Shown here piece after piece: positions 1 through 39,062 of a DNA stretch of 39,062 nt (positions are counted from its first letter, which is position 1; each line of letters begins with the position of its first letter). Source of the DNA: Candidatus Yanofskybacteria bacterium CG10_big_fil_rev_8_21_14_0_10_36_16 (GTDB taxonomy: Bacteria; Patescibacteriota; Minisyncoccia; 2-02-FULL-40-12; IGHO2-01-FULL-4-A). The DNA is taken from positions 1 to 39,062 of the forward strand of contig PCXQ01000002.1 of assembly GCA_002794035.1 (NCBI GenBank). The letters run 5' to 3'. The notes under the pieces are model-generated. The model was given only the letters and a program-made list of their open reading frames with translations. It was not told the origin of the DNA and did not search any database. The translations under genes and the position numbers were made by a program.

Positions 1-529
1 AAATATTTAAAACCTCATTTGGTCTTTCAGTCTTTAGCATTCTAGCAGCTTCAAGAAAAAGCATGTTTTGATACTCGCCTACCGTACCGCCTATTTCTAT
101 CAATACAAAGTCAGCTTTATTTATTTTTCCGGCATTTTTTATCTGCCTTATAACTTCATTGGGGATATCGGGAACAACCTCAACACATCTACCGCCATAT
201 TCAAGATTACGCTCCTTTTGAATTACTGTTTGATAAACAGATCCTGTGGTCATGTAGTTGCTTCTTAAAATATTGTGATCAAGAAATCTTTCATAGTTAC
301 CAATGTCCTGATCGCATTCTAAGCCATCTTCGGTTACGAAAGACTCCCCATGCTCAACCGGGTTCATTGTACCGGCATCAACATTAATATACGGGTCAAT
401 CTTAACGGCAGTCACAGAATAACCGTATTCCTTAAGAATACGGCCAATTGATGCTGTTGCTATGCCCTTTCCTACCCCGGACATTACACCACCCGAAACA
501 AAAATGTATTTAGCTTTTTGTTGAGCCAA
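1..529 (-). CDS. pyrG: CTP synthase, N-terminal part (gene continues beyond window start)
   Basis: Not in ORF track because it runs off the window. Minus-strand translation from TTG 529-527 gives (M)AQQKAKYIFVSGGVMSGVGKGIATASIGRILKEYGYSVTAVKIDPYINVDAGTMNPVEHGE..., the CTP synthase synthetase-domain signature. An in-frame TGA at 550-548 bounds the start; choice of TTG as start is tentative. Confidence 0.85.
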   Translation of the reverse strand, partial: MAQQKAKYIFVSGGVMSGVGKGIATASIGRILKEYGYSVTAVKIDPYINVDAGTMNPVEHGESFVTEDGLECDQDIGNYERFLDHNILRSNYMTTGSVYQTVIQKERNLEYGGRCVEVVPDIPNEVIRQIKNAGKINKADFVLIEIGGTVGEYQNMLFLEAARMLKTERPNEVLNI

Positions 530-638
530 AAAGTTAATTATTAATTTTCAATTTTATAAACTTCAGATAGTAGTTATCCTTATTTAAAAATTTACTCATT
601 AAAAATTAATTAAAAATTAAAAAATTATTACTTTATAA

Positions 639-1193
639 CTAAAATTCTACCTTAACGTTTTCTCTCTCGCCTTCGTTCTCAAGCTCAAAGAATGCTTCCT
701 TGGCAAACTTAAACCACCCAGCGATAATGTTTGTGGGAAATTGCTCAACCTTAGTATTTAAATCTAAAACATTAGTATTATAGAATCTTCTTGCTGCTTG
801 AATCTTATTTTCTGTATCTGTTAACTCATCCTGTAATTTAGCAAAGTTTTCAGAAGCACGAAGCTGTGGATATGCCTCAGATATAGCAAATAAGCTCTTC
901 AGAGCCCCTGAGAGCATGTTTTCGGCCTCCGAATGTTCCTTAACACTTGAGGCATTCATAGCCGCACTACGGGCCTTTATAACGCTTTCCAACACATCTT
1001 TTTCGTGTGCTGCATAGCCCTTTACTGTCTCTACTAAATTGGGAATAAGGTCATATCTACGTTTCAATTGAATATCTATATCAGACCAAGCTTCCTTAAC
1101 TCTGTTTCTAACGCGGACAAGCATGTTGTATGCTCCGACCAACCATAGGCCAAAAACAACTGCGATTATTAAGATTATAAGTCCCAAATTCAT
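639..1193 (-). CDS. lemA: LemA family membrane protein
   Basis: N-terminal TM helix followed by [49 protein letters not shown], typical of LemA. TAG stop. Confidence 0.85.
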
Positions 1194-1319
1194 ATTTTAT
1201 AGTTAAAAGTTTTTAAAGTTTATAAAGTATTTAACTTGATAAACTTTTTGCTTTAAAACTTGATAAACTTAAATTTTAATATATCACAAATAAAATTTAA
1301 ACAAAAATAAATGAGAGTT

Positions 1320-1703
1320 TCATAAACTCTCATTTGGTAAAAAATAAAGTGCATAGTTATACAAAGCCCCGATAAATACCGAAATTGAAGTAGCAAGCAA
1401 AACATTGGCTGTAAATAAAAAATAGGTCAAAATACCGAATATCAAAACAAAGGGTATTTTATAATATTTAATAAAAACTTTATAATTACTAATTTTTTTC
1501 ATCACAATCCTTGGCAAATAGTTACCCTCTGTATCAAAATCATTGTCATTTTTTTTCAAGTTAAGTTCGGTACTATGAAAATCTAAAGCGTTCACCCATA
1601 TCCACAAAGACCAAACAACCGGCCAAGACAAATAATTACCACTAAAGTCAAAACCAGCAATAGCCATCAAAAACATAGCAAATAAAAAAACCACGATGGT
1701 CAT
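1320..1703 (-). CDS. hypothetical multi-pass membrane protein
   Basis: 127-aa ORF with several hydrophobic helices and no recognisable motif. One of only two TGA-terminated ORFs in the window. Confidence 0.45.
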   Translation of the reverse strand: MTIVVFLFAMFLMAIAGFDFSGNYLSWPVVWSLWIWVNALDFHSTELNLKKNDNDFDTEGNYLPRIVMKKISNYKVFIKYYKIPFVLIFGILTYFLFTANVLLATSISVFIGALYNYALYFLPNESL

Positions 1704-1778
1704 TTCAATCCTCCATTTTATTTATTATTTTAAAAAACTTTTTAAAAGATTATCACTAATACTTATTTTTGCCAAATT

Positions 1779-1804
1779 AAAACCGCGCCTCCAGGCGCGG
1801 TTTT
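1779..1804 (-). terminator. intrinsic terminator downstream of groEL
   Basis: aaaa-CCGCGCC-tcca-GGCGCGG-tttt, a 7-bp GC stem with flanking A/T runs. Confidence 0.7.
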
Positions 1805-1876
1805 AATTAATTTAATTTGGAATCAAAACTAACCCCCCACCAACTTAATTCGGGAATCCGCCTTACTATGCGTTCC

Positions 1877-3577
<1,701 letters not shown>

Positions 3578-3630
3578 TTAGACTTAGCTAAACCAGCTCG
3601 TATTCTTAAAGCTTTTAATTTAATAAATTA

Positions 3631-3918
3631 TTATTCCAAAACAGCCAACACATCTTCTTCTCTGGCAATTAAATATTCTTTATCTTCTACCTTTACCTCG
3701 TTAGGGCCATATTTAGTAAATAAAACCACTTGGCCTTTTTTAAGACTAACGGGGATAAGCTTACCGTCATCGCCCATTTTACCAGGACCGACAGCAACAA
3801 CTTTAGCTTGTTCTGGCCTTTCTTTGCTCACGGTTTCGGGCAAAATAATACCACCTTTTTTATTTTCCTCTTTGACCGGCTCCAATACGACACGGTCGGA
3901 TAATGGCTTAATTTTCAT
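3631..3918 (-). CDS. groS: co-chaperonin GroES (Cpn10)
   Basis: MKIKPLSDRVVLEPVKEENKKGGIILPE...KEYLIAREEDVLAVLE. Start moved to the conserved MKIKPL (3918) instead of the GTG at 3984 used by the ORF track. Shine-Dalgarno is weak. Confidence 0.9.
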   Translation of the reverse strand: MKIKPLSDRVVLEPVKEENKKGGIILPETVSKERPEQAKVVAVGPGKMGDDGKLIPVSLKKGQVVLFTKYGPNEVKVEDKEYLIAREEDVLAVLE

Positions 3919-4000
3919 ACCTAATATTAGACGCTGATGCATAAATAAACACGAATTATAATTATTATTCGTGAATATCAACACATCTGTGTCGCTTTAG

Positions 4001-4027
4001 TTAGCACTTATTATATAAGAGTGCTAA
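4001..4027. promoter_or_regulatory. CIRCE operator (HrcA binding site) upstream of groES
   Basis: TTAGCACTT-N9-GAGTGCTAA compared with the consensus TTAGCACTC-N9-GAGTGCTAA. Confidence 0.9.
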
Positions 4028-4035
4028 TAACAAAT

Positions 4036-4077
4036 ATGTTAACAAAAACAAAAATCCAGTCAACCCCGCTCTTGAAA
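4036..4077 (-). promoter_or_regulatory. putative groESL promoter with upstream GC-rich box
   Basis: Minus strand reads TTTCAAGAGCGGGG-TTGACT-16 nt-TAACAT and ends about 8 nt before CIRCE. Confidence 0.5.
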
Positions 4078-4262
4078 TTGATTCCGTCGCCACTACTTCA
4101 CATAGTTGAACTTATTTATTTCAAGGGCGGGATCAGCCCCATTCTTAAAAAATATCGAAGTCATACAAAATCCCCGTTATTGTACGGGGATATTTTTCCA
4201 TGTCGGGGTAAATATATATTATATAGACTGAATTAAAATAACATGAAAAAATTTTGTTCTTA

Positions 4263-6029
4263 TTAAACTATATTTTTCTTATCCTCCTTTTCTTCTTCCT
4301 CTTTTTTATCTTCGTTAGTTTCTTTATCTTTGCCCTCCTCTTTGGGGTTAGGCATTGTAAAATTAGAATTTCCAAGAACAACATAATTTCCTGGAACTTC
4401 AAATGAATCAAAAATTAAAAATCTATCGTTTGGGCTTTGTTTGTTAAAAAACCAAGCCTCTGCCGAAGACAATCCATGAGCATTGCTTTTACCGGTTGCC
4501 TTGTCATCTGAACCGCAATCTTCGCAATACGCATAAATATTATTTCTGTTCTGAGTAAAATTCAACAACTTAATAACCTCAGGGGATGCCTGCCATTTTT
4601 TATTTAAAACTAAATTTGCCAAATAATTTCCTGATGATAACTTAATTTTTTTACCATGAAGACTTTCATCGATCTTTCTTAGAAATTTAAAATTAACCTC
4701 ATTACCGTCTTCATCATATAAAAAAGTGGTAACGGAAACCTTAGTTTTGTCTTCATCTACAAATTCGGCAACAGCTTTTTCATTAAAAACTAATGTTTTA
4801 TAATCTGTCTCGCTTTGGGATAAAACAATATCAATAGATTCAACATTTGGATTTAAATTTTCAGGCCCACCGACATACATCAGCAATTCATCGGGCAAAG
4901 TAAAAAAGTCTACTTTTTTACCGCTGTTGCCTGGAAATAGAAACGCTCCCCAAAATTTACTTTTTGCTAAAAGGTCGGGTGTATTCTTTCCCCTTACTTT
5001 ATAATCTATATCCATATCCAAGCTCCCATCCAATAAATTCTCGGCATTCTTAAGTGTCAACTGAAGTAAAGCGGGGATAATCTTGCTATAAGCGCAATAA
5101 ACTTTATTTTCATAAGTTTCACCTTTTTTGTTTTTTACGATTATGTTTAACTCAAAACTTTTAGCTGTAACTCCCAATTTTCCGACGACCCCGAACGGAC
5201 CGTTGAAGATAGCAGTCCCGATTGGACCTCCGGTTGTTTTAATGAATTTTGAAGATATCATCGTAGAAGCAATGTTTGTTAATGTGTTGGCCTTAAAAAT
5301 TGGCGCCCCCATTACCCCCATATTGAAAAGACCTTCCATGGAATGGCCGAAAACATATAATGTCTCCGCTGTGTTTTCAAATCTGCTGGTAATAACTGTG
5401 CCATTGGCACAAGCAACCCCCCCTTCATCATTCCACGCAAAACAAATTGCCACACTGTCTCCCGGGGCAAAAACAAGCTCGCCGTTTACAGCTGGTGTTT
5501 GATCAATAATATTGCCGGGCGTGCTTTGGGAAAGCCATTTATTTGAAATGCCTTGGCTATTTTTATAAAAATCAAATGTGTATTGAATAGGCATAATAAG
5601 ACCTTGAGGCCATTTGCCAAAAACCAAACTCGTCATCACAGAGCCCACCAATCGGCCGTCTATATATATAGGGGATCCGGACATGCCCTGCATAATACGC
5701 GTGGTTTCGAGTAATTTTCCGCTACCCTTACCGTCCCCTTTTAATTTGGGGCCATCATAATACTCTGCAAAAATTCCTTTATAAAAACCTAGGCCAATGT
5801 CATCAATTGATATCACTTTGCATTTAAATTTCTCGGGCTCTCCATTGCCGAAATCAGAATAGCCATAGCATTCCATGCCAGGTTTTACCTCAGATAAGGG
5901 CATAATCTCCTGAGCACCAACAGGAACCGTAATTAAAAACAAAATCATAGCTAGGAAAACAAAATTCAATAAACAACTTAAAAAAATCTTCTTTAATCCG
6001 TTCTCAAATTCATAGTTATTGTGTTCCAT
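4263..6029 (-). CDS. secreted/membrane-anchored serine peptidase, SpoIVB-like (S55) N-terminal domain plus long uncharacterised C-terminal region
   Basis: N-terminal TM/signal segment; LSEVKPGMECYGYS...RIMQGMSGSPIYIDGRLVGSVMTSLVFGKWPQGLIMPI resembles the S55 GMSGSP(I/V) catalytic-Ser region. Acidic/lysine-rich tail. Confidence 0.5.
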   Translation of the reverse strand: MEHNNYEFENGLKKIFLSCLLNFVFLAMILFLITVPVGAQEIMPLSEVKPGMECYGYSDFGNGEPEKFKCKVISIDDIGLGFYKGIFAEYYDGPKLKGDGKGSGKLLETTRIMQGMSGSPIYIDGRLVGSVMTSLVFGKWPQGLIMPIQYTFDFYKNSQGISNKWLSQSTPGNIIDQTPAVNGELVFAPGDSVAICFAWNDEGGVACANGTVITSRFENTAETLYVFGHSMEGLFNMGVMGAPIFKANTLTNIASTMISSKFIKTTGGPIGTAIFNGPFGVVGKLGVTAKSFELNIIVKNKKGETYENKVYCAYSKIIPALLQLTLKNAENLLDGSLDMDIDYKVRGKNTPDLLAKSKFWGAFLFPGNSGKKVDFFTLPDELLMYVGGPENLNPNVESIDIVLSQSETDYKTLVFNEKAVAEFVDEDKTKVSVTTFLYDEDGNEVNFKFLRKIDESLHGKKIKLSSGNYLANLVLNKKWQASPEVIKLLNFTQNRNNIYAYCEDCGSDDKATGKSNAHGLSSAEAWFFNKQSPNDRFLIFDSFEVPGNYVVLGNSNFTMPNPKEEGKDKETNEDKKEEEEKEDKKNIV

Positions 6030-6139
6030 ATATTTTTCCCCATGTTTTTAATGAACTAAATTTATATTAATTTACAATAAAACTCCCCAGGAATCAACCT
6101 CGGGAATTTTCAATATCGCCTTACTAAATCAATTAAAAA

Positions 6140-7084
6140 TTAAACCACAATACCCAAATCACTTAATTTGTCGCCATACTTCTTAATTATATATTTTTCT
6201 GGTGAGTCGGGATGAAACTCTAATCTCTCATCACAATACACAACCTTGCTCCCCTCTTTATAAGTGAGAGGGTTTTTAATTATTCTACCAAGCTGAATGT
6301 TTTTAGTTTTGCTTTCTACCACTCCTCCGATCCAATAAAAACTTAAAGCTCTCTCAAATAAAAAAGATATAGCCCTTGAAACCATGCTGGCTCTTTTGTG
6401 CTGGTTTGAATTAAAATTCCATTTTTGAACACAATCTAGAACCCACTTATTTTTCTCCTTAAACTCATCTACTATAGCTTCTTCTCTTACTAAAAGGGGT
6501 ATTAAACGAGAATATGTTTGTGCGTTATAAACACTTTTTAAATCAATATGCAATGATTTATCGGTTATATAATGATTTAAACATATTTTATCAGGTGCTA
6601 TTTTATCAGTTGGTTTTCGTCTAATCCCGACAAGAGACATTAAAACAACAATCAAAAACCTGGCAGTCCACATCCTGCCATGCTTCACAACAACCAAAAC
6701 ATCCAAATCACTCAACTCGTCTGTGCTTCCTGTAGCCAAAGAGCCGGATGCAAAAACAGCTTTGATAAACGGCAAAAAACTCATAAGAGAAACTGCGAGT
6801 CTTGTACGTTTTATTTTTTTATTTAAAATATTGTCTTTCTTTTTTCTTAGAGGAATTAAATATTCACGATTTGGTAAAAAATAATAATCGCCGTTTAAAT
6901 CGATTTTATTTTTTTTAATTAAATCAGCAAGAGAACGCCCCACCAAATCTTTTTTAGCAACAACACTTCTGGGAAAAGTTTTTATTAAATAATTAAAAAC
7001 CTCGTCCCTACTCAACGGATAATCAAAAATATCATAATAAATCAGTGTTGCCATTATAGATTTTTGTAAATCATCCATACTCAA
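6140..7084 (-). CDS. nucleotidyltransferase-domain protein
   Basis: GSLATGSTDELSDLDVLVVV (GS...DxD Pol-beta-type NTase motif) after a wHTH-like N-terminus, ATLIYYDIFDYPLSRDEV. Confidence 0.6.
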   Translation of the reverse strand: MSMDDLQKSIMATLIYYDIFDYPLSRDEVFNYLIKTFPRSVVAKKDLVGRSLADLIKKNKIDLNGDYYFLPNREYLIPLRKKKDNILNKKIKRTRLAVSLMSFLPFIKAVFASGSLATGSTDELSDLDVLVVVKHGRMWTARFLIVVLMSLVGIRRKPTDKIAPDKICLNHYITDKSLHIDLKSVYNAQTYSRLIPLLVREEAIVDEFKEKNKWVLDCVQKWNFNSNQHKRASMVSRAISFLFERALSFYWIGGVVESKTKNIQLGRIIKNPLTYKEGSKVVYCDERLEFHPDSPEKYIIKKYGDKLSDLGIVV

Positions 7085-7152
7085 ATATATACCACAGGCG
7101 ACAGGAATCTAAAAGCAAAAAATTAAACCCCGGAATAATCTTTATGCACAAT

Positions 7153-7178
7153 AAAAGCCCCGCCTTGGCGGGGCTTTA
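7153..7178 (-). terminator. intrinsic terminator after the 262-aa gene
   Basis: aaaAGCCCCGC-cttg-GCGGGGCTttaaaa. Confidence 0.6.
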
Positions 7179-7193
7179 AAAATTTTATAATTA

Positions 7194-7982
7194 TTATTCT
7201 AAGTAATCATCGTAATCATTATAATATTCCTTGTTATCTTCCTCAGTACCGCTTTCATTTTTCCAAAAATCTATACCCCTTATAAAACCATCTAAAAGTA
7301 TCTTATCTAATCTACTTCTATTCTCATTACCCAAAATAGCAGATATATCTGAATTCATCTCGCTTAATGAATGAACACTGGAGTACCTTTTAATAAATTC
7401 TCCGGCGAACATCAGCGCTTCCATCGTGGTCATATTAGTTTTGAAAATTTCTAAAATTTTTCTTTCTCTTTGTTCGTCATCTTGAATTCTTGATAATTCT
7501 TCCAAACTATTCATTATTTCTTGTCTTTGTTCATTGTTTTTTCTTTCATAAATCATTTCAAGAGCAATTAAAATTGCATCCAACCCTCTATTCATTCTTT
7601 CATGCTCTAGGTGGCCAGAATCAATCAATGATGCAACATCATCTGCATTATCATGCAAAATACCAATAACGAGCTGTCTGTTTATGAAAAATGGGCTTAT
7701 TGTCACACCTTCGCTCAGTTTGTTTTTTTCATATTCAGCTTGATCAATAAACTTAATAGAGAACCCCAAGGTTCCATTTGCCCAGCGATCCTTAATGTTG
7801 TCTACATAATAAGGCTTCGAAAACATACCCAAGCGTTGCGTTATTTGAGCATTAAAATTTCTTGTAACCAACTCGGGGTCGGCATTAAGAATTTCATCAT
7901 CGGTGTTTTGTGCAAAAACAGGTGCAAAAATAAAAACCAAGAACACAAGCACGGTTACCAAGATTCTAATTTTTTTCATCAT
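7194..7982 (-). CDS. hypothetical secreted protein
   Basis: 262-aa ORF with a signal peptide (ILVTVLVFLVFIFAPVFAQ) and an acidic C-terminus. No recognisable family. Divergent from the MoxR operon. Confidence 0.5.
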   Translation of the reverse strand: MMKKIRILVTVLVFLVFIFAPVFAQNTDDEILNADPELVTRNFNAQITQRLGMFSKPYYVDNIKDRWANGTLGFSIKFIDQAEYEKNKLSEGVTISPFFINRQLVIGILHDNADDVASLIDSGHLEHERMNRGLDAILIALEMIYERKNNEQRQEIMNSLEELSRIQDDEQRERKILEIFKTNMTTMEALMFAGEFIKRYSSVHSLSEMNSDISAILGNENRSRLDKILLDGFIRGIDFWKNESGTEEDNKEYYNDYDDYLE

Positions 7983-8151
7983 TGTCTCCTTAATTATATT
8001 TTAAAAAACTATGCTAATTTTAAACTTAAAGACCACAATGGTCAAGAACAAATAAGCATTGCATATCGCCGTAAAATTATACTTGTCATTTAAACTATAA
8101 TAGGATATTCTTTTGTGGAAAGAACCTTAACAATTAGTCCAGGAGACAATC

Positions 8152-9222
8152 ATGAATACTCACATTCTTAGCAAAAGAAATCTCAGCTTCACAGACGAAG
8201 AAGCCGAGGATTTTAGACAAAAAGTATTAAAGATTAAAGAAGAAGTTCACAAAGAAATTATCGGGCTTGATGAATCAATTGAAGGTCTAATTGTAGCACT
8301 TTTGGCTGGTTATAGCGGCAGAGGCCATGTAATTTTTGAAGCTGCTCCAGGCAGAGGTAAAACTCTTTTGATTAATGTTTTGGCAAGAGTAATGGATCTT
8401 AAATTTAAAAGGCTCCAGGGTACTCCCGACTGGGAACCCAGCGATCTTTTATACTCCCAAAAAGTAGAAGGCAAGACAATCCACGGGATTGTTTTTTCCG
8501 AAGGTCCTATTTTCACGAATATCCTTCTCGCAGATGAGCTGAACAGGAACACCCAAAAATTCCAAGCAGGTTTATTAGACGCTCTTGAGGAAAAAATGGT
8601 TACGTTTGAAAATGAACCCCGAAATCTGGGTCCAATCTTTCACGTTTTCGCAACTCAAAATCCGATCGAGACAGCTGGAACTTATGGCGTTTCAGAAGCC
8701 CTTATGGATAGATTCATGTTCAAAATATTTGTAGGGTTCCCAACGACAGAGGAACTTCGTCAAATTATTGCGAGAGATCAAGTGCCCAAAAAACTAAATG
8801 TACTCCTTGCACCTGCAGAACTTACAAAGTGGAGCAAATTAATTTACGAAAATTATACACTTAACCTAAAACCGAATTCTACTCCGGTTCGCTATATTGC
8901 CGACATAACAGAAAGAGCATATTATCACCCAGCAAAAAAGGAAGGCGAGGGTGGAGAATCGCCCTCAGTAAGAGCCGGCGAAGATCTAAAAATTGCAGCA
9001 GGCGTTGAAGCATTCCTGGGTGGGCGCGATAAAGTTAGCCAGCAAGATGTAAAAAAATGGATTATACCTGCCTTTCGAGGCAGATATGCCATTAGTAAAA
9101 GATTGGCAATTGAGTTTGGCTATGGTGGAGAAAAAGGAGAGAAAAGCCACCTAAACCACCTGACCGACAGTGTTTTGGCAGATATCATAAACAACACCCC
9201 ATTCGTTCCAAAGGAGGTATAA
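8152..9222 (+). CDS. MoxR-like AAA+ ATPase
   Basis: Walker A APGRGKT, then LQGTPDWEPSDLL and Walker B LLADELNR, the usual MoxR layout. SD AGGAGA lies upstream. Confidence 0.9.
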   Translation: MNTHILSKRNLSFTDEEAEDFRQKVLKIKEEVHKEIIGLDESIEGLIVALLAGYSGRGHVIFEAAPGRGKTLLINVLARVMDLKFKRLQGTPDWEPSDLLYSQKVEGKTIHGIVFSEGPIFTNILLADELNRNTQKFQAGLLDALEEKMVTFENEPRNLGPIFHVFATQNPIETAGTYGVSEALMDRFMFKIFVGFPTTEELRQIIARDQVPKKLNVLLAPAELTKWSKLIYENYTLNLKPNSTPVRYIADITERAYYHPAKKEGEGGESPSVRAGEDLKIAAGVEAFLGGRDKVSQQDVKKWIIPAFRGRYAISKRLAIEFGYGGEKGEKSHLNHLTDSVLADIINNTPFVPKEV

Positions 9223-9223
9223 A

Positions 9224-10105
9224 ATGCCGGATCAAAGATTACGATTATTTTTATCAAAAAAAATACACGGAATGCTTGCAGGCGATCATTCAAGCCAACA
9301 AATAAGCACCCGCGGTTATGAATTTGATGAGAGAAGAGAATATAGATTTGGTGATGACCTAAGATCAGTTAATCCTTTATCTACCGCAAAAAGAGGCGAA
9401 AACGCCAAACCAAGAGTGGACATAAAGCAGGTTGATAAAGGCGTAAATATAGTTTTTGTCATAGATTGTTCAAATTCAATGCAATTTGGAACTTTTAAGA
9501 GTAAGTATGAACAAGGGGTAGATCTAGCATTCAATATTAGCGAAGCTGCAATGGGAGGAGGAAATAGATTTCGTTTTATTGTTGTTGATAATGAAATAGT
9601 ATACGATAGTGGCCTTATATTTTCACAAAGCATCATATTAGAAAATGAGCCTAGGATAAAAAGACTAACCAGCAAAACCAAGACCACATCTTTCTCTAAC
9701 GCCATAAAATACATTGAAGATGGAATGGAAGAAGGCGTTTTCAATAGGCCGGGTTTAATATTCATCATATCCGATTTTTTAATTAACTGTCATGACAGTA
9801 ATTATTTAGAAAAAAATCTTGCTGACCTAAATAACATCTTCAGAATCTCTGAAGAGGTAGACACAATAGCTCTAATAATGAGAGACCCGGCTGAAACAAA
9901 AATACCGGGTCTTGGTATGGGTTTTCTTAGATTGTCAGACCCTGAAACAGGCATGAGTTTTATAGCAAAACAAAGCTCGGATACACTTGACAAACTTATG
10001 GAAACTTTGAAAAGATATGAACTAGATTTCCTTTTAGTAGATACTTCTACAGAATTGGAAAGGAACCTTGAAAAATTAGCTGATTTACTCGAAGAAAAGC
10101 ACTAG
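9224..10105 (+). CDS. DUF58 family protein (MoxR partner, VWA-like)
   Basis: GDHSSQQISTRGYEFDERREYRFGDDLRSVNP matches the DUF58 signature G..S...G.EF...R.Y..GD..R.I.W. Starts 1 nt after the MoxR stop. Confidence 0.8.
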   Translation: MPDQRLRLFLSKKIHGMLAGDHSSQQISTRGYEFDERREYRFGDDLRSVNPLSTAKRGENAKPRVDIKQVDKGVNIVFVIDCSNSMQFGTFKSKYEQGVDLAFNISEAAMGGGNRFRFIVVDNEIVYDSGLIFSQSIILENEPRIKRLTSKTKTTSFSNAIKYIEDGMEEGVFNRPGLIFIISDFLINCHDSNYLEKNLADLNNIFRISEEVDTIALIMRDPAETKIPGLGMGFLRLSDPETGMSFIAKQSSDTLDKLMETLKRYELDFLLVDTSTELERNLEKLADLLEEKH

Positions 10106-10119
10106 GCACAGGAGAACAC

Positions 10120-11589
10120 ATGCAGGCAACAGCTCAACTCACAAAACTTGCTACAATCCTCGCTGTGCTGTTCAGCTTTGAACTGCATGGCCAGGCTCCA
10201 TTAAAACCCTTAGTTGTTGAAACTCAGGTTGTAAATAAAGATTTTTTACCGGGTCAAAATGTTGAAATTAAATTTGGTCTTTCTGTAAGGAAGGATGTCA
10301 ATTATGATCCTAGCGGACTCGAGAATGTTGGCGACAACTTCTCAGTCCAGGAACTAGTTTTTACAAAACCAGTCCCAATAGGCCAAGAAAGAGAATACAA
10401 CGCAACAATTGCTACGCTTATTCTCAAGCCTGCTGACACCTTGTCATATGGCCAATACAAGTTAGAAGGCCTAGAAATAAAATATGACTTCCCTGTTTCT
10501 AGCTTTGAAAAAAACAAGGATGGACAAGAAGTCCTTGTTACAAAAAAACAAACAGAAAAAGTTGCCATACCAGCAGTAAATCTTAACAAAGTACCCCTTG
10601 TGGCATTTATTTCCTATGATGAGTCTTTTCAAGATGTGGTCAACATAAGTGAGCACACAGTACTAAGACTTGTAATCTTAAAAGAAAAAGGGGTCCAAAT
10701 ATTAAACGGGATCCCGCCAAACGAACTGGCAAAGGAAGGCATTAAAGATGCTTCAAATCTTGAAGGGCCAAATCTAAAACCCTTCAGCCTAATTAATTTC
10801 TACAACGAAACAATCGATAGAGGTCCTTATGAGGAATTAATATATGAGTATACATTGGCGCTTTATGAAGTAAGTCTAATGAAAATGTTTGAAATTCCCA
10901 AAATGAATATTTTTTATAGGGTTACAAATGAGTCCGACGGCTCAAGCTCTATTGAAAATTTTTCAACACCGGTTGTAAAAGTCAGGACCAATAGTGTTTT
11001 GATGGAAACCAGTGAATTCAAACCTCTCAAAAAAATATTGGGAGGCATGGAAAAAGATCGATACTGGCTTGTTTCCTATTTGCCAATATTGATAGCTAAA
11101 GTTCTGGGATGTCTAGCCCTTGTTTTGGCACTTTGGGGTTTGTCGGGACCATTTGTTCGGCTATTATCTCACGTAAAAAAGGTGGGTATTGCCAATATTA
11201 TACGCTCGACAAAAACAAAAATAGCTTTGTTTGTTAATAGTTTTTATTTTGTGAGCATGTTCAATTTAAAATTTAAATTAAGTGCTCTAGAAAAAAATCC
11301 AGACCAAGCAAAACTCAAAGATTTTATATGGGAATTGCGTTGCCACATCGGCAACATGGCCAAATTAAAACAAAAAGAGTTGGCCCACTCATATACTGCA
11401 CAAGAAATGCTTAAACATTTGCAACAAAGATATAAAGCAACAGAAATAGGCGTACTAGAAGCTGCTGAATATCTTCAAGATGAAGAAATAACTAACCAAG
11501 ATGTGGCTGTATTAAAAGAAGAACTTAATAAACTTAATAGGGCTAAAAAAATCAGACGATCCTGGGTTAAGAAACTACAAAGGAGGTAG
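10120..11589 (+). CDS. membrane-anchored beta-rich protein, possibly BatD-like
   Basis: Signal peptide, long extracytoplasmic region, TM segments near residues 330-350, and a charged C-terminal coil. The call rests on position within the Bat-like operon only. Confidence 0.4.
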   Translation: MQATAQLTKLATILAVLFSFELHGQAPLKPLVVETQVVNKDFLPGQNVEIKFGLSVRKDVNYDPSGLENVGDNFSVQELVFTKPVPIGQEREYNATIATLILKPADTLSYGQYKLEGLEIKYDFPVSSFEKNKDGQEVLVTKKQTEKVAIPAVNLNKVPLVAFISYDESFQDVVNISEHTVLRLVILKEKGVQILNGIPPNELAKEGIKDASNLEGPNLKPFSLINFYNETIDRGPYEELIYEYTLALYEVSLMKMFEIPKMNIFYRVTNESDGSSSIENFSTPVVKVRTNSVLMETSEFKPLKKILGGMEKDRYWLVSYLPILIAKVLGCLALVLALWGLSGPFVRLLSHVKKVGIANIIRSTKTKIALFVNSFYFVSMFNLKFKLSALEKNPDQAKLKDFIWELRCHIGNMAKLKQKELAHSYTAQEMLKHLQQRYKATEIGVLEAAEYLQDEEITNQDVAVLKEELNKLNRAKKIRRSWVKKLQRR

Positions 11590-11592
11590 GAC

Positions 11593-12753
11593 ATGGAACT
11601 CAAGCACCCTGAATTCCTGCTGGGAATTTTAATATTTGTCCTCCTCCTTTTTTTTATTTCTAAAATTAGGAAGAGGCGCGGCATATCTTATTCAAGCAAA
11701 CTTGCCACAGCAAAAATTTCTTTTATCTGGAAAACAATATCAGTATTACCTAAAATTTTATATCTATCTTTGGCTTTTGTGCTTTTGTTTGCTCTTGCTG
11801 CTCCTTTTATAGAGGAATCCAGCACAGAAACAACTATTATAGGCAAGGTGCTTGTCCCCTGCATTGATGTATCAGGCAGTATGGATATAAATATTGATCT
11901 ATACGCCATGACAAAACTAGAATTTGTTAAAAAAATACTCCAAGAATTTCTAGAATCCCGAAAAGAAGTAGACTCAGTCGGGCTCACCGCATTTTCAGGA
12001 GGAGGCGAAGGATGGGGAGCTGGTGTAATCCAATACCCCACTCTAGATAAAGACCTCTTTATAAATTCGTCCAAAAGAATAACGGGTTCCATGTTCGGCG
12101 GTTCTACGGCTATCGGAGAAGGAATATTTGTATCCGTTCTTGCCATAAATGAAAACATATGGAATAAAAAACTACGACAAGAAACAGGCAGCCCAGATGC
12201 TGAATTTGATATCATCAGACTATGGAATGCCGTTAATGCCCTTAATATGCCCGAAATGGGACTGCCGAATGAATCTTCAGGATCTGAGGATAATGCAATT
12301 ATTGCAGAGGCCATTAGCTTAACCCCACCGGAAGAAAACAAACACAAAGTAATTATTCTATTTTCTGATGGAGATTCTAACACTGGTCTTGATCCAATAA
12401 AATCAATATGGCTGGCCGCACGGCTTGGCATAAAAGTTTATTACATTGAGATAAGAGACAATGAGGCTTATAGAAACTCGGATGGTTTTATCGTTCGGGG
12501 TGAAAATTATAATATACCGGAACATCTTAAAAATCTAAGAATAATGGTTAATCAATCCGGTGGAAAATATTTTGCCGGTGATGATTATGAAGATGTAAAA
12601 AGATTCTTTATGGAAGTAAGCAGATTAGAACAAAACGAGGTCACTACGAAAATAAAATACAGCAACCGAGAATCATATCAGCAATTTATATGGTTAGCAG
12701 CAGGAATTTTGGCATTACTGATATTTATTGAGAATCTTTTTCCCAGCAACTAG
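11593..12753 (+). CDS. VWA-domain membrane protein (BatA-like)
   Basis: N-terminal TMs; MIDAS-like CIDVSGSM; ILFSDGDSNTG; C-terminal TM. Confidence 0.75.
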   Translation: MELKHPEFLLGILIFVLLLFFISKIRKRRGISYSSKLATAKISFIWKTISVLPKILYLSLAFVLLFALAAPFIEESSTETTIIGKVLVPCIDVSGSMDINIDLYAMTKLEFVKKILQEFLESRKEVDSVGLTAFSGGGEGWGAGVIQYPTLDKDLFINSSKRITGSMFGGSTAIGEGIFVSVLAINENIWNKKLRQETGSPDAEFDIIRLWNAVNALNMPEMGLPNESSGSEDNAIIAEAISLTPPEENKHKVIILFSDGDSNTGLDPIKSIWLAARLGIKVYYIEIRDNEAYRNSDGFIVRGENYNIPEHLKNLRIMVNQSGGKYFAGDDYEDVKRFFMEVSRLEQNEVTTKIKYSNRESYQQFIWLAAGILALLIFIENLFPSN

Positions 12754-12770
12754 CACAAAGGAGAGAAACC

Positions 12771-13364
12771 ATGAAAGTACTAACAGCTTTTATTCTATTA
12801 AGTTTAGCTATTGTCCCTGCATACTATGGCATTCTTCACAATGAATACAACGAAGTAATGAAATCAAGCAACACAAACTTTGAACTAAAAAAATATAACG
12901 TTGCGACTGATTCCATAGATAAAGTTCGCAATAGTTGGGTCTACTGGCCCATTAACAAAATGCCCTTTCTAGACATTTTGGGCATAGATGAATATTTGGA
13001 CTATCAAAGAGGTAGAATCAAAGCAGAGTTAGGCGAATATGACGATGCAATGGCCACGCTTAATAATTGTGCCGAATCAAACAACAATGTATTAGCAGGA
13101 AACTGTTTATACCTATTGGCGAATATTGCCCTTTATAGGGGCAATGTAAACACTGCGGAAAAAAGATGGAAGGAGGCGCAGGAAAAATATCCGGGTGGTC
13201 ATGATTACGACACTCAGGTAAACCTGGAGCTTCTCCAGTCACAAAAAAAGAAAGCGCAAGCGATGGCTGCAAAAGCAGGAGCTGTACTAAGCCACAGGAG
13301 AAACAATAACCCCAATACATTAGTACAACCGGGTGCAGGCAAAGACAAAACAATAAAACCCTAA
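12771..13364 (+). CDS. TPR-repeat protein (BatC-like)
   Basis: N-terminal TM; TPR-like LGEYDDAMATLNNCAES...LLANIALYRGNVNTAEKRWKEA. Confidence 0.5.
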   Translation: MKVLTAFILLSLAIVPAYYGILHNEYNEVMKSSNTNFELKKYNVATDSIDKVRNSWVYWPINKMPFLDILGIDEYLDYQRGRIKAELGEYDDAMATLNNCAESNNNVLAGNCLYLLANIALYRGNVNTAEKRWKEAQEKYPGGHDYDTQVNLELLQSQKKKAQAMAAKAGAVLSHRRNNNPNTLVQPGAGKDKTIKP

Positions 13365-13374
13365 GGAGGATGAT

Positions 13375-14469
13375 ATGCTAGAAGGATTGTCTTTGTCCAA
13401 AATTTTTTTCCTACACAATCAATACTTATGGCATGTTTTTTTGGCCAGTATTGTTACTTTTTTTCTTTATTTGTTTTGGTCCTTAAGAATTTGGAGGTTA
13501 TACAAACATTTTGGAGGATATAACAACTGCAAAAAACAAGCAAAACAAAGCAAAACAAGTCTTCTTGGTCCATTTAAAATTATGGCCAAAGTCTTGGTGA
13601 TGACTTTTCTTGCACTTCTTATAGGTCTATCTCTTCTTGAACCATCCATAAAAGAACATGGCGAAGAAAACCAGTACGAACCTTCTCAAATAGTTGTATC
13701 TATTGATAGCACATTAAGTATGCTAGCAGAAGATATTAAGCCCTCAAGAATTGAAGCTGCAAAAACTGAAGTTTATAACTTAATAGAGAGAGTTAAGCGT
13801 GAGGGTGGAAAAGACAAAATTGCCCTATATAGGTTTACGGATATTGCAATTCCTGCTGTGGTCGTACCCACACAAGACTACGACATCTTAAATCATGAAA
13901 TTGGCCGTATCACAAAAGGGTTTTTAGGAAGATTTAAAACACATGGTACAAATATATGGGATTCTATAACCCAAGGACTAAAATCTTTCACCTCTGATGA
14001 TCAAATAAAAATTCTAATCATAATCACGGATGGCGAACAAGCAACAGACGATGAACACTTGGACAAAACACGCCAAGAAGCCATTGAATTAAGAAACAGA
14101 AATGAAGATGTTAAAATATTTATAGTAAGCATCGGCACCATAGAAGAAGAACCCTCTTTAATCCCCAAGGTAAAAGACGAGTCGGGCAATGTTCTTGAAT
14201 TCTATACTCAAGAGGCAGGTCCAGATGAAGGTAAATTCATAGAAACAAGACCTGACAAACAATACATTGAAGAGGTTTGCAGTCAAATTAATTGCAAACC
14301 CATAGTTTCCCAATCAGGGAAAGAATTATCAAAAGAATTAGATACTATTCTCACCGAAGAACGCAAAGTAATAGGAGTAAAAGAATCTCCTAAGTTTAAA
14401 AATATAACACCACAATTTATAATAGCTAGCTTATTGTTAATGCTATTTATGCCACTAGCCAAGATTTAA
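13375..14469 (+). CDS. VWA-domain membrane protein (BatB-like)
   Basis: TMs, then VVSIDSTLSM (DxTxS MIDAS), ILIIITDGEQATDD, and a C-terminal TM. Confidence 0.75.
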   Translation: MLEGLSLSKIFFLHNQYLWHVFLASIVTFFLYLFWSLRIWRLYKHFGGYNNCKKQAKQSKTSLLGPFKIMAKVLVMTFLALLIGLSLLEPSIKEHGEENQYEPSQIVVSIDSTLSMLAEDIKPSRIEAAKTEVYNLIERVKREGGKDKIALYRFTDIAIPAVVVPTQDYDILNHEIGRITKGFLGRFKTHGTNIWDSITQGLKSFTSDDQIKILIIITDGEQATDDEHLDKTRQEAIELRNRNEDVKIFIVSIGTIEEEPSLIPKVKDESGNVLEFYTQEAGPDEGKFIETRPDKQYIEEVCSQINCKPIVSQSGKELSKELDTILTEERKVIGVKESPKFKNITPQFIIASLLLMLFMPLAKI

Positions 14470-14478
14470 TCTTGGCAA

Positions 14479-14503
14479 CCCCGCCAACTTAAGCGGGGTT
14501 TTT
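14479..14503 (+). terminator. intrinsic terminator of the MoxR/VWA operon
   Basis: CCCCGC-caacttaa-GCGGGG-ttttt. Confidence 0.7.
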
Positions 14504-14522
14504 ATTTATAAAAAAAAGCCGA

Positions 14523-15641
14523 TTACAATGTATCGGCTTCCTTATTCTCTCCCACTACTATTTTAACTTTTTCCACAGCATTAGGAGTTCTTTTTTTAAT
14601 TTCTAAAAAAGCTTCTTTGCCGGGGCTAAGACTCCGCTCAAGCCAACGAAACCCCACATCGTCTTTAACTTCTTGAGCATTTACACTCAAAATGATATCC
14701 CCTTGAGATATGCCGGAATTAGCAGAAGGCCCATCGGGCACCAAACTGGTAACCATGACGCCCCCGGCATCTTGAAGCCCCAATTGTTTTCTAATTACCG
14801 AACTTAGCTCATTTACATTTTGAACATTTATACCAAGATATCCAAGAGAGGTTTTTTCGTTTTTTATATCCTCAACAATCTTTTTTACGACATTAGAGGG
14901 TATAGCAAACCCAATTCCAGCGTTACTGCCAGTCCTGCTAATAATCATCGTGGGGATACCCACAAGCTCACCGTCTAAATTTACTAGGGCACCGCCTGAA
15001 TTGCCGGGGTTGATAGCTGCATCAGTTTGTATCATTTGGTGAGGTAATTTACTGCCATTCATATCTATTGATCTAACTGAACTTACAATACCGCTAGTTA
15101 ATGTACCACCAAGGCCAAAAGGAGATCCAATAGCCAATACATGCTCCCCCACTCTTATAGAATCTGAGTCTCCAATTTCCATAGCTTTAAAGTTTGCTAC
15201 TGATTCTTCATTAATCTTAATTAGTGCCAAGTCTGTGTCAGGGGCCACTCCAACTATAGTTGCTGTTATTTTAATGCCTGTAGGCGAAACAACATAGACC
15301 TTTCTTGCACGTCTTTTAATTTCTTGGCCATTAACGCTAGAATCTTCTTGTATTACATGCTTATTTGTAACGATATAACCATCTTTACCCCAAACAACAC
15401 CGCTCCCGCTTCCGTCTGCACTTTGCGGCCTACCCTGAATCACTACAGTAGCCTCAACCTCTAAAGTTACTACGGAATCCTTAACATTGTCGTGTATTTC
15501 TGAAAATGTAAATCTGCCGATTGGTTTGTCTTGGGAAAACGCCGGACTTAACCAAATAGCAAACATAAACACAGAAAAAAACATTGCTGTTCTCACTTCT
15601 TTCTCCTTTGAAATTTTTAAATGTCTGATTGTAAGATACAA
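14523..15641 (-). CDS. htrA: HtrA/DegP-family serine protease with PDZ domain
   Basis: TNKHV (His), DLALIK (Asp), GNSGGALVNLDGELVGI (Ser), and a C-terminal PDZ-like region. Confidence 0.9.
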   Translation of the reverse strand: MYLTIRHLKISKEKEVRTAMFFSVFMFAIWLSPAFSQDKPIGRFTFSEIHDNVKDSVVTLEVEATVVIQGRPQSADGSGSGVVWGKDGYIVTNKHVIQEDSSVNGQEIKRRARKVYVVSPTGIKITATIVGVAPDTDLALIKINEESVANFKAMEIGDSDSIRVGEHVLAIGSPFGLGGTLTSGIVSSVRSIDMNGSKLPHQMIQTDAAINPGNSGGALVNLDGELVGIPTMIISRTGSNAGIGFAIPSNVVKKIVEDIKNEKTSLGYLGINVQNVNELSSVIRKQLGLQDAGGVMVTSLVPDGPSANSGISQGDIILSVNAQEVKDDVGFRWLERSLSPGKEAFLEIKKRTPNAVEKVKIVVGENKEADTL

Positions 15642-15663
15642 TATAAAATGCTAAAATGTCAAC

Positions 15664-17019
15664 ATGAAAATAGACACGACATCAATCCCAAACTCTCCTG
15701 GAGTTTATTTTTTTAAGGGCAGAAATGGCCAGGTTCTTTATATTGGCAAAGCATCGAACCTTAAAAACAGACTTAACTCTTACAAAAAGAACGATAGCCC
15801 ACGTATTGAAAAAATGGTTGAATTAGCTGAAAAAATTAAGTGGCAGGAAACTGATTCTGAAATTGAAGCCCTAATTCTTGAATCCCAGCTTATTAAAAAG
15901 CAGAGGCCTAAATTCAATATAATGTTAAGAGATGATAAACAATATTTTTACATAGGATTTAGCAATGAAGAATTTCCACAAATTTATATCACCCACCAGC
16001 CCCAAAACCCCAAATTTAAAAACAAAAAACTTTTTGATTTTTTGGGACCTTTTACTGATGGAACAGCGCTAAAAATTTCTTTGCGCTTGCTTCGCAAAAT
16101 ATTCCCCTACTGCAACTGCAAACAAAAGCACAACAATTATTGCTTAAATTACCACATAGGAAACTGCCTTGGAATCTGCTGTATAAAAAATCCCGAATCA
16201 AAAATTAAAGATCTAGATTTCAGAAAAAAAGAATATATTAAAAACATAAAAGCGATAAGAGATGTGTTAAGTGGCAAAAAGGATTCAGTAATTAAAAAAT
16301 TCAAAAAAGAAGTACAAGAATTGTCTAAAAATGAAAAATTTGAAGAAGCAGAGATACTACAAAACAAAGTTCACAAACTAGAAAAAGTCTTTGAAAATTC
16401 CCAAATTGTTCTTAATAGTAAATATTTATCAGGGACCAGAATTAATCAAAATCATAAGAAGGTTTTAAATGAAGCAAAAAAGTCACTAGGTCTGTCTTCG
16501 ACACCCTTTCGCATTGAAGGTTACGATATAGCAAATATTCAAGGGGAATATGCCGTAGGTGCAATGATTGTTTTTAAAAATGGCCGTCCGGATAAAACAC
16601 AATACAAAAAATTTAAAATCAAAAAAGTCTCAGGCGCAAACGATATAGCGATGTTAAAAGAAATATTAGAACGAAGATTTAAACATAATGATTGGGCGTA
16701 CCCTGAACTAATTATCGTTGATGGAGGCAAGGCACAGTTTCAGATTGCTAAAACTATAATTTCTAATTCCCAATTTTTTATTTCTAATAAAGTTCAAGAT
16801 GCGGAAAACAAAATTTTCAAACCCACTATTATTGCGTTAACTAAAAATAAAAAACACAAAGGTATTAAAATTTATATTAACGAGCAAAAAAACTCCACAC
16901 ACTTAACAAAACTACCGCCCGCTGTGAAAAATTTAATATTAACGGTTAATGCCGAGGCTCATAGGTTTGCAATAAATTATTATAGAAAATTGCACAGAAA
17001 ATCCATGAGCAATTTATAA
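15664..17019 (+). CDS. uvrC: excinuclease ABC subunit C, short form
   Basis: GIY-YIG GVYFFKGRNGQVLYIGKASNLKNRLNSY; UVR-like FEEAEILQNKVHKLE; endonuclease-domain RIEGYDIANIQGEYAVGAMIVF. Only 451 aa, with no C-terminal (HhH)2 region seen. Confidence 0.85.
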   Translation: MKIDTTSIPNSPGVYFFKGRNGQVLYIGKASNLKNRLNSYKKNDSPRIEKMVELAEKIKWQETDSEIEALILESQLIKKQRPKFNIMLRDDKQYFYIGFSNEEFPQIYITHQPQNPKFKNKKLFDFLGPFTDGTALKISLRLLRKIFPYCNCKQKHNNYCLNYHIGNCLGICCIKNPESKIKDLDFRKKEYIKNIKAIRDVLSGKKDSVIKKFKKEVQELSKNEKFEEAEILQNKVHKLEKVFENSQIVLNSKYLSGTRINQNHKKVLNEAKKSLGLSSTPFRIEGYDIANIQGEYAVGAMIVFKNGRPDKTQYKKFKIKKVSGANDIAMLKEILERRFKHNDWAYPELIIVDGGKAQFQIAKTIISNSQFFISNKVQDAENKIFKPTIIALTKNKKHKGIKIYINEQKNSTHLTKLPPAVKNLILTVNAEAHRFAINYYRKLHRKSMSNL

Positions 17020-17021
17020 AA

Positions 17022-17050
17022 ACAGTTCCGCCTTTGCGGGACTGTTTTTT
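17022..17050 (+). terminator. intrinsic terminator after uvrC
   Basis: ACAGTTCCGC-cttt-GCGGGACTGT-ttttt. Confidence 0.75.
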
Positions 17051-17157
17051 AAATCTTCCAAAGCACTATTACGTTAAGCAGTTAACCTCTTAATGTCAGT
17101 CCTGCTCTTGAAAATTGTGTTTTTTTAATTTTTCATACACTATCATATGACAAACTT

Positions 17158-17203
17158 TCAAGGGCGGGGTCAACATATTTCATTTTTTGTTATTTGATAT
17201 AAT
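17158..17203 (+). promoter_or_regulatory. GC-rich box plus extended -10 promoter of dnaB
   Basis: TCAAGGGCGGGGTCAACA-22 nt-TATAAT, with a TG at the extended -10 position (tTGaTATAAT). ATG follows 7 nt later. Confidence 0.4.
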
Positions 17204-17209
17204 GTTTCC

Positions 17210-18562
17210 ATGGCCAATAAAGACAGATCAAAAGCCCCTCTCCCCCCTCAAAACATTGATGCAGAAAAGTCAGTATTGGGCTCAATAGTACTGGATAATG
17301 AATCACTCAATAGGGTGGTTGATTTTTTGATGCCTCAAGATTTTTATTCAAGAGCTCATCAAATAATATACGAAAATGCTGTAAAATTAAGCGAAAAAAG
17401 AGAGCCTATTGATATTGTGAACCTATCAAATTCGCTTGAAATATCAGGACAGCTTGAACAGATAGGAGGTGTTGGATACATCACAACATTAGTTAATCTA
17501 GTAAACACATCCGCTCATATTTTAAGTTATGCTAAGATAGTTCAAAAGAAAAAGGTTCTGAGAGATTTAATAACCACAGCCCACGAAATAATAGGCTTAG
17601 GCCATCAAGAAGATGATGATGTTGACTCGTTGCTTGACCAAGCAGAACAGAAGTTATTCGCCATTTCACAACGCTCAGTACAAAGATCTTTTGACTCTCT
17701 TGATGCCTCATTAAAAGAAGCCTTTGAACGTTTAGATCGCCTACACAAAGATGATGGCACATTGCGAGGAGTTCCTACAGGATTTTATGACTTAGACAAT
17801 ATTTTATCAGGATTACAAAAATCAGATATGATAATTTTGGCAGCAAGACCTTCTCTTGGTAAATCAACCTTGGCACTTGATATAGCAAGAAATGTTGCCA
17901 GAAAAAGCAATTTACCTGTAGGGTTTTTTACTCTTGAAATGTCTCGCGATCAAGTCGTTGACCGTTTAATTGCTTCGGAGGCAAATGTTAATGCTTTTAA
18001 ATTAAGAACCGGTAAATTGTCATCGGAAGGCGATGGCAACGACTTTGAAAAAATAATGGTTGCCCTAGACAACCTATCAAATCTTAAATTATTTATAGAT
18101 GACACCCCGTCCCCAACCATATTACAAATAAGGGCTATGGCAAGACGACTGCAGGCCGAACATGGGCTTGGATTAATAGTTGTAGACTACCTACAGCTTG
18201 TTAAAAACCAAAGGCATTACGATAGCCCCGTCCAACAAATAACAGAAATATCAAGAAACCTTAAGGCCCTAGCAAGAGAGCTGAATGTTCCTGTTTTAGC
18301 TTTGTCTCAGCTAAGTCGTGCAGTAGAAACACGTCCTGACCAAAGACCAAAACTTTCAGATCTTAGAGACAGTGGTAGTATTGAACAGGATGCCGATGTT
18401 GTAATGTTTATTTACCGTGAAGACAGAGCAAGGAAAGAAACAGAAAAGAAAAACATAGCGGAAATAATGATTGCAAAGCACAGAAATGGTCCCATAGGTC
18501 AAGCAGAGCTCTACTTTGATGAAGAAAGGGTAACATTTAAAAACTTAGCAAAAAATATTTAA
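17210..18562 (+). CDS. dnaB: replicative DNA helicase DnaB
   Basis: PPQNIDAEKSVLGSI..., Walker A ARPSLGKST, VVDYLQL, ALSQLSR. Confidence 0.95.
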   Translation: MANKDRSKAPLPPQNIDAEKSVLGSIVLDNESLNRVVDFLMPQDFYSRAHQIIYENAVKLSEKREPIDIVNLSNSLEISGQLEQIGGVGYITTLVNLVNTSAHILSYAKIVQKKKVLRDLITTAHEIIGLGHQEDDDVDSLLDQAEQKLFAISQRSVQRSFDSLDASLKEAFERLDRLHKDDGTLRGVPTGFYDLDNILSGLQKSDMIILAARPSLGKSTLALDIARNVARKSNLPVGFFTLEMSRDQVVDRLIASEANVNAFKLRTGKLSSEGDGNDFEKIMVALDNLSNLKLFIDDTPSPTILQIRAMARRLQAEHGLGLIVVDYLQLVKNQRHYDSPVQQITEISRNLKALARELNVPVLALSQLSRAVETRPDQRPKLSDLRDSGSIEQDADVVMFIYREDRARKETEKKNIAEIMIAKHRNGPIGQAELYFDEERVTFKNLAKNI

Positions 18563-19164
18563 TGAACTCAAAAATAAATAAAATAATTGAATATCTAACA
18601 AAACTTCAGGGCATCGGCCCTCGACAAGCTACGCGTTTGGCATTAGATTTAGCCAGTTGGAATAAAATGGATTTAAAAGATTTTGGAGATGCATTAAGAG
18701 ATATGAGAAACGGCCCAATCTTTTGTCGCCAATGTTTTAATTTTGCCGAAAATGAACTTTGTTCGGTCTGCTCAAACCCAAAAAGAGACAAGTTCAAAAT
18801 AGCAGTGGTTGAAAAAATAACCGACATTAATGCAGTGGAACAAACTGGGATATATGATGGTGTCTATCATGTATTGGGCGGTGCAATTAGCCCATCAAAC
18901 GGGCAAAATGGCCTTAAAATAAGCGAGTTAATTAAAAGAGTGCACATGCTTAGTAATGAACCGGGTATAACCTCCGATAATATTGAAATTATTGCCGCCA
19001 CAAGCCCAAATACATATGGGGAAACTACTGCCATTTATTTAACAGAGAAACTTAAACCTCTTGGAGTAAGGGTCACTAGACTTGCTCAAGGTTTATCTGC
19101 AGGTTCATCAATTGAATATTCGGATGAAGTAACATTGTCGCACGCCTTAAAACATCGACGATAA
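18562..19164 (+). CDS. recR: recombination protein RecR
   Basis: LQGIGPRQATRLAL (HhH), a C4 zinc finger CRQC...CSVC, and a Toprim-like region. Start overlaps the dnaB stop (TAATG). Confidence 0.95.
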   Translation: MNSKINKIIEYLTKLQGIGPRQATRLALDLASWNKMDLKDFGDALRDMRNGPIFCRQCFNFAENELCSVCSNPKRDKFKIAVVEKITDINAVEQTGIYDGVYHVLGGAISPSNGQNGLKISELIKRVHMLSNEPGITSDNIEIIAATSPNTYGETTAIYLTEKLKPLGVRVTRLAQGLSAGSSIEYSDEVTLSHALKHRR

Positions 19165-19190
19165 GTCCAGATTTCACATGCCAAAAAAAC

Positions 19191-19217
19191 AAAATCGGTC
19201 ATTAAGACCGATTTTTT
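19191..19217. terminator. bidirectional hairpin between recR and the 104-aa gene
   Basis: aaaATCGGTC-attaa-GACCGATttttt. Confidence 0.6.
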
Positions 19218-19530
19218 AATCCTCCTCTTTGACCATGTTGGCCGGCAAGGAAATAAAAAACATAATAACTGAATAAAAAACCATCGAAAATATTATACCA
19301 AGAGGAGAAACCTCCTTATAGTTATCCACTAGTAACTTGTCTTTTATAAAATTATTATCATTAAATACAAAATCAATCGGAATTTTAACAATAAAAATAT
19401 GTATATCATTAATAAAATTCGGGCTTATGGACCAAGAAATCAAGGCCATCAAAGGCACCCCAAGAACTATAGCAGTAACTAGACCAGTAAAAATTGCAAT
19501 TCTGAGCTTGGTAAATTTAAATAAAAACAT
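19216..19530 (-). CDS. hypothetical small membrane protein
   Basis: 104-aa ORF with two or three hydrophobic helices. No motif recognised. Confidence 0.4.
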   Translation of the reverse strand: MFLFKFTKLRIAIFTGLVTAIVLGVPLMALISWSISPNFINDIHIFIVKIPIDFVFNDNNFIKDKLLVDNYKEVSPLGIIFSMVFYSVIMFFISLPANMVKEED

Positions 19531-19627
19531 AACTGTTCTCCATTTAAAAAGTTAAGGTTCTAACAAAACCATAACACAAAATAATCCCTAGATAAATCCT
19601 TACAAATAAATATATTTAAAATAAAAC

Positions 19628-19855
19628 CTACCCATTAGGGCAGGTAGCTTCCGGTGTTGGTTTGCATTTTTTACAAGGTCGATAGCCCTCACTTATGGCA
19701 TCTTCCCAGGTTAAAAAGAAGACTCGATTTTATTTTTTTGTTTTCATGCCAGACTTACAATCTAGTCTGCCAAAAATTTTGCCTTTCTTCCACCCGGCAT
19801 ATTTACCGGGCACTTTGCTTTCAACAATTTCCCCATTTTTAAGAAGTTTGTACAC
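19628..19855 (-). pseudogene. Ada-like zinc-binding small protein ORF interrupted by an in-frame TAA
   Basis: SD AAAGGAGG lies 5 nt before GTG 19855. Translation: VYKLLKNGEIVESKVPGKYAGWKKGKIFGRLDCKSGMKTKK*NRVFFLTWEDAISEGYRPCKKCKPTPEATCPNG*. TAA at 19732-19730 is in the same frame on both sides. The C...GYRPCKxCxP pattern is the Ada-type metal-binding motif. Confidence 0.5.
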
Positions 19856-19889
19856 AAGGACCTCCTTTCGTTTTTTATATTAAAGCAAA

Positions 19890-19905
19890 GACCCCTTTCG
19901 GGGTC
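19890..19905 (-). terminator. hairpin downstream of rplL
   Basis: GACCCC-tttc-GGGGTC, followed on the minus strand by a T-rich tract. Confidence 0.6.
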
Positions 19906-19948
19906 CATGCTTAGTAATATATTCGGATAATAAATCCTTGAATATTGG

Positions 19949-20350
19949 TTACTTGAGTTCAACAATACCGCCTGCTTCTTCAATCTTTTTCTTCAATTCC
20001 TCAGCTTCTTCTTTTTTGACACCTTCCTTTATTGGTGCTGGAGCTTTATCTACTAAATCCTTAGCTTCTTTAAGACCCAAAGCTGTTGCCTCTCTTACAA
20101 CCTTGATTACCTGAATCTTCTGATCTCCGGCAGCTTTAAGAATTACATCAAAGCTGTCTTTTTCTTCAGCAGCTCCGCCTTCCTCACCTCCAGCAGCTGC
20201 TCCAACAACTGGTGCTGCCATAGCTATGGCGGATACGCCAAATTTTTCTTCCAATTCCTTTACGAACTCCGAGAGTTCTAGAACTGACATTGATTCAATC
20301 TTTTTTATAAGATCATCAAACTTTCCACTTGATTTTGTTTCTTCGGCCAT
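19949..20350 (-). CDS. rplL: 50S ribosomal protein L7/L12
   Basis: Ala/Gly-rich hinge, then [24 protein letters not shown]...[19 protein letters not shown]. Confidence 0.97.
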
Positions 20351-20455
20351 AATTATTTATACACTTCTTAAATTTTTAACTACTTAGCTTTTAGCAACGA
20401 GCCAAGAAACTGGAAACCTAAGAAGTTTTAGTTTAATTAAATTTAAAAGTTAATT

Positions 20456-20983
20456 TTATTTTTTTGATATCTGCGATAATACACTAACTAATCCTCTAAT
20501 GTTGCCCTGCAATACATTCATCATTCCAGTTAAGGGGTAGCTTACCATACCGACTGCTCTGCCAAGCATAACTTCTCTAGAAGGCAATTTGGCCAATTCT
20601 ATAACCTGTTCCTGGGTTACATAATCATCTCCAAAAAGCGCTCCTAATATTTTAAGAGCCGGGGTTTTTTTGGAAAAATTATAAACAGCTCTTGCCGCAG
20701 ATGCTTCGTCTCCCCGGCCGAAAACCAATCCCAAAGAACCGTGAAACTCTTCTGCCTTAACACCTTTTGGTTCAGACACCTTATTTACCAATCTTTTCTT
20801 GGCAATAAGATACTCGGCCTCTACGTCCCTTAAGCCATTCTTTAACTCGCCCATTTCAGACACACTTAAACCCTTGCCATCACCATCAACTCCGGCAAAA
20901 GATGTAAAAACTGTAAGCTTTGAAGCCCCCATTTTTTCTTTTATTTTCTTTAATTCCTCAGATTTTTGTTTAAAAGATTTCAT
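20456..20983 (-). CDS. rplJ: 50S ribosomal protein L10
   Basis: Immediately upstream of rplL. L10-like KSEELKKIKEKMGASKLTVFTSFAG...LSVSEMGELKNGLR. Confidence 0.93.
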   Translation of the reverse strand: MKSFKQKSEELKKIKEKMGASKLTVFTSFAGVDGDGKGLSVSEMGELKNGLRDVEAEYLIAKKRLVNKVSEPKGVKAEEFHGSLGLVFGRGDEASAARAVYNFSKKTPALKILGALFGDDYVTQEQVIELAKLPSREVMLGRAVGMVSYPLTGMMNVLQGNIRGLVSVLSQISKK

Positions 20984-21223
20984 TTTTGAAATATGCCCAT
21001 CGCTAATTTATGAATAACCTAATCCATATCCTCGTATAATTTTTATACTAAGGAAATTAGCAAAAGGCTTGTTTTTAGTCTTTTGTTCTTAATATTATTA
21101 ATAAAAAACGGCATCACTGCCGAAGACATAAAATCACTCAAAGGTTGCAAACCCAAAAGCTATTAAATGTCTCGGCGGGTCTTACTTTAATGCCCACTGT
21201 CTGTGACATCATTAACTAATAAA
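20984..21223 (-). promoter_or_regulatory. long 5' leader of rplJ (possible L10 autoregulatory leader)
   Basis: About 240 nt lie between the predicted promoter (21224-21252) and the rplJ ATG. I did not derive a structure. Confidence 0.3.
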
Positions 21224-21266
21224 ATCTTAGCAAATTATAAATTTGAAGTCAACCCCGCTCTTGAAG
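21224..21266 (-). promoter_or_regulatory. putative rplJL promoter with upstream GC-rich box
   Basis: Minus strand reads CTTCAAGAGCGGGG-TTGACT-17 nt-TAAGAT. Confidence 0.5.
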
Positions 21267-21325
21267 ATAACTCCATTGTCTTTACTTCACCTTGTGAGGC
21301 TAATTTGCTTCAATGTTATATACAC

Positions 21326-21356
21326 AAAAAGGCCGCCTTTTTAGGACGGCCTTTTT
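21326..21356 (-). terminator. terminator after the pilin-like gene
   Basis: aaaaaGGCCGCC-ttttta-GGaCGGCCttttt. Confidence 0.6.
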
Positions 21357-21372
21357 GGTTTAATTTACTAAA

Positions 21373-22923
21373 TTATATCTGTGCACAATCATGAGGCGTA
21401 TAGCCTGGGAGACAATATTCTCCAGAAGCCGGAGCACCGCACAAAATTGCCTGCTCCTGTGTTCCACTGTAGCTACACCTAAAGAAGGGCTGACAACCTC
21501 CGCCGGCAACAAGACATTCTTCTCCTGTGTACTGATAATCATACACAGTTCCTCCTGTTCCATACTGATCTGGCGTCAAATTTGTATCATAATTCAAAGA
21601 ATCTAGGTTTCTCAGACACTGTAGCCATTCATGGTAATAGTCATATCCGTATTGTTCACCGCATGTTTGGAAGCTGCCTTCAAATTGTTGTTCACAAAAT
21701 GCTGCCTTATCAGCTTCATATTCGGGTAAATTGAACCACTGCAAACAATCCACATAGCCTCCTTCGTCCCTAATATCGAAAGGATGCCTGCAAACCCCTC
21801 CCTCTTTTTGTTTTATGGTTGTTTCATTGCCGTCCGCATCAATACAATCAACATAAAGATAATCGCAATTGTCAGCATTAAAAACACATTCTGGCGGTGG
21901 TTCATATATTGGATCATTATGTCCATAAACCCATTCCTGTATAGGCGTCGGGCTGGCAAACACAATCTGTCTTGTGGGTATCGGAATGGAAGTTGGGGTA
22001 GGAATTTTTATTTCAGGAATCTCCAAACCAACAACATTGGTGGGTAGTGGAGGCGGTGGAGGGGGAGGCAGTGGTAGTGGGGTTTGATTAGCTCCAGCAA
22101 TAATCAAAGCATCAGCCTGAGCCTGAGACACCATCTCAAGACCCTTTGGCAATGAGCCCCCTACTATAGAAAAAGTGTAGGGAGTCGTCCCGCCAGCTGC
22201 GTGTACTTCTTGATAGTACCATTCATTAACAACGCCTGTAGCTAAAAAGCCTGTTGTAAATCTAACTATTGAACAGTCGGAATTTTGCGCGTGAGCTTCA
22301 TCTATTAATCTAAAGTTATAAGACACTTGCCGTATACTGCTTCCAGAATTTGCAGATCCCTGAAGTATGTCGAGTGTATAGGCTCTGGTACAACTATTTC
22401 CATTTGAATCAACAACTCTGAAAGACAATGGGAATGACCCCACAGCTTCCTGAGCTTCAGCTTGATTAATCAAGCCATTATTTGGTTCTGACTGAAGAGC
22501 GCCCTGAATAAACCCATTAACAAAACCAAGAATTACGACATTGTTGTTAACTACAACCTGCTGTTGCCCGCCTCCTTGAAAATTGTTTTGATTATTTAAA
22601 ATTTTAAAGAAATCAAAAGTATTTTGTGTTAAAGCAGGGTTTATGACATTCAATATCAGCCATGAAGCCAAAAGTAAAATAGCCCCAATTATGGCCTTTT
22701 GCATTTTATCTTTGGCTCCAGAAATCGCTCCAGAGTTGCCTGCTGCTGTCAGCCACTGGAATCCAGCTCTTAAAAACTGGATGAATACAGCAAGACCAAC
22801 AACCAAAAAAGCAAACCTATAAATTTGAACAATTAAATCAGCTATTCCTTCTTCGTCTTCTCCTACTAGGGATGGAATTTCGACCTGGGCATTTGCAATT
22901 TTGAACAGCAAATAATCTAACAT
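21373..22923 (-). CDS. TrbC/VirB2-like (T4SS pilin-like) N-terminal membrane domain fused to Ig-like, poly-Pro and Cys-rich extracellular regions
   Basis: N-terminus IYRFAFLVVGLAVFIQFLRAGFQWLTAAGNSGAISGAKDKMQKAIIGAILLLASWLILNVINPAL follows the CPR pilin-like two-TM pattern. GGTTPYTFSIVGGSLPKGL is Ig-like. Also PLPLPPPPPPPLPT and at least 16 Cys in the last ~170 aa. Confidence 0.5.
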   Translation of the reverse strand: MLDYLLFKIANAQVEIPSLVGEDEEGIADLIVQIYRFAFLVVGLAVFIQFLRAGFQWLTAAGNSGAISGAKDKMQKAIIGAILLLASWLILNVINPALTQNTFDFFKILNNQNNFQGGGQQQVVVNNNVVILGFVNGFIQGALQSEPNNGLINQAEAQEAVGSFPLSFRVVDSNGNSCTRAYTLDILQGSANSGSSIRQVSYNFRLIDEAHAQNSDCSIVRFTTGFLATGVVNEWYYQEVHAAGGTTPYTFSIVGGSLPKGLEMVSQAQADALIIAGANQTPLPLPPPPPPPLPTNVVGLEIPEIKIPTPTSIPIPTRQIVFASPTPIQEWVYGHNDPIYEPPPECVFNADNCDYLYVDCIDADGNETTIKQKEGGVCRHPFDIRDEGGYVDCLQWFNLPEYEADKAAFCEQQFEGSFQTCGEQYGYDYYHEWLQCLRNLDSLNYDTNLTPDQYGTGGTVYDYQYTGEECLVAGGGCQPFFRCSYSGTQEQAILCGAPASGEYCLPGYTPHDCAQI

Positions 22924-23060
22924 CGTTTATTAGCTTGGTAAAAGTTTGATAGTTCAAACCTTGAGATTATCTAAGGAAACTAACTATCTGAGCATTAGTT
23001 ACATCTCTGACATTACTGTCAAAGAACTAACAAATACTATTTTTATCAAGCTGTTTTTAA

Positions 23061-24095
23061 TTATAACCCCAAATATTTTCTCCTAGCTGTAACGTGTTCT
23101 TGGTAAGTTCTAGAGAATATTGTTTCACCTGTATCCCGAGTGTTCAAATAATAAAGATAATCACTCCCAAGTGGATTCAGAGATGCTTTAATAGAATTTA
23201 AACCGGGGTTAGAAATAGGGCCCTCAGGAAGACCCTTCCTTTTATATGTATTATACCTTGAATCTCTTGGAATATTATCCACAAGATTAACTTTTGTAAC
23301 ATCGCACACTTCTCCAGACAACCAAACATCCAAACAAACACCGTATGCAACTGTTGCGTCAAGCTCAAGAGCTTTATCTATCTCCATTCTTTTTTCTATC
23401 ATCCCAGAAACTAAACGCATATCATCGTAATTTCTAACCTCCTTTTCAAGCATGGAAGCTATGATCACAGCTCTTTTAATCTCCTCATTACTTAAACCAT
23501 TAAAAATTTCCCTAGTTCTTAAATTAAAATTATACTGCATTTTTTCTACAACATCTCCTGCAGATATTTTTTCCAGTTCCGGCGGAGGAAATCTGTAAGT
23601 ATCAGGAAAAAAGTACCCCTCCTTATCAAGTATATTTTTGTGCAACAAATCCCCTCTTTCAATTATGCCGGCATCAGCCAATCTTTTATCTATTTCTGAA
23701 ATATTCAAACCTTCTGGAATATTAACAACAATATCCTCGGATCTTGATAAACCCAAAGAGAATATCTTTACAAGCCTATGCGTACTCATAGATGAAGACA
23801 CGTCGTAATTTCCAGCCTTAAAGTTGTCTTCATTACCCGTTATCAAAGCGTGAATAACAAAAACCATTTCACTTCTTATTACACCCATTTCAGCCAGCAG
23901 AGAAGCTGTCTCTCTTACTGTCTGACCTTTTTCAATTTTTAAAATTTGAGTTTCGTGATAACCAGGAGACAAAGGAAGAAAAACCAAAAACGCCTCAATT
24001 AAAAACAGGACCAGTGCCATAATTACAGCTAATTGTTCGGGTTTGGAGCGCGAACGTATGCGCCTATAAACACGTTTTACGAACTTAAGAATCAA
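23061..24095 (-). CDS. mltG: endolytic transglycosylase MltG (YceG-like)
   Basis: N-terminal TM; LDATVAYG; YNTYKRKGLPEGPISNPGLNSIKASLNP; DYLYYL...FSRTYQEH. Confidence 0.85.
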   Translation of the reverse strand: MILKFVKRVYRRIRSRSKPEQLAVIMALVLFLIEAFLVFLPLSPGYHETQILKIEKGQTVRETASLLAEMGVIRSEMVFVIHALITGNEDNFKAGNYDVSSSMSTHRLVKIFSLGLSRSEDIVVNIPEGLNISEIDKRLADAGIIERGDLLHKNILDKEGYFFPDTYRFPPPELEKISAGDVVEKMQYNFNLRTREIFNGLSNEEIKRAVIIASMLEKEVRNYDDMRLVSGMIEKRMEIDKALELDATVAYGVCLDVWLSGEVCDVTKVNLVDNIPRDSRYNTYKRKGLPEGPISNPGLNSIKASLNPLGSDYLYYLNTRDTGETIFSRTYQEHVTARRKYLGL

Positions 24096-24125
24096 AATGA
24101 AATATCAAAATTAAAAACTCTGCCA

Positions 24126-24156
24126 AAACTTAAACCGGCCAAGCCGGCTTAAGTTT
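24126..24156 (-). terminator. terminator after the 823-aa gene
   Basis: AAACTTAAaCCGGC-caa-GCCGGcTTAAGTTT. Confidence 0.6.
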
Positions 24157-24200
24157 TACTAATCAATTTTGAATTTTGAATTCTGCACTTTTGTTGTGCG

Positions 24201-26672
24201 TTATAGGGGTTCCTGATCCAATACGTTGCCGGGGGGTATTATCCTTCTGCCCTCCTCAAGCTGTTGCAACCGTTGTTGGACTAATTCATTTCCAGGATTT
24301 AATCTTTCGATTTCTCTAACCTGACTAAGAGCATTTTCTATGTCCCCCCTCTCTTCATACATCAATGATAGATACCACCTGGCGTTTGAATAATCCGGGA
24401 ACAAAGATACGGCCTGCTGCCAAGCATTAAATGCTGCATCTTTTTGATTATTTCTATAATATAAAAGGCCAAGCTGGAAAACAATACTTGGATCTCTTGG
24501 GCTTGAAGCCCTAATAACCTCCAATCCGGCAATTGCCTGTTTCAAATTATTCATTCTTTCGAAAGCAGCGGACATATTGTATATAGCTCTGCCATTTGAC
24601 CTGTTAAGCTCTACTGCTTTTTGATAATTTTCAACTGACTTATTTAAGTTCTCATTTATTTTCTCCCTCAACTGATTAATCGTATTTATATCACTTCTGG
24701 GAGTTCTGTTTAGTGTTCTAGTCAAATTCTCAGCAATAGCAAGATAAGTGTTCCCCAACCTTGTATATGTCAAGGAGTTGTGTGGATCACGCAATAAAGA
24801 TTCTTTATACATTTCTATGGCTATATTTTCTGAACCGCCAACCAAGCCCATAAGATTTTGATAAATAAAACCTCGATTTGCCCAATTTCTTGCATCTGTC
24901 GGATTTATATCGGTACTTCTTTTTGCAATATCTACCGCCGATGCAATATTGTTTTGTATCTTTGCATTATGTGCCTGAGTCTCAGCAGGATCAACTTCTT
25001 TATTTAACTGATCTGCCAAAACAGCAATAATGGTTTGAGACAACTCTCTTGGATAAAAAGTTTCGTTTCTGTCGCTGTTTACAGCTTTAACGAGCCTCTC
25101 AATCTTACTATCATTATTATTTTCCTCTAAAGCATTGGCATAGTGATAGCTCGCCAAATACCTATTGGCTGTAAAATATCCCCCAGTCAACACACCAACA
25201 AGAGCAACAATGAATAATACCGATCCTAGAAGTGAAAGCACTGGCGATCCTTCAAGCTCCACCACCTTCTCTTCTGATTTGGGGTTGGCAATATCAAAAA
25301 GAAGCAAGGTGAAAACTGCCAAAAACGAAAGGACGATGTTAAAAGGATAAAGAAAGGCAGAAACCACAACGCCAACAATCAAAGGTATGCCATAAGCATT
25401 CCCTGTTCCGCTACCTTTTAGCATATCTCTAAAACGCCTAAATAGAGCTACCCCCAAAAACCAAGCAAATAACAAAAGACCAATTAGCCCAGATACTCCG
25501 CTTTCGGTAACTATATTCAAAACCTCGGAAGTCGCTTTATTAAACCTTACCTGTGAAAAAGGGGTGTTGGCTATGGCCTGAGGTTTAAATTTGTCATAAG
25601 AAATTCCATAGTTACTAATACCAAAACCGAATAAAGGTTTTTCTTTTATTGAATCCTTGAGAATACTAAAGGAACTTTTTTGAGACAAATTTATTTCAGT
25701 AGGTATTTTACTTCTTAGAGGTAAGCTAAGATCAATCAACATTAAGAATGTGCCCATAACAACAATTGCTAAGGGCATAACAAAAATATTCATGCGAATT
25801 CTTCCCATCTCAAAAACTCTTATAACCATCCAACCAACAAGAACAATAAACGCTGTTATCCATAAGGGCCACCAGTTTATCAAAACCAGCAAAAATAACG
25901 TAACCAACAAAGCCAAAAATCTGGAACCATCAAAAACTTTTTTCCAAAAACCAGTCATGGACTTTGAGGAAGACATGAAAAGAGGAAGACTCAAGGCAGC
26001 TACCATAACAAGAGTATTAAGGCTCCCAACAGTATTAAATGAACGCCCTACAGATCCCAAAAAATTAAATACACCAAGACCTAATACCTGCAAAACTCCT
26101 AGCAATAAAGCAATCGCAATAGAATAAATGTAAACATTTTTTAATCTCTTGCCGTTATCATCGATTACATTTAATCCCACAACAAACAAAACGGCCAGAA
26201 AGGCCCAAACAATAAAGGAGTCTGAGGAATTGGAAAAACCACCCATCAAACTTACATATTTATTAACCGAAAATAAAGAAGACAGCAAGATAAAACCTAT
26301 AAATACCCCCATGGGCAAATAGAAACTACTAGGCCTATATTTGAAGGTTCCCGTCTTAATAACATCTAAAAGATAAAAGATTGCGGCTCCACCTGACAAA
26401 ACAACCAAAAATATTTGCTTGTTGTAATCTAACGGACTGGCAGTAAAAGGCAAAACAAACAAAGGAATTAAAAACACAGTGGCATAAAAAAACCACTGTG
26501 AGATTTTTCTAAAATTAAAGCCACTGGGTTCCTCTGTATTAGCCCGGTGGTCTGCACCAATAAGCTCGGGTTCTTCTTGTGAACCCAAACCCTCTGAAGA
26601 ATCAAGGATATTCTTTTCTTCCTTGTATTCTTCCGATACATTGGAATTATTTCCATGAAAATTAATTTCCAT
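24201..26672 (-). CDS. O-antigen ligase (Wzy_C)-like polytopic membrane protein with C-terminal TPR repeats
   Basis: About 12 TM helices over residues 60-500, then repeated TPR-like units (YANALE, YTRLGNTYLA, YQKAVELN, FQLGLLYYRNNQKDAAFNAWQQAV, RWYLSLMYEERGD). Confidence 0.6.
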   Translation of the reverse strand: MEINFHGNNSNVSEEYKEEKNILDSSEGLGSQEEPELIGADHRANTEEPSGFNFRKISQWFFYATVFLIPLFVLPFTASPLDYNKQIFLVVLSGGAAIFYLLDVIKTGTFKYRPSSFYLPMGVFIGFILLSSLFSVNKYVSLMGGFSNSSDSFIVWAFLAVLFVVGLNVIDDNGKRLKNVYIYSIAIALLLGVLQVLGLGVFNFLGSVGRSFNTVGSLNTLVMVAALSLPLFMSSSKSMTGFWKKVFDGSRFLALLVTLFLLVLINWWPLWITAFIVLVGWMVIRVFEMGRIRMNIFVMPLAIVVMGTFLMLIDLSLPLRSKIPTEINLSQKSSFSILKDSIKEKPLFGFGISNYGISYDKFKPQAIANTPFSQVRFNKATSEVLNIVTESGVSGLIGLLLFAWFLGVALFRRFRDMLKGSGTGNAYGIPLIVGVVVSAFLYPFNIVLSFLAVFTLLLFDIANPKSEEKVVELEGSPVLSLLGSVLFIVALVGVLTGGYFTANRYLASYHYANALEENNNDSKIERLVKAVNSDRNETFYPRELSQTIIAVLADQLNKEVDPAETQAHNAKIQNNIASAVDIAKRSTDINPTDARNWANRGFIYQNLMGLVGGSENIAIEMYKESLLRDPHNSLTYTRLGNTYLAIAENLTRTLNRTPRSDINTINQLREKINENLNKSVENYQKAVELNRSNGRAIYNMSAAFERMNNLKQAIAGLEVIRASSPRDPSIVFQLGLLYYRNNQKDAAFNAWQQAVSLFPDYSNARWYLSLMYEERGDIENALSQVREIERLNPGNELVQQRLQQLEEGRRIIPPGNVLDQEPL

Positions 26673-26822
26673 GTATTTTTGCTAAAAATTTGTCTTGTCT
26701 CAACGGCCATAGCGATTAAGACTTAACCGAATTTTTAACTGATTAATTAATTGTCCGCCGATTTGTTACGAACGTATTCGACCAATCGGCAAATAATAAA
26801 CTTAGGTATGTTTCTTATTATA

Positions 26823-26873
26823 ATTATATAACACAGAGATTCACAGACAAAATATTGACCCCGCCCTTGAAAG
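26823..26873 (-). promoter_or_regulatory. GC-rich box plus extended -10 promoter facing the 823-aa gene
   Basis: Minus strand reads CTTTCAAGGGCGGGGTCAATA-22 nt-TATATAAT, preceded by TGT. Confidence 0.4.
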
Positions 26874-26952
26874 TTTGTATCGTATACAATCGCACTGTGT
26901 TTATGTATTAAAATTCAACAATTTTAAAATTGAGAAGAAAGATTTAATATTC

Positions 26953-26993
26953 TCAAGAGCGGGGTTGACTTATCAACAATTAATTGAGAAGAT
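26953..26993 (+). promoter_or_regulatory. GC-rich box plus -35/-10 facing the MerR-like gene
   Basis: TCAAGAGCGGGG-TTGACT-17 nt-GAAGAT. An alternative -10, TATACT at 27012-27017, would give a near-leaderless mRNA. Confidence 0.35.
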
Positions 26994-27025
26994 AAATTTA
27001 TTAATCTTTAGTATACTTAGTACAA

Positions 27026-27280
27026 ATGGATAAAAAATACCTAACAGTAAAAGAAGTGGCAAAACTTGTCGGAGTAACCCCTCTGACAATTCGTAACTGG
27101 GATAAAGCCGGTAAACTTATTGCCCATAGAAATCCCGTAAATAATTATAGGGTATATAAAACGGCAGATGTAGATAAACTAGTAGAAGACATTGAGGGAA
27201 GCAAAGGAAAGACATTCCCCCGCCCGCCAAAAGAACCGCCCAAACCAAAAACAAAAAAACTAATGATTGAAGAATTATAA
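27026..27280 (+). CDS. MerR-type / excisionase-like HTH DNA-binding protein
   Basis: LTVKEVAKLVGVTPLTIRNWDKAGKLIAHRNPVNNYRVYKTADVDKL is a MerR N-terminal HTH with no effector domain. Pro/Lys-rich tail. Confidence 0.7.
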   Translation: MDKKYLTVKEVAKLVGVTPLTIRNWDKAGKLIAHRNPVNNYRVYKTADVDKLVEDIEGSKGKTFPRPPKEPPKPKTKKLMIEEL

Positions 27281-27306
27281 AAACGGCTCATAATGAACCG
27301 TTTTTT
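27279..27306. terminator. bidirectional hairpin
   Basis: aaAACGGcTCA-taa-TGAaCCGTTtttt, between convergent genes. Confidence 0.55.
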
Positions 27307-27311
27307 ATATG

Positions 27312-27563
27312 TTAAGCCAAAAAGAAGTTTTTCCAGATAGCTACAACACATGAAATTGTATAAATCAAAGTTAATGTAAAAACACCGAATTGCTTATTGC
27401 GCCATGCAGTTATAAACCAAAATGGTTCCGTGGTAAAAGTGAGCACAAAACCCCAAGGAGCCCATGGATTGCCGACAGCTATCATAAAAAAGCCGATACT
27501 CCCAATTATCGCAATATACCACTGGCCAAACTTTTCAAAAGACACAAAACACCTCTTCTTCAC
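27312..27563 (-). CDS. small Trp-rich 3-TM membrane protein
   Basis: 83-aa ORF with a GTG start that overlaps the upstream gene stop (GTGA). Three hydrophobic helices; FWFITAWRNKQFG. Confidence 0.5.
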   Translation of the reverse strand: MKKRCFVSFEKFGQWYIAIIGSIGFFMIAVGNPWAPWGFVLTFTTEPFWFITAWRNKQFGVFTLTLIYTISCVVAIWKNFFLA

Positions 27564-28144
27564 GTTGTTGGATAAAAACCATCAGGAATGGGCATTCTTA
27601 CCAAATGAGCCTCTTCATACGGACGCTCCACTCGATTATAAATTTTCCATGTTCTAAGTCTTGTTTCTTCATGGGGGACCACGATTTTAGGATCACTACC
27701 TAAAATCTGGTTTTTCTCTTCATCAGTTGTCGGCCTAACTTCAAACAAGCCATTAAACGGATCTCGGACAAAAGTTGCTAAATCTTTTGCTGTCACATTT
27801 TGTATGGGAATGACCAGCCATACATACTGATTCCTTTCAAGAAACCACTTTGCCTCACTTGCCACACCAAGACCCAAGCGGCCATCCAGAAAAGGCACTG
27901 CGACGCAATTTGTGCAATGGGGCAATACTTCTTCATAATAATAGTTCATTCCCTTATGGTTAGTACTGCTCTCTACCTTTCTTCGGGCCCATTTGTCATA
28001 TCCCACCTGATGATGAGGTTGATTAGGATTCTCAATAAAATCCGAGTTTGAGCCGAATAATGTTCCGACAATCAACTTAACAAAAGCTTTCTCAACTGGC
28101 TTATTATAGGTATTAACTGGATGCGCAAAATACATTTTTTTCAT
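27560..28144 (-). CDS. hypothetical protein (weak resemblance to nucleoside 2-deoxyribosyltransferase-like fold)
   Basis: 194-aa ORF with SD AGGAG. N-terminal MYFAHPVNTY and VPFLDGRLGLGVASEAKWFLERNQYVWLV recall the beta1 strand and the D..G..E patterns of that superfamily. This is pattern impression only. TGA stop. Confidence 0.5.
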   Translation of the reverse strand: MKKMYFAHPVNTYNKPVEKAFVKLIVGTLFGSNSDFIENPNQPHHQVGYDKWARRKVESSTNHKGMNYYYEEVLPHCTNCVAVPFLDGRLGLGVASEAKWFLERNQYVWLVIPIQNVTAKDLATFVRDPFNGLFEVRPTTDEEKNQILGSDPKIVVPHEETRLRTWKIYNRVERPYEEAHLVRMPIPDGFYPTT

Positions 28145-28246
28145 TTCTTTCTCCTATTTTCTTATTAAATATCTGTCACTAGGTTACAAGGGTAAAATTT
28201 TTTTTAAAGTTTACAAATTCATAAATTATTTTAAAGCAAAAACCTC

Positions 28247-28879
28247 TTATTTGAGGTTTTGATTTACATTTTCCCTAATTTTTTTAAAAATTTTATATGA
28301 TTGCATTGCGCCATTTAATGCTGTATGGGGATAAGGCTCTTGTTTAATACCTAGCCGCTTGGAAATTTTGCCGGATCTAACACTAAACTCTCTGGGATCA
28401 TATATTACATTTGGCTCAAGCAATTCTTGAACAGCCATAGAGCGGGTATCTAAACGCGTATAGTGAAAAAATCTTGATAAATCTTCATTCAAAATATCAC
28501 AACAAACAAAAGCTACCTGTAAAAAATTCCAATCAAAGAAAAAATTGTGTCCTGTTGGAATAATTTTTTCCTGCCATTGACCCAAAAATTCGAAAAGTTT
28601 TTTTAAAGCACAGTTCAAAGATACAGCATCGTTCCACTCCCCATTAAATGCGCGCTTTGGATATTCATTAATTAAATTAGAAATGCATCTCTCGGGATGT
28701 TGTGGGTTTATTTTTATTTCGAACTCACCCAACTTATCAAAGTTAGGTTGGTCAGCCACGACCATTCCTATTTCAATAATTTCATGCCACGGGACTAAAA
28801 CATTACCGACTTTTTTTAAAGGATCATGCCCAGTTGTTTCAATATCAATAAATCCAAAAATGTATTCTTCTTTGGCCAC
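28247..28879 (-). CDS. DEDDh 3'-5' exonuclease (DnaQ/RNase T-like)
   Basis: ExoI FIDIETTG, ExoII GHNFFFDWNFL, ExoIII HTALNGAMQ. GTG start with AGGAG 7 nt upstream. Confidence 0.8.
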   Translation of the reverse strand: MAKEEYIFGFIDIETTGHDPLKKVGNVLVPWHEIIEIGMVVADQPNFDKLGEFEIKINPQHPERCISNLINEYPKRAFNGEWNDAVSLNCALKKLFEFLGQWQEKIIPTGHNFFFDWNFLQVAFVCCDILNEDLSRFFHYTRLDTRSMAVQELLEPNVIYDPREFSVRSGKISKRLGIKQEPYPHTALNGAMQSYKIFKKIRENVNQNLK

Positions 28880-29002
28880 AATTTTCTCCTGTTTTTACTA
28901 AAGTGCTTAAACAAGCATAATATTATAAAAAACAAAAATCAACTGCCGATCTTTTTTATAAATTTTTTATTCAAAAATGTATAAAACTAAAATTAAAAAA
29001 TA

Positions 29003-29054
29003 AACCCCCGTTAAAACGGGGGTTTCTATCCCACACTCATACATGAGTGTGGGG
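29003..29054 (-). terminator. tandem hairpins after the ~940-aa gene
   Basis: AAACCCCCG-ttaaa-CGGGGGTTT and CCCACACTCAT-aca-TGAGTGTGGG. On the minus strand the second hairpin is followed by a T run. Confidence 0.7.
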
Positions 29055-29069
29055 GTTTATTTAAATTTT

Positions 29070-31880
29070 TTAAACCGCTTTCGGTAAAAACTTATTCCAG
29101 TTAAATGATTTAGGATTTGCAAACCAATCTCTCAAATAATCATGCGGTAACATCTGCACAAGAATCGGACCTTCTTCGGGCCCACCAGCGGGAATGCTCA
29201 CAAAGCACACACCGGTGTTGTTGGGAGGAAATCCTCCTGAAGAGCCGTACATATTGGTATGGACGCTTGCTGCGCACATAATATATGTTAAATGATTAAC
29301 TTCAGCCTTGGCATAAAAGTGTTTATCACCATAAAAAGTAACTGTGGCAGTTTTTAAGAGACCATATGAATCATCTCCTCGGGCCAAATCATTTCGTATA
29401 ACTGATTTTAGAAGGTCAGACCAGCTTGATAACTTAGCCGGCGTACCATGGACCCTCATGCCCCAAGGATAACCATCGGGCGCTTGGACCGTACCCCAGC
29501 CAAATGTCTCATTGCCAAATCTGGGCGCTCTAATTGATTTACTCAAAAAATCAGGATTGTTTTTAAGATATTTTTGCCAAAACGGAAGTTGGGCAAGTTT
29601 TTCCTGCAAGTGGCGTGCAATATAATCGCCTTCAAGATCTCTTTGGTCAAGGGTTTTAATACGGTGATTACCATTAGGAAAATTGTGAATAGCCAAATCT
29701 CGCGTATCCACCATGCTTTTGTGGAAATCACTAATGCCGCGAATATTCAAACCAGATTTAACAAATCTTTCTAAAACTGCGCTATAAAAATCGACATTCG
29801 GGTCGATGTGTCGTTCATAAACCTGCATCATCTGATGGAACGGAAAATCTTCGCCCCTAAAATAAAGCTGTGAAATACTTACGCGATTAATATCGCTAGT
29901 TATCTCACGAACAAGTTCATGATCCCCTTGCTCAGAGGCCCTTTGAAGGTCAGAGGTCATTTGCAATAACCACCGTTCAAAATGTAAAATTTTCATTCGC
30001 TCAGGATCTGGCCGATAGCGAGGATTAAACCACATGTCGCCATTGGTAGCATCATCCATCTCGGCAGTCATGTGCAACCCAATATCTTTTGCATTAATTA
30101 CACCCTCACGACGCATCAACTCAATAGCCGCCTCTGTAACGCCAAGGTGGATCTTCTGAGCGGGGTCCCAAATATACCTTTTGTCAGGAGCACCAAAGTG
30201 GTTATCTGTGTTTAAGAATACATTAATATACTCTGTTTTGGGATAAGGAAAAGCAAAATTTTGATTATAAAACGGCCTGTCCTTATCCAATCTAGAAATT
30301 GGCAAGGATATGGTGTTGAGAATACCGTTACTCCAAGAAAGCAATAAAACTCCAGGCTTAAACATGGGGTTGTTCACCAGCTTTTGAACCTTGTGAACTT
30401 CCCTAATATTATTTCTAAATTCATCACGCAAAAAAACGTCATCAAGACAGCTGGGAGCAACAGCAACAAACTTTGTAACAGGCTTCCCATCTATGGAATC
30501 TTCTCTGCCCACCAATCGATGGTCTAAAGCAAATGGATGGCAAATAACAGTGAGATCAGCCAAGGTATCAGCAAACACCTCTGCGCCATAGGAATCGCCA
30601 TAACTAGCAAGCAACGAATCAGTAACCCTCTCGTGCTTAGGAATATGCGCTTTAACAATATGTTTATGAAGTTTAAAATATGCACTCCCCTGGCTAATAA
30701 CTTTAGCGTTAGGGATTGCTTCCTCAAACTTTTTAACAACAAAAGCTGTTATCTTGCGATTGAAGTATCTATAGTGACGATTATGTATGTTGCTTTGAAT
30801 TGTTCTAGCTTTTTTTCTGGTTAAGCGCATAACTTCGCTATCCCAATGTCTTATTTCACTAGTGTCATTGTCTTTCCTTGCTTTGGAAAAGCGCGACTTG
30901 GCCATGTTCAGCTCAGCTTCAATTTTCTTTTCTTTAACAATTTTTAAATACCTGCACTGATAATATGAAGCTGCCCTGATTAATTCCTCTTCTTTAAGGC
31001 CGAACATTATATACACAGGCCCCGGAAATTCTGGACCCTTATTTCTCGGCCTATGAGAAATTTTATGTAAAGCATCAATAATCTCATTAAACTTTTCTTC
31101 TAATGTCTGATAAATTAAATCATCAGTTATATTTCCTCTCAAAATATCTATAACTTCTTCCCGATATTCCTCAGGAAATCTTTTGGGGTTTGCTTCTAGT
31201 CCTGATACCTCAGCACGATAAGCCGCTAAGGGTCCCGCGGTCTTTTTTGACCAAAGGTCTAAGATGTTAACAAAAATCACAGCCTTAGCCCCGCGATTTC
31301 TAGCATCAGCAAAAGCTCGTCTTGTCGTATTACTTTCAATGTCGGGATACTTAATGCCGATAAGAGAACCATTAATAATAGATACCTGACCTTCTGGTTC
31401 CTCAGAAATAACGAAGGGGTTACTATAGGAATTATCAGGAAATTCATAATTCTCCAATCCTTCAGGAAGGTCGTCCAAAGAAGCAAAACGACCCATACCA
31501 GCCTTAAACTTAACAATAGATGATGATGTATTGCTGGTATAACCCTTTTTGGACTTCACTCTTTTCCTAATAATGCTTTTTGGTATATGAGGATGTGTTT
31601 CTTCAAATTTAGAAAGCATATCATTACCAACAGCTCTCCAAAGAAGCTTATCTACATCAGGTGTCCAGATTAATTCATCAAGGCGACTACTAATCACCTT
31701 TTGAGTCATAGTTGAACCGGCTAACTTATCGTGAAATTCTTCATTAATAATTTGGCAAATCTTGGCCAAACCACCATCCTGATTAAGCAATTGCTGGACC
31801 AGTTCTTTGCAACGCTTCTCTAATCCTGAGATTTTCCATATCTCTCTTTTCCTGTTTTTTTGATTAACTTCCTCAGACAT
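29070..31880 (-). CDS. large uncharacterised protein: Myb/SANT-like N-terminus, degenerate plus intact metallophosphoesterase-like halves
   Basis: Start placed at MSEEVNQ (31880), where AAGGAGG lies 5 nt upstream; the track start at 31898 has no SD. WTPDVDKLLWRAVGND is SANT/Myb-like. C-terminal half carries ordered MPE-like motifs NTDNHFG, DDATNGDMW, NGNHR, YGDKH, ASVH. In the N-terminal half the corresponding positions are non-catalytic (IINGSLIG, FVNILDLW). Confidence 0.6.
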   Translation of the reverse strand: MSEEVNQKNRKREIWKISGLEKRCKELVQQLLNQDGGLAKICQIINEEFHDKLAGSTMTQKVISSRLDELIWTPDVDKLLWRAVGNDMLSKFEETHPHIPKSIIRKRVKSKKGYTSNTSSSIVKFKAGMGRFASLDDLPEGLENYEFPDNSYSNPFVISEEPEGQVSIINGSLIGIKYPDIESNTTRRAFADARNRGAKAVIFVNILDLWSKKTAGPLAAYRAEVSGLEANPKRFPEEYREEVIDILRGNITDDLIYQTLEEKFNEIIDALHKISHRPRNKGPEFPGPVYIMFGLKEEELIRAASYYQCRYLKIVKEKKIEAELNMAKSRFSKARKDNDTSEIRHWDSEVMRLTRKKARTIQSNIHNRHYRYFNRKITAFVVKKFEEAIPNAKVISQGSAYFKLHKHIVKAHIPKHERVTDSLLASYGDSYGAEVFADTLADLTVICHPFALDHRLVGREDSIDGKPVTKFVAVAPSCLDDVFLRDEFRNNIREVHKVQKLVNNPMFKPGVLLLSWSNGILNTISLPISRLDKDRPFYNQNFAFPYPKTEYINVFLNTDNHFGAPDKRYIWDPAQKIHLGVTEAAIELMRREGVINAKDIGLHMTAEMDDATNGDMWFNPRYRPDPERMKILHFERWLLQMTSDLQRASEQGDHELVREITSDINRVSISQLYFRGEDFPFHQMMQVYERHIDPNVDFYSAVLERFVKSGLNIRGISDFHKSMVDTRDLAIHNFPNGNHRIKTLDQRDLEGDYIARHLQEKLAQLPFWQKYLKNNPDFLSKSIRAPRFGNETFGWGTVQAPDGYPWGMRVHGTPAKLSSWSDLLKSVIRNDLARGDDSYGLLKTATVTFYGDKHFYAKAEVNHLTYIMCAASVHTNMYGSSGGFPPNNTGVCFVSIPAGGPEEGPILVQMLPHDYLRDWFANPKSFNWNKFLPKAV

Positions 31881-31987
31881 AAAACCTCCTTTTCTCATAT
31901 AAGAATTTTAAATGTTCTTGCATTAATACTATCTTTATAAAAAACTGTAACAACTTGTCTTTAATTTTTTTGCGTTGTGTTACAACC

Positions 31988-32016
31988 AAAAAAACCGCTC
32001 TTATGAGCGGTTTTTT
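31988..32016. terminator. hairpin separating the small-peptide gene from the ~940-aa gene
   Basis: aaaaaaCCGCTC-ttat-GAGCGGtttttt. Confidence 0.7.
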
Positions 32017-32077
32017 GAATATAGATATCCACAATTAAATTTATTGCGACATTTATAGGTTATATAAAAAGAAAGAT

Positions 32078-32106
32078 CCGCTGTTCCTGTGCATCAGGAA
32101 CAGCGG
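32078..32106 (-). terminator. 12-bp perfect hairpin terminator of the small-peptide transcript
   Basis: CCGCTGTTCCTG-tgcat-CAGGAACAGCGG, followed on the minus strand by atctttcttttt. Confidence 0.7.
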
Positions 32107-32134
32107 TTGAGAGATCGGTCAAATCGACCTCTCT

Positions 32135-32233
32135 CTATTGCTCCGGCCCACAGGCCGGATGATCCTTTAGCGACGGTGCGAGCACCATCGCTAACAGAAT
32201 CAGAAACACTGGAATAATCAGAACGTACTGCAT
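32135..32233 (-). CDS. 32-aa hydrophobic peptide (candidate small membrane protein or toxin)
   Basis: TTGTAA-17 nt-TATAAT (32268-32263) with an extended TG, SD AAGGGAGG, and ATG at 32233. Translation: MQYVLIIPVFLILLAMVLAPSLKDHPACGPEQ, TAG stop. Local GC is about 50%, clearly above the surroundings. Confidence 0.5.
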   Translation of the reverse strand: MQYVLIIPVFLILLAMVLAPSLKDHPACGPEQ

Positions 32234-32362
32234 GGCAGAACCTCCCTTACCTAACTATTTATATTATAACACAAAATATGTATTATTACAAGTGCTGCAA
32301 ATATCGCCTCCCGAGTTAATTATACGAAAATAGAGCTTATTTTTTAAGTTGTTGAATAGAAT

Positions 32363-32381
32363 TGCGGGGGCACATGGACTC
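32363..32381 (-). repeat. 19-nt copy of a tRNA 3' end (T-loop end + T stem + acceptor + discriminator)
   Basis: Plus strand tgcgggggcacAtggactc is 18/19 identical to 32483-32501. Confidence 0.7.
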
Positions 32382-32484
32382 CCTTCGACTCATTGCATTC
32401 GCTCAGGATAAACTTCTCGTCCTATCACAAAAAAAACGGCAAGTTCAGCATAAATCTAAAGCTTGCACTGAGTTTGCAAAAGTG

Positions 32485-32509
32485 CGGGGGCACCTGGACT
32501 CGAACCAGG
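32485..32509 (-). pseudogene. orphan tRNA 3' fragment (Trp-like): T arm + acceptor 3' strand + discriminator G
   Basis: Minus strand reads CCTGG-TTCGAGT-CCAGG-TGCCCCC-G. No D arm or anticodon arm lies upstream of it. Confidence 0.7.
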
Positions 32510-32646
32510 AAGTTCGGTTTTGTCCCGATTTTTCTTCCCCGCCTTAGCGGGGTTAGAAAATCAAGGATCCACGATTTTGTAATCTTGCTTCAGTAAGAAC
32601 AAAATCAGGAGAGACTAGTGATTTGCTTCACCTACCCAAATTTTTG

Positions 32647-32718
32647 CGGGAGTAGTAGGACTCGAACCTACAGTCCTGGTTTTGGAGACCAGTGGTTTGC
32701 CAATTAACCGATACTCCC
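32647..32718 (-). tRNA. trnW: tRNA-Trp (anticodon CCA)
   Basis: GGGAGTA TC GGTT AATTGGCA AACC A CTGGT CTCCAAA ACCAG GACT GTAGG TTCGAGT CCTAC TACTCCC G folds as a full cloverleaf. CCA is not encoded. Confidence 0.93.
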
Positions 32719-32740
32719 ACACAAAGCAAAAACTTGGGCG

Positions 32741-32762
32741 GGCAAGTTAAGCTTATACCCCC
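32741..32762 (-). pseudogene. orphan tRNA 5' fragment (Trp-like acceptor 5' strand + D-arm remnant)
   Basis: Minus strand GGGGGTATAAGCTTAACTTGCC. GGGGGTA pairs 7/7 (one G-U) with the TGCCCCC of the orphan 3' fragments, and it resembles the 5' region of the intact tRNA-Trp. Confidence 0.45.
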
Positions 32763-32896
32763 AAGAAAGCAAATTTTAAAACTTTACTCGTTTGCTCAAG
32801 TTCAAGATAAAATCAAGATTTGGAACGAAGCGTACTTAAAAGTACGTTGAGTTTCAAAGCGACGATTTTAACAAAGAAATTGGTCGAACCAGAAAG

Positions 32897-32943
32897 GCTA
32901 ATTTCGGAATAAGCCCTTCCGTATTTGGGCTTCCGAAATTAGC
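32897..32943 (-). terminator. 13-bp hairpin downstream of rpmG
   Basis: GCTAATTTCGGAA...TTCCGAAATTAGC. Confidence 0.55.
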
Positions 32944-32956
32944 GAGTAGTTTTAAT

Positions 32957-33115
32957 TTATTTTTTGCTTTCCTTATGAGTTGTGTGCTTCCTGCACCACT
33001 TGCAGAATTTTTTAAATTCCAGCTTTCTTTCAACTAATTTTTTGTTCTTGGTTGTATAGTAGTTGAATCTTTTGCAGTCTCCACACTTCATTTTTAACAA
33101 ATTATCTTGTGACAT
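32957..33115 (-). CDS. rpmG: 50S ribosomal protein L33
   Basis: Not in ORF track (52 aa). [52 protein letters not shown] has the CxxC...CxxC L33 pattern. Confidence 0.9.
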
Positions 33116-33198
33116 TATTTTAATTTCTGATCTCTGGTTTCTTGTTTATGATTTTATACCAGCTACAAAATACCAGCTACCAGCTACTAAACTTATGA

Positions 33199-33270
33199 GC
33201 CGACGGTGAGAATTGAACTCACGACCTACTCCTTACCATGGAGTTGCTCTGCCTCTGAGCTACGTCGGCT
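33199..33270 (-). tRNA. trnT: tRNA-Thr (anticodon GGT)
   Basis: GCCGACG TA GCTC AGAGGCA GAGC A ACTCC ATGGTAA GGAGT AGGTC GTGAG TTCAATT CTCAC CGTCGGC T. Confidence 0.92.
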
Positions 33271-33436
33271 TTAGCTAGCTCCTCTTGATTTAATTGTGAG
33301 CCAGGAGGCGATGAAAGACAAGGGTTTGGCTTTCATCCTCAATTTTATAAATTCTTTGTCTTTAAGTCGATCATGTGCCGTTAAAAAATTGAGCAGAACA
33401 TACCTAATGCCAGTTCAAATCTTTCTGTTTTCATTT

Positions 33437-33480
33437 CTTATCTCAGGATAATATTTTTTTAAATATTATCCTGAGATAAG
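33437..33480. repeat. 20-bp perfect inverted repeat (hairpin, 4-nt loop)
   Basis: CTTATCTCAGGATAATATTT-tttt-AAATATTATCCTGAGATAAG, directly abutting the tRNA-Tyr 3' fragment copy. Confidence 0.85.
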
Positions 33481-33482
33481 AT

Positions 33483-33495
33483 TGTGGGCCGGGAG
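33483..33495 (-). repeat. 13-nt duplicate of the tRNA-Tyr 3' end
   Basis: tgtgggccgggag is identical to 33662-33674 (acceptor 3' strand and start of the T stem, plus 2 trailing nt). Confidence 0.7.
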
Positions 33496-33499
33496 TGGA

Positions 33500-33660
33500 G
33501 ACAAAGTGAACTGCTTCACTTTGTCCAGAATTTTAACGTAGCGTCCTCGTGGAGTGTTTAAAAATTCTGTCGAACCCTGTCGAGCAAAGCTCGACTTATT
33601 CGAATATTTCCATATTCTATTGTCTTAAATTAATTGGATTTTAATCCAATTAATTTGAGA
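33500..33660. repeat. train of four further hairpins between tRNA-Tyr and its 3' duplicate
   Basis: 33500-33525: 11-bp perfect. 33526-33569: about 11 bp with a 1-nt bulge. 33579-33595: 7-bp perfect. 33623-33660: 14-bp perfect palindrome extending to about 18 bp. Confidence 0.8.
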
Positions 33661-33663
33661 CTG

Positions 33664-33747
33664 TGGGCCGGGAGGGATTCGAACCCCCGTAGGTCTAAGA
33701 CCGCGTGGTTTACAGCCACGTGCGATTGGCCACTCCGCCACCGACCC
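33664..33747 (-). tRNA. trnY: tRNA-Tyr (anticodon GTA), class II with long variable arm
   Basis: GGGTCGG TG GCG GAGTGGCCAAT CGC A CGTGG CTGTAAA CCACG CGGTCTTAGACCTAC GGGGG TTCGAAT CCCTC CCGGCCC A. Confidence 0.92.
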
Positions 33748-33756
33748 ATATGATAC

Positions 33757-34006
33757 TTATTTTAAAAGTTTTTTAAATGCCTCACCACCTTTATATTTTT
33801 TAATTTGTCTCTAGTGTCTTAAAGCCACTTCTTTGCTATTATGCTGTTCATAAAATTCTTAATATTAACGGCCGACGATTTTTCGTTGATTTAGTAGCGC
33901 CACTGTTATGTTTTTCAATTCTATTTTTTATATTACTTGTTGAGCCAATAAAATATTTACTATCTTTTTTACTTTTTAATACATAAATATACCATTTTTT
34001 ATCCAT
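33757..34006 (-). pseudogene. decayed GIY-YIG (URI-domain, COG2827-like) endonuclease gene
   Basis: MDKKWYIYVLKSKKDSKYFIGSTSNIKNRIEKHNSGATKSTKNRRPLILRIL* (TGA at 33850-33848). The +1 frame then continues EFYEQHNSKEVALRH*RQIKKYKGGEAFKKLLK*. That makes one frameshift and one in-frame TAG at the conserved Glu position. Confidence 0.75.
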
Positions 34007-34037
34007 AAATCCTCAGACCGCCCTGCTTATAGAGGGA

Positions 34038-34089
34038 TGCGATTGGCCACTTTTTAACCCCGCCAAGGGCGGTGGCCGCCACCGACCCA
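34038..34089 (-). pseudogene. tRNA-Tyr 5' fragment (nt 1-13 and 15-27) split by a ~24-nt GC-rich hairpin insertion
   Basis: Minus strand reads GGGTCGGTGGCGG-[ccaccgcccttggcggggttaaaaa]-GTGGCCAATCGCA. Both blocks are identical to the intact tRNA-Tyr, and the sequence diverges afterwards. Confidence 0.75.
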
Positions 34090-34163
34090 ATTTTTAATAA
34101 TATACCCTACTTTAACCCAAAAAACAAGAAAAACGGTGAATTTACCGTTTTAAACATATCATA

Positions 34164-34239
34164 TGGAGCCGCCTCGCAGATTCGAACTGCGGACCTTCAC
34201 TTTACAAAAGTGTTGCTCTAACCACTGAGCTAAGGCGGC
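34164..34239 (-). tRNA. trnT: tRNA-Thr (anticodon TGT), CCA encoded
   Basis: GCCGCCT TA GCTC AGTGGTTA GAGC A ACACT TTTGTAA AGTGA AGGTC CGCAG TTCGAAT CTGCG AGGCGGC T CCA. Confidence 0.9.
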
Positions 34240-34253
34240 CTAAGATTAATGTG

Positions 34254-34868
34254 TTAAGTTAGCTTGCCCTCAGCTTCTTTCATCTTCTTCTCTATCTCAG
34301 AATCACCGGGGCTTAGCTTTAGCATTGCCTTAAAAGATTCTACAGCATCACTCCAGTTTTTAAGCTTAAAATACACCAACCCTAATTCTCTGTAAAAATT
34401 AGGGTTCTTAGGATTTCGAGCAATTTCCATAATAAGCTCTTGCTCCCTCTGTCTCAACTTCTCTTCCTTGCTTAATACAATAATTGGCTTCTCCTCAATC
34501 AAATCAAAATTACCGTTTTGGGCTTCTAATTTTTCTGTTCGTCTCTTGTGGTTAATAGAAGCGGATTTAATTTTTGTAATTAAATCATGAATAAATCTAT
34601 CAATTTTTAAAGAGATTATTCTTAATCGTCTTAATATTTTTTCAGAAAATGAAAAATACGCTTTCTTGTGTTCTGTAAAATCCACCTTCCCTACTGATTG
34701 TAATAATTCTGGGAAAAGTTCCCCAAAAAAACTGCTAGGAGCATCACCTGCCCCACTTTCTATTATTTCCGGATTAAGTTTTTTGAGATAGCTAAACTTA
34801 CGACCCACAATAAAAAGTATGGCCGTTAGTGATACTGCAAAAATTATCAGAGGAGCTATTAGATACAT
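34254..34868 (-). CDS. membrane-anchored coiled-coil/TPR protein
   Basis: N-terminal TM and a C-terminal TPR-like FYRELGLVYFKLKNWSDAVESFKAMLKLSPGD. Confidence 0.5.
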   Translation of the reverse strand: MYLIAPLIIFAVSLTAILFIVGRKFSYLKKLNPEIIESGAGDAPSSFFGELFPELLQSVGKVDFTEHKKAYFSFSEKILRRLRIISLKIDRFIHDLITKIKSASINHKRRTEKLEAQNGNFDLIEEKPIIVLSKEEKLRQREQELIMEIARNPKNPNFYRELGLVYFKLKNWSDAVESFKAMLKLSPGDSEIEKKMKEAEGKLT

Positions 34869-34951
34869 CTGACAATCAACATTTCACCTTCACTTTGGGA
34901 CCGACATTTATGTCAGCCATGAATGGTTAAATGCCGAATGCTGTTTTAAAT

Positions 34952-35401
34952 CTAAATTTCTAACCGCATAAATTTTCCGATTTTAATATTTTCGCCTAAT
35001 TTAGCAATAAATTGATTCATAAATTCTTCAATGGTCATGCTCTGGTCTCTTATATATTCTTGCCCCAACAATTCAGCAACATCTTTAGGGTTCATAGCTG
35101 TTATATGCATAGCAATTTCATGAGTAAGCTCTTGAAACATCGGGTTTTTAGCCACAAAATCAGTTTCACACAAAACAGAAACTACAGTAGCAATCTTGCC
35201 ATTGGCGTGAACATACGACCCTATCAATCCCTGCTCAGTTGAACGAGATTCCTTTTTTGCAGCAACCACTGCGCCATGTGCCTTTAAAATATCGAGTGCT
35301 CTTGCCTGATCTCCTCCTGATTCTTCGAGGGCCTTTTTTATTTGACCAATTGAAAAACCGGTCATATCTCTAATTTTTTTAATTACTTCAATGTCATTCA
35401 T
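34952..35401 (-). CDS. tsf: elongation factor Ts, short form
   Basis: UBA-like IKKIRDMTGFSIGQIKKALEESGGDQARALDIL; LIGSYVHANGKIATVVSVLCETDFVAKN. 149 aa. Confidence 0.88.
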   Translation of the reverse strand: MNDIEVIKKIRDMTGFSIGQIKKALEESGGDQARALDILKAHGAVVAAKKESRSTEQGLIGSYVHANGKIATVVSVLCETDFVAKNPMFQELTHEIAMHITAMNPKDVAELLGQEYIRDQSMTIEEFMNQFIAKLGENIKIGKFMRLEI

Positions 35402-35450
35402 AATTAAATAATAAAATAAGTTATATTTTTATATTTTTTAATCTTAAATA

Positions 35451-36146
35451 TTATTTTAAGGATTTTTTAATCGTATCTAACACCAGCTTTACTGAACCCC
35501 TTGAGTTGTCATTTGCTGGAATTGGGTAATCAAGCATTTTAGGATCGCTATCAGTATTAACAATGCCTACGGTCTTAATGCCCAGCCTCTTTGCTTCTCT
35601 AATTGGTAATTGACTTTCTTTTAAAGATGAGACAAATATCACATCTGGCATTTTGGTCATGTTTTGAATTCCTCCAAATTTGTCTTTCATTAATCTCAAC
35701 TCTCTTTCCATTTTTATTTTTTCTTTTTTGGTATGCTTTTTCATCTTTTCCGGAGAACTCAAACTATCACCAAGATCCAGCATCTGCTTAACACGATCCC
35801 TTATGGTTTTAAAATTGGTAAGCGTTCCTCCAATCCATCTCTCAACCACATAAGGCATTTTCAAATGTTCCGCTGTTTCTTTAACAAGGTCTGCTGATTG
35901 TTTTGTAGGACCAACAAATAAAACAACTCCCCCTTCCTCTAAGGATTTTTTAAGAAATTCAATTGCATCAAACAGAGCACTGTTAGTTTTAACCAAATCT
36001 ATTATGTAGATATTTTCACGAGAAGTATAAATATACGGTCTCATGTTTGGGTTAAAGACAGTCTTTTTTCTGCCATAATGCATACCTGCTTCTAACATAT
36101 CTTCGTATTCAGGAAGGATATTTAATTGTGTTTGTTTTTCTTTCAT
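35451..36146 (-). CDS. rpsB: 30S ribosomal protein S2
   Basis: MLEAGMHYGRKKTVFNPNMRPYIY...IYIIDL...VERWIGGTLTN. Upstream of tsf, as in most bacteria. Confidence 0.95.
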   Translation of the reverse strand: MKEKQTQLNILPEYEDMLEAGMHYGRKKTVFNPNMRPYIYTSRENIYIIDLVKTNSALFDAIEFLKKSLEEGGVVLFVGPTKQSADLVKETAEHLKMPYVVERWIGGTLTNFKTIRDRVKQMLDLGDSLSSPEKMKKHTKKEKIKMERELRLMKDKFGGIQNMTKMPDVIFVSSLKESQLPIREAKRLGIKTVGIVNTDSDPKMLDYPIPANDNSRGSVKLVLDTIKKSLK

Positions 36147-36311
36147 GCTTTAACATGCCCCCAAACTTCACCTTGGGATGCTTATAAGGAATAGTAACAG
36201 AAATTTAATAAATTGCAACACCAAATCCTCTCTTTTGTAAAAATATACAAAAAACACATTTCTTATTAAACAATTCTTGATTCATTTTAAGTTTTGTGCT
36301 AATATTGGCTC

Positions 36312-36566
36312 ATGAAACAAAATACACATCCAAATTATTTCGACAATTCAAAAGTTCATTGTGCATGTGGTAACGAATGGACCACAGGATCAACAGTCCC
36401 GGAGTACGACGTGGAAATATGCTCAAATTGCCATCCTTTTTACACAGGTAAGGAAAAAAACATAGACAAAGCTGGGAGAATTGATCGTTTCAAAAAGAGA
36501 CTCGAAAAACAGCAGGAAAAAGCAACACCAGTAAAAAAACTCCGCAAAAACAAACAAAAAAATTAA
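36312..36566 (+). CDS. rpmE: 50S ribosomal protein L31
   Basis: MKQNTHPNY...CACGNEW...[11 protein letters not shown]...GRIDRFKKR. Confidence 0.92.
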
Positions 36567-36687
36567 CCGTTTATTTATTTATACGGCATCGCCCTCGTTT
36601 TGTTTTTTGTACTTAACTTAAATTGATAACCAACACAGTTCTTCCAACTCAAAACGGACTGCGATAACATAAAATCAAACTTATTTC

Positions 36688-37569
36688 GTGGTTCAAATAG
36701 AATCTCTAAAACAAGAATTAAAAGAATTAGAACAAAAGCTCACTGACCCTGAGTTTGTTTCTGATTATAAAAAAGTTGCCGAATCTTCAAAGCGCATGGC
36801 TGAAATACAAAGAATTTTAGAAAATCCAGAAGAGGCCGAAACAGGAGGAAATGAGGCCATAGTAGAAATTAGGGCGGGAACAGGGGGCGATGAAGCTGCC
36901 CTATTTGCGAGTAATTTGTTTGAAATGTACAAAAGATACTCAGAAATAAAAGGGTGGTCATTATCAGTGCTTGATTCAAACCAAACAACTCTTGGAGGCT
37001 GCAAAAGCATTACTTTTGAATTGTCGGGCAAAGATATATTTAAAAAAATGCGTTATGAGTCTGGCGTTCATAGGGTACAAAGAGTTCCTGAAACCGAAAA
37101 AAGTGGCCGCGTACACACATCAACAGCAACTGTAGCTGTCTTACCCAAAGCCAAAGAGTCAGATATAGAAATAAATCCCGAGGAATTGGAAATAAGCTTT
37201 TATAGAGCTGGCGGACCAGGTGGACAAAACGTAAACAAGGTCTCAACAGCTGTAAGAATCACACACAAACCTACAGGAATCGTTGTTTCTTCTCAAAAAG
37301 AAAGATCACAACAGAGAAATCGCGAACTGGCAATTGAAATATTGCGAGCAAAATTATTAGATATAAAAAGAGAAGAAGAAGAAAAAAAAGAAACTTCCGC
37401 CAGGAGAGAACAAATAGGCACTGGGGAAAGATCAGAAAAAATACGCACCTATAACTTCCCCCAAGATAGAATAACTGACCATCGCATCAAAAAAAATTGG
37501 GGTAATATAGAAAAAATATTAGCAGGCAACTTAGAACCCATAATCTCTGCCTTACAAGAAGCAAAATAA
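36688..37569 (+). CDS. prfA: peptide chain release factor 1, N-terminally short
   Basis: GVHRVQRVPETEKSGRVHTSTATVAVLP (PxT-type, RF1-like) and GGPGGQNVNKVSTAVRITH. GTG start; an in-frame TAA at 36670-36672 prevents any longer N-terminus. Confidence 0.88.
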   Translation: MVQIESLKQELKELEQKLTDPEFVSDYKKVAESSKRMAEIQRILENPEEAETGGNEAIVEIRAGTGGDEAALFASNLFEMYKRYSEIKGWSLSVLDSNQTTLGGCKSITFELSGKDIFKKMRYESGVHRVQRVPETEKSGRVHTSTATVAVLPKAKESDIEINPEELEISFYRAGGPGGQNVNKVSTAVRITHKPTGIVVSSQKERSQQRNRELAIEILRAKLLDIKREEEEKKETSARREQIGTGERSEKIRTYNFPQDRITDHRIKKNWGNIEKILAGNLEPIISALQEAK

Positions 37570-37600
37570 TTTAAAAAATGTTATAATAATAGAACTATAA

Positions 37601-38131
37601 ATGAGTAATAAAAATAAAAAAAATAATAACCCCCCCAAACATTTTCCTTCAGGTCCTGTTTTTGAGTCTGGACTAGGCTGGGGTGAAAAATTGAAAAATT
37701 GGTTTAAAGAAGATTTTCTGAACAAATTTTTGCCAGCAATTGCAATTCTTGTCCTAATAGCCGGTGTCCTATCATTTCTACAAAAAAATTCAAGCAAAGA
37801 AGATCTAGTCACTGACGAATATAACTCGGAAACAAAGGAATCAATTATAAAAATAGCCAAGCCCAGAGACAGTTACACAATACTAGCAAGACAGGCTCTA
37901 TCTGAATATTTAACAGAAAACCCGACTGATTTAACTAACGGACAAAAAGTATTTATAGAAGAGACTCTGCGCCGTGAAGTTGAAGAAGGAACCATACAAA
38001 TAGGTCAAGAAGTAACATTTCAAATTTCAAACATAAAAGATGCCATAGACAAAGCAAATTCTCTTACTCCTTTCCAACTGCAAAAATGGCAAGCATGGGC
38101 AGAGACAGTGGAGTTTAATGATAGTTTTTAG
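37601..38131 (+). CDS. hypothetical membrane-anchored protein
   Basis: 176-aa ORF with a basic N-terminus, one TM (FLPAIAILVLIAGVLSFL) and a soluble C-terminal domain. Confidence 0.5.
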   Translation: MSNKNKKNNNPPKHFPSGPVFESGLGWGEKLKNWFKEDFLNKFLPAIAILVLIAGVLSFLQKNSSKEDLVTDEYNSETKESIIKIAKPRDSYTILARQALSEYLTENPTDLTNGQKVFIEETLRREVEEGTIQIGQEVTFQISNIKDAIDKANSLTPFQLQKWQAWAETVEFNDSF

Positions 38132-38154
38132 CATCATAATTTTTAAAAGAAAAC

Positions 38155-38187
38155 AAAAACAGCTCCGCAAAGGCGGAGCTGTTTTTT
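38155..38187. terminator. bidirectional terminator
   Basis: aaaaACAGCTCCGC-aaag-GCGGAGCTGTtttttt, between convergent genes. Confidence 0.75.
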
Positions 38188-38211
38188 ATAAATATGTTTT
38201 AATATTTTTTG

Positions 38212-38880
38212 TTAATTATCTTCGCTATCTCCTTCTTTTTCTTCACCTGAATCTTTATCTTCCTTCTTCTCACCAACCTCAACATCTTCTACACTGGTTT
38301 CACCCGATGATACTTCTGACTCTTCACCTGCTTGTTCTTGGATTAAAGCAATAATATCTTCTGGATCTGCCTGAAATTCTACCCTGTCTGAAATAAATAA
38401 ATCTTTTACTAAAACGTAATCACCAATTTTTTTAAGAGTGGAAATATCAACTGTAATTTCGTGAGGCAAATCTTGCGGTAAGGCCTCTACTTCAAGCTCT
38501 TTAACATTAACAACCAAAACCCCGTTTGAATCTTTAACAGCGGGAGATTCCCCTATTGTCACAACGGGAATATAGGTTGTTATCTTCTCATCAAGACGAA
38601 TCTTGTAAAAATCAGCGTGTAATATCTCGTCGCTAACAGGATCTGTAGCAACATCGTGAATGATTGTCGACACTTCTTCTTTACCAACATTAATATAAAC
38701 AACTGTTGACTCACCTGCTTCAGCATAAATTCTTTCAAATTCCTTAACAGGAATTTGAATATTTTTGGGCTCAAAATCACGGCCATAAACTACTGCCGGA
38801 ATAAATCCTTCACTCCTTAAGATTTTAACCTTACGGCCACTAATCTCTCTTGGTTGTACATTTAATTGAATTTTTTCCAT
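38212..38880 (-). CDS. rplY: 50S ribosomal protein L25/Ctc-type with acidic tail
   Basis: LNVQPREISGRKVKILRSEGFIPAVVYGRDFEPKNIQI...LHADFYKI, with an Asp/Glu/Ser-rich C-terminus. Confidence 0.9.
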   Translation of the reverse strand: MEKIQLNVQPREISGRKVKILRSEGFIPAVVYGRDFEPKNIQIPVKEFERIYAEAGESTVVYINVGKEEVSTIIHDVATDPVSDEILHADFYKIRLDEKITTYIPVVTIGESPAVKDSNGVLVVNVKELEVEALPQDLPHEITVDISTLKKIGDYVLVKDLFISDRVEFQADPEDIIALIQEQAGEESEVSSGETSVEDVEVGEKKEDKDSGEEKEGDSEDN

Positions 38881-38900
38881 TACTATATATAAGCAAATTT

Positions 38901-39062
38901 TTATTGGTTTGTAAATAGTTTAAGCTTTTTCCTTATCATATCTTTGGTGGCCTCATAACTAGGCCTTAAAAACTTATATGGGGTAGTCTGATTAGGTTCC
39001 TTTTTAAACTCTTCTACAAGCGCGCTGTGGTAAGCTATACGAAGCTCGGTATTTACATGCAC
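38901..39062 (-). CDS. fba: class II fructose-bisphosphate aldolase, C-terminal 53 aa (5' end beyond window)
   Basis: VHVNTELRIAYHSALVEEFKKEPNQTTPYKFLRPSYEATKDMIRKKLKLFTNQ* resembles the conserved aldolase II tail (INxDTxLxxAF...DPRKYL.PA...M...V...LFGS). Confidence 0.6.
   Translation of the reverse strand: MHVNTELRIAYHSALVEEFKKEPNQTTPYKFLRPSYEATKDMIRKKLKLFTNQ

What the first reader, a model, noticed from the sequence alone, without database searches (positions are those of the whole stretch)
27026..32016. Uncharacterised nucleic-acid-enzyme gene block next to a remnant-littered tRNA cluster
Between envelope genes and the tRNA cluster sit five genes with no obvious housekeeping role. They are a MerR/excisionase-like HTH (plus strand, driven by one of the GC-box promoters), a translationally coupled 194-aa unknown plus 83-aa 3-TM protein (GTGA overlap), a stand-alone DEDDh exonuclease, and a ~940-aa protein with a metallophosphoesterase-like catalytic half. 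The 194-aa and 940-aa proteins did not resolve to any family I recognise. No integrase, transposase or phage structural gene is present, but the block lies on the 3' side of tRNA-Trp, where orphan tRNA 3' ends (32363-32509) mark past insertion or replacement events. A DNA-binding regulator plus two predicted nuclease/phosphoesterase-type enzymes plus a membrane component fits two readings: an undescribed anti-phage or anti-plasmid module, or a nucleic-acid scavenging module in a nucleotide-auxotrophic episymbiont. Both are hypotheses.
Basis: partly seen in the sequence, partly recalled or inferred. Interest (0 to 1): 0.7.

Follow-up and report, generated by a model that had tools for sequence, protein, structure and literature searches.

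The report
Conserved Parcubacteria phosphoesterase gene neighbourhood
The five genes are real but are not a mobile or anti-phage island: their core is a large, unnamed metallophosphoesterase-fold protein that has sat beside tRNA-Trp throughout a whole group of tiny symbiotic bacteria, repeatedly paired with an exonuclease and a deoxyribosyltransferase-like protein, probably for processing or salvaging nucleic acids.

Summary
All five ORFs exist at the stated coordinates. They are not one accessory module.

- **942-aa protein:** It is really 936 aa, starting at Met7. It has a confident model whose fold matches calcineurin-like metallophosphoesterases (BFVD E=7.6e-7). Its C-terminal half keeps the motifs DxH, DD, GNH and H. 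It has no Pfam family.
- **Position:** The gene is inherited vertically. The order tRNA-Thr/Tyr/Thr/Trp → 942-aa gene → HTH → TPR membrane gene → YceG → L10/L12 recurs in relatives whose 942-aa protein is only about 35% identical.
- **No island signature:** No repeat brackets the block, no viral contig carries the family, and no PADLOC system is hit.
- **194-aa protein:** It is a new branch of the N-(deoxy)ribosyltransferase-like fold, on weak but convergent evidence. It lies within 3 kb of the 942-aa gene in about 14 distant loci.
- **Exonuclease:** The exact order 942→exonuclease→194 recurs in two distant lineages.
- **HTH:** It is a backbone gene.
- **83-aa ORF:** It is an orphan with no homologue anywhere.
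- **Missing partner:** The commonest partner of the 942-aa gene, a 12-TM triple-repeat membrane protein in 38 of 54 loci, is absent from the window.

Best reading: a lineage-conserved cytoplasmic nucleic-acid/nucleotide processing (salvage) cluster. The function is inferred, not shown.

The parts
29070..31880 (-). p942: large cytoplasmic protein (936 aa from Met7; the ORF extends to 31898). It has a helical N-domain (about residues 20-117), a middle region with degenerate metallophosphoesterase-like motifs, and a C-terminal half with intact metallophosphoesterase motifs.
   Evidence: ORF. Start site. AF2 model with pLDDT 82 and pTM 0.77. Foldseek against BFVD gives 9 hits at E<=1e-3, best 7.6e-7, to calcineurin-like phosphatases. 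The top PDB hits are PolD DP1 and Mre11 but are weak, E 0.02-0.3. Conserved D565xH567, D615D616, G743N744H745, H860 and H880 in 26 homologues. No hit in Pfam, PHROG, PADLOC or NCBIfam.
28247..28879 (-). exo210: stand-alone DnaQ-like 3'-5' exonuclease-fold protein with an atypical motif III.
   Evidence: Pfam RNase_T 3.5e-7, 31.4 bits against a cut-off of 24. PADLOC DEDDh 1.7e-13 and PHROG 192 1.1e-13. Orthologues at 51-53% identity lie directly after the p942 gene in L008, L035 and L037. Motifs DxETTG and FFDW are conserved; motif III is H-x3-N-G.
27560..28144 (-). p194: member of a Parcubacteria-wide family. It has an N-terminal Rossmann-like core of N-(deoxy)ribosyltransferase type with an invariant Glu97, plus a family-specific C-terminal extension.
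   Evidence: At least 145 clusters at 42-64% identity. Invariant or near-invariant residues. AF2 pLDDT 93. The top Foldseek PDB hit is nucleoside 2'-deoxyribosyltransferase 9ezk_A (prob 0.89, E 0.07), followed by DNPH1 and 1f8x. The profile hits YtoQ 8of6 at E 0.063. Relatives weakly hit DUF4406, DUF7768 and Nuc_deoxyrib_tr. It lies within 3 kb of p942 in about 14 loci.
27312..27563 (-). TM83: orphan small ORF with three hydrophobic segments (83 aa from GTG 27563, or 77 aa from GTG 27545).
   Evidence: The only hit in 5.8 billion proteins is itself. It is absent from all 58 related loci. It is unrelated to c400 and to the 83-aa CBU_0592-family gene of L010.
27026..27280 (+). HTH84: small MerR/excisionase/BldC-type HTH without an effector domain. 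It is a conserved backbone gene, convergent with the p942 unit and divergent from the TPR membrane gene.
   Evidence: Pfam MerR 4.8e-12. NCBIfam excisionase and BldC. Orthologues at 55-70% identity lie downstream of p942 in about 20 loci, next to the TPR823 orthologue in 11 of them.
29002..29025 (-). Intrinsic-terminator-like hairpin after p942. It separates p942 from the exonuclease gene.
   Evidence: 10-bp stem with 6 GC pairs and a T-run.
27279..27305 (-). Terminator-like hairpin between the convergent TM83 and HTH genes.
   Evidence: 12-bp stem and a T-run.
32363..32501 (-). Two tandem orphan tRNA 3'-end fragments (T-arm plus acceptor, ...GAGTCCAGGTGCCCCCGCA). They lie between tRNA-Trp and p942 and do not bracket the block.
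   Evidence: 2 matches; 0 in 100 shuffles; family D1.
32646..32718 (-). tRNA-Trp(cca), the conserved upstream neighbour of p942 in many relatives.
   Evidence: The synteny is shown.

Best explanation
The block is a local version of an ancient, vertically inherited gene neighbourhood of Paceibacteria/Parcubacteria (CPR). It is not an inserted island.

**The anchor.** The 936-aa cytoplasmic protein p942 has a C-terminal half that is a two-metal metallophosphoesterase. The region before it looks like a degenerate copy of the same fold that has lost its metal ligands.

**The partners.** p942 is repeatedly linked to three other genes: a DnaQ-like exonuclease; p194, a protein with an N-(deoxy)ribosyltransferase/DNPH1-like fold and an invariant Glu after a glycine-rich loop; and, in most genomes but not this one, a 12-TM triple-repeat membrane protein (c400).

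**Most likely mechanism (inferred).**
1. p942 cleaves phosphoester bonds in nucleic acids or nucleotides.
2. The exonuclease trims fragments to mononucleotides.
3. p194 cleaves or transfers the N-glycosidic bond of (deoxy)nucleosides or (deoxy)nucleotides.
4. The products feed salvage enzymes such as IMPDH and NT5C, which are often encoded next door.

**The other two genes.** The HTH is a conserved backbone regulator, convergent with this unit. The 83-aa ORF is a genome-specific orphan.

**Shown:** gene existence, folds, motif conservation, synteny and co-occurrence. **Inferred:** substrates and the pathway.
For: **Vertical inheritance and synteny**
- The backbone S2-EF-Ts-TPR-tRNAs-(L33)-p942-...-HTH-TPR~790aa-YceG-L10-L12 is shared by L004-L007, L011, L012, L020, L027, L028 and L043.
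- tRNA-Trp lies immediately upstream of p942 in L004, L017, L026, L027 and L036. In L021 and L023 one gene intervenes.
- No repeat brackets the block.
- p942 is absent from IMG/VR viral contigs.

**Linkage between the genes**
- p194 lies within about 3 kb of p942 in L002, L008-L010, L014, L015, L017, L029, L032, L035, L041, L044, L046 and L047.
- The order p942→exo→p194 recurs in L008 and L035, and p942→exo in L037.
- c400 is next to p942 in 38 of 54 loci.

**p942 fold and active site**
- BFVD hits reach E=7.6e-7, to calcineurin-like phosphatases.
- The top PDB hits are DP1 and Mre11.
- Motifs I-IV are invariant in 26 homologues that are 34-65% identical to p942.

**p194 fold**
- Foldseek's top hit is NDT, followed by DNPH1.
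- The profile hits YtoQ.
- Relatives weakly hit DUF4406 and Nuc_deoxyrib_tr.

**Nucleotide context**
- IMPDH lies directly upstream of p942 in 8 loci.
- NT5C lies next to p194 in L002.
- The p194 core domain is found fused to NT5C, PHP and AAA_33.
Against: - No enzymatic function is demonstrated.
- No p942 family member hits the Pfam Metallophos model, even at E<=1. PDB fold hits are not significant.
- The assignment of p194 to the NDT-like fold rests on several weak signals (E 0.06-0.07), and TIR/CARF folds score similarly.
- The p942-p194 linkage is frequent but not universal. It is absent within 8-10 kb in L001, L004-L007, L013, L018 and L019.
- The exonuclease lacks the canonical last Asp.
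- p942's commonest neighbours also include envelope or membrane genes (c400, TPR823, YceG) and PCMT, so a substrate other than nucleic acid is possible.
- The internal duplication of p942 is not supported by sequence (hhalign probability 6%).
Confidence: 0.55

Rival explanations
1. DNA repair or recombination nuclease. p942 would be a covalently fused pseudo-dimer analogue of Mre11/SbcD, or of the PolD DP1 proofreading exonuclease. It would act on chromosomal DNA ends together with the DnaQ-like exonuclease. p194 would act on damaged bases or nucleotides, as DNPH1 does.
For: The top PDB structural neighbours are PolD DP1 and Mre11. Some BFVD hits are annotated 'DNA polymerase II small subunit' and 'DNA repair exonuclease'. 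A DnaQ-like exonuclease is adjacent. RecR lies about 10 kb away on the same contig.
Against: The PDB hits are not significant (E>=0.02). No SbcC/Rad50-like ATPase or DP2 gene lies next to p942 in any of the 54 loci. The recurring neighbours are IMPDH, a membrane protein and PCMT, not repair genes.
Confidence: 0.2
2. Envelope or membrane-associated phosphoesterase. p942 would work with the 12-TM c400 protein, and with the neighbouring TPR membrane protein and YceG, on a substrate that is not a nucleic acid. Candidates are a lipid-linked or polymer-linked phosphodiester or a cyclic dinucleotide. The links to the exonuclease and p194 would be incidental.
For: c400 is the commonest neighbour (38 of 54 loci). 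TPR823 and YceG are syntenic. The metallophosphoesterase fold does not itself specify a substrate (established knowledge of the superfamily).
Against: p942 has no signal peptide or TM segment (sequence). p194 and c400 both cluster with p942, sometimes together (L014, L015, L044, L046, L047). The IMPDH/NT5C context and the p194 fusions point to nucleotides.
Confidence: 0.15
3. One reading: an undescribed anti-phage or anti-plasmid defence module inserted next to tRNA-Trp.
For: The block contains nuclease-type folds and an HTH that hits the MADS mad1 model (6.7e-15). The p194 fold is also shared with TIR/CARF domains. tRNA remnants and a GIY-YIG ORF show that the tRNA cluster has been a site of rearrangement. 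The gene content flanking p942 is variable.
Against: p942 and the HTH are syntenic across deep lineages. There are no bracketing repeats, no integrase, no PADLOC system-level match and no presence on viral contigs. The mad1 hit is a generic HTH match: the NCBIfam MAD1 equivalog scores 15.4 bits against a cut-off of 80.
Confidence: 0.07

Closest known systems
Calcineurin-like metallophosphoesterase superfamily, nuclease branch (Mre11/SbcD; PolD small subunit DP1; phage 'metallo-dependent phosphatase' proteins)
   Same: The C-terminal half of p942 carries motifs I-IV (DxH, D-D, GNH, H) in the canonical order. Its predicted fold matches phage calcineurin-like phosphoesterases (E down to 7.6e-7). 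DP1 and Mre11 are its best PDB neighbours.
   Different: No Pfam Metallophos hit. The protein is about 940 aa. It has an extra helical N-domain, a preceding region with ligand-less look-alike motifs (INGxxxG / TN / LGxxEEE), and two three-helix insertions. Motif III is GNH-R, not GNH-D/E. No Rad50/SbcC or DP2 partner is encoded nearby. The family is restricted to Paceibacteria-type CPR.
N-(deoxy)ribosyltransferase-like fold: nucleoside 2'-deoxyribosyltransferase (NDT), DNPH1/Rcl, YtoQ, DUF4406
   Same: p194 has a flavodoxin-like core with the first strand at the extreme N-terminus (YFAHP) and an invariant Glu97 after a Gly-rich loop (DGRxGxGVxxE). NDT and DNPH1 place their catalytic Glu at the same point (the last statement is from my own knowledge). 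NDT is the top Foldseek hit, and YtoQ is the only PDB sequence hit.
   Different: All matches are below significance thresholds. p194 has a conserved insert ENPNQPHHQ and a family-specific C-terminal extension of about 75 aa (HEETRLRTW...RPYEEAHL...GFYP). No Pfam model covers it.
DnaQ-like DEDDh 3'-5' exonucleases (RNase T, Pol III epsilon, oligoribonuclease)
   Same: The Pfam RNase_T hit is above the gathering score. Motifs Exo I (DxE) and Exo II (FFD) are conserved.
   Different: Motif III reads H-x3-N-G, so the fourth acidic residue is missing. The protein is stand-alone, not fused to a polymerase or helicase.
Small MerR-like/excisionase-family HTH proteins (BldC, Xis-type)
   Same: The whole 84-aa protein is essentially the MerR-type winged HTH.
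   Different: It has no effector or dimerisation domain. No integrase is adjacent. It is a conserved chromosomal backbone gene.

Membership tests
Calcineurin-like metallophosphoesterase superfamily (p942 C-terminal half) | Motif I D-x-H | tested here: met
   [ST]-D565-x-H567-[FWY]-G is invariant in 26 homologues.
Calcineurin-like metallophosphoesterase superfamily (p942 C-terminal half) | Motif II G-D-x-x-D (bridging Asp) | tested here: met
   D615-D616-x-T-x-G, with both Asp invariant. The Gly before the Asp is not conserved, so this is a variant form.
Calcineurin-like metallophosphoesterase superfamily (p942 C-terminal half) | Motif III G-N-H-[D/E] | tested here: met
   G743-N744-H745 is conserved. 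The fourth residue is R, F or L, not D/E.
Calcineurin-like metallophosphoesterase superfamily (p942 C-terminal half) | Motifs IV and V (His ligands, G-H-x-H) | tested here: inconclusive
   H860 (GDKHF) is invariant. H880 is present in 22 of 26 sequences. There is no literal GHxH.
Calcineurin-like metallophosphoesterase superfamily (p942 C-terminal half) | Match to the family's sequence model (Pfam Metallophos/Metallophos_2) | tested here: not met
   No hit at E<=1 in any of the 26 members.
Calcineurin-like metallophosphoesterase superfamily (p942 C-terminal half) | Fold similarity | tested here: met
   BFVD gives 9 hits at E<=1e-3, of which 8 are calcineurin-like or unnamed; the best is 7.6e-7 at prob 1.00. 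PDB hits are weak.
Mre11/SbcD nuclease | Partner SMC-like ATPase (Rad50/SbcC) encoded with it | tested here: not met
   No such gene lies next to p942 in the 54 loci.
PolD DP1 | Partner catalytic subunit DP2 | tested here: not met
   No large partner gene recurs near p942. Whole genomes could not be searched.
N-(deoxy)ribosyltransferase-like superfamily (p194) | Fold similarity to NDT/DNPH1 | tested here: inconclusive
   The top Foldseek hit is NDT 9ezk_A, with prob 0.89 but E 0.07 and TM 0.38-0.45. TIR and CARF score similarly.
N-(deoxy)ribosyltransferase-like superfamily (p194) | Conserved catalytic Glu after a Gly-rich loop | tested here: met
   D87...G93...E97 are invariant in 30 sequences. 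G93 and E97 are at least 90% conserved in 68 sequences. The equivalence to the NDT/DNPH1 nucleophile is inferred.
N-(deoxy)ribosyltransferase-like superfamily (p194) | Match to family sequence models | tested here: not met
   The window protein has no hit. Among 68 relatives, DUF4406 is hit by 4 (best 2.6e-4), Nuc_deoxyrib_tr by 3 (0.013), and YtoQ in the PDB at E 0.063. All are sub-threshold.
DEDDh exonuclease (exo210) | Exo I D-x-E, Exo II D, and a match to the RNase_T model | tested here: met
   DIETTG and FFFDW are present. RNase_T scores 31.4 bits against a cut-off of 24.
DEDDh exonuclease (exo210) | Exo III H-x4-D | tested here: not met
   The motif is H-x3-N-G in the window and in all three orthologues.
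Known anti-phage defence systems (PADLOC-DB v2) | Hits to the system's component proteins in one locus | tested here: not met
   Only a generic HTH hit (mad1) and generic DEDDh hits. p942, p194 and TM83 have none.
tRNA-integrated genomic island | Integrase, att direct repeats bracketing the cargo, and variable presence among relatives | tested here: not met
   No integrase. The tRNA-end repeat occurs only at 32363-32501. The tRNA-Trp→p942 adjacency is conserved in distant relatives.

The most novel reading that the evidence does not exclude
p942, p194, the DnaQ-like exonuclease and the 12-TM triple-repeat protein c400 together form a previously undescribed system specific to Paceibacteria. It would import nucleic acids or nucleosides taken from the host or the environment, dismantle them and re-base them. 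p942 would be a fused pseudo-heterodimeric metallophosphoesterase nuclease, and p194 would found a new clade of N-glycosidic-bond enzymes. This would be a dedicated salvage machine that helps explain how these nucleotide-auxotrophic episymbionts obtain DNA and RNA precursors.
Probability: 0.25. Interest if true: 0.7.

Novelty: new variant of a known kind. Interest (0 to 1): 0.42.

Why it matters
CPR/Patescibacteria lack de novo nucleotide synthesis, and how they obtain and recycle nucleotides is an open question.

This work identifies three unnamed protein families that cluster with each other and with IMPDH and NT5C across many Paceibacteria lineages:
- a ~940-aa protein with a metallophosphoesterase fold;
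- a new deoxyribosyltransferase-like branch whose core domain has more than 650 representative relatives;
- a 12-TM membrane protein built from three repeats.

These are concrete candidates for biochemical work that can be expressed and tested. The result also removes a false lead, because the locus is not a defence island or a mobile element.

Tried and rejected
1. **Internal duplication of p942.** A profile-profile comparison of the N- and C-halves gave only a 35-column match at 6% probability. The 'pseudo-dimer' idea therefore rests on motif resemblance alone.
2. **PDB sequence searches.** Profiles of p942 and p194 gave zero hits at E<=10. A broader p194 profile gave only YtoQ at E 0.063.
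3. **c400 as a fusion or relative of exo+p194, or TM83 as a fragment of c400.** hhalign and hmmsearch found no relationship.
4. **TM83 against the 83-aa CBU_0592-family gene beside p194 in L010.** No similarity.
5. **tRNA remnants as partial tRNA genes.** Rfam at E<=1 does not recognise them.
6. **Literature.** Searches for YtoQ and for Parcubacteria nucleotide salvage found nothing relevant to these families.
7. **Pfam on all p942 members.** This was run to rescue a Metallophos hit, and none appeared.

Full report
**1. Observation**

The five ORFs are at the stated coordinates.
- HTH84 (27026-27280, +) is a MerR/excisionase-type HTH. It scores 45.9 bits on Pfam MerR against a cut-off of 28.2, and also hits TIGR01764 'excise' and the BldC subfamily.
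- exo210 (28247-28879, -) matches RNase_T above the gathering score.
- p194 (27560-28144, -), TM83 (27312-27563, -) and p942 (29070-31898, -) match no family in Pfam, PHROGs, PADLOC or NCBIfam.
- Four tRNAs follow: Trp 32646-32718, Thr, Tyr and Thr, all on the minus strand.
- The flanks are housekeeping genes. On one side are L7/L12, L10, a pilin-like protein, YceG and a TPR membrane protein. On the other are a small TPR protein, EF-Ts, S2, RF and L25.
- The orphan tRNA 3' ends are real. GAGTCCAGGTGCCCCCGCA occurs at 32483-32501, and a copy with one mismatch at 32363-32381. Shuffled sequence gives 0 matches. The tRNA cluster holds further tRNA-Tyr fragments.

- p942 most likely starts at Met7 (31880) behind AAGGAGG. 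Public gene calls give 936 aa.
- TM83 is called as 77 aa from GTG 27545, so the GTGA overlap is only one possible reading.
- Terminator-like hairpins follow p942 and TM83, so the block is not a single operon.
- Motif III of the exonuclease is H-x3-N-G, not H-x4-D, in all four orthologues.

**2. Is it an island? No.**

- p942 has about 43 homologous clusters, all unnamed CPR proteins. A scan of GTDB species representatives returned 48 loci in lineages labelled Yanofsky-, Giovannoni-, Lloyd-, Azam-, Sungi- and Tagabacteria and 'Paceibacterota'.
- In relatives with 50-59% identical p942, the same backbone recurs: S2 - EF-Ts - small TPR - tRNA cluster/L33 - p942 - HTH - TPR ~790-aa - YceG - L10 - L12.
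- tRNA-Thr/Tyr/Thr/Trp followed by p942 is also found where p942 is only about 35% identical (L023, L026, L027, L036) and in L017. The position 3' of tRNA-Trp is therefore ancestral.
- The tRNA-end repeat is confined to 32363-32501 and does not bracket the block.
- p942 is absent from 2.9 million viral contigs.
- PADLOC gives no system-level hit.
- What does vary is the handful of genes inserted on either side of p942.

**3. Which genes belong together?**

I ran tblastn with the window's proteins and clustered all ORFs from the 58 loci then held.
- p194 lies within about 3 kb of p942 in roughly 14 loci and is directly adjacent in about 9. These include loci labelled Lloydbacteria (L002, L041), Liptonbacteria (L008) and Azambacteria (L009).
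- The window's exact order p942→exo→p194 recurs in L008 and L035, and p942→exo in L037.
- HTH84 orthologues (55-70% identity) lie convergently downstream of p942 in about 20 loci, usually divergent from the TPR823 orthologue. The HTH is therefore a backbone gene.
- TM83 occurs nowhere else. Its only match in 5.8 billion proteins is itself.
- Unexpectedly, p942's commonest neighbour (38 of 54 loci) is a ~400-aa protein, c400, which the window lacks entirely. c400 is a polytopic membrane protein made of three tandem repeats of about 125 aa (self-hhalign E≈5e-50). It has no Pfam family and only a faint TauE-like signal.
- IMPDH sits immediately upstream of p942 in 8 loci, and PCMT recurs nearby.
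- NT5C is next to p194 in L002.

**4. What are the proteins?**

*p942*
- The AF2 model is confident (pLDDT 82, pTM 0.77).
- Against the PDB, the top hits are PolD DP1 and Mre11, but they are weak (E 0.02-0.3).
- Against BFVD there are 9 hits at E<=1e-3 (best 7.6e-7, prob 1.00). All but one are annotated as calcineurin-like or metallo-dependent phosphatases, or are unnamed.
- In 26 homologues that are 34-65% identical to p942, the C-terminal half conserves [ST]-D565-x-H567-[FWY]-G, D615-D616, G743-N744-H745, G-D-K-H860-F and usually H880. This is the canonical order of metallophosphoesterase motifs I-V.
- The preceding region has look-alike motifs without metal ligands: INGxxxG, TN211 and LGxxE303-E-E. 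This suggests a degenerate second copy, but sequence does not support a duplication.
- No member hits Pfam Metallophos.

*p194*
- The model is very confident (pLDDT 93).
- The best PDB match is nucleoside 2'-deoxyribosyltransferase (prob 0.89, E 0.07), followed by DNPH1. TIR and CARF domains score similarly.
- An exhaustive profile search finds 657 representative relatives. Most are stand-alone proteins of 120-160 aa that match only the N-terminal core. A few are fusions to NT5C, PHP or AAA_33 domains.
- A 68-sequence profile hits only YtoQ in the PDB (E 0.063).
- Members hit DUF4406, DUF7768 and Nuc_deoxyrib_tr weakly.
- Tyr5, Asp87, Gly93 and Glu97 are invariant in the full-length family, and Glu97 stays at least 90% conserved in the 68-sequence set. 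These residues fit a catalytic Glu after a glycine-rich loop, as in NDT and DNPH1 (that comparison is from my own knowledge).
- Each signal is weak, but they all point the same way.

**5. Mechanism**

*Shown:* the folds, the motif conservation, vertical synteny, recurrent linkage of p942 with p194, exo and c400, and a nucleotide-metabolism context.

*Inferred:* p942 hydrolyses phosphoester bonds in nucleic acids or nucleotides. exo210 trims the fragments to mononucleotides. p194 cleaves or transfers N-glycosidic bonds. c400, where present, may transport substrates or products. The products feed salvage enzymes such as IMPDH and NT5C.

*Rivals:* a DNA-repair nuclease of Mre11/DP1 type, an envelope-associated phosphoesterase working with c400, and anti-phage defence. 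The synteny largely excludes the defence reading.

**6. Novelty and verdict**

The enzymes belong to known superfamilies. Three things appear undescribed: the p942 architecture, the p194 family and c400 (none of which has a Pfam model), and their conserved clustering. Literature searches found nothing on them.

The finding as written, an accessory nuclease block at a tRNA insertion site, is not supported. What is there is a lineage-conserved, probably housekeeping, gene neighbourhood for nucleic-acid or nucleotide processing.

Interest is moderate: useful candidate genes for CPR nucleotide salvage, but no surprising biology has been demonstrated.

Noticed in passing
L001:10945-12117(-), L007:6698-7882(+), and 36 further loci; absent from the window: c400 is a ~400-aa, roughly 12-TM protein built from three tandem repeats of about 125 aa (motifs SRxxxRNSxxY ... 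PYxVGxxxGxxxG ... IEKK). It has no Pfam family. It is the commonest neighbour of the p942 gene (38 of 54 loci) and lies in either orientation. The window's genome lacks it within these 39 kb.
   Followed up: partly
window 33848-34089 (-): A 52-aa GIY-YIG ORF (33848-34006) lies directly downstream of a degraded partial copy of tRNA-Tyr (34012-34089; 73-100% identical to parts of the real tRNA-Tyr at 33663-47). This looks like the footprint of a small GIY-YIG element inserted into the tRNA cluster. GIY-YIG ORFs recur in 7 related loci.
   Followed up: partly
window 33291-33307, 33479-33495: Two further orphan copies of the tRNA-Tyr 3' end (AGAYTGTGGGCCGGGAG; 76% and 94% identical to each other and to the real 3' end at 33658-33674).
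   Followed up: no
window 33420-33496: A long, near-perfect hairpin that draws many spurious miRNA-precursor hits in a relaxed Rfam scan. It lies between tRNA-Thr(ggt) and tRNA-Tyr. Its function is unknown.
   Followed up: no
window 32138-32233 (-) and 32078-32106 (-): A small ORF with a strong RBS (GGGAGG) encodes a hydrophobic 32-aa peptide, MQYVLIIPVFLILLAMVLAPSLKDHPACGPEQ. Two strong hairpins follow it, including a 12-bp terminator-like stem. It lies between the tRNA remnants and p942.
   Followed up: no
window 26928-26953 and 26982-27007: A 26-nt direct repeat (AATTGAGAAGAWARATTTA...; 85% identity, 54-nt spacing) lies just upstream of the HTH start, in the intergenic region between the divergent HTH and TPR823 genes. 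It is a candidate operator for the HTH.
   Followed up: no
P0200, P0211, P0271 (relatives of p194): The p194 core domain occurs fused to NT5C deoxyribonucleotidase, a PHP phosphoesterase and an AAA_33 kinase-like domain. It also occurs fused to Peptidase_M50 and to a methyltransferase. The stand-alone core domain of about 140 aa has no Pfam or PHROG model, despite more than 650 representative relatives.
   Followed up: partly
L010:6626-6877 (-): An 83-aa, 3-TM gene of the CBU_0592 family (precomputed PF26604) lies next to the p194 orthologue. It has the same size and topology as the window's TM83 but no detectable sequence similarity.
   Followed up: partly
window 28247-28879 (-); L008, L035, L037 orthologues: This exonuclease subfamily replaces the canonical DEDDh motif III (H-x4-D) with H-x3-N-G. 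It may have altered metal binding or activity.
   Followed up: partly
L049 (CAZNVD010000059.1) and many CAY*/CAZ* loci: One p942 locus is a 3.3-kb contig in a MAG labelled 'Methanosarcinales archaeon', which is probably binning contamination. Many loci labelled 'uncultured Candidatus Saccharibacteria' carry Paceibacteria-type synteny, so the record labels look unreliable.
   Followed up: no
window 19949-33115: p942 and its neighbours lie between L33/tRNA-Trp and L10-L12. In many bacteria (from my own knowledge) this interval holds secE-nusG-L11-L1. Those genes are not in this interval here.
   Followed up: no

Follow-up and report, generated by a model that had tools for sequence, protein, structure and literature searches.

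Within a stretch of 39,062 nucleotides of DNA from a groundwater Patescibacteria (CPR) bacterium, referred to as the window throughout, the minus strand carries at 29070..31880 the coding sequence of a 936-aa protein in which two predicted metallophosphoesterase (MPE) domains follow a basic helical head and a basic linker. The first of these domains appears to have lost its metal ligands, and the second keeps a conserved ligand set. We give slightly better than an even chance to the reading that this four-part architecture (head, linker, dead MPE and live MPE) represents a Patescibacteria enzyme working as a metal-dependent exo- or endonuclease in a housekeeping function.

The reading frame from the first ATG spans 29070..31898 on the minus strand and encodes 942 aa, and residue numbers throughout follow this 942-aa numbering (upstream ATG at 31898). 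A second in-frame ATG at 31880 leads to 936 aa and has AAAGGAGG 7 nt ahead of it. The database entry P0001, with 100% identity to the window protein, likewise has 936 aa. The true start is probably the second ATG, behind AAAGGAGG, and since both this spacing and the length of P0001 agree with it, the coordinates 29070-31880 assigned to the gene in an earlier note fit the likely true CDS; the peptide strings quoted in that note have all been located in the window protein at verified coordinates. Directly after the stop codon, two hairpins have been found on the minus strand (29002..29054), and the one at 29025-29002, the second of the two, qualifies as a canonical intrinsic terminator. Upstream, two terminator-like hairpins on the same strand (31988..32106, minus) close the preceding unit, one at 32106-32078 and the other, with a T-run, at about 32016-31988. 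With hairpins on both sides and on the gene's own strand, the proposal of a separate, monocistronic transcription unit is supported as a sequence-based prediction. The TGTWACAAC repeat reported upstream is present as two copies, 32 bp apart, which start at 31946 and 31978 in the promoter region (31946..31986); the whole window holds 3 matches against 0.63 expected, a marginal excess that 2 of 100 shuffles reach. It is not conserved, as none of 43 homologous loci carries it upstream, and on this ground a role as operator has been rejected; the copies may be lineage-specific or due to chance. The 2.3-kb gap upstream of the gene contains four tRNAs, and nothing further credible has been found there by a permissive Rfam scan or by ARAGORN with intron and low-score options.

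As judged from sequence searches, the protein belongs to an unannotated, lineage-specific family of 195 clusters at 50% identity among 1.84 billion representatives, and 43 near-full-length homologues have been detected. Where a source is named, it nearly always belongs to the Patescibacteria (Parcubacteria/Paceibacterota lineages), and a cytoplasmic protein from a family specific to this lineage is the best explanation. That no described family covers the protein has been borne out, Pfam, NCBIfam, PHROGs, PADLOC and PDB profiles all being silent. At E≤10, Pfam gives no match to the window protein, Metallophos and Metallophos_2 included, so that the HMMER search has recovered neither the Metallophos nor the Myb_DNA-binding family expected by the earlier note. 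The same negative result has been obtained with 18 homologues (10 divergent and 8 long ones), and no precomputed Pfam domain lies on any homologue found. NCBIfam, PHROGs and PADLOC return nothing meaningful for the window protein, and the PDB profile search has 0 matches at E≤10. An exhaustive profile search for a bridge to known families has yielded family members only, and when the alignment of 56 sequences was used for a second, word-indexed search, this has gone no further.

The relationship becomes visible at the level of predicted structure. The AF2 model of the whole chain (pLDDT 82, pTM 0.77) has given nine Foldseek matches in BFVD at E≤1e-3, eight of which are metallophosphoesterase or calcineurin-like proteins, and the MPE matches from phages and other viruses range from E 7.6e-07, the best, to 9e-04 at a probability of 1.00. 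These best-scoring structures include phage MPEs such as the 'metallo-dependent phosphatase domain protein' of Streptomyces phage BRock (A0A1J0GW60), which, unlike the window protein, are single-domain proteins of 250-480 aa, share 9-10% identity with it, show no tblastn similarity, and are themselves uncharacterised. Matches in the PDB have been weak (E 0.006-0.1 and TM-scores of 0.25-0.36 overall), and the whole-chain list is headed by PolD DP1 (E 0.02-0.1), with Mre11 and SMPDL3B also matched. The metallophosphoesterase fold anticipated from the motifs has thus been recovered from the predicted structure, through the viral MPEs and, weakly, through Mre11 and DP1. For the C-terminal half, the MPE fold is assigned from its motifs, from the viral matches and from the DP1 matches, which are missing from a search with the N-part only, and the predicted models show both halves to share this fold. 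When each half has been compared by hhalign with an alignment based on E. coli SbcD, values of 0.4% and 1.5% have resulted with a shallow profile (Neff 1.65), whose underlying search had given only SbcD sequences at ≥78% identity; the motif registers are consistent with our assignment and carry no statistical weight.

The C-terminal domain (residues 546-942; 29073..30263, minus) has been delimited by motif conservation and Foldseek, and conservation has been counted in 56 homologues reaching down to 17% identity. H567, D616, G743, H745 and H860 are present in all 56, as had been expected if the putative metal ligands are conserved. Motif I, TDNHFG (30192-30209, minus), follows a strand at 557-563 in the AF2 model and has the family pattern [T/S/G]-[D/C]-x-H-x-G, with G569 in 54 of the 56 and position 565 as Asp in 49 and Cys in 7. 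The Cys variants belong to the headless divergent subgroup and share their swap with the lariat debranching enzyme Dbr1, likewise an MPE, whose motif I has Cys in place of Asp; the window protein, unlike Dbr1, keeps the Asp, and Dbr1 is not among the listed Foldseek matches. Motif II, DDATNG (30039-30056, minus; family pattern [D/G]-D-x-x-[Q/H/N]-G), has Asp at position 615 in 33 homologues and Gly, as in the classic 'GD', in 21. Between motifs II and III, a three-helix insertion is predicted (residues 637-715; 29754..29990, minus; AF2 helices 637-656, 660-681 and 686-715), in which Q689 is invariant (56/56) and Q677 frequent (46/56). Motif III, GNH (29664-29672, minus), has N744 in 50 of the 56 (D in 4, Q in 2) and is not followed by D/E, the window protein having R and most of the family F at the next position.

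A further motif, GDKH (29319-29330, minus), stands after a strand at 852-856 (AF2), with G857 in 55 of 56 homologues and position 858 as Asp in 49 and His in 4. From its sequence, it is likely the equivalent of the canonical GHxH, the first His of G-H-x-H (motifs V/VI) being usually Asp in the family, and a better candidate than ASVH (29259-29270, minus), whose H880 is present in 16/56. The five-motif series proposed for this half is therefore retained for DxH, (G/D)D, GNH and G(D/H)xH and given up for ASVH. Between residues 745 and 857, no conserved His that could provide motif IV has been found among the 56 homologues; conserved polar residues of this segment are E756 (51/56) and R840. A family-specific loop, GFPPNNTG (29211..29234, minus), is invariant in 26 closer homologues, and its N894 is kept in 42 of the 56, with His in 7. 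The window protein has Asn at position 882, where 42/56 have Asp, and Met at position 622, where the family has His or Asn. Altogether, D565, H567, D616, N744, D858 and H860 fill six of the seven canonical ligand positions for the two metals; of the six, four vary little or not at all, D565 varies to Cys and D858 mainly to His, and the replacements at D565, D858 and N744 would be chemically sensible ligand swaps. Judged from the alignment, the conservation of the motifs exceeds chance. With no motif IV His found and H880 variable, this domain may have a metal B site that lacks a ligand or is built in an unusual way.

The N-terminal half (residues 141-545; 30264..31478, minus) has been assigned as an Mre11-like MPE-fold domain by Foldseek on a model of the N-part, which reaches a pLDDT of 77.7 when folded alone. 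Mre11 structures take all of the first 13 places among its PDB matches (best E=5.9e-3, with a probability of up to 0.98), and these matches, over 430-470 aligned columns, are weak in their TM-scores (0.25-0.34) and E-values (0.006-0.15); Rv0805, YmdB and calcineurin follow lower in the list. An unrelated fold of this half has thus not been found. No His is conserved here among the 56 homologues; N176 is kept in 43/56 and G181 in 56/56. The place of motif I is taken by N-G/A/S-x instead of D-x-H, and that of motif II by T-N/G-L, which is without Asp except in the homologue P0162, so that the motif positions hold N/G/L and T-G-N-L residues. In the window protein, the corresponding pseudo-motifs are INGSLIG (31356-31376), AVIFVNILD (31257-31283) and VYIMFGLKEEE (30984-31016), all on the minus strand, and a three-helix coiled-coil insertion is predicted at residues 301-394 (30717..30998, minus; AF2 helices 301-343, 346-368 and 373-394). 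On the evidence of the models, the N-terminal half is an MPE fold whose metal ligands have been lost, in agreement with the earlier view of an MPE-like half with replaced catalytic residues. Of the internal duplication that had been suggested along with it, the shared fold stands, and a significant sequence signal is missing (hhalign of the N-half against the C-half, 5.8% and 16.5%).

Ahead of both domains, AF2 predicts a basic helical head (residues 7-118; 31545..31880, minus) with six helices (26-37, 43-54, 66-77, 80-91, 95-101 and 107-117) in two three-helix units, followed by a basic linker (residues 119-140; 31479..31544, minus) that is predicted to be disordered (pLDDT <50 for 119-134) and has conserved glycines at G119, G134 and G136. 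The family median pI is 9.8 for the head and about 10 for the linker, and the most divergent members lack the head. The SANT/Myb identity formerly given to the head has not been sustained beyond a resemblance in pattern, which is confined to the second unit (W78...F98; WTPDVDKLLWRAVGND at 31620-31667). W78 is kept in 47/56 homologues and F98 in at least 90% of the 26 closer ones, and the W78-x20-F98 spacing and the last three helices are in the expected register with c-Myb repeats, like the three-helix pattern of SANT/Myb repeats; unlike in these, the third aromatic is not conserved in the family, being absent, and significant profile or structure matches are lacking. Pfam Myb/SANT models give no match at E≤10 for the protein or the isolated head, no Myb/SANT structure is among the top 50 Foldseek matches of the N-part, and hhalign of the head against c-Myb repeats has given 29%. 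Extensions of homologues contain 'WTKGEDNRL...' modules, and one such module, in the N-terminal extension of the homologue P0048, has a sub-threshold Myb_DNA-bind_6 match (16.5 bits vs a cutoff of 22.9). A head composed of repeated modules has been considered and rejected, as HMMs of both head units have detected no second copy in any homologue.

In the nuclease reading, the C-terminal half would bind a pair of divalent metals of the Mn2+ or Fe2+ type and hydrolyse phosphodiester bonds, the dead N-terminal half with its coiled-coil arm may serve as a built-in partner or scaffold, and the basic head and linker would hold the nucleic-acid substrate. One chain would in this way mimic the two-domain arrangement that Mre11/SbcD obtains by homodimerising, and the enzyme would most probably act at DNA or RNA ends as an exo- or endonuclease, serving repair, processing or turnover. 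Our leaning towards nucleic acids derives from the structural neighbours, which are nucleases of the Mre11/SbcD/DP1 branch, together with the basic head and linker and the HTH/Myb-like pattern; for the substrate itself, charge and structural neighbours are our sole guide. Protein phosphatases, nucleotidases and cyclic-nucleotide phosphodiesterases are likewise found among MPE enzymes. The housekeeping role is suggested by synteny, the gene lying within rpsB-tsf ... MerR-TPR-YceG in a position among ribosomal and cell-envelope genes that is stable across genera, as well as by PADLOC, which gives no defence match, and by tblastn, which finds relatives neither among 50,697 phage nor among 72,556 plasmid records.

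The likeness to Mre11/SbcD comprises the MPE sandwich fold in both halves, with Mre11 nearest to the N-half, the canonical order of motifs I, II and III and a GHxH-like motif in the C-half, and two MPE domains held together as in the Mre11 dimer, a packing that we infer for the window protein. In contrast to Mre11/SbcD, the two domains share one chain and one of them is inactive, no sequence similarity is detectable (Pfam, PDB profile, hhalign), SbcD_C and Mre11 DNA-binding domains are not matched in Pfam or NCBIfam, large three-helix insertions and a helical head are added, and the motif IV His has not been found. An SbcC/Rad50-like partner is likewise missing from the neighbourhood in the window and from the loci L001-L004. 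A bolder version, which we hold to be unlikely, sees a single-chain, pseudo-dimeric Mre11 specific to Patescibacteria, in which the dead MPE and the coiled-coil arm replace the second protomer and Rad50/SbcC, and the Myb-like head targets DNA or RNA ends. If true, it would be a minimal ATP-independent end-processing enzyme for reduced-genome bacteria or, alternatively, a debranching/processing enzyme for their intron-rich RNAs.

With a similarly low credence, the protein may be a small-molecule phosphoesterase or nucleotidase, acting on nucleotides, cNMPs, dinucleoside polyphosphates or 2',3'-cNMPs in salvage or signalling. CPR bacteria have limited nucleotide biosynthesis, the MPE motif set is common to such enzymes, and 'ApaH type' phage proteins are among the viral matches. 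YfkN-type tandem nucleotide phosphoesterases of Bacillus likewise carry two MPE domains on a single polypeptide; they are exported, both of their halves are active, and each half has its own 5'-nucleotidase C-terminal domain. The window protein differs in its dead half, in matching no 5'-nucleotidase C-terminal domain, and in having no apparent signal peptide. Rv0805, a cNMP phosphodiesterase, and YmdB also speak for such a substrate, but at E 0.6-0.9 and within the dead half. In L001, a gene for an NT5C 5'-nucleotidase lies near the MPE gene, and a recurrent 194-aa neighbour, for which sequence searches of Pfam, NCBIfam, PADLOC and the PDB give no match, might be an enzyme of salvage; these neighbourhood links are weak, however, and the gene orientation varies. 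The best structural neighbours, moreover, are nucleases (Mre11, DP1), and a protein of 936 aa, with its basic helical head and scaffold domain, would be oversized for this task.

Less probable again is an accessory subunit of replication or repair resembling DP1 and the polymerase B-subunits, which, as an exonuclease for proofreading or end-trimming, would dock onto another enzyme through its dead domain. In its favour, the whole-chain PDB search ranks DP1 first (E 0.02), the viral matches include phage proteins named 'DNA polymerase II small subunit', and eukaryotic B-subunits use inactivated MPE domains as scaffolds. In the window and at two further loci, the gene has a DEDDh exonuclease gene as its neighbour. 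However, the DP1 matches are weak, no OB fold, the hallmark of DP1 and the B-subunits, has been detected, no conserved polymerase or partner gene has been found nearby, and the gene is apparently monocistronic; the window protein also differs from this group in being bacterial and in joining dead and live MPE copies.

We strongly doubt that the protein is a non-catalytic structural or regulatory one, in which both MPE domains are pseudo-enzymes, the conserved C-half residues sense a ligand or allow metal-dependent folding, and the head is a DNA-binding regulator. The missing motif IV His, the variable H880, the deviating M622 and N882 and the HTH-like head would fit such a role, but an invariant H745, the general acid/transition-state His of MPEs, and a ligand set retained at 17% identity are typical of active enzymes, and the dead N-half displays a pattern of relaxation within the same protein. 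A defence or mobile-element effector nuclease, suggested by the phage proteins among the best structural matches and by a truncated GIY-YIG ORF and an excisionase/MerR-type HTH in the neighbourhood, is scarcely credible given the stable synteny, the composition of the locus, which forms no island, and the negative PADLOC and tblastn results.

A large part of bacterial diversity belongs to CPR/Patescibacteria, whose conserved proteins are in many cases without assigned function. A large, conserved and fully unannotated family, which is currently annotated as 'hypothetical protein' and merits a profile model of its own, is now placed in the metallophosphoesterase superfamily, and with its domain map and likely catalytic residues defined, mutagenesis and activity assays can be directly designed. 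The predicted dead and live MPE domains on one chain offer a natural case of a pseudo-enzyme domain beside an active, paralogue-like partner, and this architecture may show how genome-reduced bacteria simplify Mre11-type machinery.

The large gene on the minus strand has been modelled to encode two metallophosphoesterase (MPE) folds in tandem, and both the fold and the assignment of the C-terminal half as active and the N-terminal half as dead are held with high confidence. The open reading frame runs from 31898 to 29070 (942 codons, the numbering used for residues), and a second in-frame ATG at 31880 follows AAAGGAGG by 7 nt and gives a product of 936 aa. As an identical database protein (P0001) also has 936 aa, 29070-31880, the span proposed in the earlier note, is likely the true coding sequence. 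The peptides quoted there have all been recovered by translation of the minus strand: TDNHFG (30192-30209), DDATNG (30039-30056), GNH (29664-29672), GDKH (29319-29330) and ASVH (29259-29270) in the C-half (residues 546-942), INGSLIG (31356-31376) and AVIFVNILD (31257-31283) in the N-half (141-545), and WTPDVDKLLWRAVGND (31620-31667) in the head (7-118). An AlphaFold2 model of the whole chain, calculated with a 26-sequence alignment, has reached a mean pLDDT of 82.2 and a pTM of 0.77, with low confidence confined to residues 1-17, 119-134 and 887-889. Foldseek searches of the PDB with this model have given weak but consistent matches, among them the DP1 subunit of PolD (E 0.02) and S. pombe Mre11 (E 0.1), while a viral structure library has yielded nine significant matches at E<=1e-3 (best 7.6e-07, probability 1.00), eight of which carry a metallophosphoesterase or calcineurin-like phosphoesterase annotation, with proteins named 'DNA polymerase II small subunit' slightly lower. 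Since Foldseek returns one alignment per target, residues 7-548 have been modelled separately (pLDDT 77.7); the best 13 PDB matches of this model are all Mre11 (E 5.9e-3 to 0.15, probability <=0.98), and the N-half has therefore been assigned an MPE fold as well. The structure comparison suggested in the earlier note has thus recovered MPE folds both for the whole chain and for the N-half. DP1 is absent from the matches listed for residues 7-548, and the whole-chain DP1 matches most likely come from the C-half.

The active-site residues of the C-half have been followed through alignments of 26 and then 56 homologues, the latter reaching down to 17% identity. Motif I, [T/S/G]-[D/C]-x-H-x-G, has H567 in 56/56 sequences, G569 in 54/56 and, at position 565, 49 Asp and 7 Cys; motif II, [D/G]-D-x-x-[Q/H/N]-G, has an invariant D616 (56/56), preceded at 615 by Asp in 33 and by Gly, as in the classic 'GD', in 21. 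Motif III, G-N-H, is kept at G743 and H745 throughout (56/56 each) and at N744 in 50 of 56 (4 D, 2 Q), and the GHxH-like motif, G-[D/H]-x-H, at G857 (55/56), D858 (49 D, 4 H) and H860 (56/56). All substitutions at these ligand positions exchange one metal-binding side chain for another (Cys or His for Asp, Asp or Gln for Asn). The motif I Cys (G-C-x-H-x-G) clusters in a subgroup without the head (P0153, P0158, P0161, P0162, P0164, P0171 and P0188), where position 882 is Gly, and recalls the Cys in motif I of Dbr1. Of the five conserved motifs proposed earlier, four have stood across the 56 sequences, but the fifth, ASVH, has not, its H880 being found in 16/56; GDKH corresponds better to the canonical GHxH. 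No conserved His that could serve as motif IV occurs between residues 745 and 857 in the 56-homologue alignment, so that, of the seven canonical ligand positions, six are accounted for. Substrate contacts could be made by further conserved polar residues: Q689 (56/56), Q677, D734, E756, R840, D882 (Asn in the window protein) and those of the GFPPNNTG loop. Strands 557-563, 610-613, 738-739 and 852-856 precede the motifs in the AlphaFold2 model, the arrangement expected of an MPE, and a three-helix insertion of 79 residues (637-715) lies between motifs II and III.

In the N-half, the places of motifs I, II and III have been located by secondary-structure correspondence and read I-N-[G/A/S]-x-x-x-G (N176 43/56; G181 56/56), D-A-V-h-h-T-[G/N]-[N/G]-L, where P0162 alone keeps 'PGD', and G-x-x-E-E-E, and no conserved His is present anywhere in this half across the 56 homologues. 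With its Mre11-like fold and its replaced motifs, the N-half agrees well with the earlier description of an inactivated MPE copy; the model further shows a three-helix coiled coil of 94 residues (301-394) inserted after its third strand. That the two copies arose by internal duplication, as had also been suggested, is suggested by the shared fold, but the profiles of the two halves give no significant match to each other (5.8% with the first alignment, 16.5% with a broader one), and the duplication therefore stays an inference.

Profile searches have been uninformative by comparison: the window protein has no match in Pfam at E<=10 or in PHROGs and only noise in NCBIfam, the family profile has no match at E<=10 among all PDB sequences, and Pfam has returned nothing relevant for 18 divergent or extended homologues. 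The proposed HMMER check against the Metallophos and Myb_DNA-binding models has accordingly failed, because the family is too divergent and not because its fold differs. Regarding the head, six helices in two three-helix units have been predicted by AlphaFold2, and family members share its basic character (median pI 9.8), as they do that of the disordered linker. The second unit (W78, F98) fits the expected register of c-Myb repeats, but with only 29% probability; neither the whole protein nor the isolated head matches a Pfam Myb or SANT model at E<=10, and no Myb/SANT structure is among the best 50 Foldseek matches. The N-terminal extensions of longer homologues are rich in 'W-T-x-E-D-x-x-L ... 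W ... R' modules, one of which (P0048) gives a sub-threshold Myb_DNA-bind_6 match (E 0.0095, 16.5 bits against a cutoff of 22.9); two others show faint GcrA matches, the N-terminus of P0161, of the headless subgroup, is faintly GcrA-like, and HMMs of the head units have found no repeats in homologues. The head is thus described as a basic, HTH-like module that is plausibly, though unproven, Myb-like.

Terminator-like hairpins on the gene's own strand, upstream at 32106-32078 and ~32016-31988 and downstream at 29025-29002, the latter preceded by a second hairpin, bracket both ends and make the gene its own transcription unit, as had been proposed. The upstream TGTWACAAC repeat does exist in two copies (31946 and 31978), both overlapping -35-like TTGTWA hexamers, but its count in the window is marginal, being reached in 2/100 shuffles, and the core motif precedes 0/43 homologous genes; the copies have been treated as chance or strain-specific. 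Further upstream, a 32-codon ORF (32135-32233, minus; MQYVLIIPVFLILLAMVLAPSLKDHPACGPEQ), hydrophobic, with GGGAGG before it and the strong terminator 32106-32078 after it, may encode a small membrane peptide. Beyond it lie four tRNA genes (32646-34239, minus: Trp, Thr-GGT, Tyr, Thr-TGT), spaced ~400-480 bp apart and not clustered. The spacers between them contain a probable gene for ribosomal protein L33 (32957-33115, CxxC...CxxC), an inverted repeat of 21 nt without mismatch around a 4-nt loop (33436-33481), which draws only spurious miRNA-model matches, and a truncated GIY-YIG-like ORF of 52 aa (33848-34006). Adjoining this fragment, the 5' two-thirds of tRNA-Tyr are partly duplicated (34012-34089 against 33695-33748; 40 nt at 73% and 14 nt at 100% identity around a 24-nt insertion); neither ARAGORN nor Rfam calls a tRNA there, and the duplicate may be the scar of a mobile-element insertion. 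A 22-nt repeat occurs at 32360-32381, 32480-32501 and 32642-32663 (spacing 120 and 162 bp), and as the third copy reaches into the 3' end of tRNA-Trp, the first two may be remnants resembling tRNA ends.

The wider neighbourhood comprises rpsB, tsf, a release factor, TPR proteins, YceG, a small MerR/BldC-type HTH and a DEDDh exonuclease, with even GC content (~0.31-0.41) and no sign of an island, and the backbone rpsB-tsf-TPR ... gene - MerR - TPR - YceG is syntenic in relatives. Downstream of YceG, a 516-aa protein (21373-22923, minus) carries an N-terminal type IV secretion system pilin domain (PF18895, E 1.9e-06). Searches of Pfam, NCBIfam, PADLOC and PDB sequences have given no match for a 194-aa ORF (27560-28144, minus). 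It lies no more than ~1 kb downstream of the large gene in at least seven loci, distant ones included (L001/L002, L011, L023, L026, L029, L035), and within 4 kb in twelve, with varying orientation; it is a possible functional partner. The HTH gene of MerR/BldC/excisionase type (27026-27280, plus) is separated from the large gene by two inserted genes in the window, lies immediately downstream and convergent in many relatives (L004, L005, L006, L014, L015, L037) and is found within 4 kb in 19 loci. The DEDDh/RNase T-like 3'-5' exonuclease gene directly downstream (28247-28879, minus) has its own promoter-like site and has been rejected as a conserved partner, since only two other loci (L029, L031) have it there.

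A first homology search has collected 43 proteins, mostly of 909-1171 aa with a few shorter fragments, all 'hypothetical protein' or unnamed, none with a Pfam domain, and with Candidatus Paceibacterota and Lloydbacteria as the named sources. HMMER, run exhaustively over 1.84 billion cluster representatives, has found only 195 members, including the divergent headless subgroup (830-1030 aa), and scanning 185,579 GTDB species genomes with two peptide patterns has given 48 loci, nearly all in Patescibacteria MAGs (Parcubacteria, Yanofsky-, Giovannoni-, Lloyd-, Sungii-, Taga- and Azambacteria); many are labelled merely with the generic 'Saccharibacteria', and one 3.3-kb contig is labelled a Methanosarcinales archaeon. 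The window sequence itself is present in groundwater and aquifer metagenomes. The distribution is housekeeping, chromosomal and lineage-restricted, and the gene is monocistronic.

Both domains have the MPE fold, the C-half alone keeps a conserved ligand set and the catalytic His, and the head is basic; a nuclease acting on nucleic acid is a reading to which we give about even chances. The C-half would bind two metals and cleave phosphodiesters, the dead N-half with its coiled coil may act as an intramolecular partner, like the second Mre11 protomer or the inactivated MPE of polymerase B-subunits, and head and linker would bind nucleic acid, the substrate being presumably DNA or RNA ends. SMPDL3B stands beside human Mre11 lower in the whole-chain PDB list, and behind Mre11 the list for residues 7-548 has Rv0805, YmdB, a Mycoplasma MPE phosphatase and calcineurin. 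A small-molecule phosphodiesterase or nucleotidase is the strongest alternative and an unlikely one. An accessory exonuclease of the DP1 type, to which the DP1 matches would point, is rather improbable; the loci examined in relatives contain no SbcC/Rad50, polymerase or defence partner near the gene. A pseudo-enzyme or regulator has slightly poorer prospects still. Viral structures do match the fold, and relatives are absent from 50,697 phage and 72,556 plasmid records and PADLOC gives no match to the protein; a defence or mobile effector is very improbable.

The presumed nuclease resembles MPEs of the Mre11/SbcD/DP1 branch in fold and motif logic, but falls outside the Mre11/SbcD family when judged by sequence, partner and accessory domains. 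The earlier statement that no described bacterial family is known with this combination has held: no curated model covers the protein, and no description has been found in literature on Patescibacteria/Paceibacteria with Mre11 or metallophosphoesterase, or on tandem, inactive or degenerate MPE domains. It has been classified as a new family with a new domain architecture inside the well-known MPE superfamily. Nothing is unusual about the MPE fold, but this large, conserved family is CPR-specific and lacks any annotation, and its dead-plus-live MPE arrangement offers a clear, testable hypothesis.

What the first reader, a model, noticed from the sequence alone, without database searches (positions are those of the whole stretch)
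32363..32762. Intact tRNA-Trp nested between 5' and 3' remnants of a second Trp-like tRNA (two 3' copies)
Reading the minus strand in order, the elements are as follows. First, GGGGGTATAAGCTTAACTTGCC (32762->32741), which resembles a tRNA-Trp acceptor 5' strand plus D region. Then 22 nt of spacer and the intact tRNA-Trp (32718->32647). Then two long hairpins (about 32610->32568 and 32562->32527). Then a perfect T arm + acceptor 3' strand + discriminator, CCTGG TTCGAGT CCAGG TGCCCCC G (32509->32485). A second 19-nt copy, 18/19 identical, lies at 32381->32363. GGGGGTA pairs with TGCCCCC at 7/7 positions, and discriminator G is the Trp identity base, so the orphan pieces look like the two ends of an older tRNA-Trp whose middle is gone. 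The orphan 3' ends are not identical to the resident tRNA-Trp 3' end. This is therefore not a simple integrase att duplication of the current gene. It looks more like serial replacement of the tRNA by incoming DNA that carried its own copy.
Basis: partly seen in the sequence, partly recalled or inferred. Interest (0 to 1): 0.65.

Follow-up and report, generated by a model that had tools for sequence, protein, structure and literature searches.

The report
Old tRNA-Trp split by replacement cassette
In this groundwater Patescibacteria (CPR) chromosome, an older tRNA-Trp gene was split by a small gene-less insertion that carries its own working tRNA-Trp, and an even older tRNA end lies further downstream; this is a miniature version of the known habit of mobile DNA to hit tRNA genes and restore them.

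Summary
ARAGORN and Rfam call one intact tRNA-Trp (32647-32718, minus strand). A profile built from 73 related tRNA-Trp genes finds a second, partial match at 32522-32484, covering tRNA positions 34-73 (E=7e-7). The 19-nt second copy (32381-32363) is a real repeat. It matches the first orphan and the tRNA-Trp of loci L005/L016 at 18/19 positions. The 5' piece (32762-32741) is weaker: no profile hit, but a unique acceptor-compatible GGGGGTATA (chance about 0.001).

The two orphan halves match a tRNA-Trp allele that is intact in relatives (L073, L006, L017, L022). The resident gene matches other relatives (L001, L036).

A 218-nt insert lies between the halves. It has two parts: the resident tRNA on a leader-trailer inverted repeat, and an 88-nt palindromic element.
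- The left arm of the inverted repeat is 17/17 identical in L005/L016. There it is also wedged between older tRNA-Trp remnants.
- The palindromic element belongs to a family with at least 120 metagenome copies. These often sit between a gene and a diverged duplicate of that gene's end.

Seven of 218 tRNAs in related loci are similarly "stalked", and all seven are nested in cognate tRNA remnants. The enzyme responsible is unknown.

The parts
32741..32762 (-). 5' remnant of an older tRNA-Trp: acceptor 5' strand GGGGGTA, U8A9, and a D region with a deletion of about 6 nt. It runs to about position 28.
   Evidence: Sequence. GGGGGYRTA occurs only once in the window, giving about 0.001 expected in this spacer. 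Local alignment to L073/L022/L025 tRNA-Trp 5' parts. No nhmmer hit, so support is moderate.
32726..32742 (-). Left arm (leader) of the inverted repeat that carries the resident tRNA: CCCGCCCAAGTTTTTGC.
   Evidence: 17/17 identical just upstream of tRNA-Trp in L005 (4181-4197) and L016 (2081-2097). In the MFE fold it pairs with the trailer arm while the cloverleaf is kept. Leader/trailer duplex energy is -27.3 kcal/mol, against a 1% control quantile of -23.3.
32647..32718 (-). Resident, intact tRNA-Trp (CCA), the presumed functional gene.
   Evidence: ARAGORN. Rfam RF00005, 63.2 bits. nhmmer full length, E=1.1e-16. Closest relatives are L001 and L036.
32631..32647 (-). Right arm (trailer) of the inverted repeat: GCAAAAATTTGGGTAGG. 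It overlaps the discriminator base.
   Evidence: Fold. Duplex energy. Homologous to CGCAAAAATTTAGGCGGGC after tRNA-Trp in L005/L016.
32523..32610 (-). 88-nt palindromic element with terminal inverted repeats (TIRs): TCCTGATTTT ... ATCGTGGATCCTTGAT ... AAAAATCGGGA.
   Evidence: Fold z = -4.8. Motif matches to L002 and L017 copies. The family has at least 120 loci in metagenome contigs. Its right end directly abuts the displaced tRNA half, as in L002/L017 (rpmG) and the nested tRNA of L017.
32485..32522 (-). 3' half of the older tRNA-Trp (positions 34-73): rest of the anticodon loop, ACCGA, variable ACTT, perfect T arm, acceptor 3' strand TGCCCCC, and G73.
   Evidence: nhmmer E=7.1e-7, profile 34-72. 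19/20 identical to the L073 tRNA-Trp 3' end. 26/28 blastn match to L073.
32429..32466 (-). Hairpin followed by a T8 run between the two 3' orphans. It may be the terminator that came with the older gene.
   Evidence: Read from the sequence. Not called by the terminator scan. The interval's fold is not unusual, z = -1.4. Weak evidence.
32363..32381 (-). Second, oldest 3' orphan: GAGTCCATGTGCCCCCGCA, from G57 in the T loop to G73 plus CA.
   Evidence: Direct-repeat family D1. 18/19 identical to L005/L016 tRNA-Trp 3' ends. nhmmer alone gives E=3.1. It has the same T-loop start point as the displaced ends in L005/L016.

Best explanation
The locus is a stack of scars from successive DNA insertions, each of which brought its own tRNA-Trp.

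The oldest gene survives only as its last 19 nt (32381-32363), cut in the T loop.

The next gene has a GGGGGTA/TGCCCCC acceptor, an allele still intact in related Paceibacteria. It was later split in its anticodon stem/loop (about positions 28 to 34) by a 218-nt ORF-less insertion. That insertion has two parts: (i) a complete tRNA-Trp mounted on a 17-19-bp leader/trailer inverted repeat, and (ii) an 88-nt palindromic, MITE-like element (a small repeat with inverted ends) whose right end abuts the displaced 3' half.

Only the inner gene can work. The outer pieces lack about 5 nt at the junction and part of the D loop, and they are decaying.

These insertions survive because they complement the gene they destroy. 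In these small genomes a tRNA gene is probably single-copy.

Shown:
- the anatomy;
- the two distinct alleles;
- the homology of both insert components to elements at other loci, where they are flanked the same way;
- the existence of clean loci in relatives.

Inferred:
- the order of events;
- horizontal origin of the cassette;
- movement in trans by an unidentified recombinase or nuclease. The geometry (gene body, restoring end, element, displaced end, with both copies starting at the same position) fits site-specific, integrase-like insertion of small circles best.
For: Anatomy of the window:
- One intact tRNA plus a highly significant 3' half.
- Old and resident alleles match different relatives.
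- The 17/17 left arm is shared with L005/L016. There the same stalked cassette sits between ...TAGCGGTCTCCAA (an old anticodon-arm piece) and GATTCCCTCATCCCCCGCA (an old T-loop-to-3'-end piece).

Recurrence in related loci:
- Leader-trailer stalks beyond the 1% control occur in 7 of 218 tRNAs. All 7 are nested in remnants of a cognate tRNA: L055, L080 and L017 (Thr-GGT), L057 (Thr-TGT), and L005, L016 and the window (Trp).
- Orphan tRNA ends are strongly enriched across 80 related loci. There are 36 orphan 3' ends and 15 orphan 5' ends at <=2/20 mismatches, against 0 with reversed patterns.

The palindromic element:
- It is abundant, with at least 120 metagenome loci.
- In 14 of 75 copies it is flanked by diverged direct duplicates of a gene end (control about 1%). 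In L120 all six differences are synonymous, so the two copies are separate functional alleles rather than a decayed target duplication.

Clean state and assembly:
- Clean single-gene loci exist in relatives with the same synteny (L094, L095).
- Independent contigs reproduce the junctions.
Against: - No recombinase, transposase or integrase is present in the window. The mobility mechanism is therefore not demonstrated.
- The 5' remnant is not detected by profile search.
- No closely related genome with the uninterrupted old allele at this exact locus was recovered. The nearest relative's contig (L093) ends just past rpmG.
- The join across the resident tRNA is not confirmed by the Logan contigs.
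- Insertion positions within the outer tRNAs vary (25/26, 28-34, 34/35, 40/41, 56/57). This argues against one simple site-specific enzyme.
Confidence: 0.7

Rival explanations
1. The orphans are classical attR-type scars. Tyrosine-integrase elements integrated into the 3' part of tRNA-Trp one after another. Each carried a restoring 3' end, and the islands were later deleted, leaving only the displaced ends.
For: The second orphan (G57 to the 3' end plus CA) has exactly the extent expected of a T-loop-class att identity block. Displaced tRNA fragments are the known signature of integrated elements (PMC4383910, PMC9897764). The 26.7-32 kb stretch just downstream carries a MerR/excisionase-like HTH, an exonuclease and orphan genes, and may be an island remnant.
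Against: No integrase was found. No copy of the resident or orphan 3' end lies at any distal position in the window. 3'-end integration cannot produce a 5' remnant upstream of the resident gene. Nor can it produce a 3' half that starts at position 34 next to a palindromic element. The insert carries a whole tRNA, not just a restoring end.
Confidence: 0.13
2. Local tandem duplication of the cell's own tRNA-Trp, followed by decay of the extra copies, with no incoming DNA.
For: Tandem arrangements do occur in relatives. L050 has two identical [rpmG 3' end + tRNA-Trp + element] units.
Against: Resident and orphan alleles differ by compensatory changes in both the acceptor and T stems. They match different relatives best. 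The orphan T arm and acceptor are still perfectly paired, which is unexpected after the long in-place divergence this model requires. The left arm of the cassette is 17/17 identical in other genera.
Confidence: 0.08
3. The outer pieces are functional at the RNA level. Either they are an intron-containing or split tRNA whose 'intron' holds a second tRNA, or they act as processing or termination signals for the tRNA-Trp transcript.
For: In L017 the outer tRNA-Thr exons rejoin perfectly around a stalked inner tRNA. The stalk would bring the exon ends together. The orphan T arm here is perfect.
Against: In the window the joined exons lack the 5' strand of the anticodon stem and part of the D arm, so they cannot form a tRNA. 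Five or six of the seven nested outer tRNAs are degenerate. Precise deletion of the palindromic element never restores a tRNA in 99 constructs. There is no group I intron or other Rfam hit here.
Confidence: 0.05
4. Chance similarity or a metagenome assembly chimera across conserved tRNA sequence.
For: Unitig breaks fall inside the tRNAs, where many community members share k-mers. The 5' piece alone is only moderately significant.
Against: The 3' half has E=7e-7. The 19-mer repeat and all orphan/flank junctions lie within single error-free contigs of even depth. The same architecture recurs in unrelated assemblies.
Confidence: 0.04

Closest known systems
Displaced tRNA gene fragments at integrated genomic islands or prophages (attL/attR; the Islander model)
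   Same: Mobile DNA targets a tRNA gene, restores a working copy, and leaves the displaced fragment in direct orientation next to it. Serial events give several fragments.
   Different: Here the inserts are 100-220 nt with no ORF and no integrase nearby. The insert carries a whole tRNA rather than only the restoring 3' end. A 5' fragment is left as well. The fragments are diverged alleles rather than an identity block.
Palindromic repeat elements that invade genes: Rickettsia palindromic elements, REP/REPIN/BIME, Correia/NEMIS-type MITEs, yeast mitochondrial GC clusters (from general knowledge; PMC3733652, PMC3184786 and PMC4478555 listed)
   Same: An element of about 66-93 bp with terminal inverted repeats and a hairpin-forming body, in many copies, found inside or next to conserved genes including RNA genes.
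   Different: These copies are frequently bracketed by a gene end and a diverged duplicate of it (14/75). No short target-site duplication, RAYT (REP-associated transposase) or other transposase has been identified. The loop of the element can carry a tRNA (L017).
Free-standing GIY-YIG homing endonucleases in tRNA clusters (phage T4 SegB; PMC2330249, PMC13096335)
   Same: A GIY-YIG gene sits among tRNA genes. At the neighbouring tRNA-Tyr of this window, a truncated GIY-YIG ORF lies between a 5' tRNA-Tyr fragment and the intact gene. SegB drives preferential inheritance or amplification of a tRNA region.
   Different: No GIY-YIG gene accompanies the tRNA-Trp insert. Homing by gene conversion does not normally leave partial duplicates.
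C-terminal displacement in rhs/CDI toxin loci (PMC2935791)
   Same: An incoming gene end replaces the resident end, which persists downstream as an orphan. Repeated events stack the orphans.
   Different: That system involves protein toxin-immunity modules, a different selective logic, and no palindromic element.
Disrupted archaeal tRNA genes (multiple or ectopic BHB introns, split and permuted tRNAs; PMC3978253, PMC4090602)
   Same: tRNA sequence interrupted at non-canonical positions. Complementary leader/trailer stalks bring the halves together.
   Different: This is a bacterial lineage. The outer gene here cannot be reconstituted, and no BHB (bulge-helix-bulge) motif or splicing endonuclease has been shown.

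Membership tests
Integrase-type island with displaced tRNA fragment (attL/attR) | Intact tRNA plus a displaced fragment of the same gene in direct orientation | tested here: met
Integrase-type island with displaced tRNA fragment (attL/attR) | Identity block shared by the regenerated tRNA and the displaced fragment | tested here: not met
   The fragments are 68% identical to the resident 3' end over 22 nt. They are 91% identical to each other.
Integrase-type island with displaced tRNA fragment (attL/attR) | Tyrosine (or serine) integrase gene and kb-sized cargo between tRNA and fragment | tested here: not met
   Only 124 and 103 nt lie between the pieces. No integrase domain was found in any ORF of the window.
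Group I intron in a tRNA gene | Conserved catalytic core (Rfam Intron_gpI) inside the anticodon loop, with exons that rejoin into a tRNA | tested here: not met
   No Rfam hit in 31800-34400 even at E<=10. The exons do not rejoin. True group I introns were seen only in relatives.
MITE / REPIN-like palindromic repeat | Terminal inverted repeats and a stable hairpin body | tested here: met
   TCCTGAT...ATCGGGA termini; fold z = -4.8.
MITE / REPIN-like palindromic repeat | Many dispersed copies | tested here: met
   At least 120 metagenome loci, with several contigs holding 2-3 copies. Only one copy is in this window.
MITE / REPIN-like palindromic repeat | Short target-site duplication and a cognate transposase (or RAYT) | tested here: inconclusive
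   Flanks show long, diverged duplications in 14/75 copies instead of short target-site duplications. No transposase is in the window. Whole genomes were not searched.
R1 'T-loop element' seen in relatives (antisense T arm, three-way junction, sense tRNA 3' end) | Match to covariance model R1 | tested here: not met
   About 30 hits in the 80 related loci. None in the window with default filters. With filters off, only trivial T-arm matches of <=9.8 bits.
Free-standing GIY-YIG homing cassette | GIY-YIG ORF adjacent to the duplicated tRNA pieces | tested here: not met
   None at tRNA-Trp. A truncated one (Pfam PF01541, 3.4e-12, positions 1-49 of 78) lies at tRNA-Tyr, 33848-34006.
Split / intron-containing functional tRNA | Exons that together give a complete cloverleaf | tested here: not met
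   The 5' piece ends at about position 28 with a D-loop deletion. The 3' piece starts at 34.

The most novel reading that the evidence does not exclude
Three entities recur in these loci: the stalked tRNA cassettes, the TCCCGAT...ATCGGGA palindromic element, and the R1 T-loop element of relatives. R1 carries a segment antisense to its own target tRNA next to a covarying three-way junction.

Together they may form an undescribed class of ORF-less, gene-end-restoring mini-integrative elements in CPR bacteria. They would be moved in trans, possibly by a nucleic-acid-guided recombinase. They would continually overwrite tRNA, rpmG, topA, ligase and synthetase gene ends with alleles from other lineages.
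Probability: 0.3. Interest if true: 0.8.

Novelty: new variant of a known kind. Interest (0 to 1): 0.55.

Why it matters
tRNA genes are the classic landing sites of mobile DNA, but the known agents are kb-sized elements with integrases.

Here the same 'hit and restore' logic is carried out by inserts of 100-220 nt without any gene. These sit in bacteria with tiny genomes and probably single-copy tRNAs. The displaced pieces record several rounds of replacement by foreign alleles.

If general, this has three consequences:
- Core translation genes of CPR bacteria are exchanged piecemeal between lineages.
- tRNA gene counts and phylogenies in these genomes are confounded by orphans and nested genes.
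- An unidentified recombination machinery recognises small palindromic elements.

It also gives annotators a concrete pattern to flag (stalked tRNA + cognate fragments).

Tried and rejected
- Rfam at gathering and at E<=10 found nothing beyond the four tRNAs, and no tmRNA, intron or ribozyme in 31800-34400.
- Exact-protein look-ups of the window's L33 and the 942-aa protein: not on record.
- I suspected a tmRNA or permuted tmRNA because of the GGGG...T-arm ends. I rejected it: there is no G3-U70, there is an intact tRNA inside, and ARAGORN and Rfam are negative.
- R1 T-loop element: I built it from relatives and expected it between the tRNA and the orphans. It is absent from the window. A by-eye resemblance downstream of tRNA-Tyr (33614-33483) scores only 8.4 bits.
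- Viral-contig scans for the cassette arm and the palindrome centre gave only chance hits in coding DNA without tRNAs. This gives no support for a phage source.
- The apparent paralogy between 32755-32741 and 32452-32438 (13/15) is within chance for a 2.6-kb region, so I dropped it.
- Deleting the palindromic element precisely never regenerates a tRNA (0/99). It is not a simple intron.
- The 12-nt identity of the element's right end to the ...FLKSGQGR... codons of a GIY-YIG gene in L019 may be chance, so I did not pursue it.
- I searched the window for a distal copy of the resident or orphan 3' end that would mark an island border. None was found.
- Four literature searches aimed at this arrangement found no description of it in CPR bacteria.

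Full report
**Setting.**
The window is a bacterial chromosome segment of about 36% GC. It encodes GroEL, S2, a short EF-Ts, RF2, L25, L10, L7/L12, DnaB, RecR and UvrC. Its L33 is closest to L33 of Patescibacteria of the Paceibacteria group (Yanofsky-, Niyogi-, Azam- and Giovannonibacteria), at 92% identity at most. Public runs holding the sequence are groundwater and aquifer metagenomes.

On the minus strand, a 2.3-kb stretch with few ORFs (34254 to 31898) holds the following genes in order:
- tRNA-Thr(TGT)
- tRNA-Tyr
- tRNA-Thr(GGT)
- rpmG (33115-32957)
- tRNA-Trp

The same gene order recurs in many of 80 related loci fetched through L33.

**Checking the observation.**
- The intact tRNA-Trp is 32718-32647.
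- The T arm + acceptor + G73 piece at 32509-32485 is unique in the window.
- It forms a direct-repeat family with 32381-32360 (91%) and, more distantly, with the resident 3' end (68%).

A profile made from 73 distinct tRNA-Trp genes of the related loci aligns positions 34-72 to 32522-32484 with E=7.1e-7. This orphan is therefore a 39-nt 3' half beginning in the anticodon loop, not just a T arm.

The second copy is too short to score on its own (E=3.1). It is 18/19 identical to the first orphan and to the 3' end of the tRNA-Trp of L005/L016. It begins at G57.

The 5' piece is the weak member. It has no profile hit. However, an acceptor-compatible GGGGGYRTA occurs once in 78 kb of both strands, against 0.40 expected. 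That is about 0.001 for the 240-nt spacer. Its continuation resembles the D arm of L022/L025 tRNA-Trp with a 6-nt gap.

The generic Rfam tRNA model sees none of the orphans. A lineage-specific profile is needed.

Independent Logan contigs of run X1 reproduce 31800-32702 and 32673-33234 without a single difference, at depth 23-32. Unitig breaks fall only inside tRNAs.

**What lies between the halves.**
The 218 nt from 32740 to 32523 contain two recognisable units.

*First unit: the stalked tRNA.* The resident tRNA sits on an inverted repeat. The leader CCCGCCCAAGTTTTTGC (32742-32726) pairs with the trailer GCAAAAATTTGGGTAGG (32647-31). This gives a 17-19-bp stalk under an intact cloverleaf.

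The leader is 17/17 identical immediately upstream of the tRNA-Trp genes of L005 and L016, and their trailers are homologous. In those two loci the cassette is also wedged between remnants of an older tRNA-Trp. On the left is ...TAGCGGTCTCCAA, an anticodon-arm piece. On the right is GATTCCCTCATCCCCCGCA, running from the T loop to the 3' end.

- termini TCCTGAT...ATCGGGA
- centre ATCGTGGATCCTTGAT
- fold z = -4.8

Copies in L002 and L017 sit at the 3' end of rpmG, between the complete gene and a diverged duplicate of its last ~47 nt. In L017 another copy carries a whole tRNA-Thr in its loop and splits an outer tRNA-Thr at position 24/25.

In every case the right terminus ...ATCGGGA abuts the displaced gene piece. 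It does so here too (ATCGGGA|CAAAACCGAACTTCCTGG...).

**Two alleles, not one.**
The orphan halves align best with the intact tRNA-Trp of L073, L022, L017 and L006. The resident gene aligns best with L001 and L036. The differences in the acceptor and T stems are compensatory, and the orphan's stems still pair perfectly. The two sequences therefore evolved as working genes in different lineages before being brought together.

**Generality.**
Across the 80 loci plus the window, I counted copies of 20-nt tRNA termini lying outside called tRNAs, at <=2 mismatches. There are 36 for 3' ends and 15 for 5' ends, against 0 with reversed patterns. Some of the paired ends are tRNAs with group I introns that ARAGORN misses.

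Leader-trailer stalks stronger than the 1% control occur in 7 of 218 tRNAs. All seven are nested in, or flanked by, remnants of a tRNA of the same isotype.

Relatives with the same S2-Ts-TPR-tRNA-L33 synteny have a clean locus: rpmG, about 30 nt, tRNA-Trp, terminator (L094; also L095).

In 14 of 75 unique copies the two flanks are diverged direct duplicates ending exactly at the element, against about 1% in controls. These include topA and synthetase-like 5' ends and a ligase-like 3' end. In L120 all six nucleotide differences between the copies are synonymous. That excludes in-place decay of a target duplication. It points to the juxtaposition of two alleles.

**Mechanism.**
What is shown is an architecture: gene body, restoring end or whole gene, small palindromic element, displaced end. 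This is the geometry produced when a circular element carrying a copy of the target's end recombines at a fixed point of the target, as integrases do (PMC4383910; PMC9897764). Here it occurs at a scale of 100-200 nt and without an enzyme gene in the element or the window.

I infer three things:
- The cassettes are non-autonomous and are moved in trans.
- tRNA genes are preferred targets.
- Only insertions that bring a working cognate gene survive.

The varied insertion positions and the absence of an identified enzyme keep this part uncertain.

The order of events follows from nesting. The 19-nt end is oldest. The split gene is intermediate. The inner gene is newest.

**Rivals.**
- *Pure integrase scars* explain the second orphan well. 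They do not explain the 5' remnant, the position-34 junction or the whole-gene insert. No distal att copy or integrase is present.
- *Local duplication* is contradicted by the allele affinities.
- *An RNA-level split or intron-containing tRNA* is contradicted by the missing nucleotides. Deleting the element never restores a tRNA. L017, with a perfect outer gene, shows the insertion can be very recent.
- *Artefact* is unlikely given the contig evidence and the recurrence elsewhere.

**Comparison and novelty.**
Displaced tRNA fragments are well known. Palindromic elements inside genes are known (RPE, REP/REPIN). Stacking of orphaned gene ends is known from rhs/CDI loci. I did not find a description of ORF-less cassettes carrying an entire tRNA inserted into the cognate tRNA of CPR bacteria, linked to a palindromic element family that brackets gene-end duplicates (literature searches). 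I rate it a new variant of a known kind.

Noticed in passing
window 33295-34089 (minus strand): The neighbouring tRNA-Tyr shows the same pattern as tRNA-Trp. A 5' tRNA-Tyr-like fragment (34089 to about 34012) has a 25-nt hairpin (CCACCGCCCTTGGCGGGGTTAAAAA) inserted in its D loop and ends in the variable arm. Next comes a truncated, frameshifted GIY-YIG ORF (34006-33848, Pfam 3.4e-12), then the intact tRNA-Tyr. Two extra copies of its 3' end follow (33495-33483, 13/13; 33307-33295, 11/13). L074 has the same fragment-hairpin-GIY-YIG-tRNA-Tyr layout.
   Followed up: partly
Related loci, e.g. L065:2652-2752, L013:3408-3510, L014:4366-4506, 6128-6246 and 7857-7975, L073:3784-3906: A conserved ~100-150-nt element lies right after tRNAs of at least six isotypes. 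Its order is: antisense copy of the T loop and T stem, a three-way junction with invariant CGGAGC / GAGNCGGGGTCG / GTGAC, then a sense copy of the tRNA from C56 to the 3' end. Covariance model R1 finds about 30 copies in 80 loci. 88.5% of cells are paired, against 64% when shuffled. 27/28 pairs show compensatory changes, and there is a conserved G-U. There is no Rfam match. It is absent from the window. It may be a guide-bearing mobile RNA/DNA element.
   Followed up: partly
L096-L175 (metagenome contigs); L002:3599-3689; L017:531-657: The TCCCGAT...ATCGGGA palindromic element (66-93 bp) is very common in groundwater metagenomes. It often sits between a gene and a diverged duplicate of that gene's first or last 35-57 nt (topA, a ligase-like gene, rpmG, a synthetase-like gene). 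Differences between the copies are largely synonymous or conservative. Tandem arrays of [tRNA 5' fragment + element] occur in L150 and L174.
   Followed up: partly
L017:40-290 (minus), L080:3290-3511, L055:1540-1700, L057:1569-1750: Complete tRNA genes are nested inside tRNA genes of the same isotype, on perfect 14-20-bp flanking inverted repeats. In L017 the outer tRNA-Thr(GGT) exons rejoin perfectly at position 24/25.
   Followed up: partly
L002:3144-3396, L007:2956-3264, L012:1310-1619 and 1646-1892, L016:1091-1342, L061:3545-3821, L073:3504-3756: tRNA-Thr(GGT) genes, and one tRNA-Tyr, are interrupted in the anticodon loop by ~180-240-nt sequences. By eye these carry group I intron core motifs (e.g. 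AAGATATAGTC). ARAGORN does not call these genes.
   Followed up: no
L050:4390-5040: An exact 336-bp tandem duplication of [rpmG 3' end + tRNA-Trp (GGGGGTA type) + downstream element]. It is followed by the 3' part of a different tRNA-Trp (nhmmer positions 48-72, E=0.005).
   Followed up: no
window 26700-32300: In many bacteria secE-nusG-rplK-rplA follow the rpmG region (general knowledge). Directly downstream of tRNA-Trp this window instead has a 32-aa membrane peptide, a 942-aa protein without any Pfam/PHROG match, an RNase T-like exonuclease, unknown ORFs and a MerR/excisionase-like HTH (27026-27280). rplJ-rplL come only at 20983-19949. This may be an island remnant. No integrase and no att copy were found.
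   Followed up: partly
window 32897-32943; L093:525-555: A strong hairpin lies just after rpmG (13-bp perfect stem with an inner GCCC/GGGC stem, z = -5.4). Its start is shared with the closest relative, L093. In L093 the modules between tRNA-Tyr and tRNA-Thr(GGT) are arranged differently and include a 51-aa ORF, so this spacer region is highly fluid.
   Followed up: no
L094:2300-2580: A tandem duplication of an upstream block ends in a 13-nt 5' fragment of tRNA-Thr(TGT) (GGCCGGCATAGCT), about 170 nt before the intact gene. It is a 5'-side orphan in an otherwise compact relative.
   Followed up: no

Follow-up and report, generated by a model that had tools for sequence, protein, structure and literature searches.

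A GIY-YIG nuclease pseudogene and an intact tRNA-Tyr nested between pieces of a tRNA-Tyr gene: a probable decayed member of a tRNA-linked element family

The question raised by this locus is why, in a Yanofskybacteria genome, a complete tRNA-Tyr gene and the remains of a nuclease gene should lie between the two ends of a further copy of the same tRNA. The window, a stretch of 39,062 nucleotides, features on its minus strand, to which all coordinates below refer, a tRNA-Tyr 5' pseudo-copy (34088-34012), a GIY-YIG pseudogene (34006-33757), an intact tRNA-Tyr, a group of hairpins and a 13-nt copy of the tRNA 3' end, in this order. All these elements had been recognized in a first-pass annotation, and were found where it had placed them. 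ARAGORN and Rfam call tRNA-Thr(tgt) at 34239-34164, tRNA-Tyr(gta) at 33747-33663/4, tRNA-Thr(ggt) at 33269-33197 and tRNA-Trp at 32718-32646. The intact tRNA-Tyr(GTA) (33664..33747) scores 55.6 bits, has an acceptor stem of the type typical of its relatives and is separated, as previously annotated, by only 9 nt from the last stop of the pseudogene (33759-33757). A promoter-like TTTAAA-16-TATCAT, recognized by consensus match only, lies within the 3' end of the pseudogene (33750..33777) and ends 3 nt 5' of the tRNA, while a terminator-like hairpin followed by a T-run, located 3' of tRNA-Thr(tgt) (34130..34151), sets that tRNA apart from the element.

The region contains repeats and derives from a metagenome assembly, where reads from several tRNA-Tyr loci might have been joined, and mis-assembly had indeed been named at the outset as one of the flaws that could undo the nested reading. 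Two JGI samples (3300004210 and 3300004209) yielded, in independent assemblies, a sequence 100% identical to this one, making mis-assembly unlikely; in addition, the repeats, being 13-14 nt long, are below the assembly k-mer length, and the same architecture is found across dozens of unrelated assemblies. The probability of an artefact is practically negligible.

The 5' pseudo-copy begins with an exact repeat of tRNA nt 1-13 (34076..34088), as originally described, but the second exact block (34038..34051) corresponds to nt 14-27, and not to nt 15-27, A14 being retained. A clean insertion of 24 nt, CCACCGCCCTTGGCGGGGTTAAAA (34075-34052), separates nt 13 from nt 14: it consists of a GC hairpin module (CCACCGCC-CTT-GGCGGGG plus TTAAAA, 34052..34075), located in the D-loop and holding the CCGCC-N3-GGCGG motif, here called the hallmark; over its first 17 nt, the module does not differ from that of a related locus, L003. 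That a GC-rich hairpin of about 24 nt splits the fragment had been correctly seen; far from being incidental, it is the best conserved of all cis features in the family described below. The 32 nt previously taken as a gap between the 5' fragment and the ATG are instead a continuation of the tRNA copy, in which a 17-nt degenerate hairpin, TCCCTCTATAAGCAGGG (34021..34037), takes the place of the 17-nt anticodon arm, and is followed by the start of the variable arm (CGGTCTGAG vs. CGGTCTTAG, 34012..34020). TCCCTCTATAAGCAGGG is a TCCCGCC-N3-GGCGGGA hairpin decayed by substitutions toward A/T, in the same position as in L003, L004, L040 and L064. A T-to-G change in the variable arm (CGGTCTGAG) gives rise to GAGGA, a motif resembling a Shine-Dalgarno sequence, 3 nt upstream of the ATG. 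As an RNA, the 5' pseudo-copy is predicted to fold with a stability no greater than that of shuffled sequences (z = -0.35).

On the opposite side, the 13 nt noted at first pass as repeating the tRNA-Tyr 3' end exactly, CTCCCGGCCCACA, are found at 33483..33495, in direct repeat with 33674-33662, and the match extends, trailer included, to 17 nt with 1 mismatch (33479-33495). The 13-mers shared by the tRNA and these end copies have no other occurrence in the 39 kb, where, by our own estimate, about 0.001 would be expected by chance (~2*39062/4^13). The remnant takes in 6 nt of the 3' trailer and no CCA is encoded, features more in keeping with duplication at the DNA level than with copying of the mature tRNA. 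The two 3'-end repeats are separated by 166 nt of hairpins. Five hairpins had been counted between tRNA and remnant: four of them are located there, while the fifth comes after the remnant. A 19-bp AT-rich hairpin lies directly 3' of tRNA-Tyr (33622..33661) and is followed by a structured spacer (33500..33595; z = -4.8), composed of a hairpin with a 7-bp stem and a 3-nt loop (33595-33579), the sequence GGGTTCGA (33577-33570) and two longer hairpins; in its predicted fold, GGGUUCG pairs with a downstream CGGCCC, resembling a closed acceptor stem. A perfect 21-bp AT hairpin (33436..33481; z = -10.2) is found directly 3' of the remnant, placed relative to it as the 19-bp hairpin is to the intact tRNA. 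A third, weaker copy of the 3' end, CTCCTGGCTCACAATTA, matching at 13/17 positions and preceded by a 12-bp hairpin, may tentatively be recognized at 33291..33337; it lies 21 nt upstream of tRNA-Thr(ggt), the position occupied by the tRNA-Tyr 3' end in relatives with compact clusters.

Searches against Rfam, performed at E <= 1 on positions 31500-35000 and at gathering score on 20 related loci, returned tRNAs alone, with no ribozyme, no tmRNA and no Intron_gpI match; as to a possible group I intron, the sequence downstream of the ORF is a complete tRNA and not a 3' exon. A 10-bit match to tmRNA at 33523-33580 was discarded as noise. Likewise, no intron was recognized by Rfam in the tRNA-Thr(ggt) of locus L125, which features an interruption of about 200 nt.

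Similar remnants around tRNA-Trp, devoid of an ORF, had been taken as a sign of a recurring process. Downstream of tRNA-Trp, an ORF-less pseudo-tRNA 3' piece (32483..32552) is indeed present, composed of a hallmark-like CCCCGC-TAAG-GCGGGG (32552-32537) followed by a T-arm and the 3' strand of an acceptor (32509-32483), and a second, more decayed copy of this acceptor 3' end, GAGTCCATGTGCCCCCGCA, is found at 32363..32381. Recurrence is favored by a relative, L119, where a truncated GIY-YIG and a pseudo-5' copy lie directly 5' of tRNA-Trp; derivation of these pieces from the resident tRNA-Trp is not, since T-stem and acceptor differ. A tmRNA, possibly permuted, was also considered as the source of these repeats, but none is found by ARAGORN.

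When an integrase inserts DNA into a tRNA gene, it classically leaves a second copy of the tRNA 3' end, in direct orientation, downstream of the complete gene. Islands and prophages with tyrosine integrases insert into an essential tRNA gene and restore an intact copy, displacing the old end as a direct repeat; tRNA-targeting integrative elements carry a replacement 3' segment and prefer the anticodon loop and T-loop, a preference reportedly described by Williams in Nucleic Acids Res in 2002. The 3'-end copies at tRNA-Tyr and tRNA-Trp could thus be att-site leftovers of deleted islands, the GIY-YIG gene being an unrelated neighbour, and 3' remnants are in fact present in relatives with no GIY-YIG (L176, L180, L115, L132, L142 and L147), so that their origin may be partly independent. 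The element shares with integrase islands the direct repeat of the tRNA 3' end as a boundary, and would further share insertion into an essential tRNA gene, the presence of a restored intact copy and a preference for the anticodon loop and T-loop; unlike them, it is a unit of about 0.3-0.6 kb with GC hairpin modules, it features a 5' as well as a 3' pseudo-copy and may contain a whole tRNA. Neither an integrase nor an island is present, no ORF of at least 60 aa with a recombinase being found between the repeats, which lie only about 100-190 nt from the tRNA. The 5' pseudo-copy, the fusion of the ORF to the tRNA 5' end and the hairpin modules would all be left unaccounted for, and some 3' pieces contain D-arm and anticodon-arm sequence, far beyond an att core. 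We regard this explanation as highly improbable.

The nuclease gene itself (33757..34006) is, as first proposed, a GIY-YIG pseudogene, with two lesions: an additional A near 33859, causing a +1 frameshift, and a TAG (33813-33811), in frame, which replaces the invariant catalytic Glu. The frameshift-corrected product of 82 aa matches Pfam GIY-YIG (PF01541) at 3.2e-16 over residues 4-71. By tblastn with 36 homologues it is detected at one locus only in the window, and nothing is found near tRNA-Trp. The 109 homologues found are nearly all about 80 aa long (78-90), all contain PF01541, and 32-36 of them show no variation at residues Y, Y, G, R, H and E, the signature of an active nuclease. Their current annotations read "GIY-YIG nuclease family protein" or "excinuclease ABC C subunit domain protein"; NCBIfam has no specific family for them, with only sub-threshold matches to GIY-YIG motifs. 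The AF2 model (pLDDT 93) resembles GIY-YIG structures, the closest being UPF0213 and Slx1. Profile searches against PDB selected UPF0213 (1zg2, 4.5e-13; 1ywl, 1.5e-10) ahead of Slx1 (about 1e-4) and I-TevI (1.6e-4 to 5e-3), and Foldseek TM scores were 0.66-0.71 for Slx1, 0.59 for UvrC and 0.54 for I-TevI. The full length corresponds to the catalytic domain and one C-terminal helix, with no separate DNA-binding domain of the sort found in I-TevI and Seg. The protein is therefore a minimal Slx1/UPF0213-like nuclease, rather than an I-TevI/Seg-type enzyme, and its initial description as a classic homing endonuclease has to be abandoned.

UPF0213 (YhbQ/YazA) and Slx1, the best matches by sequence and fold, share the catalytic residues of the family; unlike them, its members have a conserved C-terminal motif of their own, RERQIKxYKGGEAFKKL, and are strictly linked to tRNA genes and pseudo-tRNAs, a linkage not mentioned for UPF0213/Slx1 in the consulted part of a 2006 superfamily survey. 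Of two intact members, PHROGs gave weak partial matches for P0045, found at tRNA-Ser (best 5.7e-6, N-terminal motif only), and none for P0001, found at tRNA-Tyr. Among possible carriers, a phage collection yielded 13 distant matches, which leave the C-terminal YKGGEAFKKL region uncovered, while plasmids and IMG/VR yielded 0: near absence from phages, and absence from the other two, leave no evident vector for horizontal spread.

Linkage to tRNA is the rule in the family. Among 80 loci with homologues, drawn from GTDB species genomes, a same-strand tRNA is found within 150 nt of the ORF in 73 cases, and a partial copy of that tRNA, defined as an exact match of at least 10 nt, lies beyond the opposite end of the ORF in 63. 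Intact homologues could have proved independent of tRNA genes, which would have spoken against the first-pass reading; they are instead nearly always tRNA-linked. The tRNAs involved are Ser, Pro, Tyr, Glu and Gly, and the hosts include CPR, Bacteroidota, Ignavibacteria, Omnitrophota and Planctomycetota; the ORFs cluster by tRNA type, with host phylogeny as a confounding factor. L003 (62% identical) and L004 (60%), the closest two homologues, share the layout of the window, and L004 also the rpsB-tsf synteny. The CCGCC-N3-GGCGG hairpin is present in 68 of 82 loci, in a separate count, and mostly replaces or splits an arm of a pseudo-copy; 109 such hairpins were found in 83 kb around the ORFs vs. 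13 in the 219 kb making up the rest of these loci. Covariation is evident in the two base pairs adjacent to the core, which are formed in 70/99 and 88/99 instances vs. shuffle maxima of 65 and 77. Within the tRNA, hairpins are located in the anticodon (34|35 or 35|36), in the D-loop after nt 13-16 (mostly A14) or in the T-loop; alternatively, a 17-nt arm is swapped for a 17-nt hairpin. Tandem arrays are observed in L022, L052 and L036, the latter with short hairpin-bearing repeats arrayed upstream of a tRNA-Pro which precedes the nuclease gene. Pseudogenes and truncated ORFs are common (the window, L119, parts of L022 and L052).

Replacement of an arm by a hairpin of the same length, together with stem covariation, suggests selection for a folded tRNA-like shape, and pseudo-tRNA and nuclease might then constitute a functional two-part module and not a parasite. 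Either tRNA or tRNA-gene DNA could, for instance, be the substrate of the nuclease, with the pseudo-tRNA transcript as a decoy, antitoxin, regulator or processing signal, similarly to a type III toxin-antitoxin pair or to a tRNA-punctuated mRNA. The hairpin-repeat arrays of L036, the acceptor-like stem closed in the predicted fold and the 3' pseudo-pieces of the window, L176 and L180, whose acceptor strand tracks the tRNA of the respective lineage, are in line with this view. A free-standing functional pair, however, would not need to be always attached to an intact cognate tRNA gene, and would hardly be expected to feature so many damaged ORFs or to be absent from closely syntenic relatives; PADLOC defence-system models gave only marginal partial matches. 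A functional module appears quite improbable.

The synteny tsf-(TPR)-Thr-Tyr-Thr-rpmG-Trp is conserved in relatives, and comparison at this site reveals a presence/absence polymorphism. Relatives lacking the cassette, for which the first-pass annotation had suggested to look, do exist and have compact clusters: the Thr(tgt)-Tyr spacer is 1-22 nt in L091, L094, L095, L096, L109, L136 and L154, vs. 416 nt in the window, and the Tyr-Thr(ggt) spacer is 5-22 nt in L091, L094, L095 and L096, vs. 394 nt. The closest relatives are only 64-68% identical in Tsf, 68% being the best value among 5.8 billion proteins, so that comparison of empty and filled sites is a deep one, and the choice between gain and loss rests on parsimony. 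L127 features a GIY-YIG at the equivalent spot, along with a D-loop hairpin insertion; across relatives, the nuclease is found at Tyr, after Tyr or at Trp, as in the mentioned L119. Other nucleases also adjoin tRNA 5' ends within the cluster, namely a PDDEXK_5 in L117, before tRNA-Tyr, and an HNH in L179. Finally, hairpin-bearing pseudo-pieces or 3' remnants also occur with no nuclease ORF (at Trp in L125, at Thr in L121 and L123, and in L176 and L180).

The proposal that a nuclease gene and a complete tRNA lie inside the two ends of the same tRNA describes the family as a whole and not a local accident. In two loci, L165 and L040, the outer 5' piece is a perfect complement of the outer 3' piece, and the same holds between the two strands of the inner tRNA, while crosses of outer with inner strands mostly result in mismatch or wobble pairs, a single L040 cross reaching 7/7 through G-U pairs only. 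In L073, the D-arm of the outer 5' piece is of a different type from that of the inner tRNA. In one Parcubacteria population, 24 contigs share an identical ORF, in three structural alleles: the first is organized as pseudo-5'/ORF/tRNA*/pseudo-3', with outer GGAGAGG/CCTCTCC and inner GGAAGGG/CCCTTCC; the second has lost 119 nt by recombination of tRNA* with pseudo-3'; the third features a microhomology deletion.

These observations bear on the possibility that pseudo-copies simply arise by local duplication and decay, with no mobility, and that the GIY-YIG gene is a vertically inherited resident of tRNA operons, whose product may be a structure-specific nuclease at work on heavily transcribed tRNA genes. 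Either its activity or slippage would make tRNA loci recombination hot spots, where partial tandem copies build up and decay. In the window, pseudo-copies do not differ from the intact tRNA in acceptor or D-arm, so that the window alone cannot separate a foreign cassette from a local duplication, and the acceptor stem of the intact gene, being typical of its relatives, does not help to tell whether this tRNA is foreign; plain tandem repeats of an ORF 3' end and a tRNA 5' end (L003), duplication of a tRNA with about 95 nt of flank (L076), pseudo-pieces with no ORF, and the failure to find phage or plasmid carriers, are also as expected from this hypothesis. It does not easily account, however, for the nested topology with its compensatory differences between outer and inner copies, nor for the patchy distribution among syntenic relatives, many of which have compact clusters. 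Further, the nuclease gene changes tRNA within one cluster from relative to relative, and nucleases of unrelated families are found in equivalent positions; moreover, the same hairpin module and ORF lineage accompany tRNA-Tyr genes that are unrelated in sequence and gene context (window vs. L003), and the window copy is a pseudogene. Local duplication with no mobility is, in our view, rather unlikely.

We favor, with a probability of about 0.6, the hypothesis that the window contains a decayed member of a family of nuclease-driven selfish elements, which nest in tRNA genes. The unit would comprise a gene for an Slx1/UPF0213-type GIY-YIG nuclease of about 80 aa, a tRNA-like gene of full length joined directly to the ORF 3' end, and 1-2 pseudo-copies of the same tRNA, with an arm replaced or a loop split by a GC hairpin with the near-constant CCGCC-N3-GGCGG core. 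The nuclease would break the cognate tRNA gene, or promote recombination there; the break would be repaired from an element-bearing copy, the tRNA sequence providing homology on both sides, and ORF and intact tRNA would thereby be copied into the target, with the halves of the resident gene remaining as flanking pseudo-pieces. Depending on which copies the broken ends pair with, products might be pseudo-5'/ORF/tRNA, tRNA/ORF/pseudo-copy or tandem arrays. Exactly one tRNA copy still works, so that the essential gene is not lost to the host. Anatomy, linkage to tRNA across the family, nesting, empty sites in relatives and structural alleles within a population are direct observations, while mobility, cleavage, its target and the role of the hairpin are inferred from them. 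The hairpins may either abolish the enzyme site in the displaced copies or be the very structure recognized by the enzyme. The window copy is a dead relic, in which tRNA-Tyr and the D-loop hairpin are still intact and no activity is expected beyond that of the working tRNA.

Selfish elements of this kind, colonizing tRNA genes with one intact copy kept, are apparently undescribed as a family: a literature search, outside whose coverage fell most subscription journals, retrieved reports on SegB and on endonucleases of mitochondria or introns, and no account of the nuclease/pseudo-tRNA arrangement. I-Ssp6803I, a PD-(D/E)XK homing endonuclease, is located inside a group I intron of tRNA-fMet. The family would resemble it in being a selfish nuclease with a tRNA gene as its presumed target, at the anticodon loop, and an ORF of this type (Pfam PDDEXK_5) is the one directly preceding tRNA-Tyr in L117; unlike I-Ssp6803I, no intron is involved and function is kept by gene duplication, not by splicing. 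The phage SegB protein is larger and contains a DNA-binding region, in contrast with the bare catalytic domain, of about 80 aa and closest to UPF0213/Slx1, described here. According to the portions consulted of two reports, SegB of T4/T6 is a free-standing GIY-YIG homing endonuclease in the phage tRNA gene cluster, which cuts the tRNA-region DNA of genomes lacking segB and is passed on as repair copies it; T6 SegB causes a segment with a full tRNA-Tyr gene to be amplified in tandem (PMC2330249, PMC13096335). As far as these portions go, the L022 and L052 arrays look similar to such amplification, while hairpin-substituted pseudo-tRNA copies or nesting are not mentioned there (PMC2330249, PMC13096335). 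In both cases the GIY-YIG gene lies among tRNA genes, within neither an intron nor an intein, and tRNA linkage is statistical, also for SegB homologues in phages. Unlike SegB, the present family is cellular, is essentially absent from phage collections and does not belong by sequence to the phage Seg families. In "fractured genes", a free-standing homing endonuclease gene lies between the halves of a split host gene (PMC2677866). The nuclease gene has a comparable placement here, between two parts of a host gene whose function is rescued otherwise; rescue occurs at the protein level, by split inteins, in fractured genes (PMC2677866), and through a second intact copy of an RNA gene in our elements.

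Two points seem difficult for selfish elements of this sort. Judging from sequence, the protein would have to reach very different tRNA genes, its presumed targets, yet it has no DNA-binding domain; moreover, in an element-bearing genome, the intact tRNA shares arm sequences with the presumed target, and it is not obvious how self-cleavage would be avoided. Branched and stem-loop DNA being substrates of Slx1, hairpin or cloverleaf DNA would, by analogy, be a plausible one here. More speculatively, hairpins and pseudo-tRNA copies may be, rather than scars, functional cis components of a novel class of mobile elements, an Slx1-like nuclease being directed to tRNA genes by structure; the guide could be hairpin or cloverleaf DNA, or a pseudo-tRNA transcript complementary to the target gene. 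We consider this doubtful; if true, it would explain how Tyr, Ser, Pro, Glu, Gly and Trp genes are colonized by close relatives of one tiny protein, as well as the occurrence of hairpins in D-, anticodon- and T-loops.

If the favored hypothesis holds, these sequences would be a cellular counterpart of phage SegB, a common, compact and unannotated element in Patescibacteria, Bacteroidota and other phyla, able to invade an essential RNA gene by keeping, or bringing along, a spare copy rather than by splicing. The conserved hairpin module would turn target-finding by a nuclease with no DNA-binding domain into a testable question, and a biological role would be suggested for bacterial UPF0213/Slx1-like proteins, to which, to our knowledge, no function is currently assigned. 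Such elements would also account for many of the pseudo-tRNAs, tRNA fragments, tandem tRNA arrays and expanded spacers of these genomes, and flag a source of errors in tRNA annotation.

The window is AT-rich (36.6% GC) and carries, on the minus strand, rpsB, tsf, a TPR protein gene, tRNA-Thr(tgt), the element, tRNA-Thr(ggt), rpmG and tRNA-Trp, in this order. The layout of the element proposed in the first-pass annotation, i.e. a tRNA-Tyr 5' copy, a GIY-YIG pseudogene, an intact tRNA-Tyr and a 3' copy, was confirmed, all parts lying on the minus strand. The 5' copy is indeed exact and split by 24 nt, but its second block, read at first as nt 15-27, is nt 14-27: nt 1-13 are found at 34088-34076 and nt 14-27 at 34051-34038, with a clean insertion, CCACCGCCCTTGGCGGGGTTAAAA, between them. 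The distance of 32 nt from here to the ATG was also correct, but it had been overlooked that this stretch continues the tRNA copy, with a degenerate 17-nt hairpin at the place of the 17-nt anticodon arm, followed by 9 nt from the start of the variable arm. The ORF (34006-33757) bears two lesions, one extra A near 33859 and a TAG at 33813-33811 in a Glu position; when the former is removed and the latter read as Glu, the corrected 82-aa product matches Pfam GIY-YIG at 3e-16. From the last stop of the ORF to the intact tRNA-Tyr there are 9 nt. The ORF sits within the 5' leader of this tRNA, and a promoter-like sequence, by consensus match only, directly precedes the tRNA. An exact 13-nt copy of the tRNA-Tyr 3' end lies at 33495-33483; since the match extends to 17 nt with one mismatch, the copy includes 6 nt of trailer. 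A third, weaker copy, 21 nt before tRNA-Thr(ggt), occupies the site of the tRNA-Tyr 3' end in compact relatives.

Identical element sequences were assembled independently in two samples, which makes an artefact unlikely and excludes mis-assembly for practical purposes. Outer and inner tRNA-Tyr copies are identical wherever comparable, and the intact gene has an acceptor stem typical of its relatives; the window, taken by itself, is compatible with a local duplication not involving mobility.

The corrected protein has 109 homologues, nearly all of about 80 aa. The two closest, at loci L003 (62% identity) and L004 (60%, with the same rpsB-tsf synteny), share the order of the window: a 5' pseudo-tRNA-Tyr with a GC hairpin instead of the anticodon arm, the ORF, an intact tRNA-Tyr either 3-13 nt past the stop or overlapping it, and tRNA-like 3' pieces, the last nucleotides of which copy the tRNA 3' end exactly. 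DNA homology with the window extends across the entire unit. The linkage of homologues to tRNA genes, on which the first-pass annotation depended, holds for nearly all of the family: in a scan of species genomes, yielding 80 loci, a same-strand tRNA lies within 150 nt of the ORF in 73, and an exact copy of at least 10 nt of that tRNA is found on the opposite side of the ORF in 63. Such a position of the ORF, nested within copies of a single tRNA, is near-universal. In Patescibacteria (CPR), where the tRNA is Ser, Tyr, Glu or Gly, the usual order is partial 5' copy (pseudo-5'), ORF, intact tRNA; in Bacteroidota, where it is tRNA-Pro, intact tRNA, ORF and pseudo-copy follow each other, often as repeated arrays. 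In both arrangements a full-length tRNA-like gene abuts the 3' end of the ORF, and there is exactly one good tRNA among the flanking copies. A Chitinophagaceae locus (L036:1600-1880) features five tandem 55-nt repeats upstream of the intact tRNA-Pro and ORF, each being a 5' part of tRNA-Pro in which TCCCGCC-GAA-TGCGGGA stands in for the D-arm.

The hallmark of the pseudo-copies is a CCGCC-N3-GGCGG hairpin, found in 68 of 82 loci and concentrated around the ORFs (109 instances in 83 kb, as opposed to 13 in the other 219 kb of these loci). The full module, as seen at CPR Ser and Tyr loci, is CCACCGCC-N3-GGCGGGG-(NN)CCGCC-N3-GGCGG(N'N'). The two base pairs on either side of the hairpin's constant core covary (TC/GA, CC/GG, TT/AA, TG/CA), pairing better than in all of 500 shuffles. 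Insertion sites are fixed: the anticodon is split at 35|36 in Ser and at 34|35 in Tyr, the D-loop after one of nt 13-16, mostly A14, and the T-loop can also receive the hairpins. Alternatively, one 17-nt hairpin takes the place of a 17-nt arm, which in Bacteroidota tRNA-Pro is the D-arm and in Tyr, Gly and Glu the anticodon arm. The D-loop insertion of the window is the family module, its first 17 nt being identical to those of L003, while the anticodon-arm substitute reads, by its sequence, as a decayed hairpin, differing from the consensus mostly toward A/T. At L041:2330-2700, downstream of tRNA-Ser(tga), a pseudo-3' unit is tandemly repeated; it contains two copies of the double-hairpin module, located in the anticodon loop and in the T-loop. 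Length-preserving arm replacement and stem covariation could suggest that nuclease and pseudo-tRNA form a functional module; this would not explain why the cognate gene is always adjacent, nor why decay is so frequent.

In one Parcubacteria population an identical 83-aa ORF occurs on 24 contigs. In a first allele, the pseudo-5' (nt 1-35, module, nt 36-40) and the ORF are followed by tRNA-Ser* and a pseudo-3' (nt 14-35, module, nt 36-end). Its outer pair of acceptor strands, GGAGAGG/CCTCTCC, is perfectly complementary, and so is the inner pair, GGAAGGG/CCCTTCC (with encoded CCA). Cross-combinations pair imperfectly, indicating one gene nested in another and not a tandem repeat. A second allele has lost 119 nt through recombination of tRNA* with the pseudo-3' piece, and a third is a microhomology deletion. 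The same nesting is found in a Tyr locus (L040), and in a Ser locus (L073) the outer 5' piece differs from the inner tRNA in D-arm type. Local duplication does not fit these nested compensatory differences, nor the patchy distribution of the element, nor the occurrence of the same ORF and hairpin lineage at unrelated tRNA-Tyr genes.

Empty sites were found by comparing the Thr-Tyr-Thr cluster among relatives, as the first-pass annotation had proposed. Across the 80 loci that a metagenome scan with Tsf as query returned, gene order is conserved widely, as tsf-(TPR)-Thr(tgt)-Tyr-Thr(ggt)-rpmG-Trp. In L091, L094, L095, L096, L109, L136 and L154 only 1-22 nt separate Thr(tgt) from Tyr, against 416 nt in the window; in the first four, Tyr and Thr(ggt) are 5-22 nt apart, against 394 nt. 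All these comparisons are deep, since the nearest relatives in the protein database (Paceibacterota/Yanofskybacteria) reach only 64-68% Tsf identity. In L127 this spot is occupied by a GIY-YIG gene, and two hairpins are inserted into the D-loop of a 5' pseudo-copy; in L119 a truncated GIY-YIG gene, together with a pseudo-5' copy, immediately precedes tRNA-Trp. L117, whose tRNA-Tyr is nearly identical to that of L127, features a PDDEXK_5 endonuclease ORF (6236-6631; 5.6e-32) ending 10 nt before tRNA-Tyr, and L179 an HNH endonuclease ORF (5292-5540) ending 6 nt before tRNA-Thr(tgt). As three unrelated nuclease families lie at tRNA 5' flanks of one syntenic cluster, we argue that these flanks are sites for selfish nuclease genes.

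In L176 and L180 a pseudo-3' piece, terminating in the tRNA 3' end of its own lineage, lies about 150-170 nt after tRNA-Tyr; GIY-YIG is absent from L176, and the L180 contig, ending within tRNA-Tyr, covers the downstream side only. Integrase scars could be the source of some such 3' remnants, but would account for nothing else. The position of the GIY-YIG gene is taken in L176 (64% Tsf identity) by a gene (5327-5671) whose 114-aa product is predicted to be a membrane protein and matches no Pfam family; the end of the gene coincides exactly with base 1 of tRNA-Tyr. In L180, the closest relative (68%), the entire Thr-Tyr-Thr-rpmG-Trp block (2480-3286) is inverted with respect to tsf-TPR; tRNA clusters bordered by repeated tRNA pieces may be inversion-prone. 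In L125 (6790-7085), a syntenic relative, a tRNA-Thr(ggt) directly following a distant GIY-YIG ORF breaks off after nt 38; about 200 nt, opening with a CCACCGC...GCGGTG hairpin, intervene before its 3' part resumes. ARAGORN made no call here, Rfam gave no intron at E <= 0.01 and the locus holds no second tRNA-Thr(ggt); it could be an unrecognized intron or a dead gene. Typical bacterial Tsf is about twice as long as the 149-aa protein encoded in the window (34952-35401, minus strand) and likewise in all close relatives.

Downstream of the tRNA-Trp of the window, a hallmark-like hairpin, CCCCGC-TAAG-GCGGGG, is followed by a T-arm and acceptor 3' strand, and by a second decayed copy. The first-pass annotation took these ORF-less remnants as a sign of a recurring process; the same kind of element does seem involved, but T-stem and acceptor differ from the resident tRNA-Trp and resemble variants of relatives, so that the pieces are best read, on sequence grounds, as relics of such an element and not as copies of the resident gene. 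Just downstream lies a 32-aa hydrophobic ORF, MQYVLIIPVFLILLAMVLAPSLKDHPACGPEQ (32135-32233, minus strand), with no Pfam match; a strong ribosome-binding site (AGGGAGG) and the best promoter-like match of the region (32347-32319, 10/12) lie upstream of it.

In a profile search of PDB sequences, UPF0213 proteins rank first (1zg2, 4.5e-13; 1ywl, 1.5e-10), followed by Slx1 and I-TevI. For the AlphaFold model of P0001, an intact tRNA-Tyr-linked homologue (pLDDT 93), the best superposition is that on Slx1 (TM 0.66-0.71, rmsd about 2 A); those on UvrC (TM 0.59) and I-TevI (TM 0.54) are poorer. The aligned homologues all keep the catalytic Tyr, Tyr, Arg, His and Glu. The protein has no DNA-binding domain, its sole extra being a conserved C-terminal helix (YKGGEAFKKL), and no specific family for it was found in NCBIfam, PHROGs or PADLOC.

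The closest known system is SegB, the GIY-YIG endonuclease of the phage T4/T6 tRNA cluster, which homes and is able to amplify a segment carrying tRNA-Tyr (PMC2330249, PMC13096335). In contrast, the present family is cellular, its enzyme is minimal and Slx1-like and, by comparison with the consulted text on SegB, its gene differs in being flanked by an intact tRNA on one side and pseudo-copies with hairpin substitutions on the other. No description of this arrangement was found in the full-text literature, coverage of which is incomplete, so that an earlier one is possible.

We propose that the nuclease would break, or stimulate recombination in, its cognate tRNA gene, and that repair would proceed from an element-bearing copy, tRNA sequence providing homology on both sides. 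The product would depend on which donor tRNA-like copy each broken end pairs with, giving the full nested form (pseudo-5', ORF, tRNA, pseudo-3'), a short form lacking the 3' piece, or tandem arrays. This one scheme, the most likely, would account for the variety of layouts and for the deletion alleles. The hairpins may disrupt the site of the enzyme in the displaced copies or, given its Slx1-like fold, may be the structure it recognizes. There is a smaller chance that hairpins and pseudo-tRNA pieces constitute a new mode of targeting, directed by structure or by RNA.
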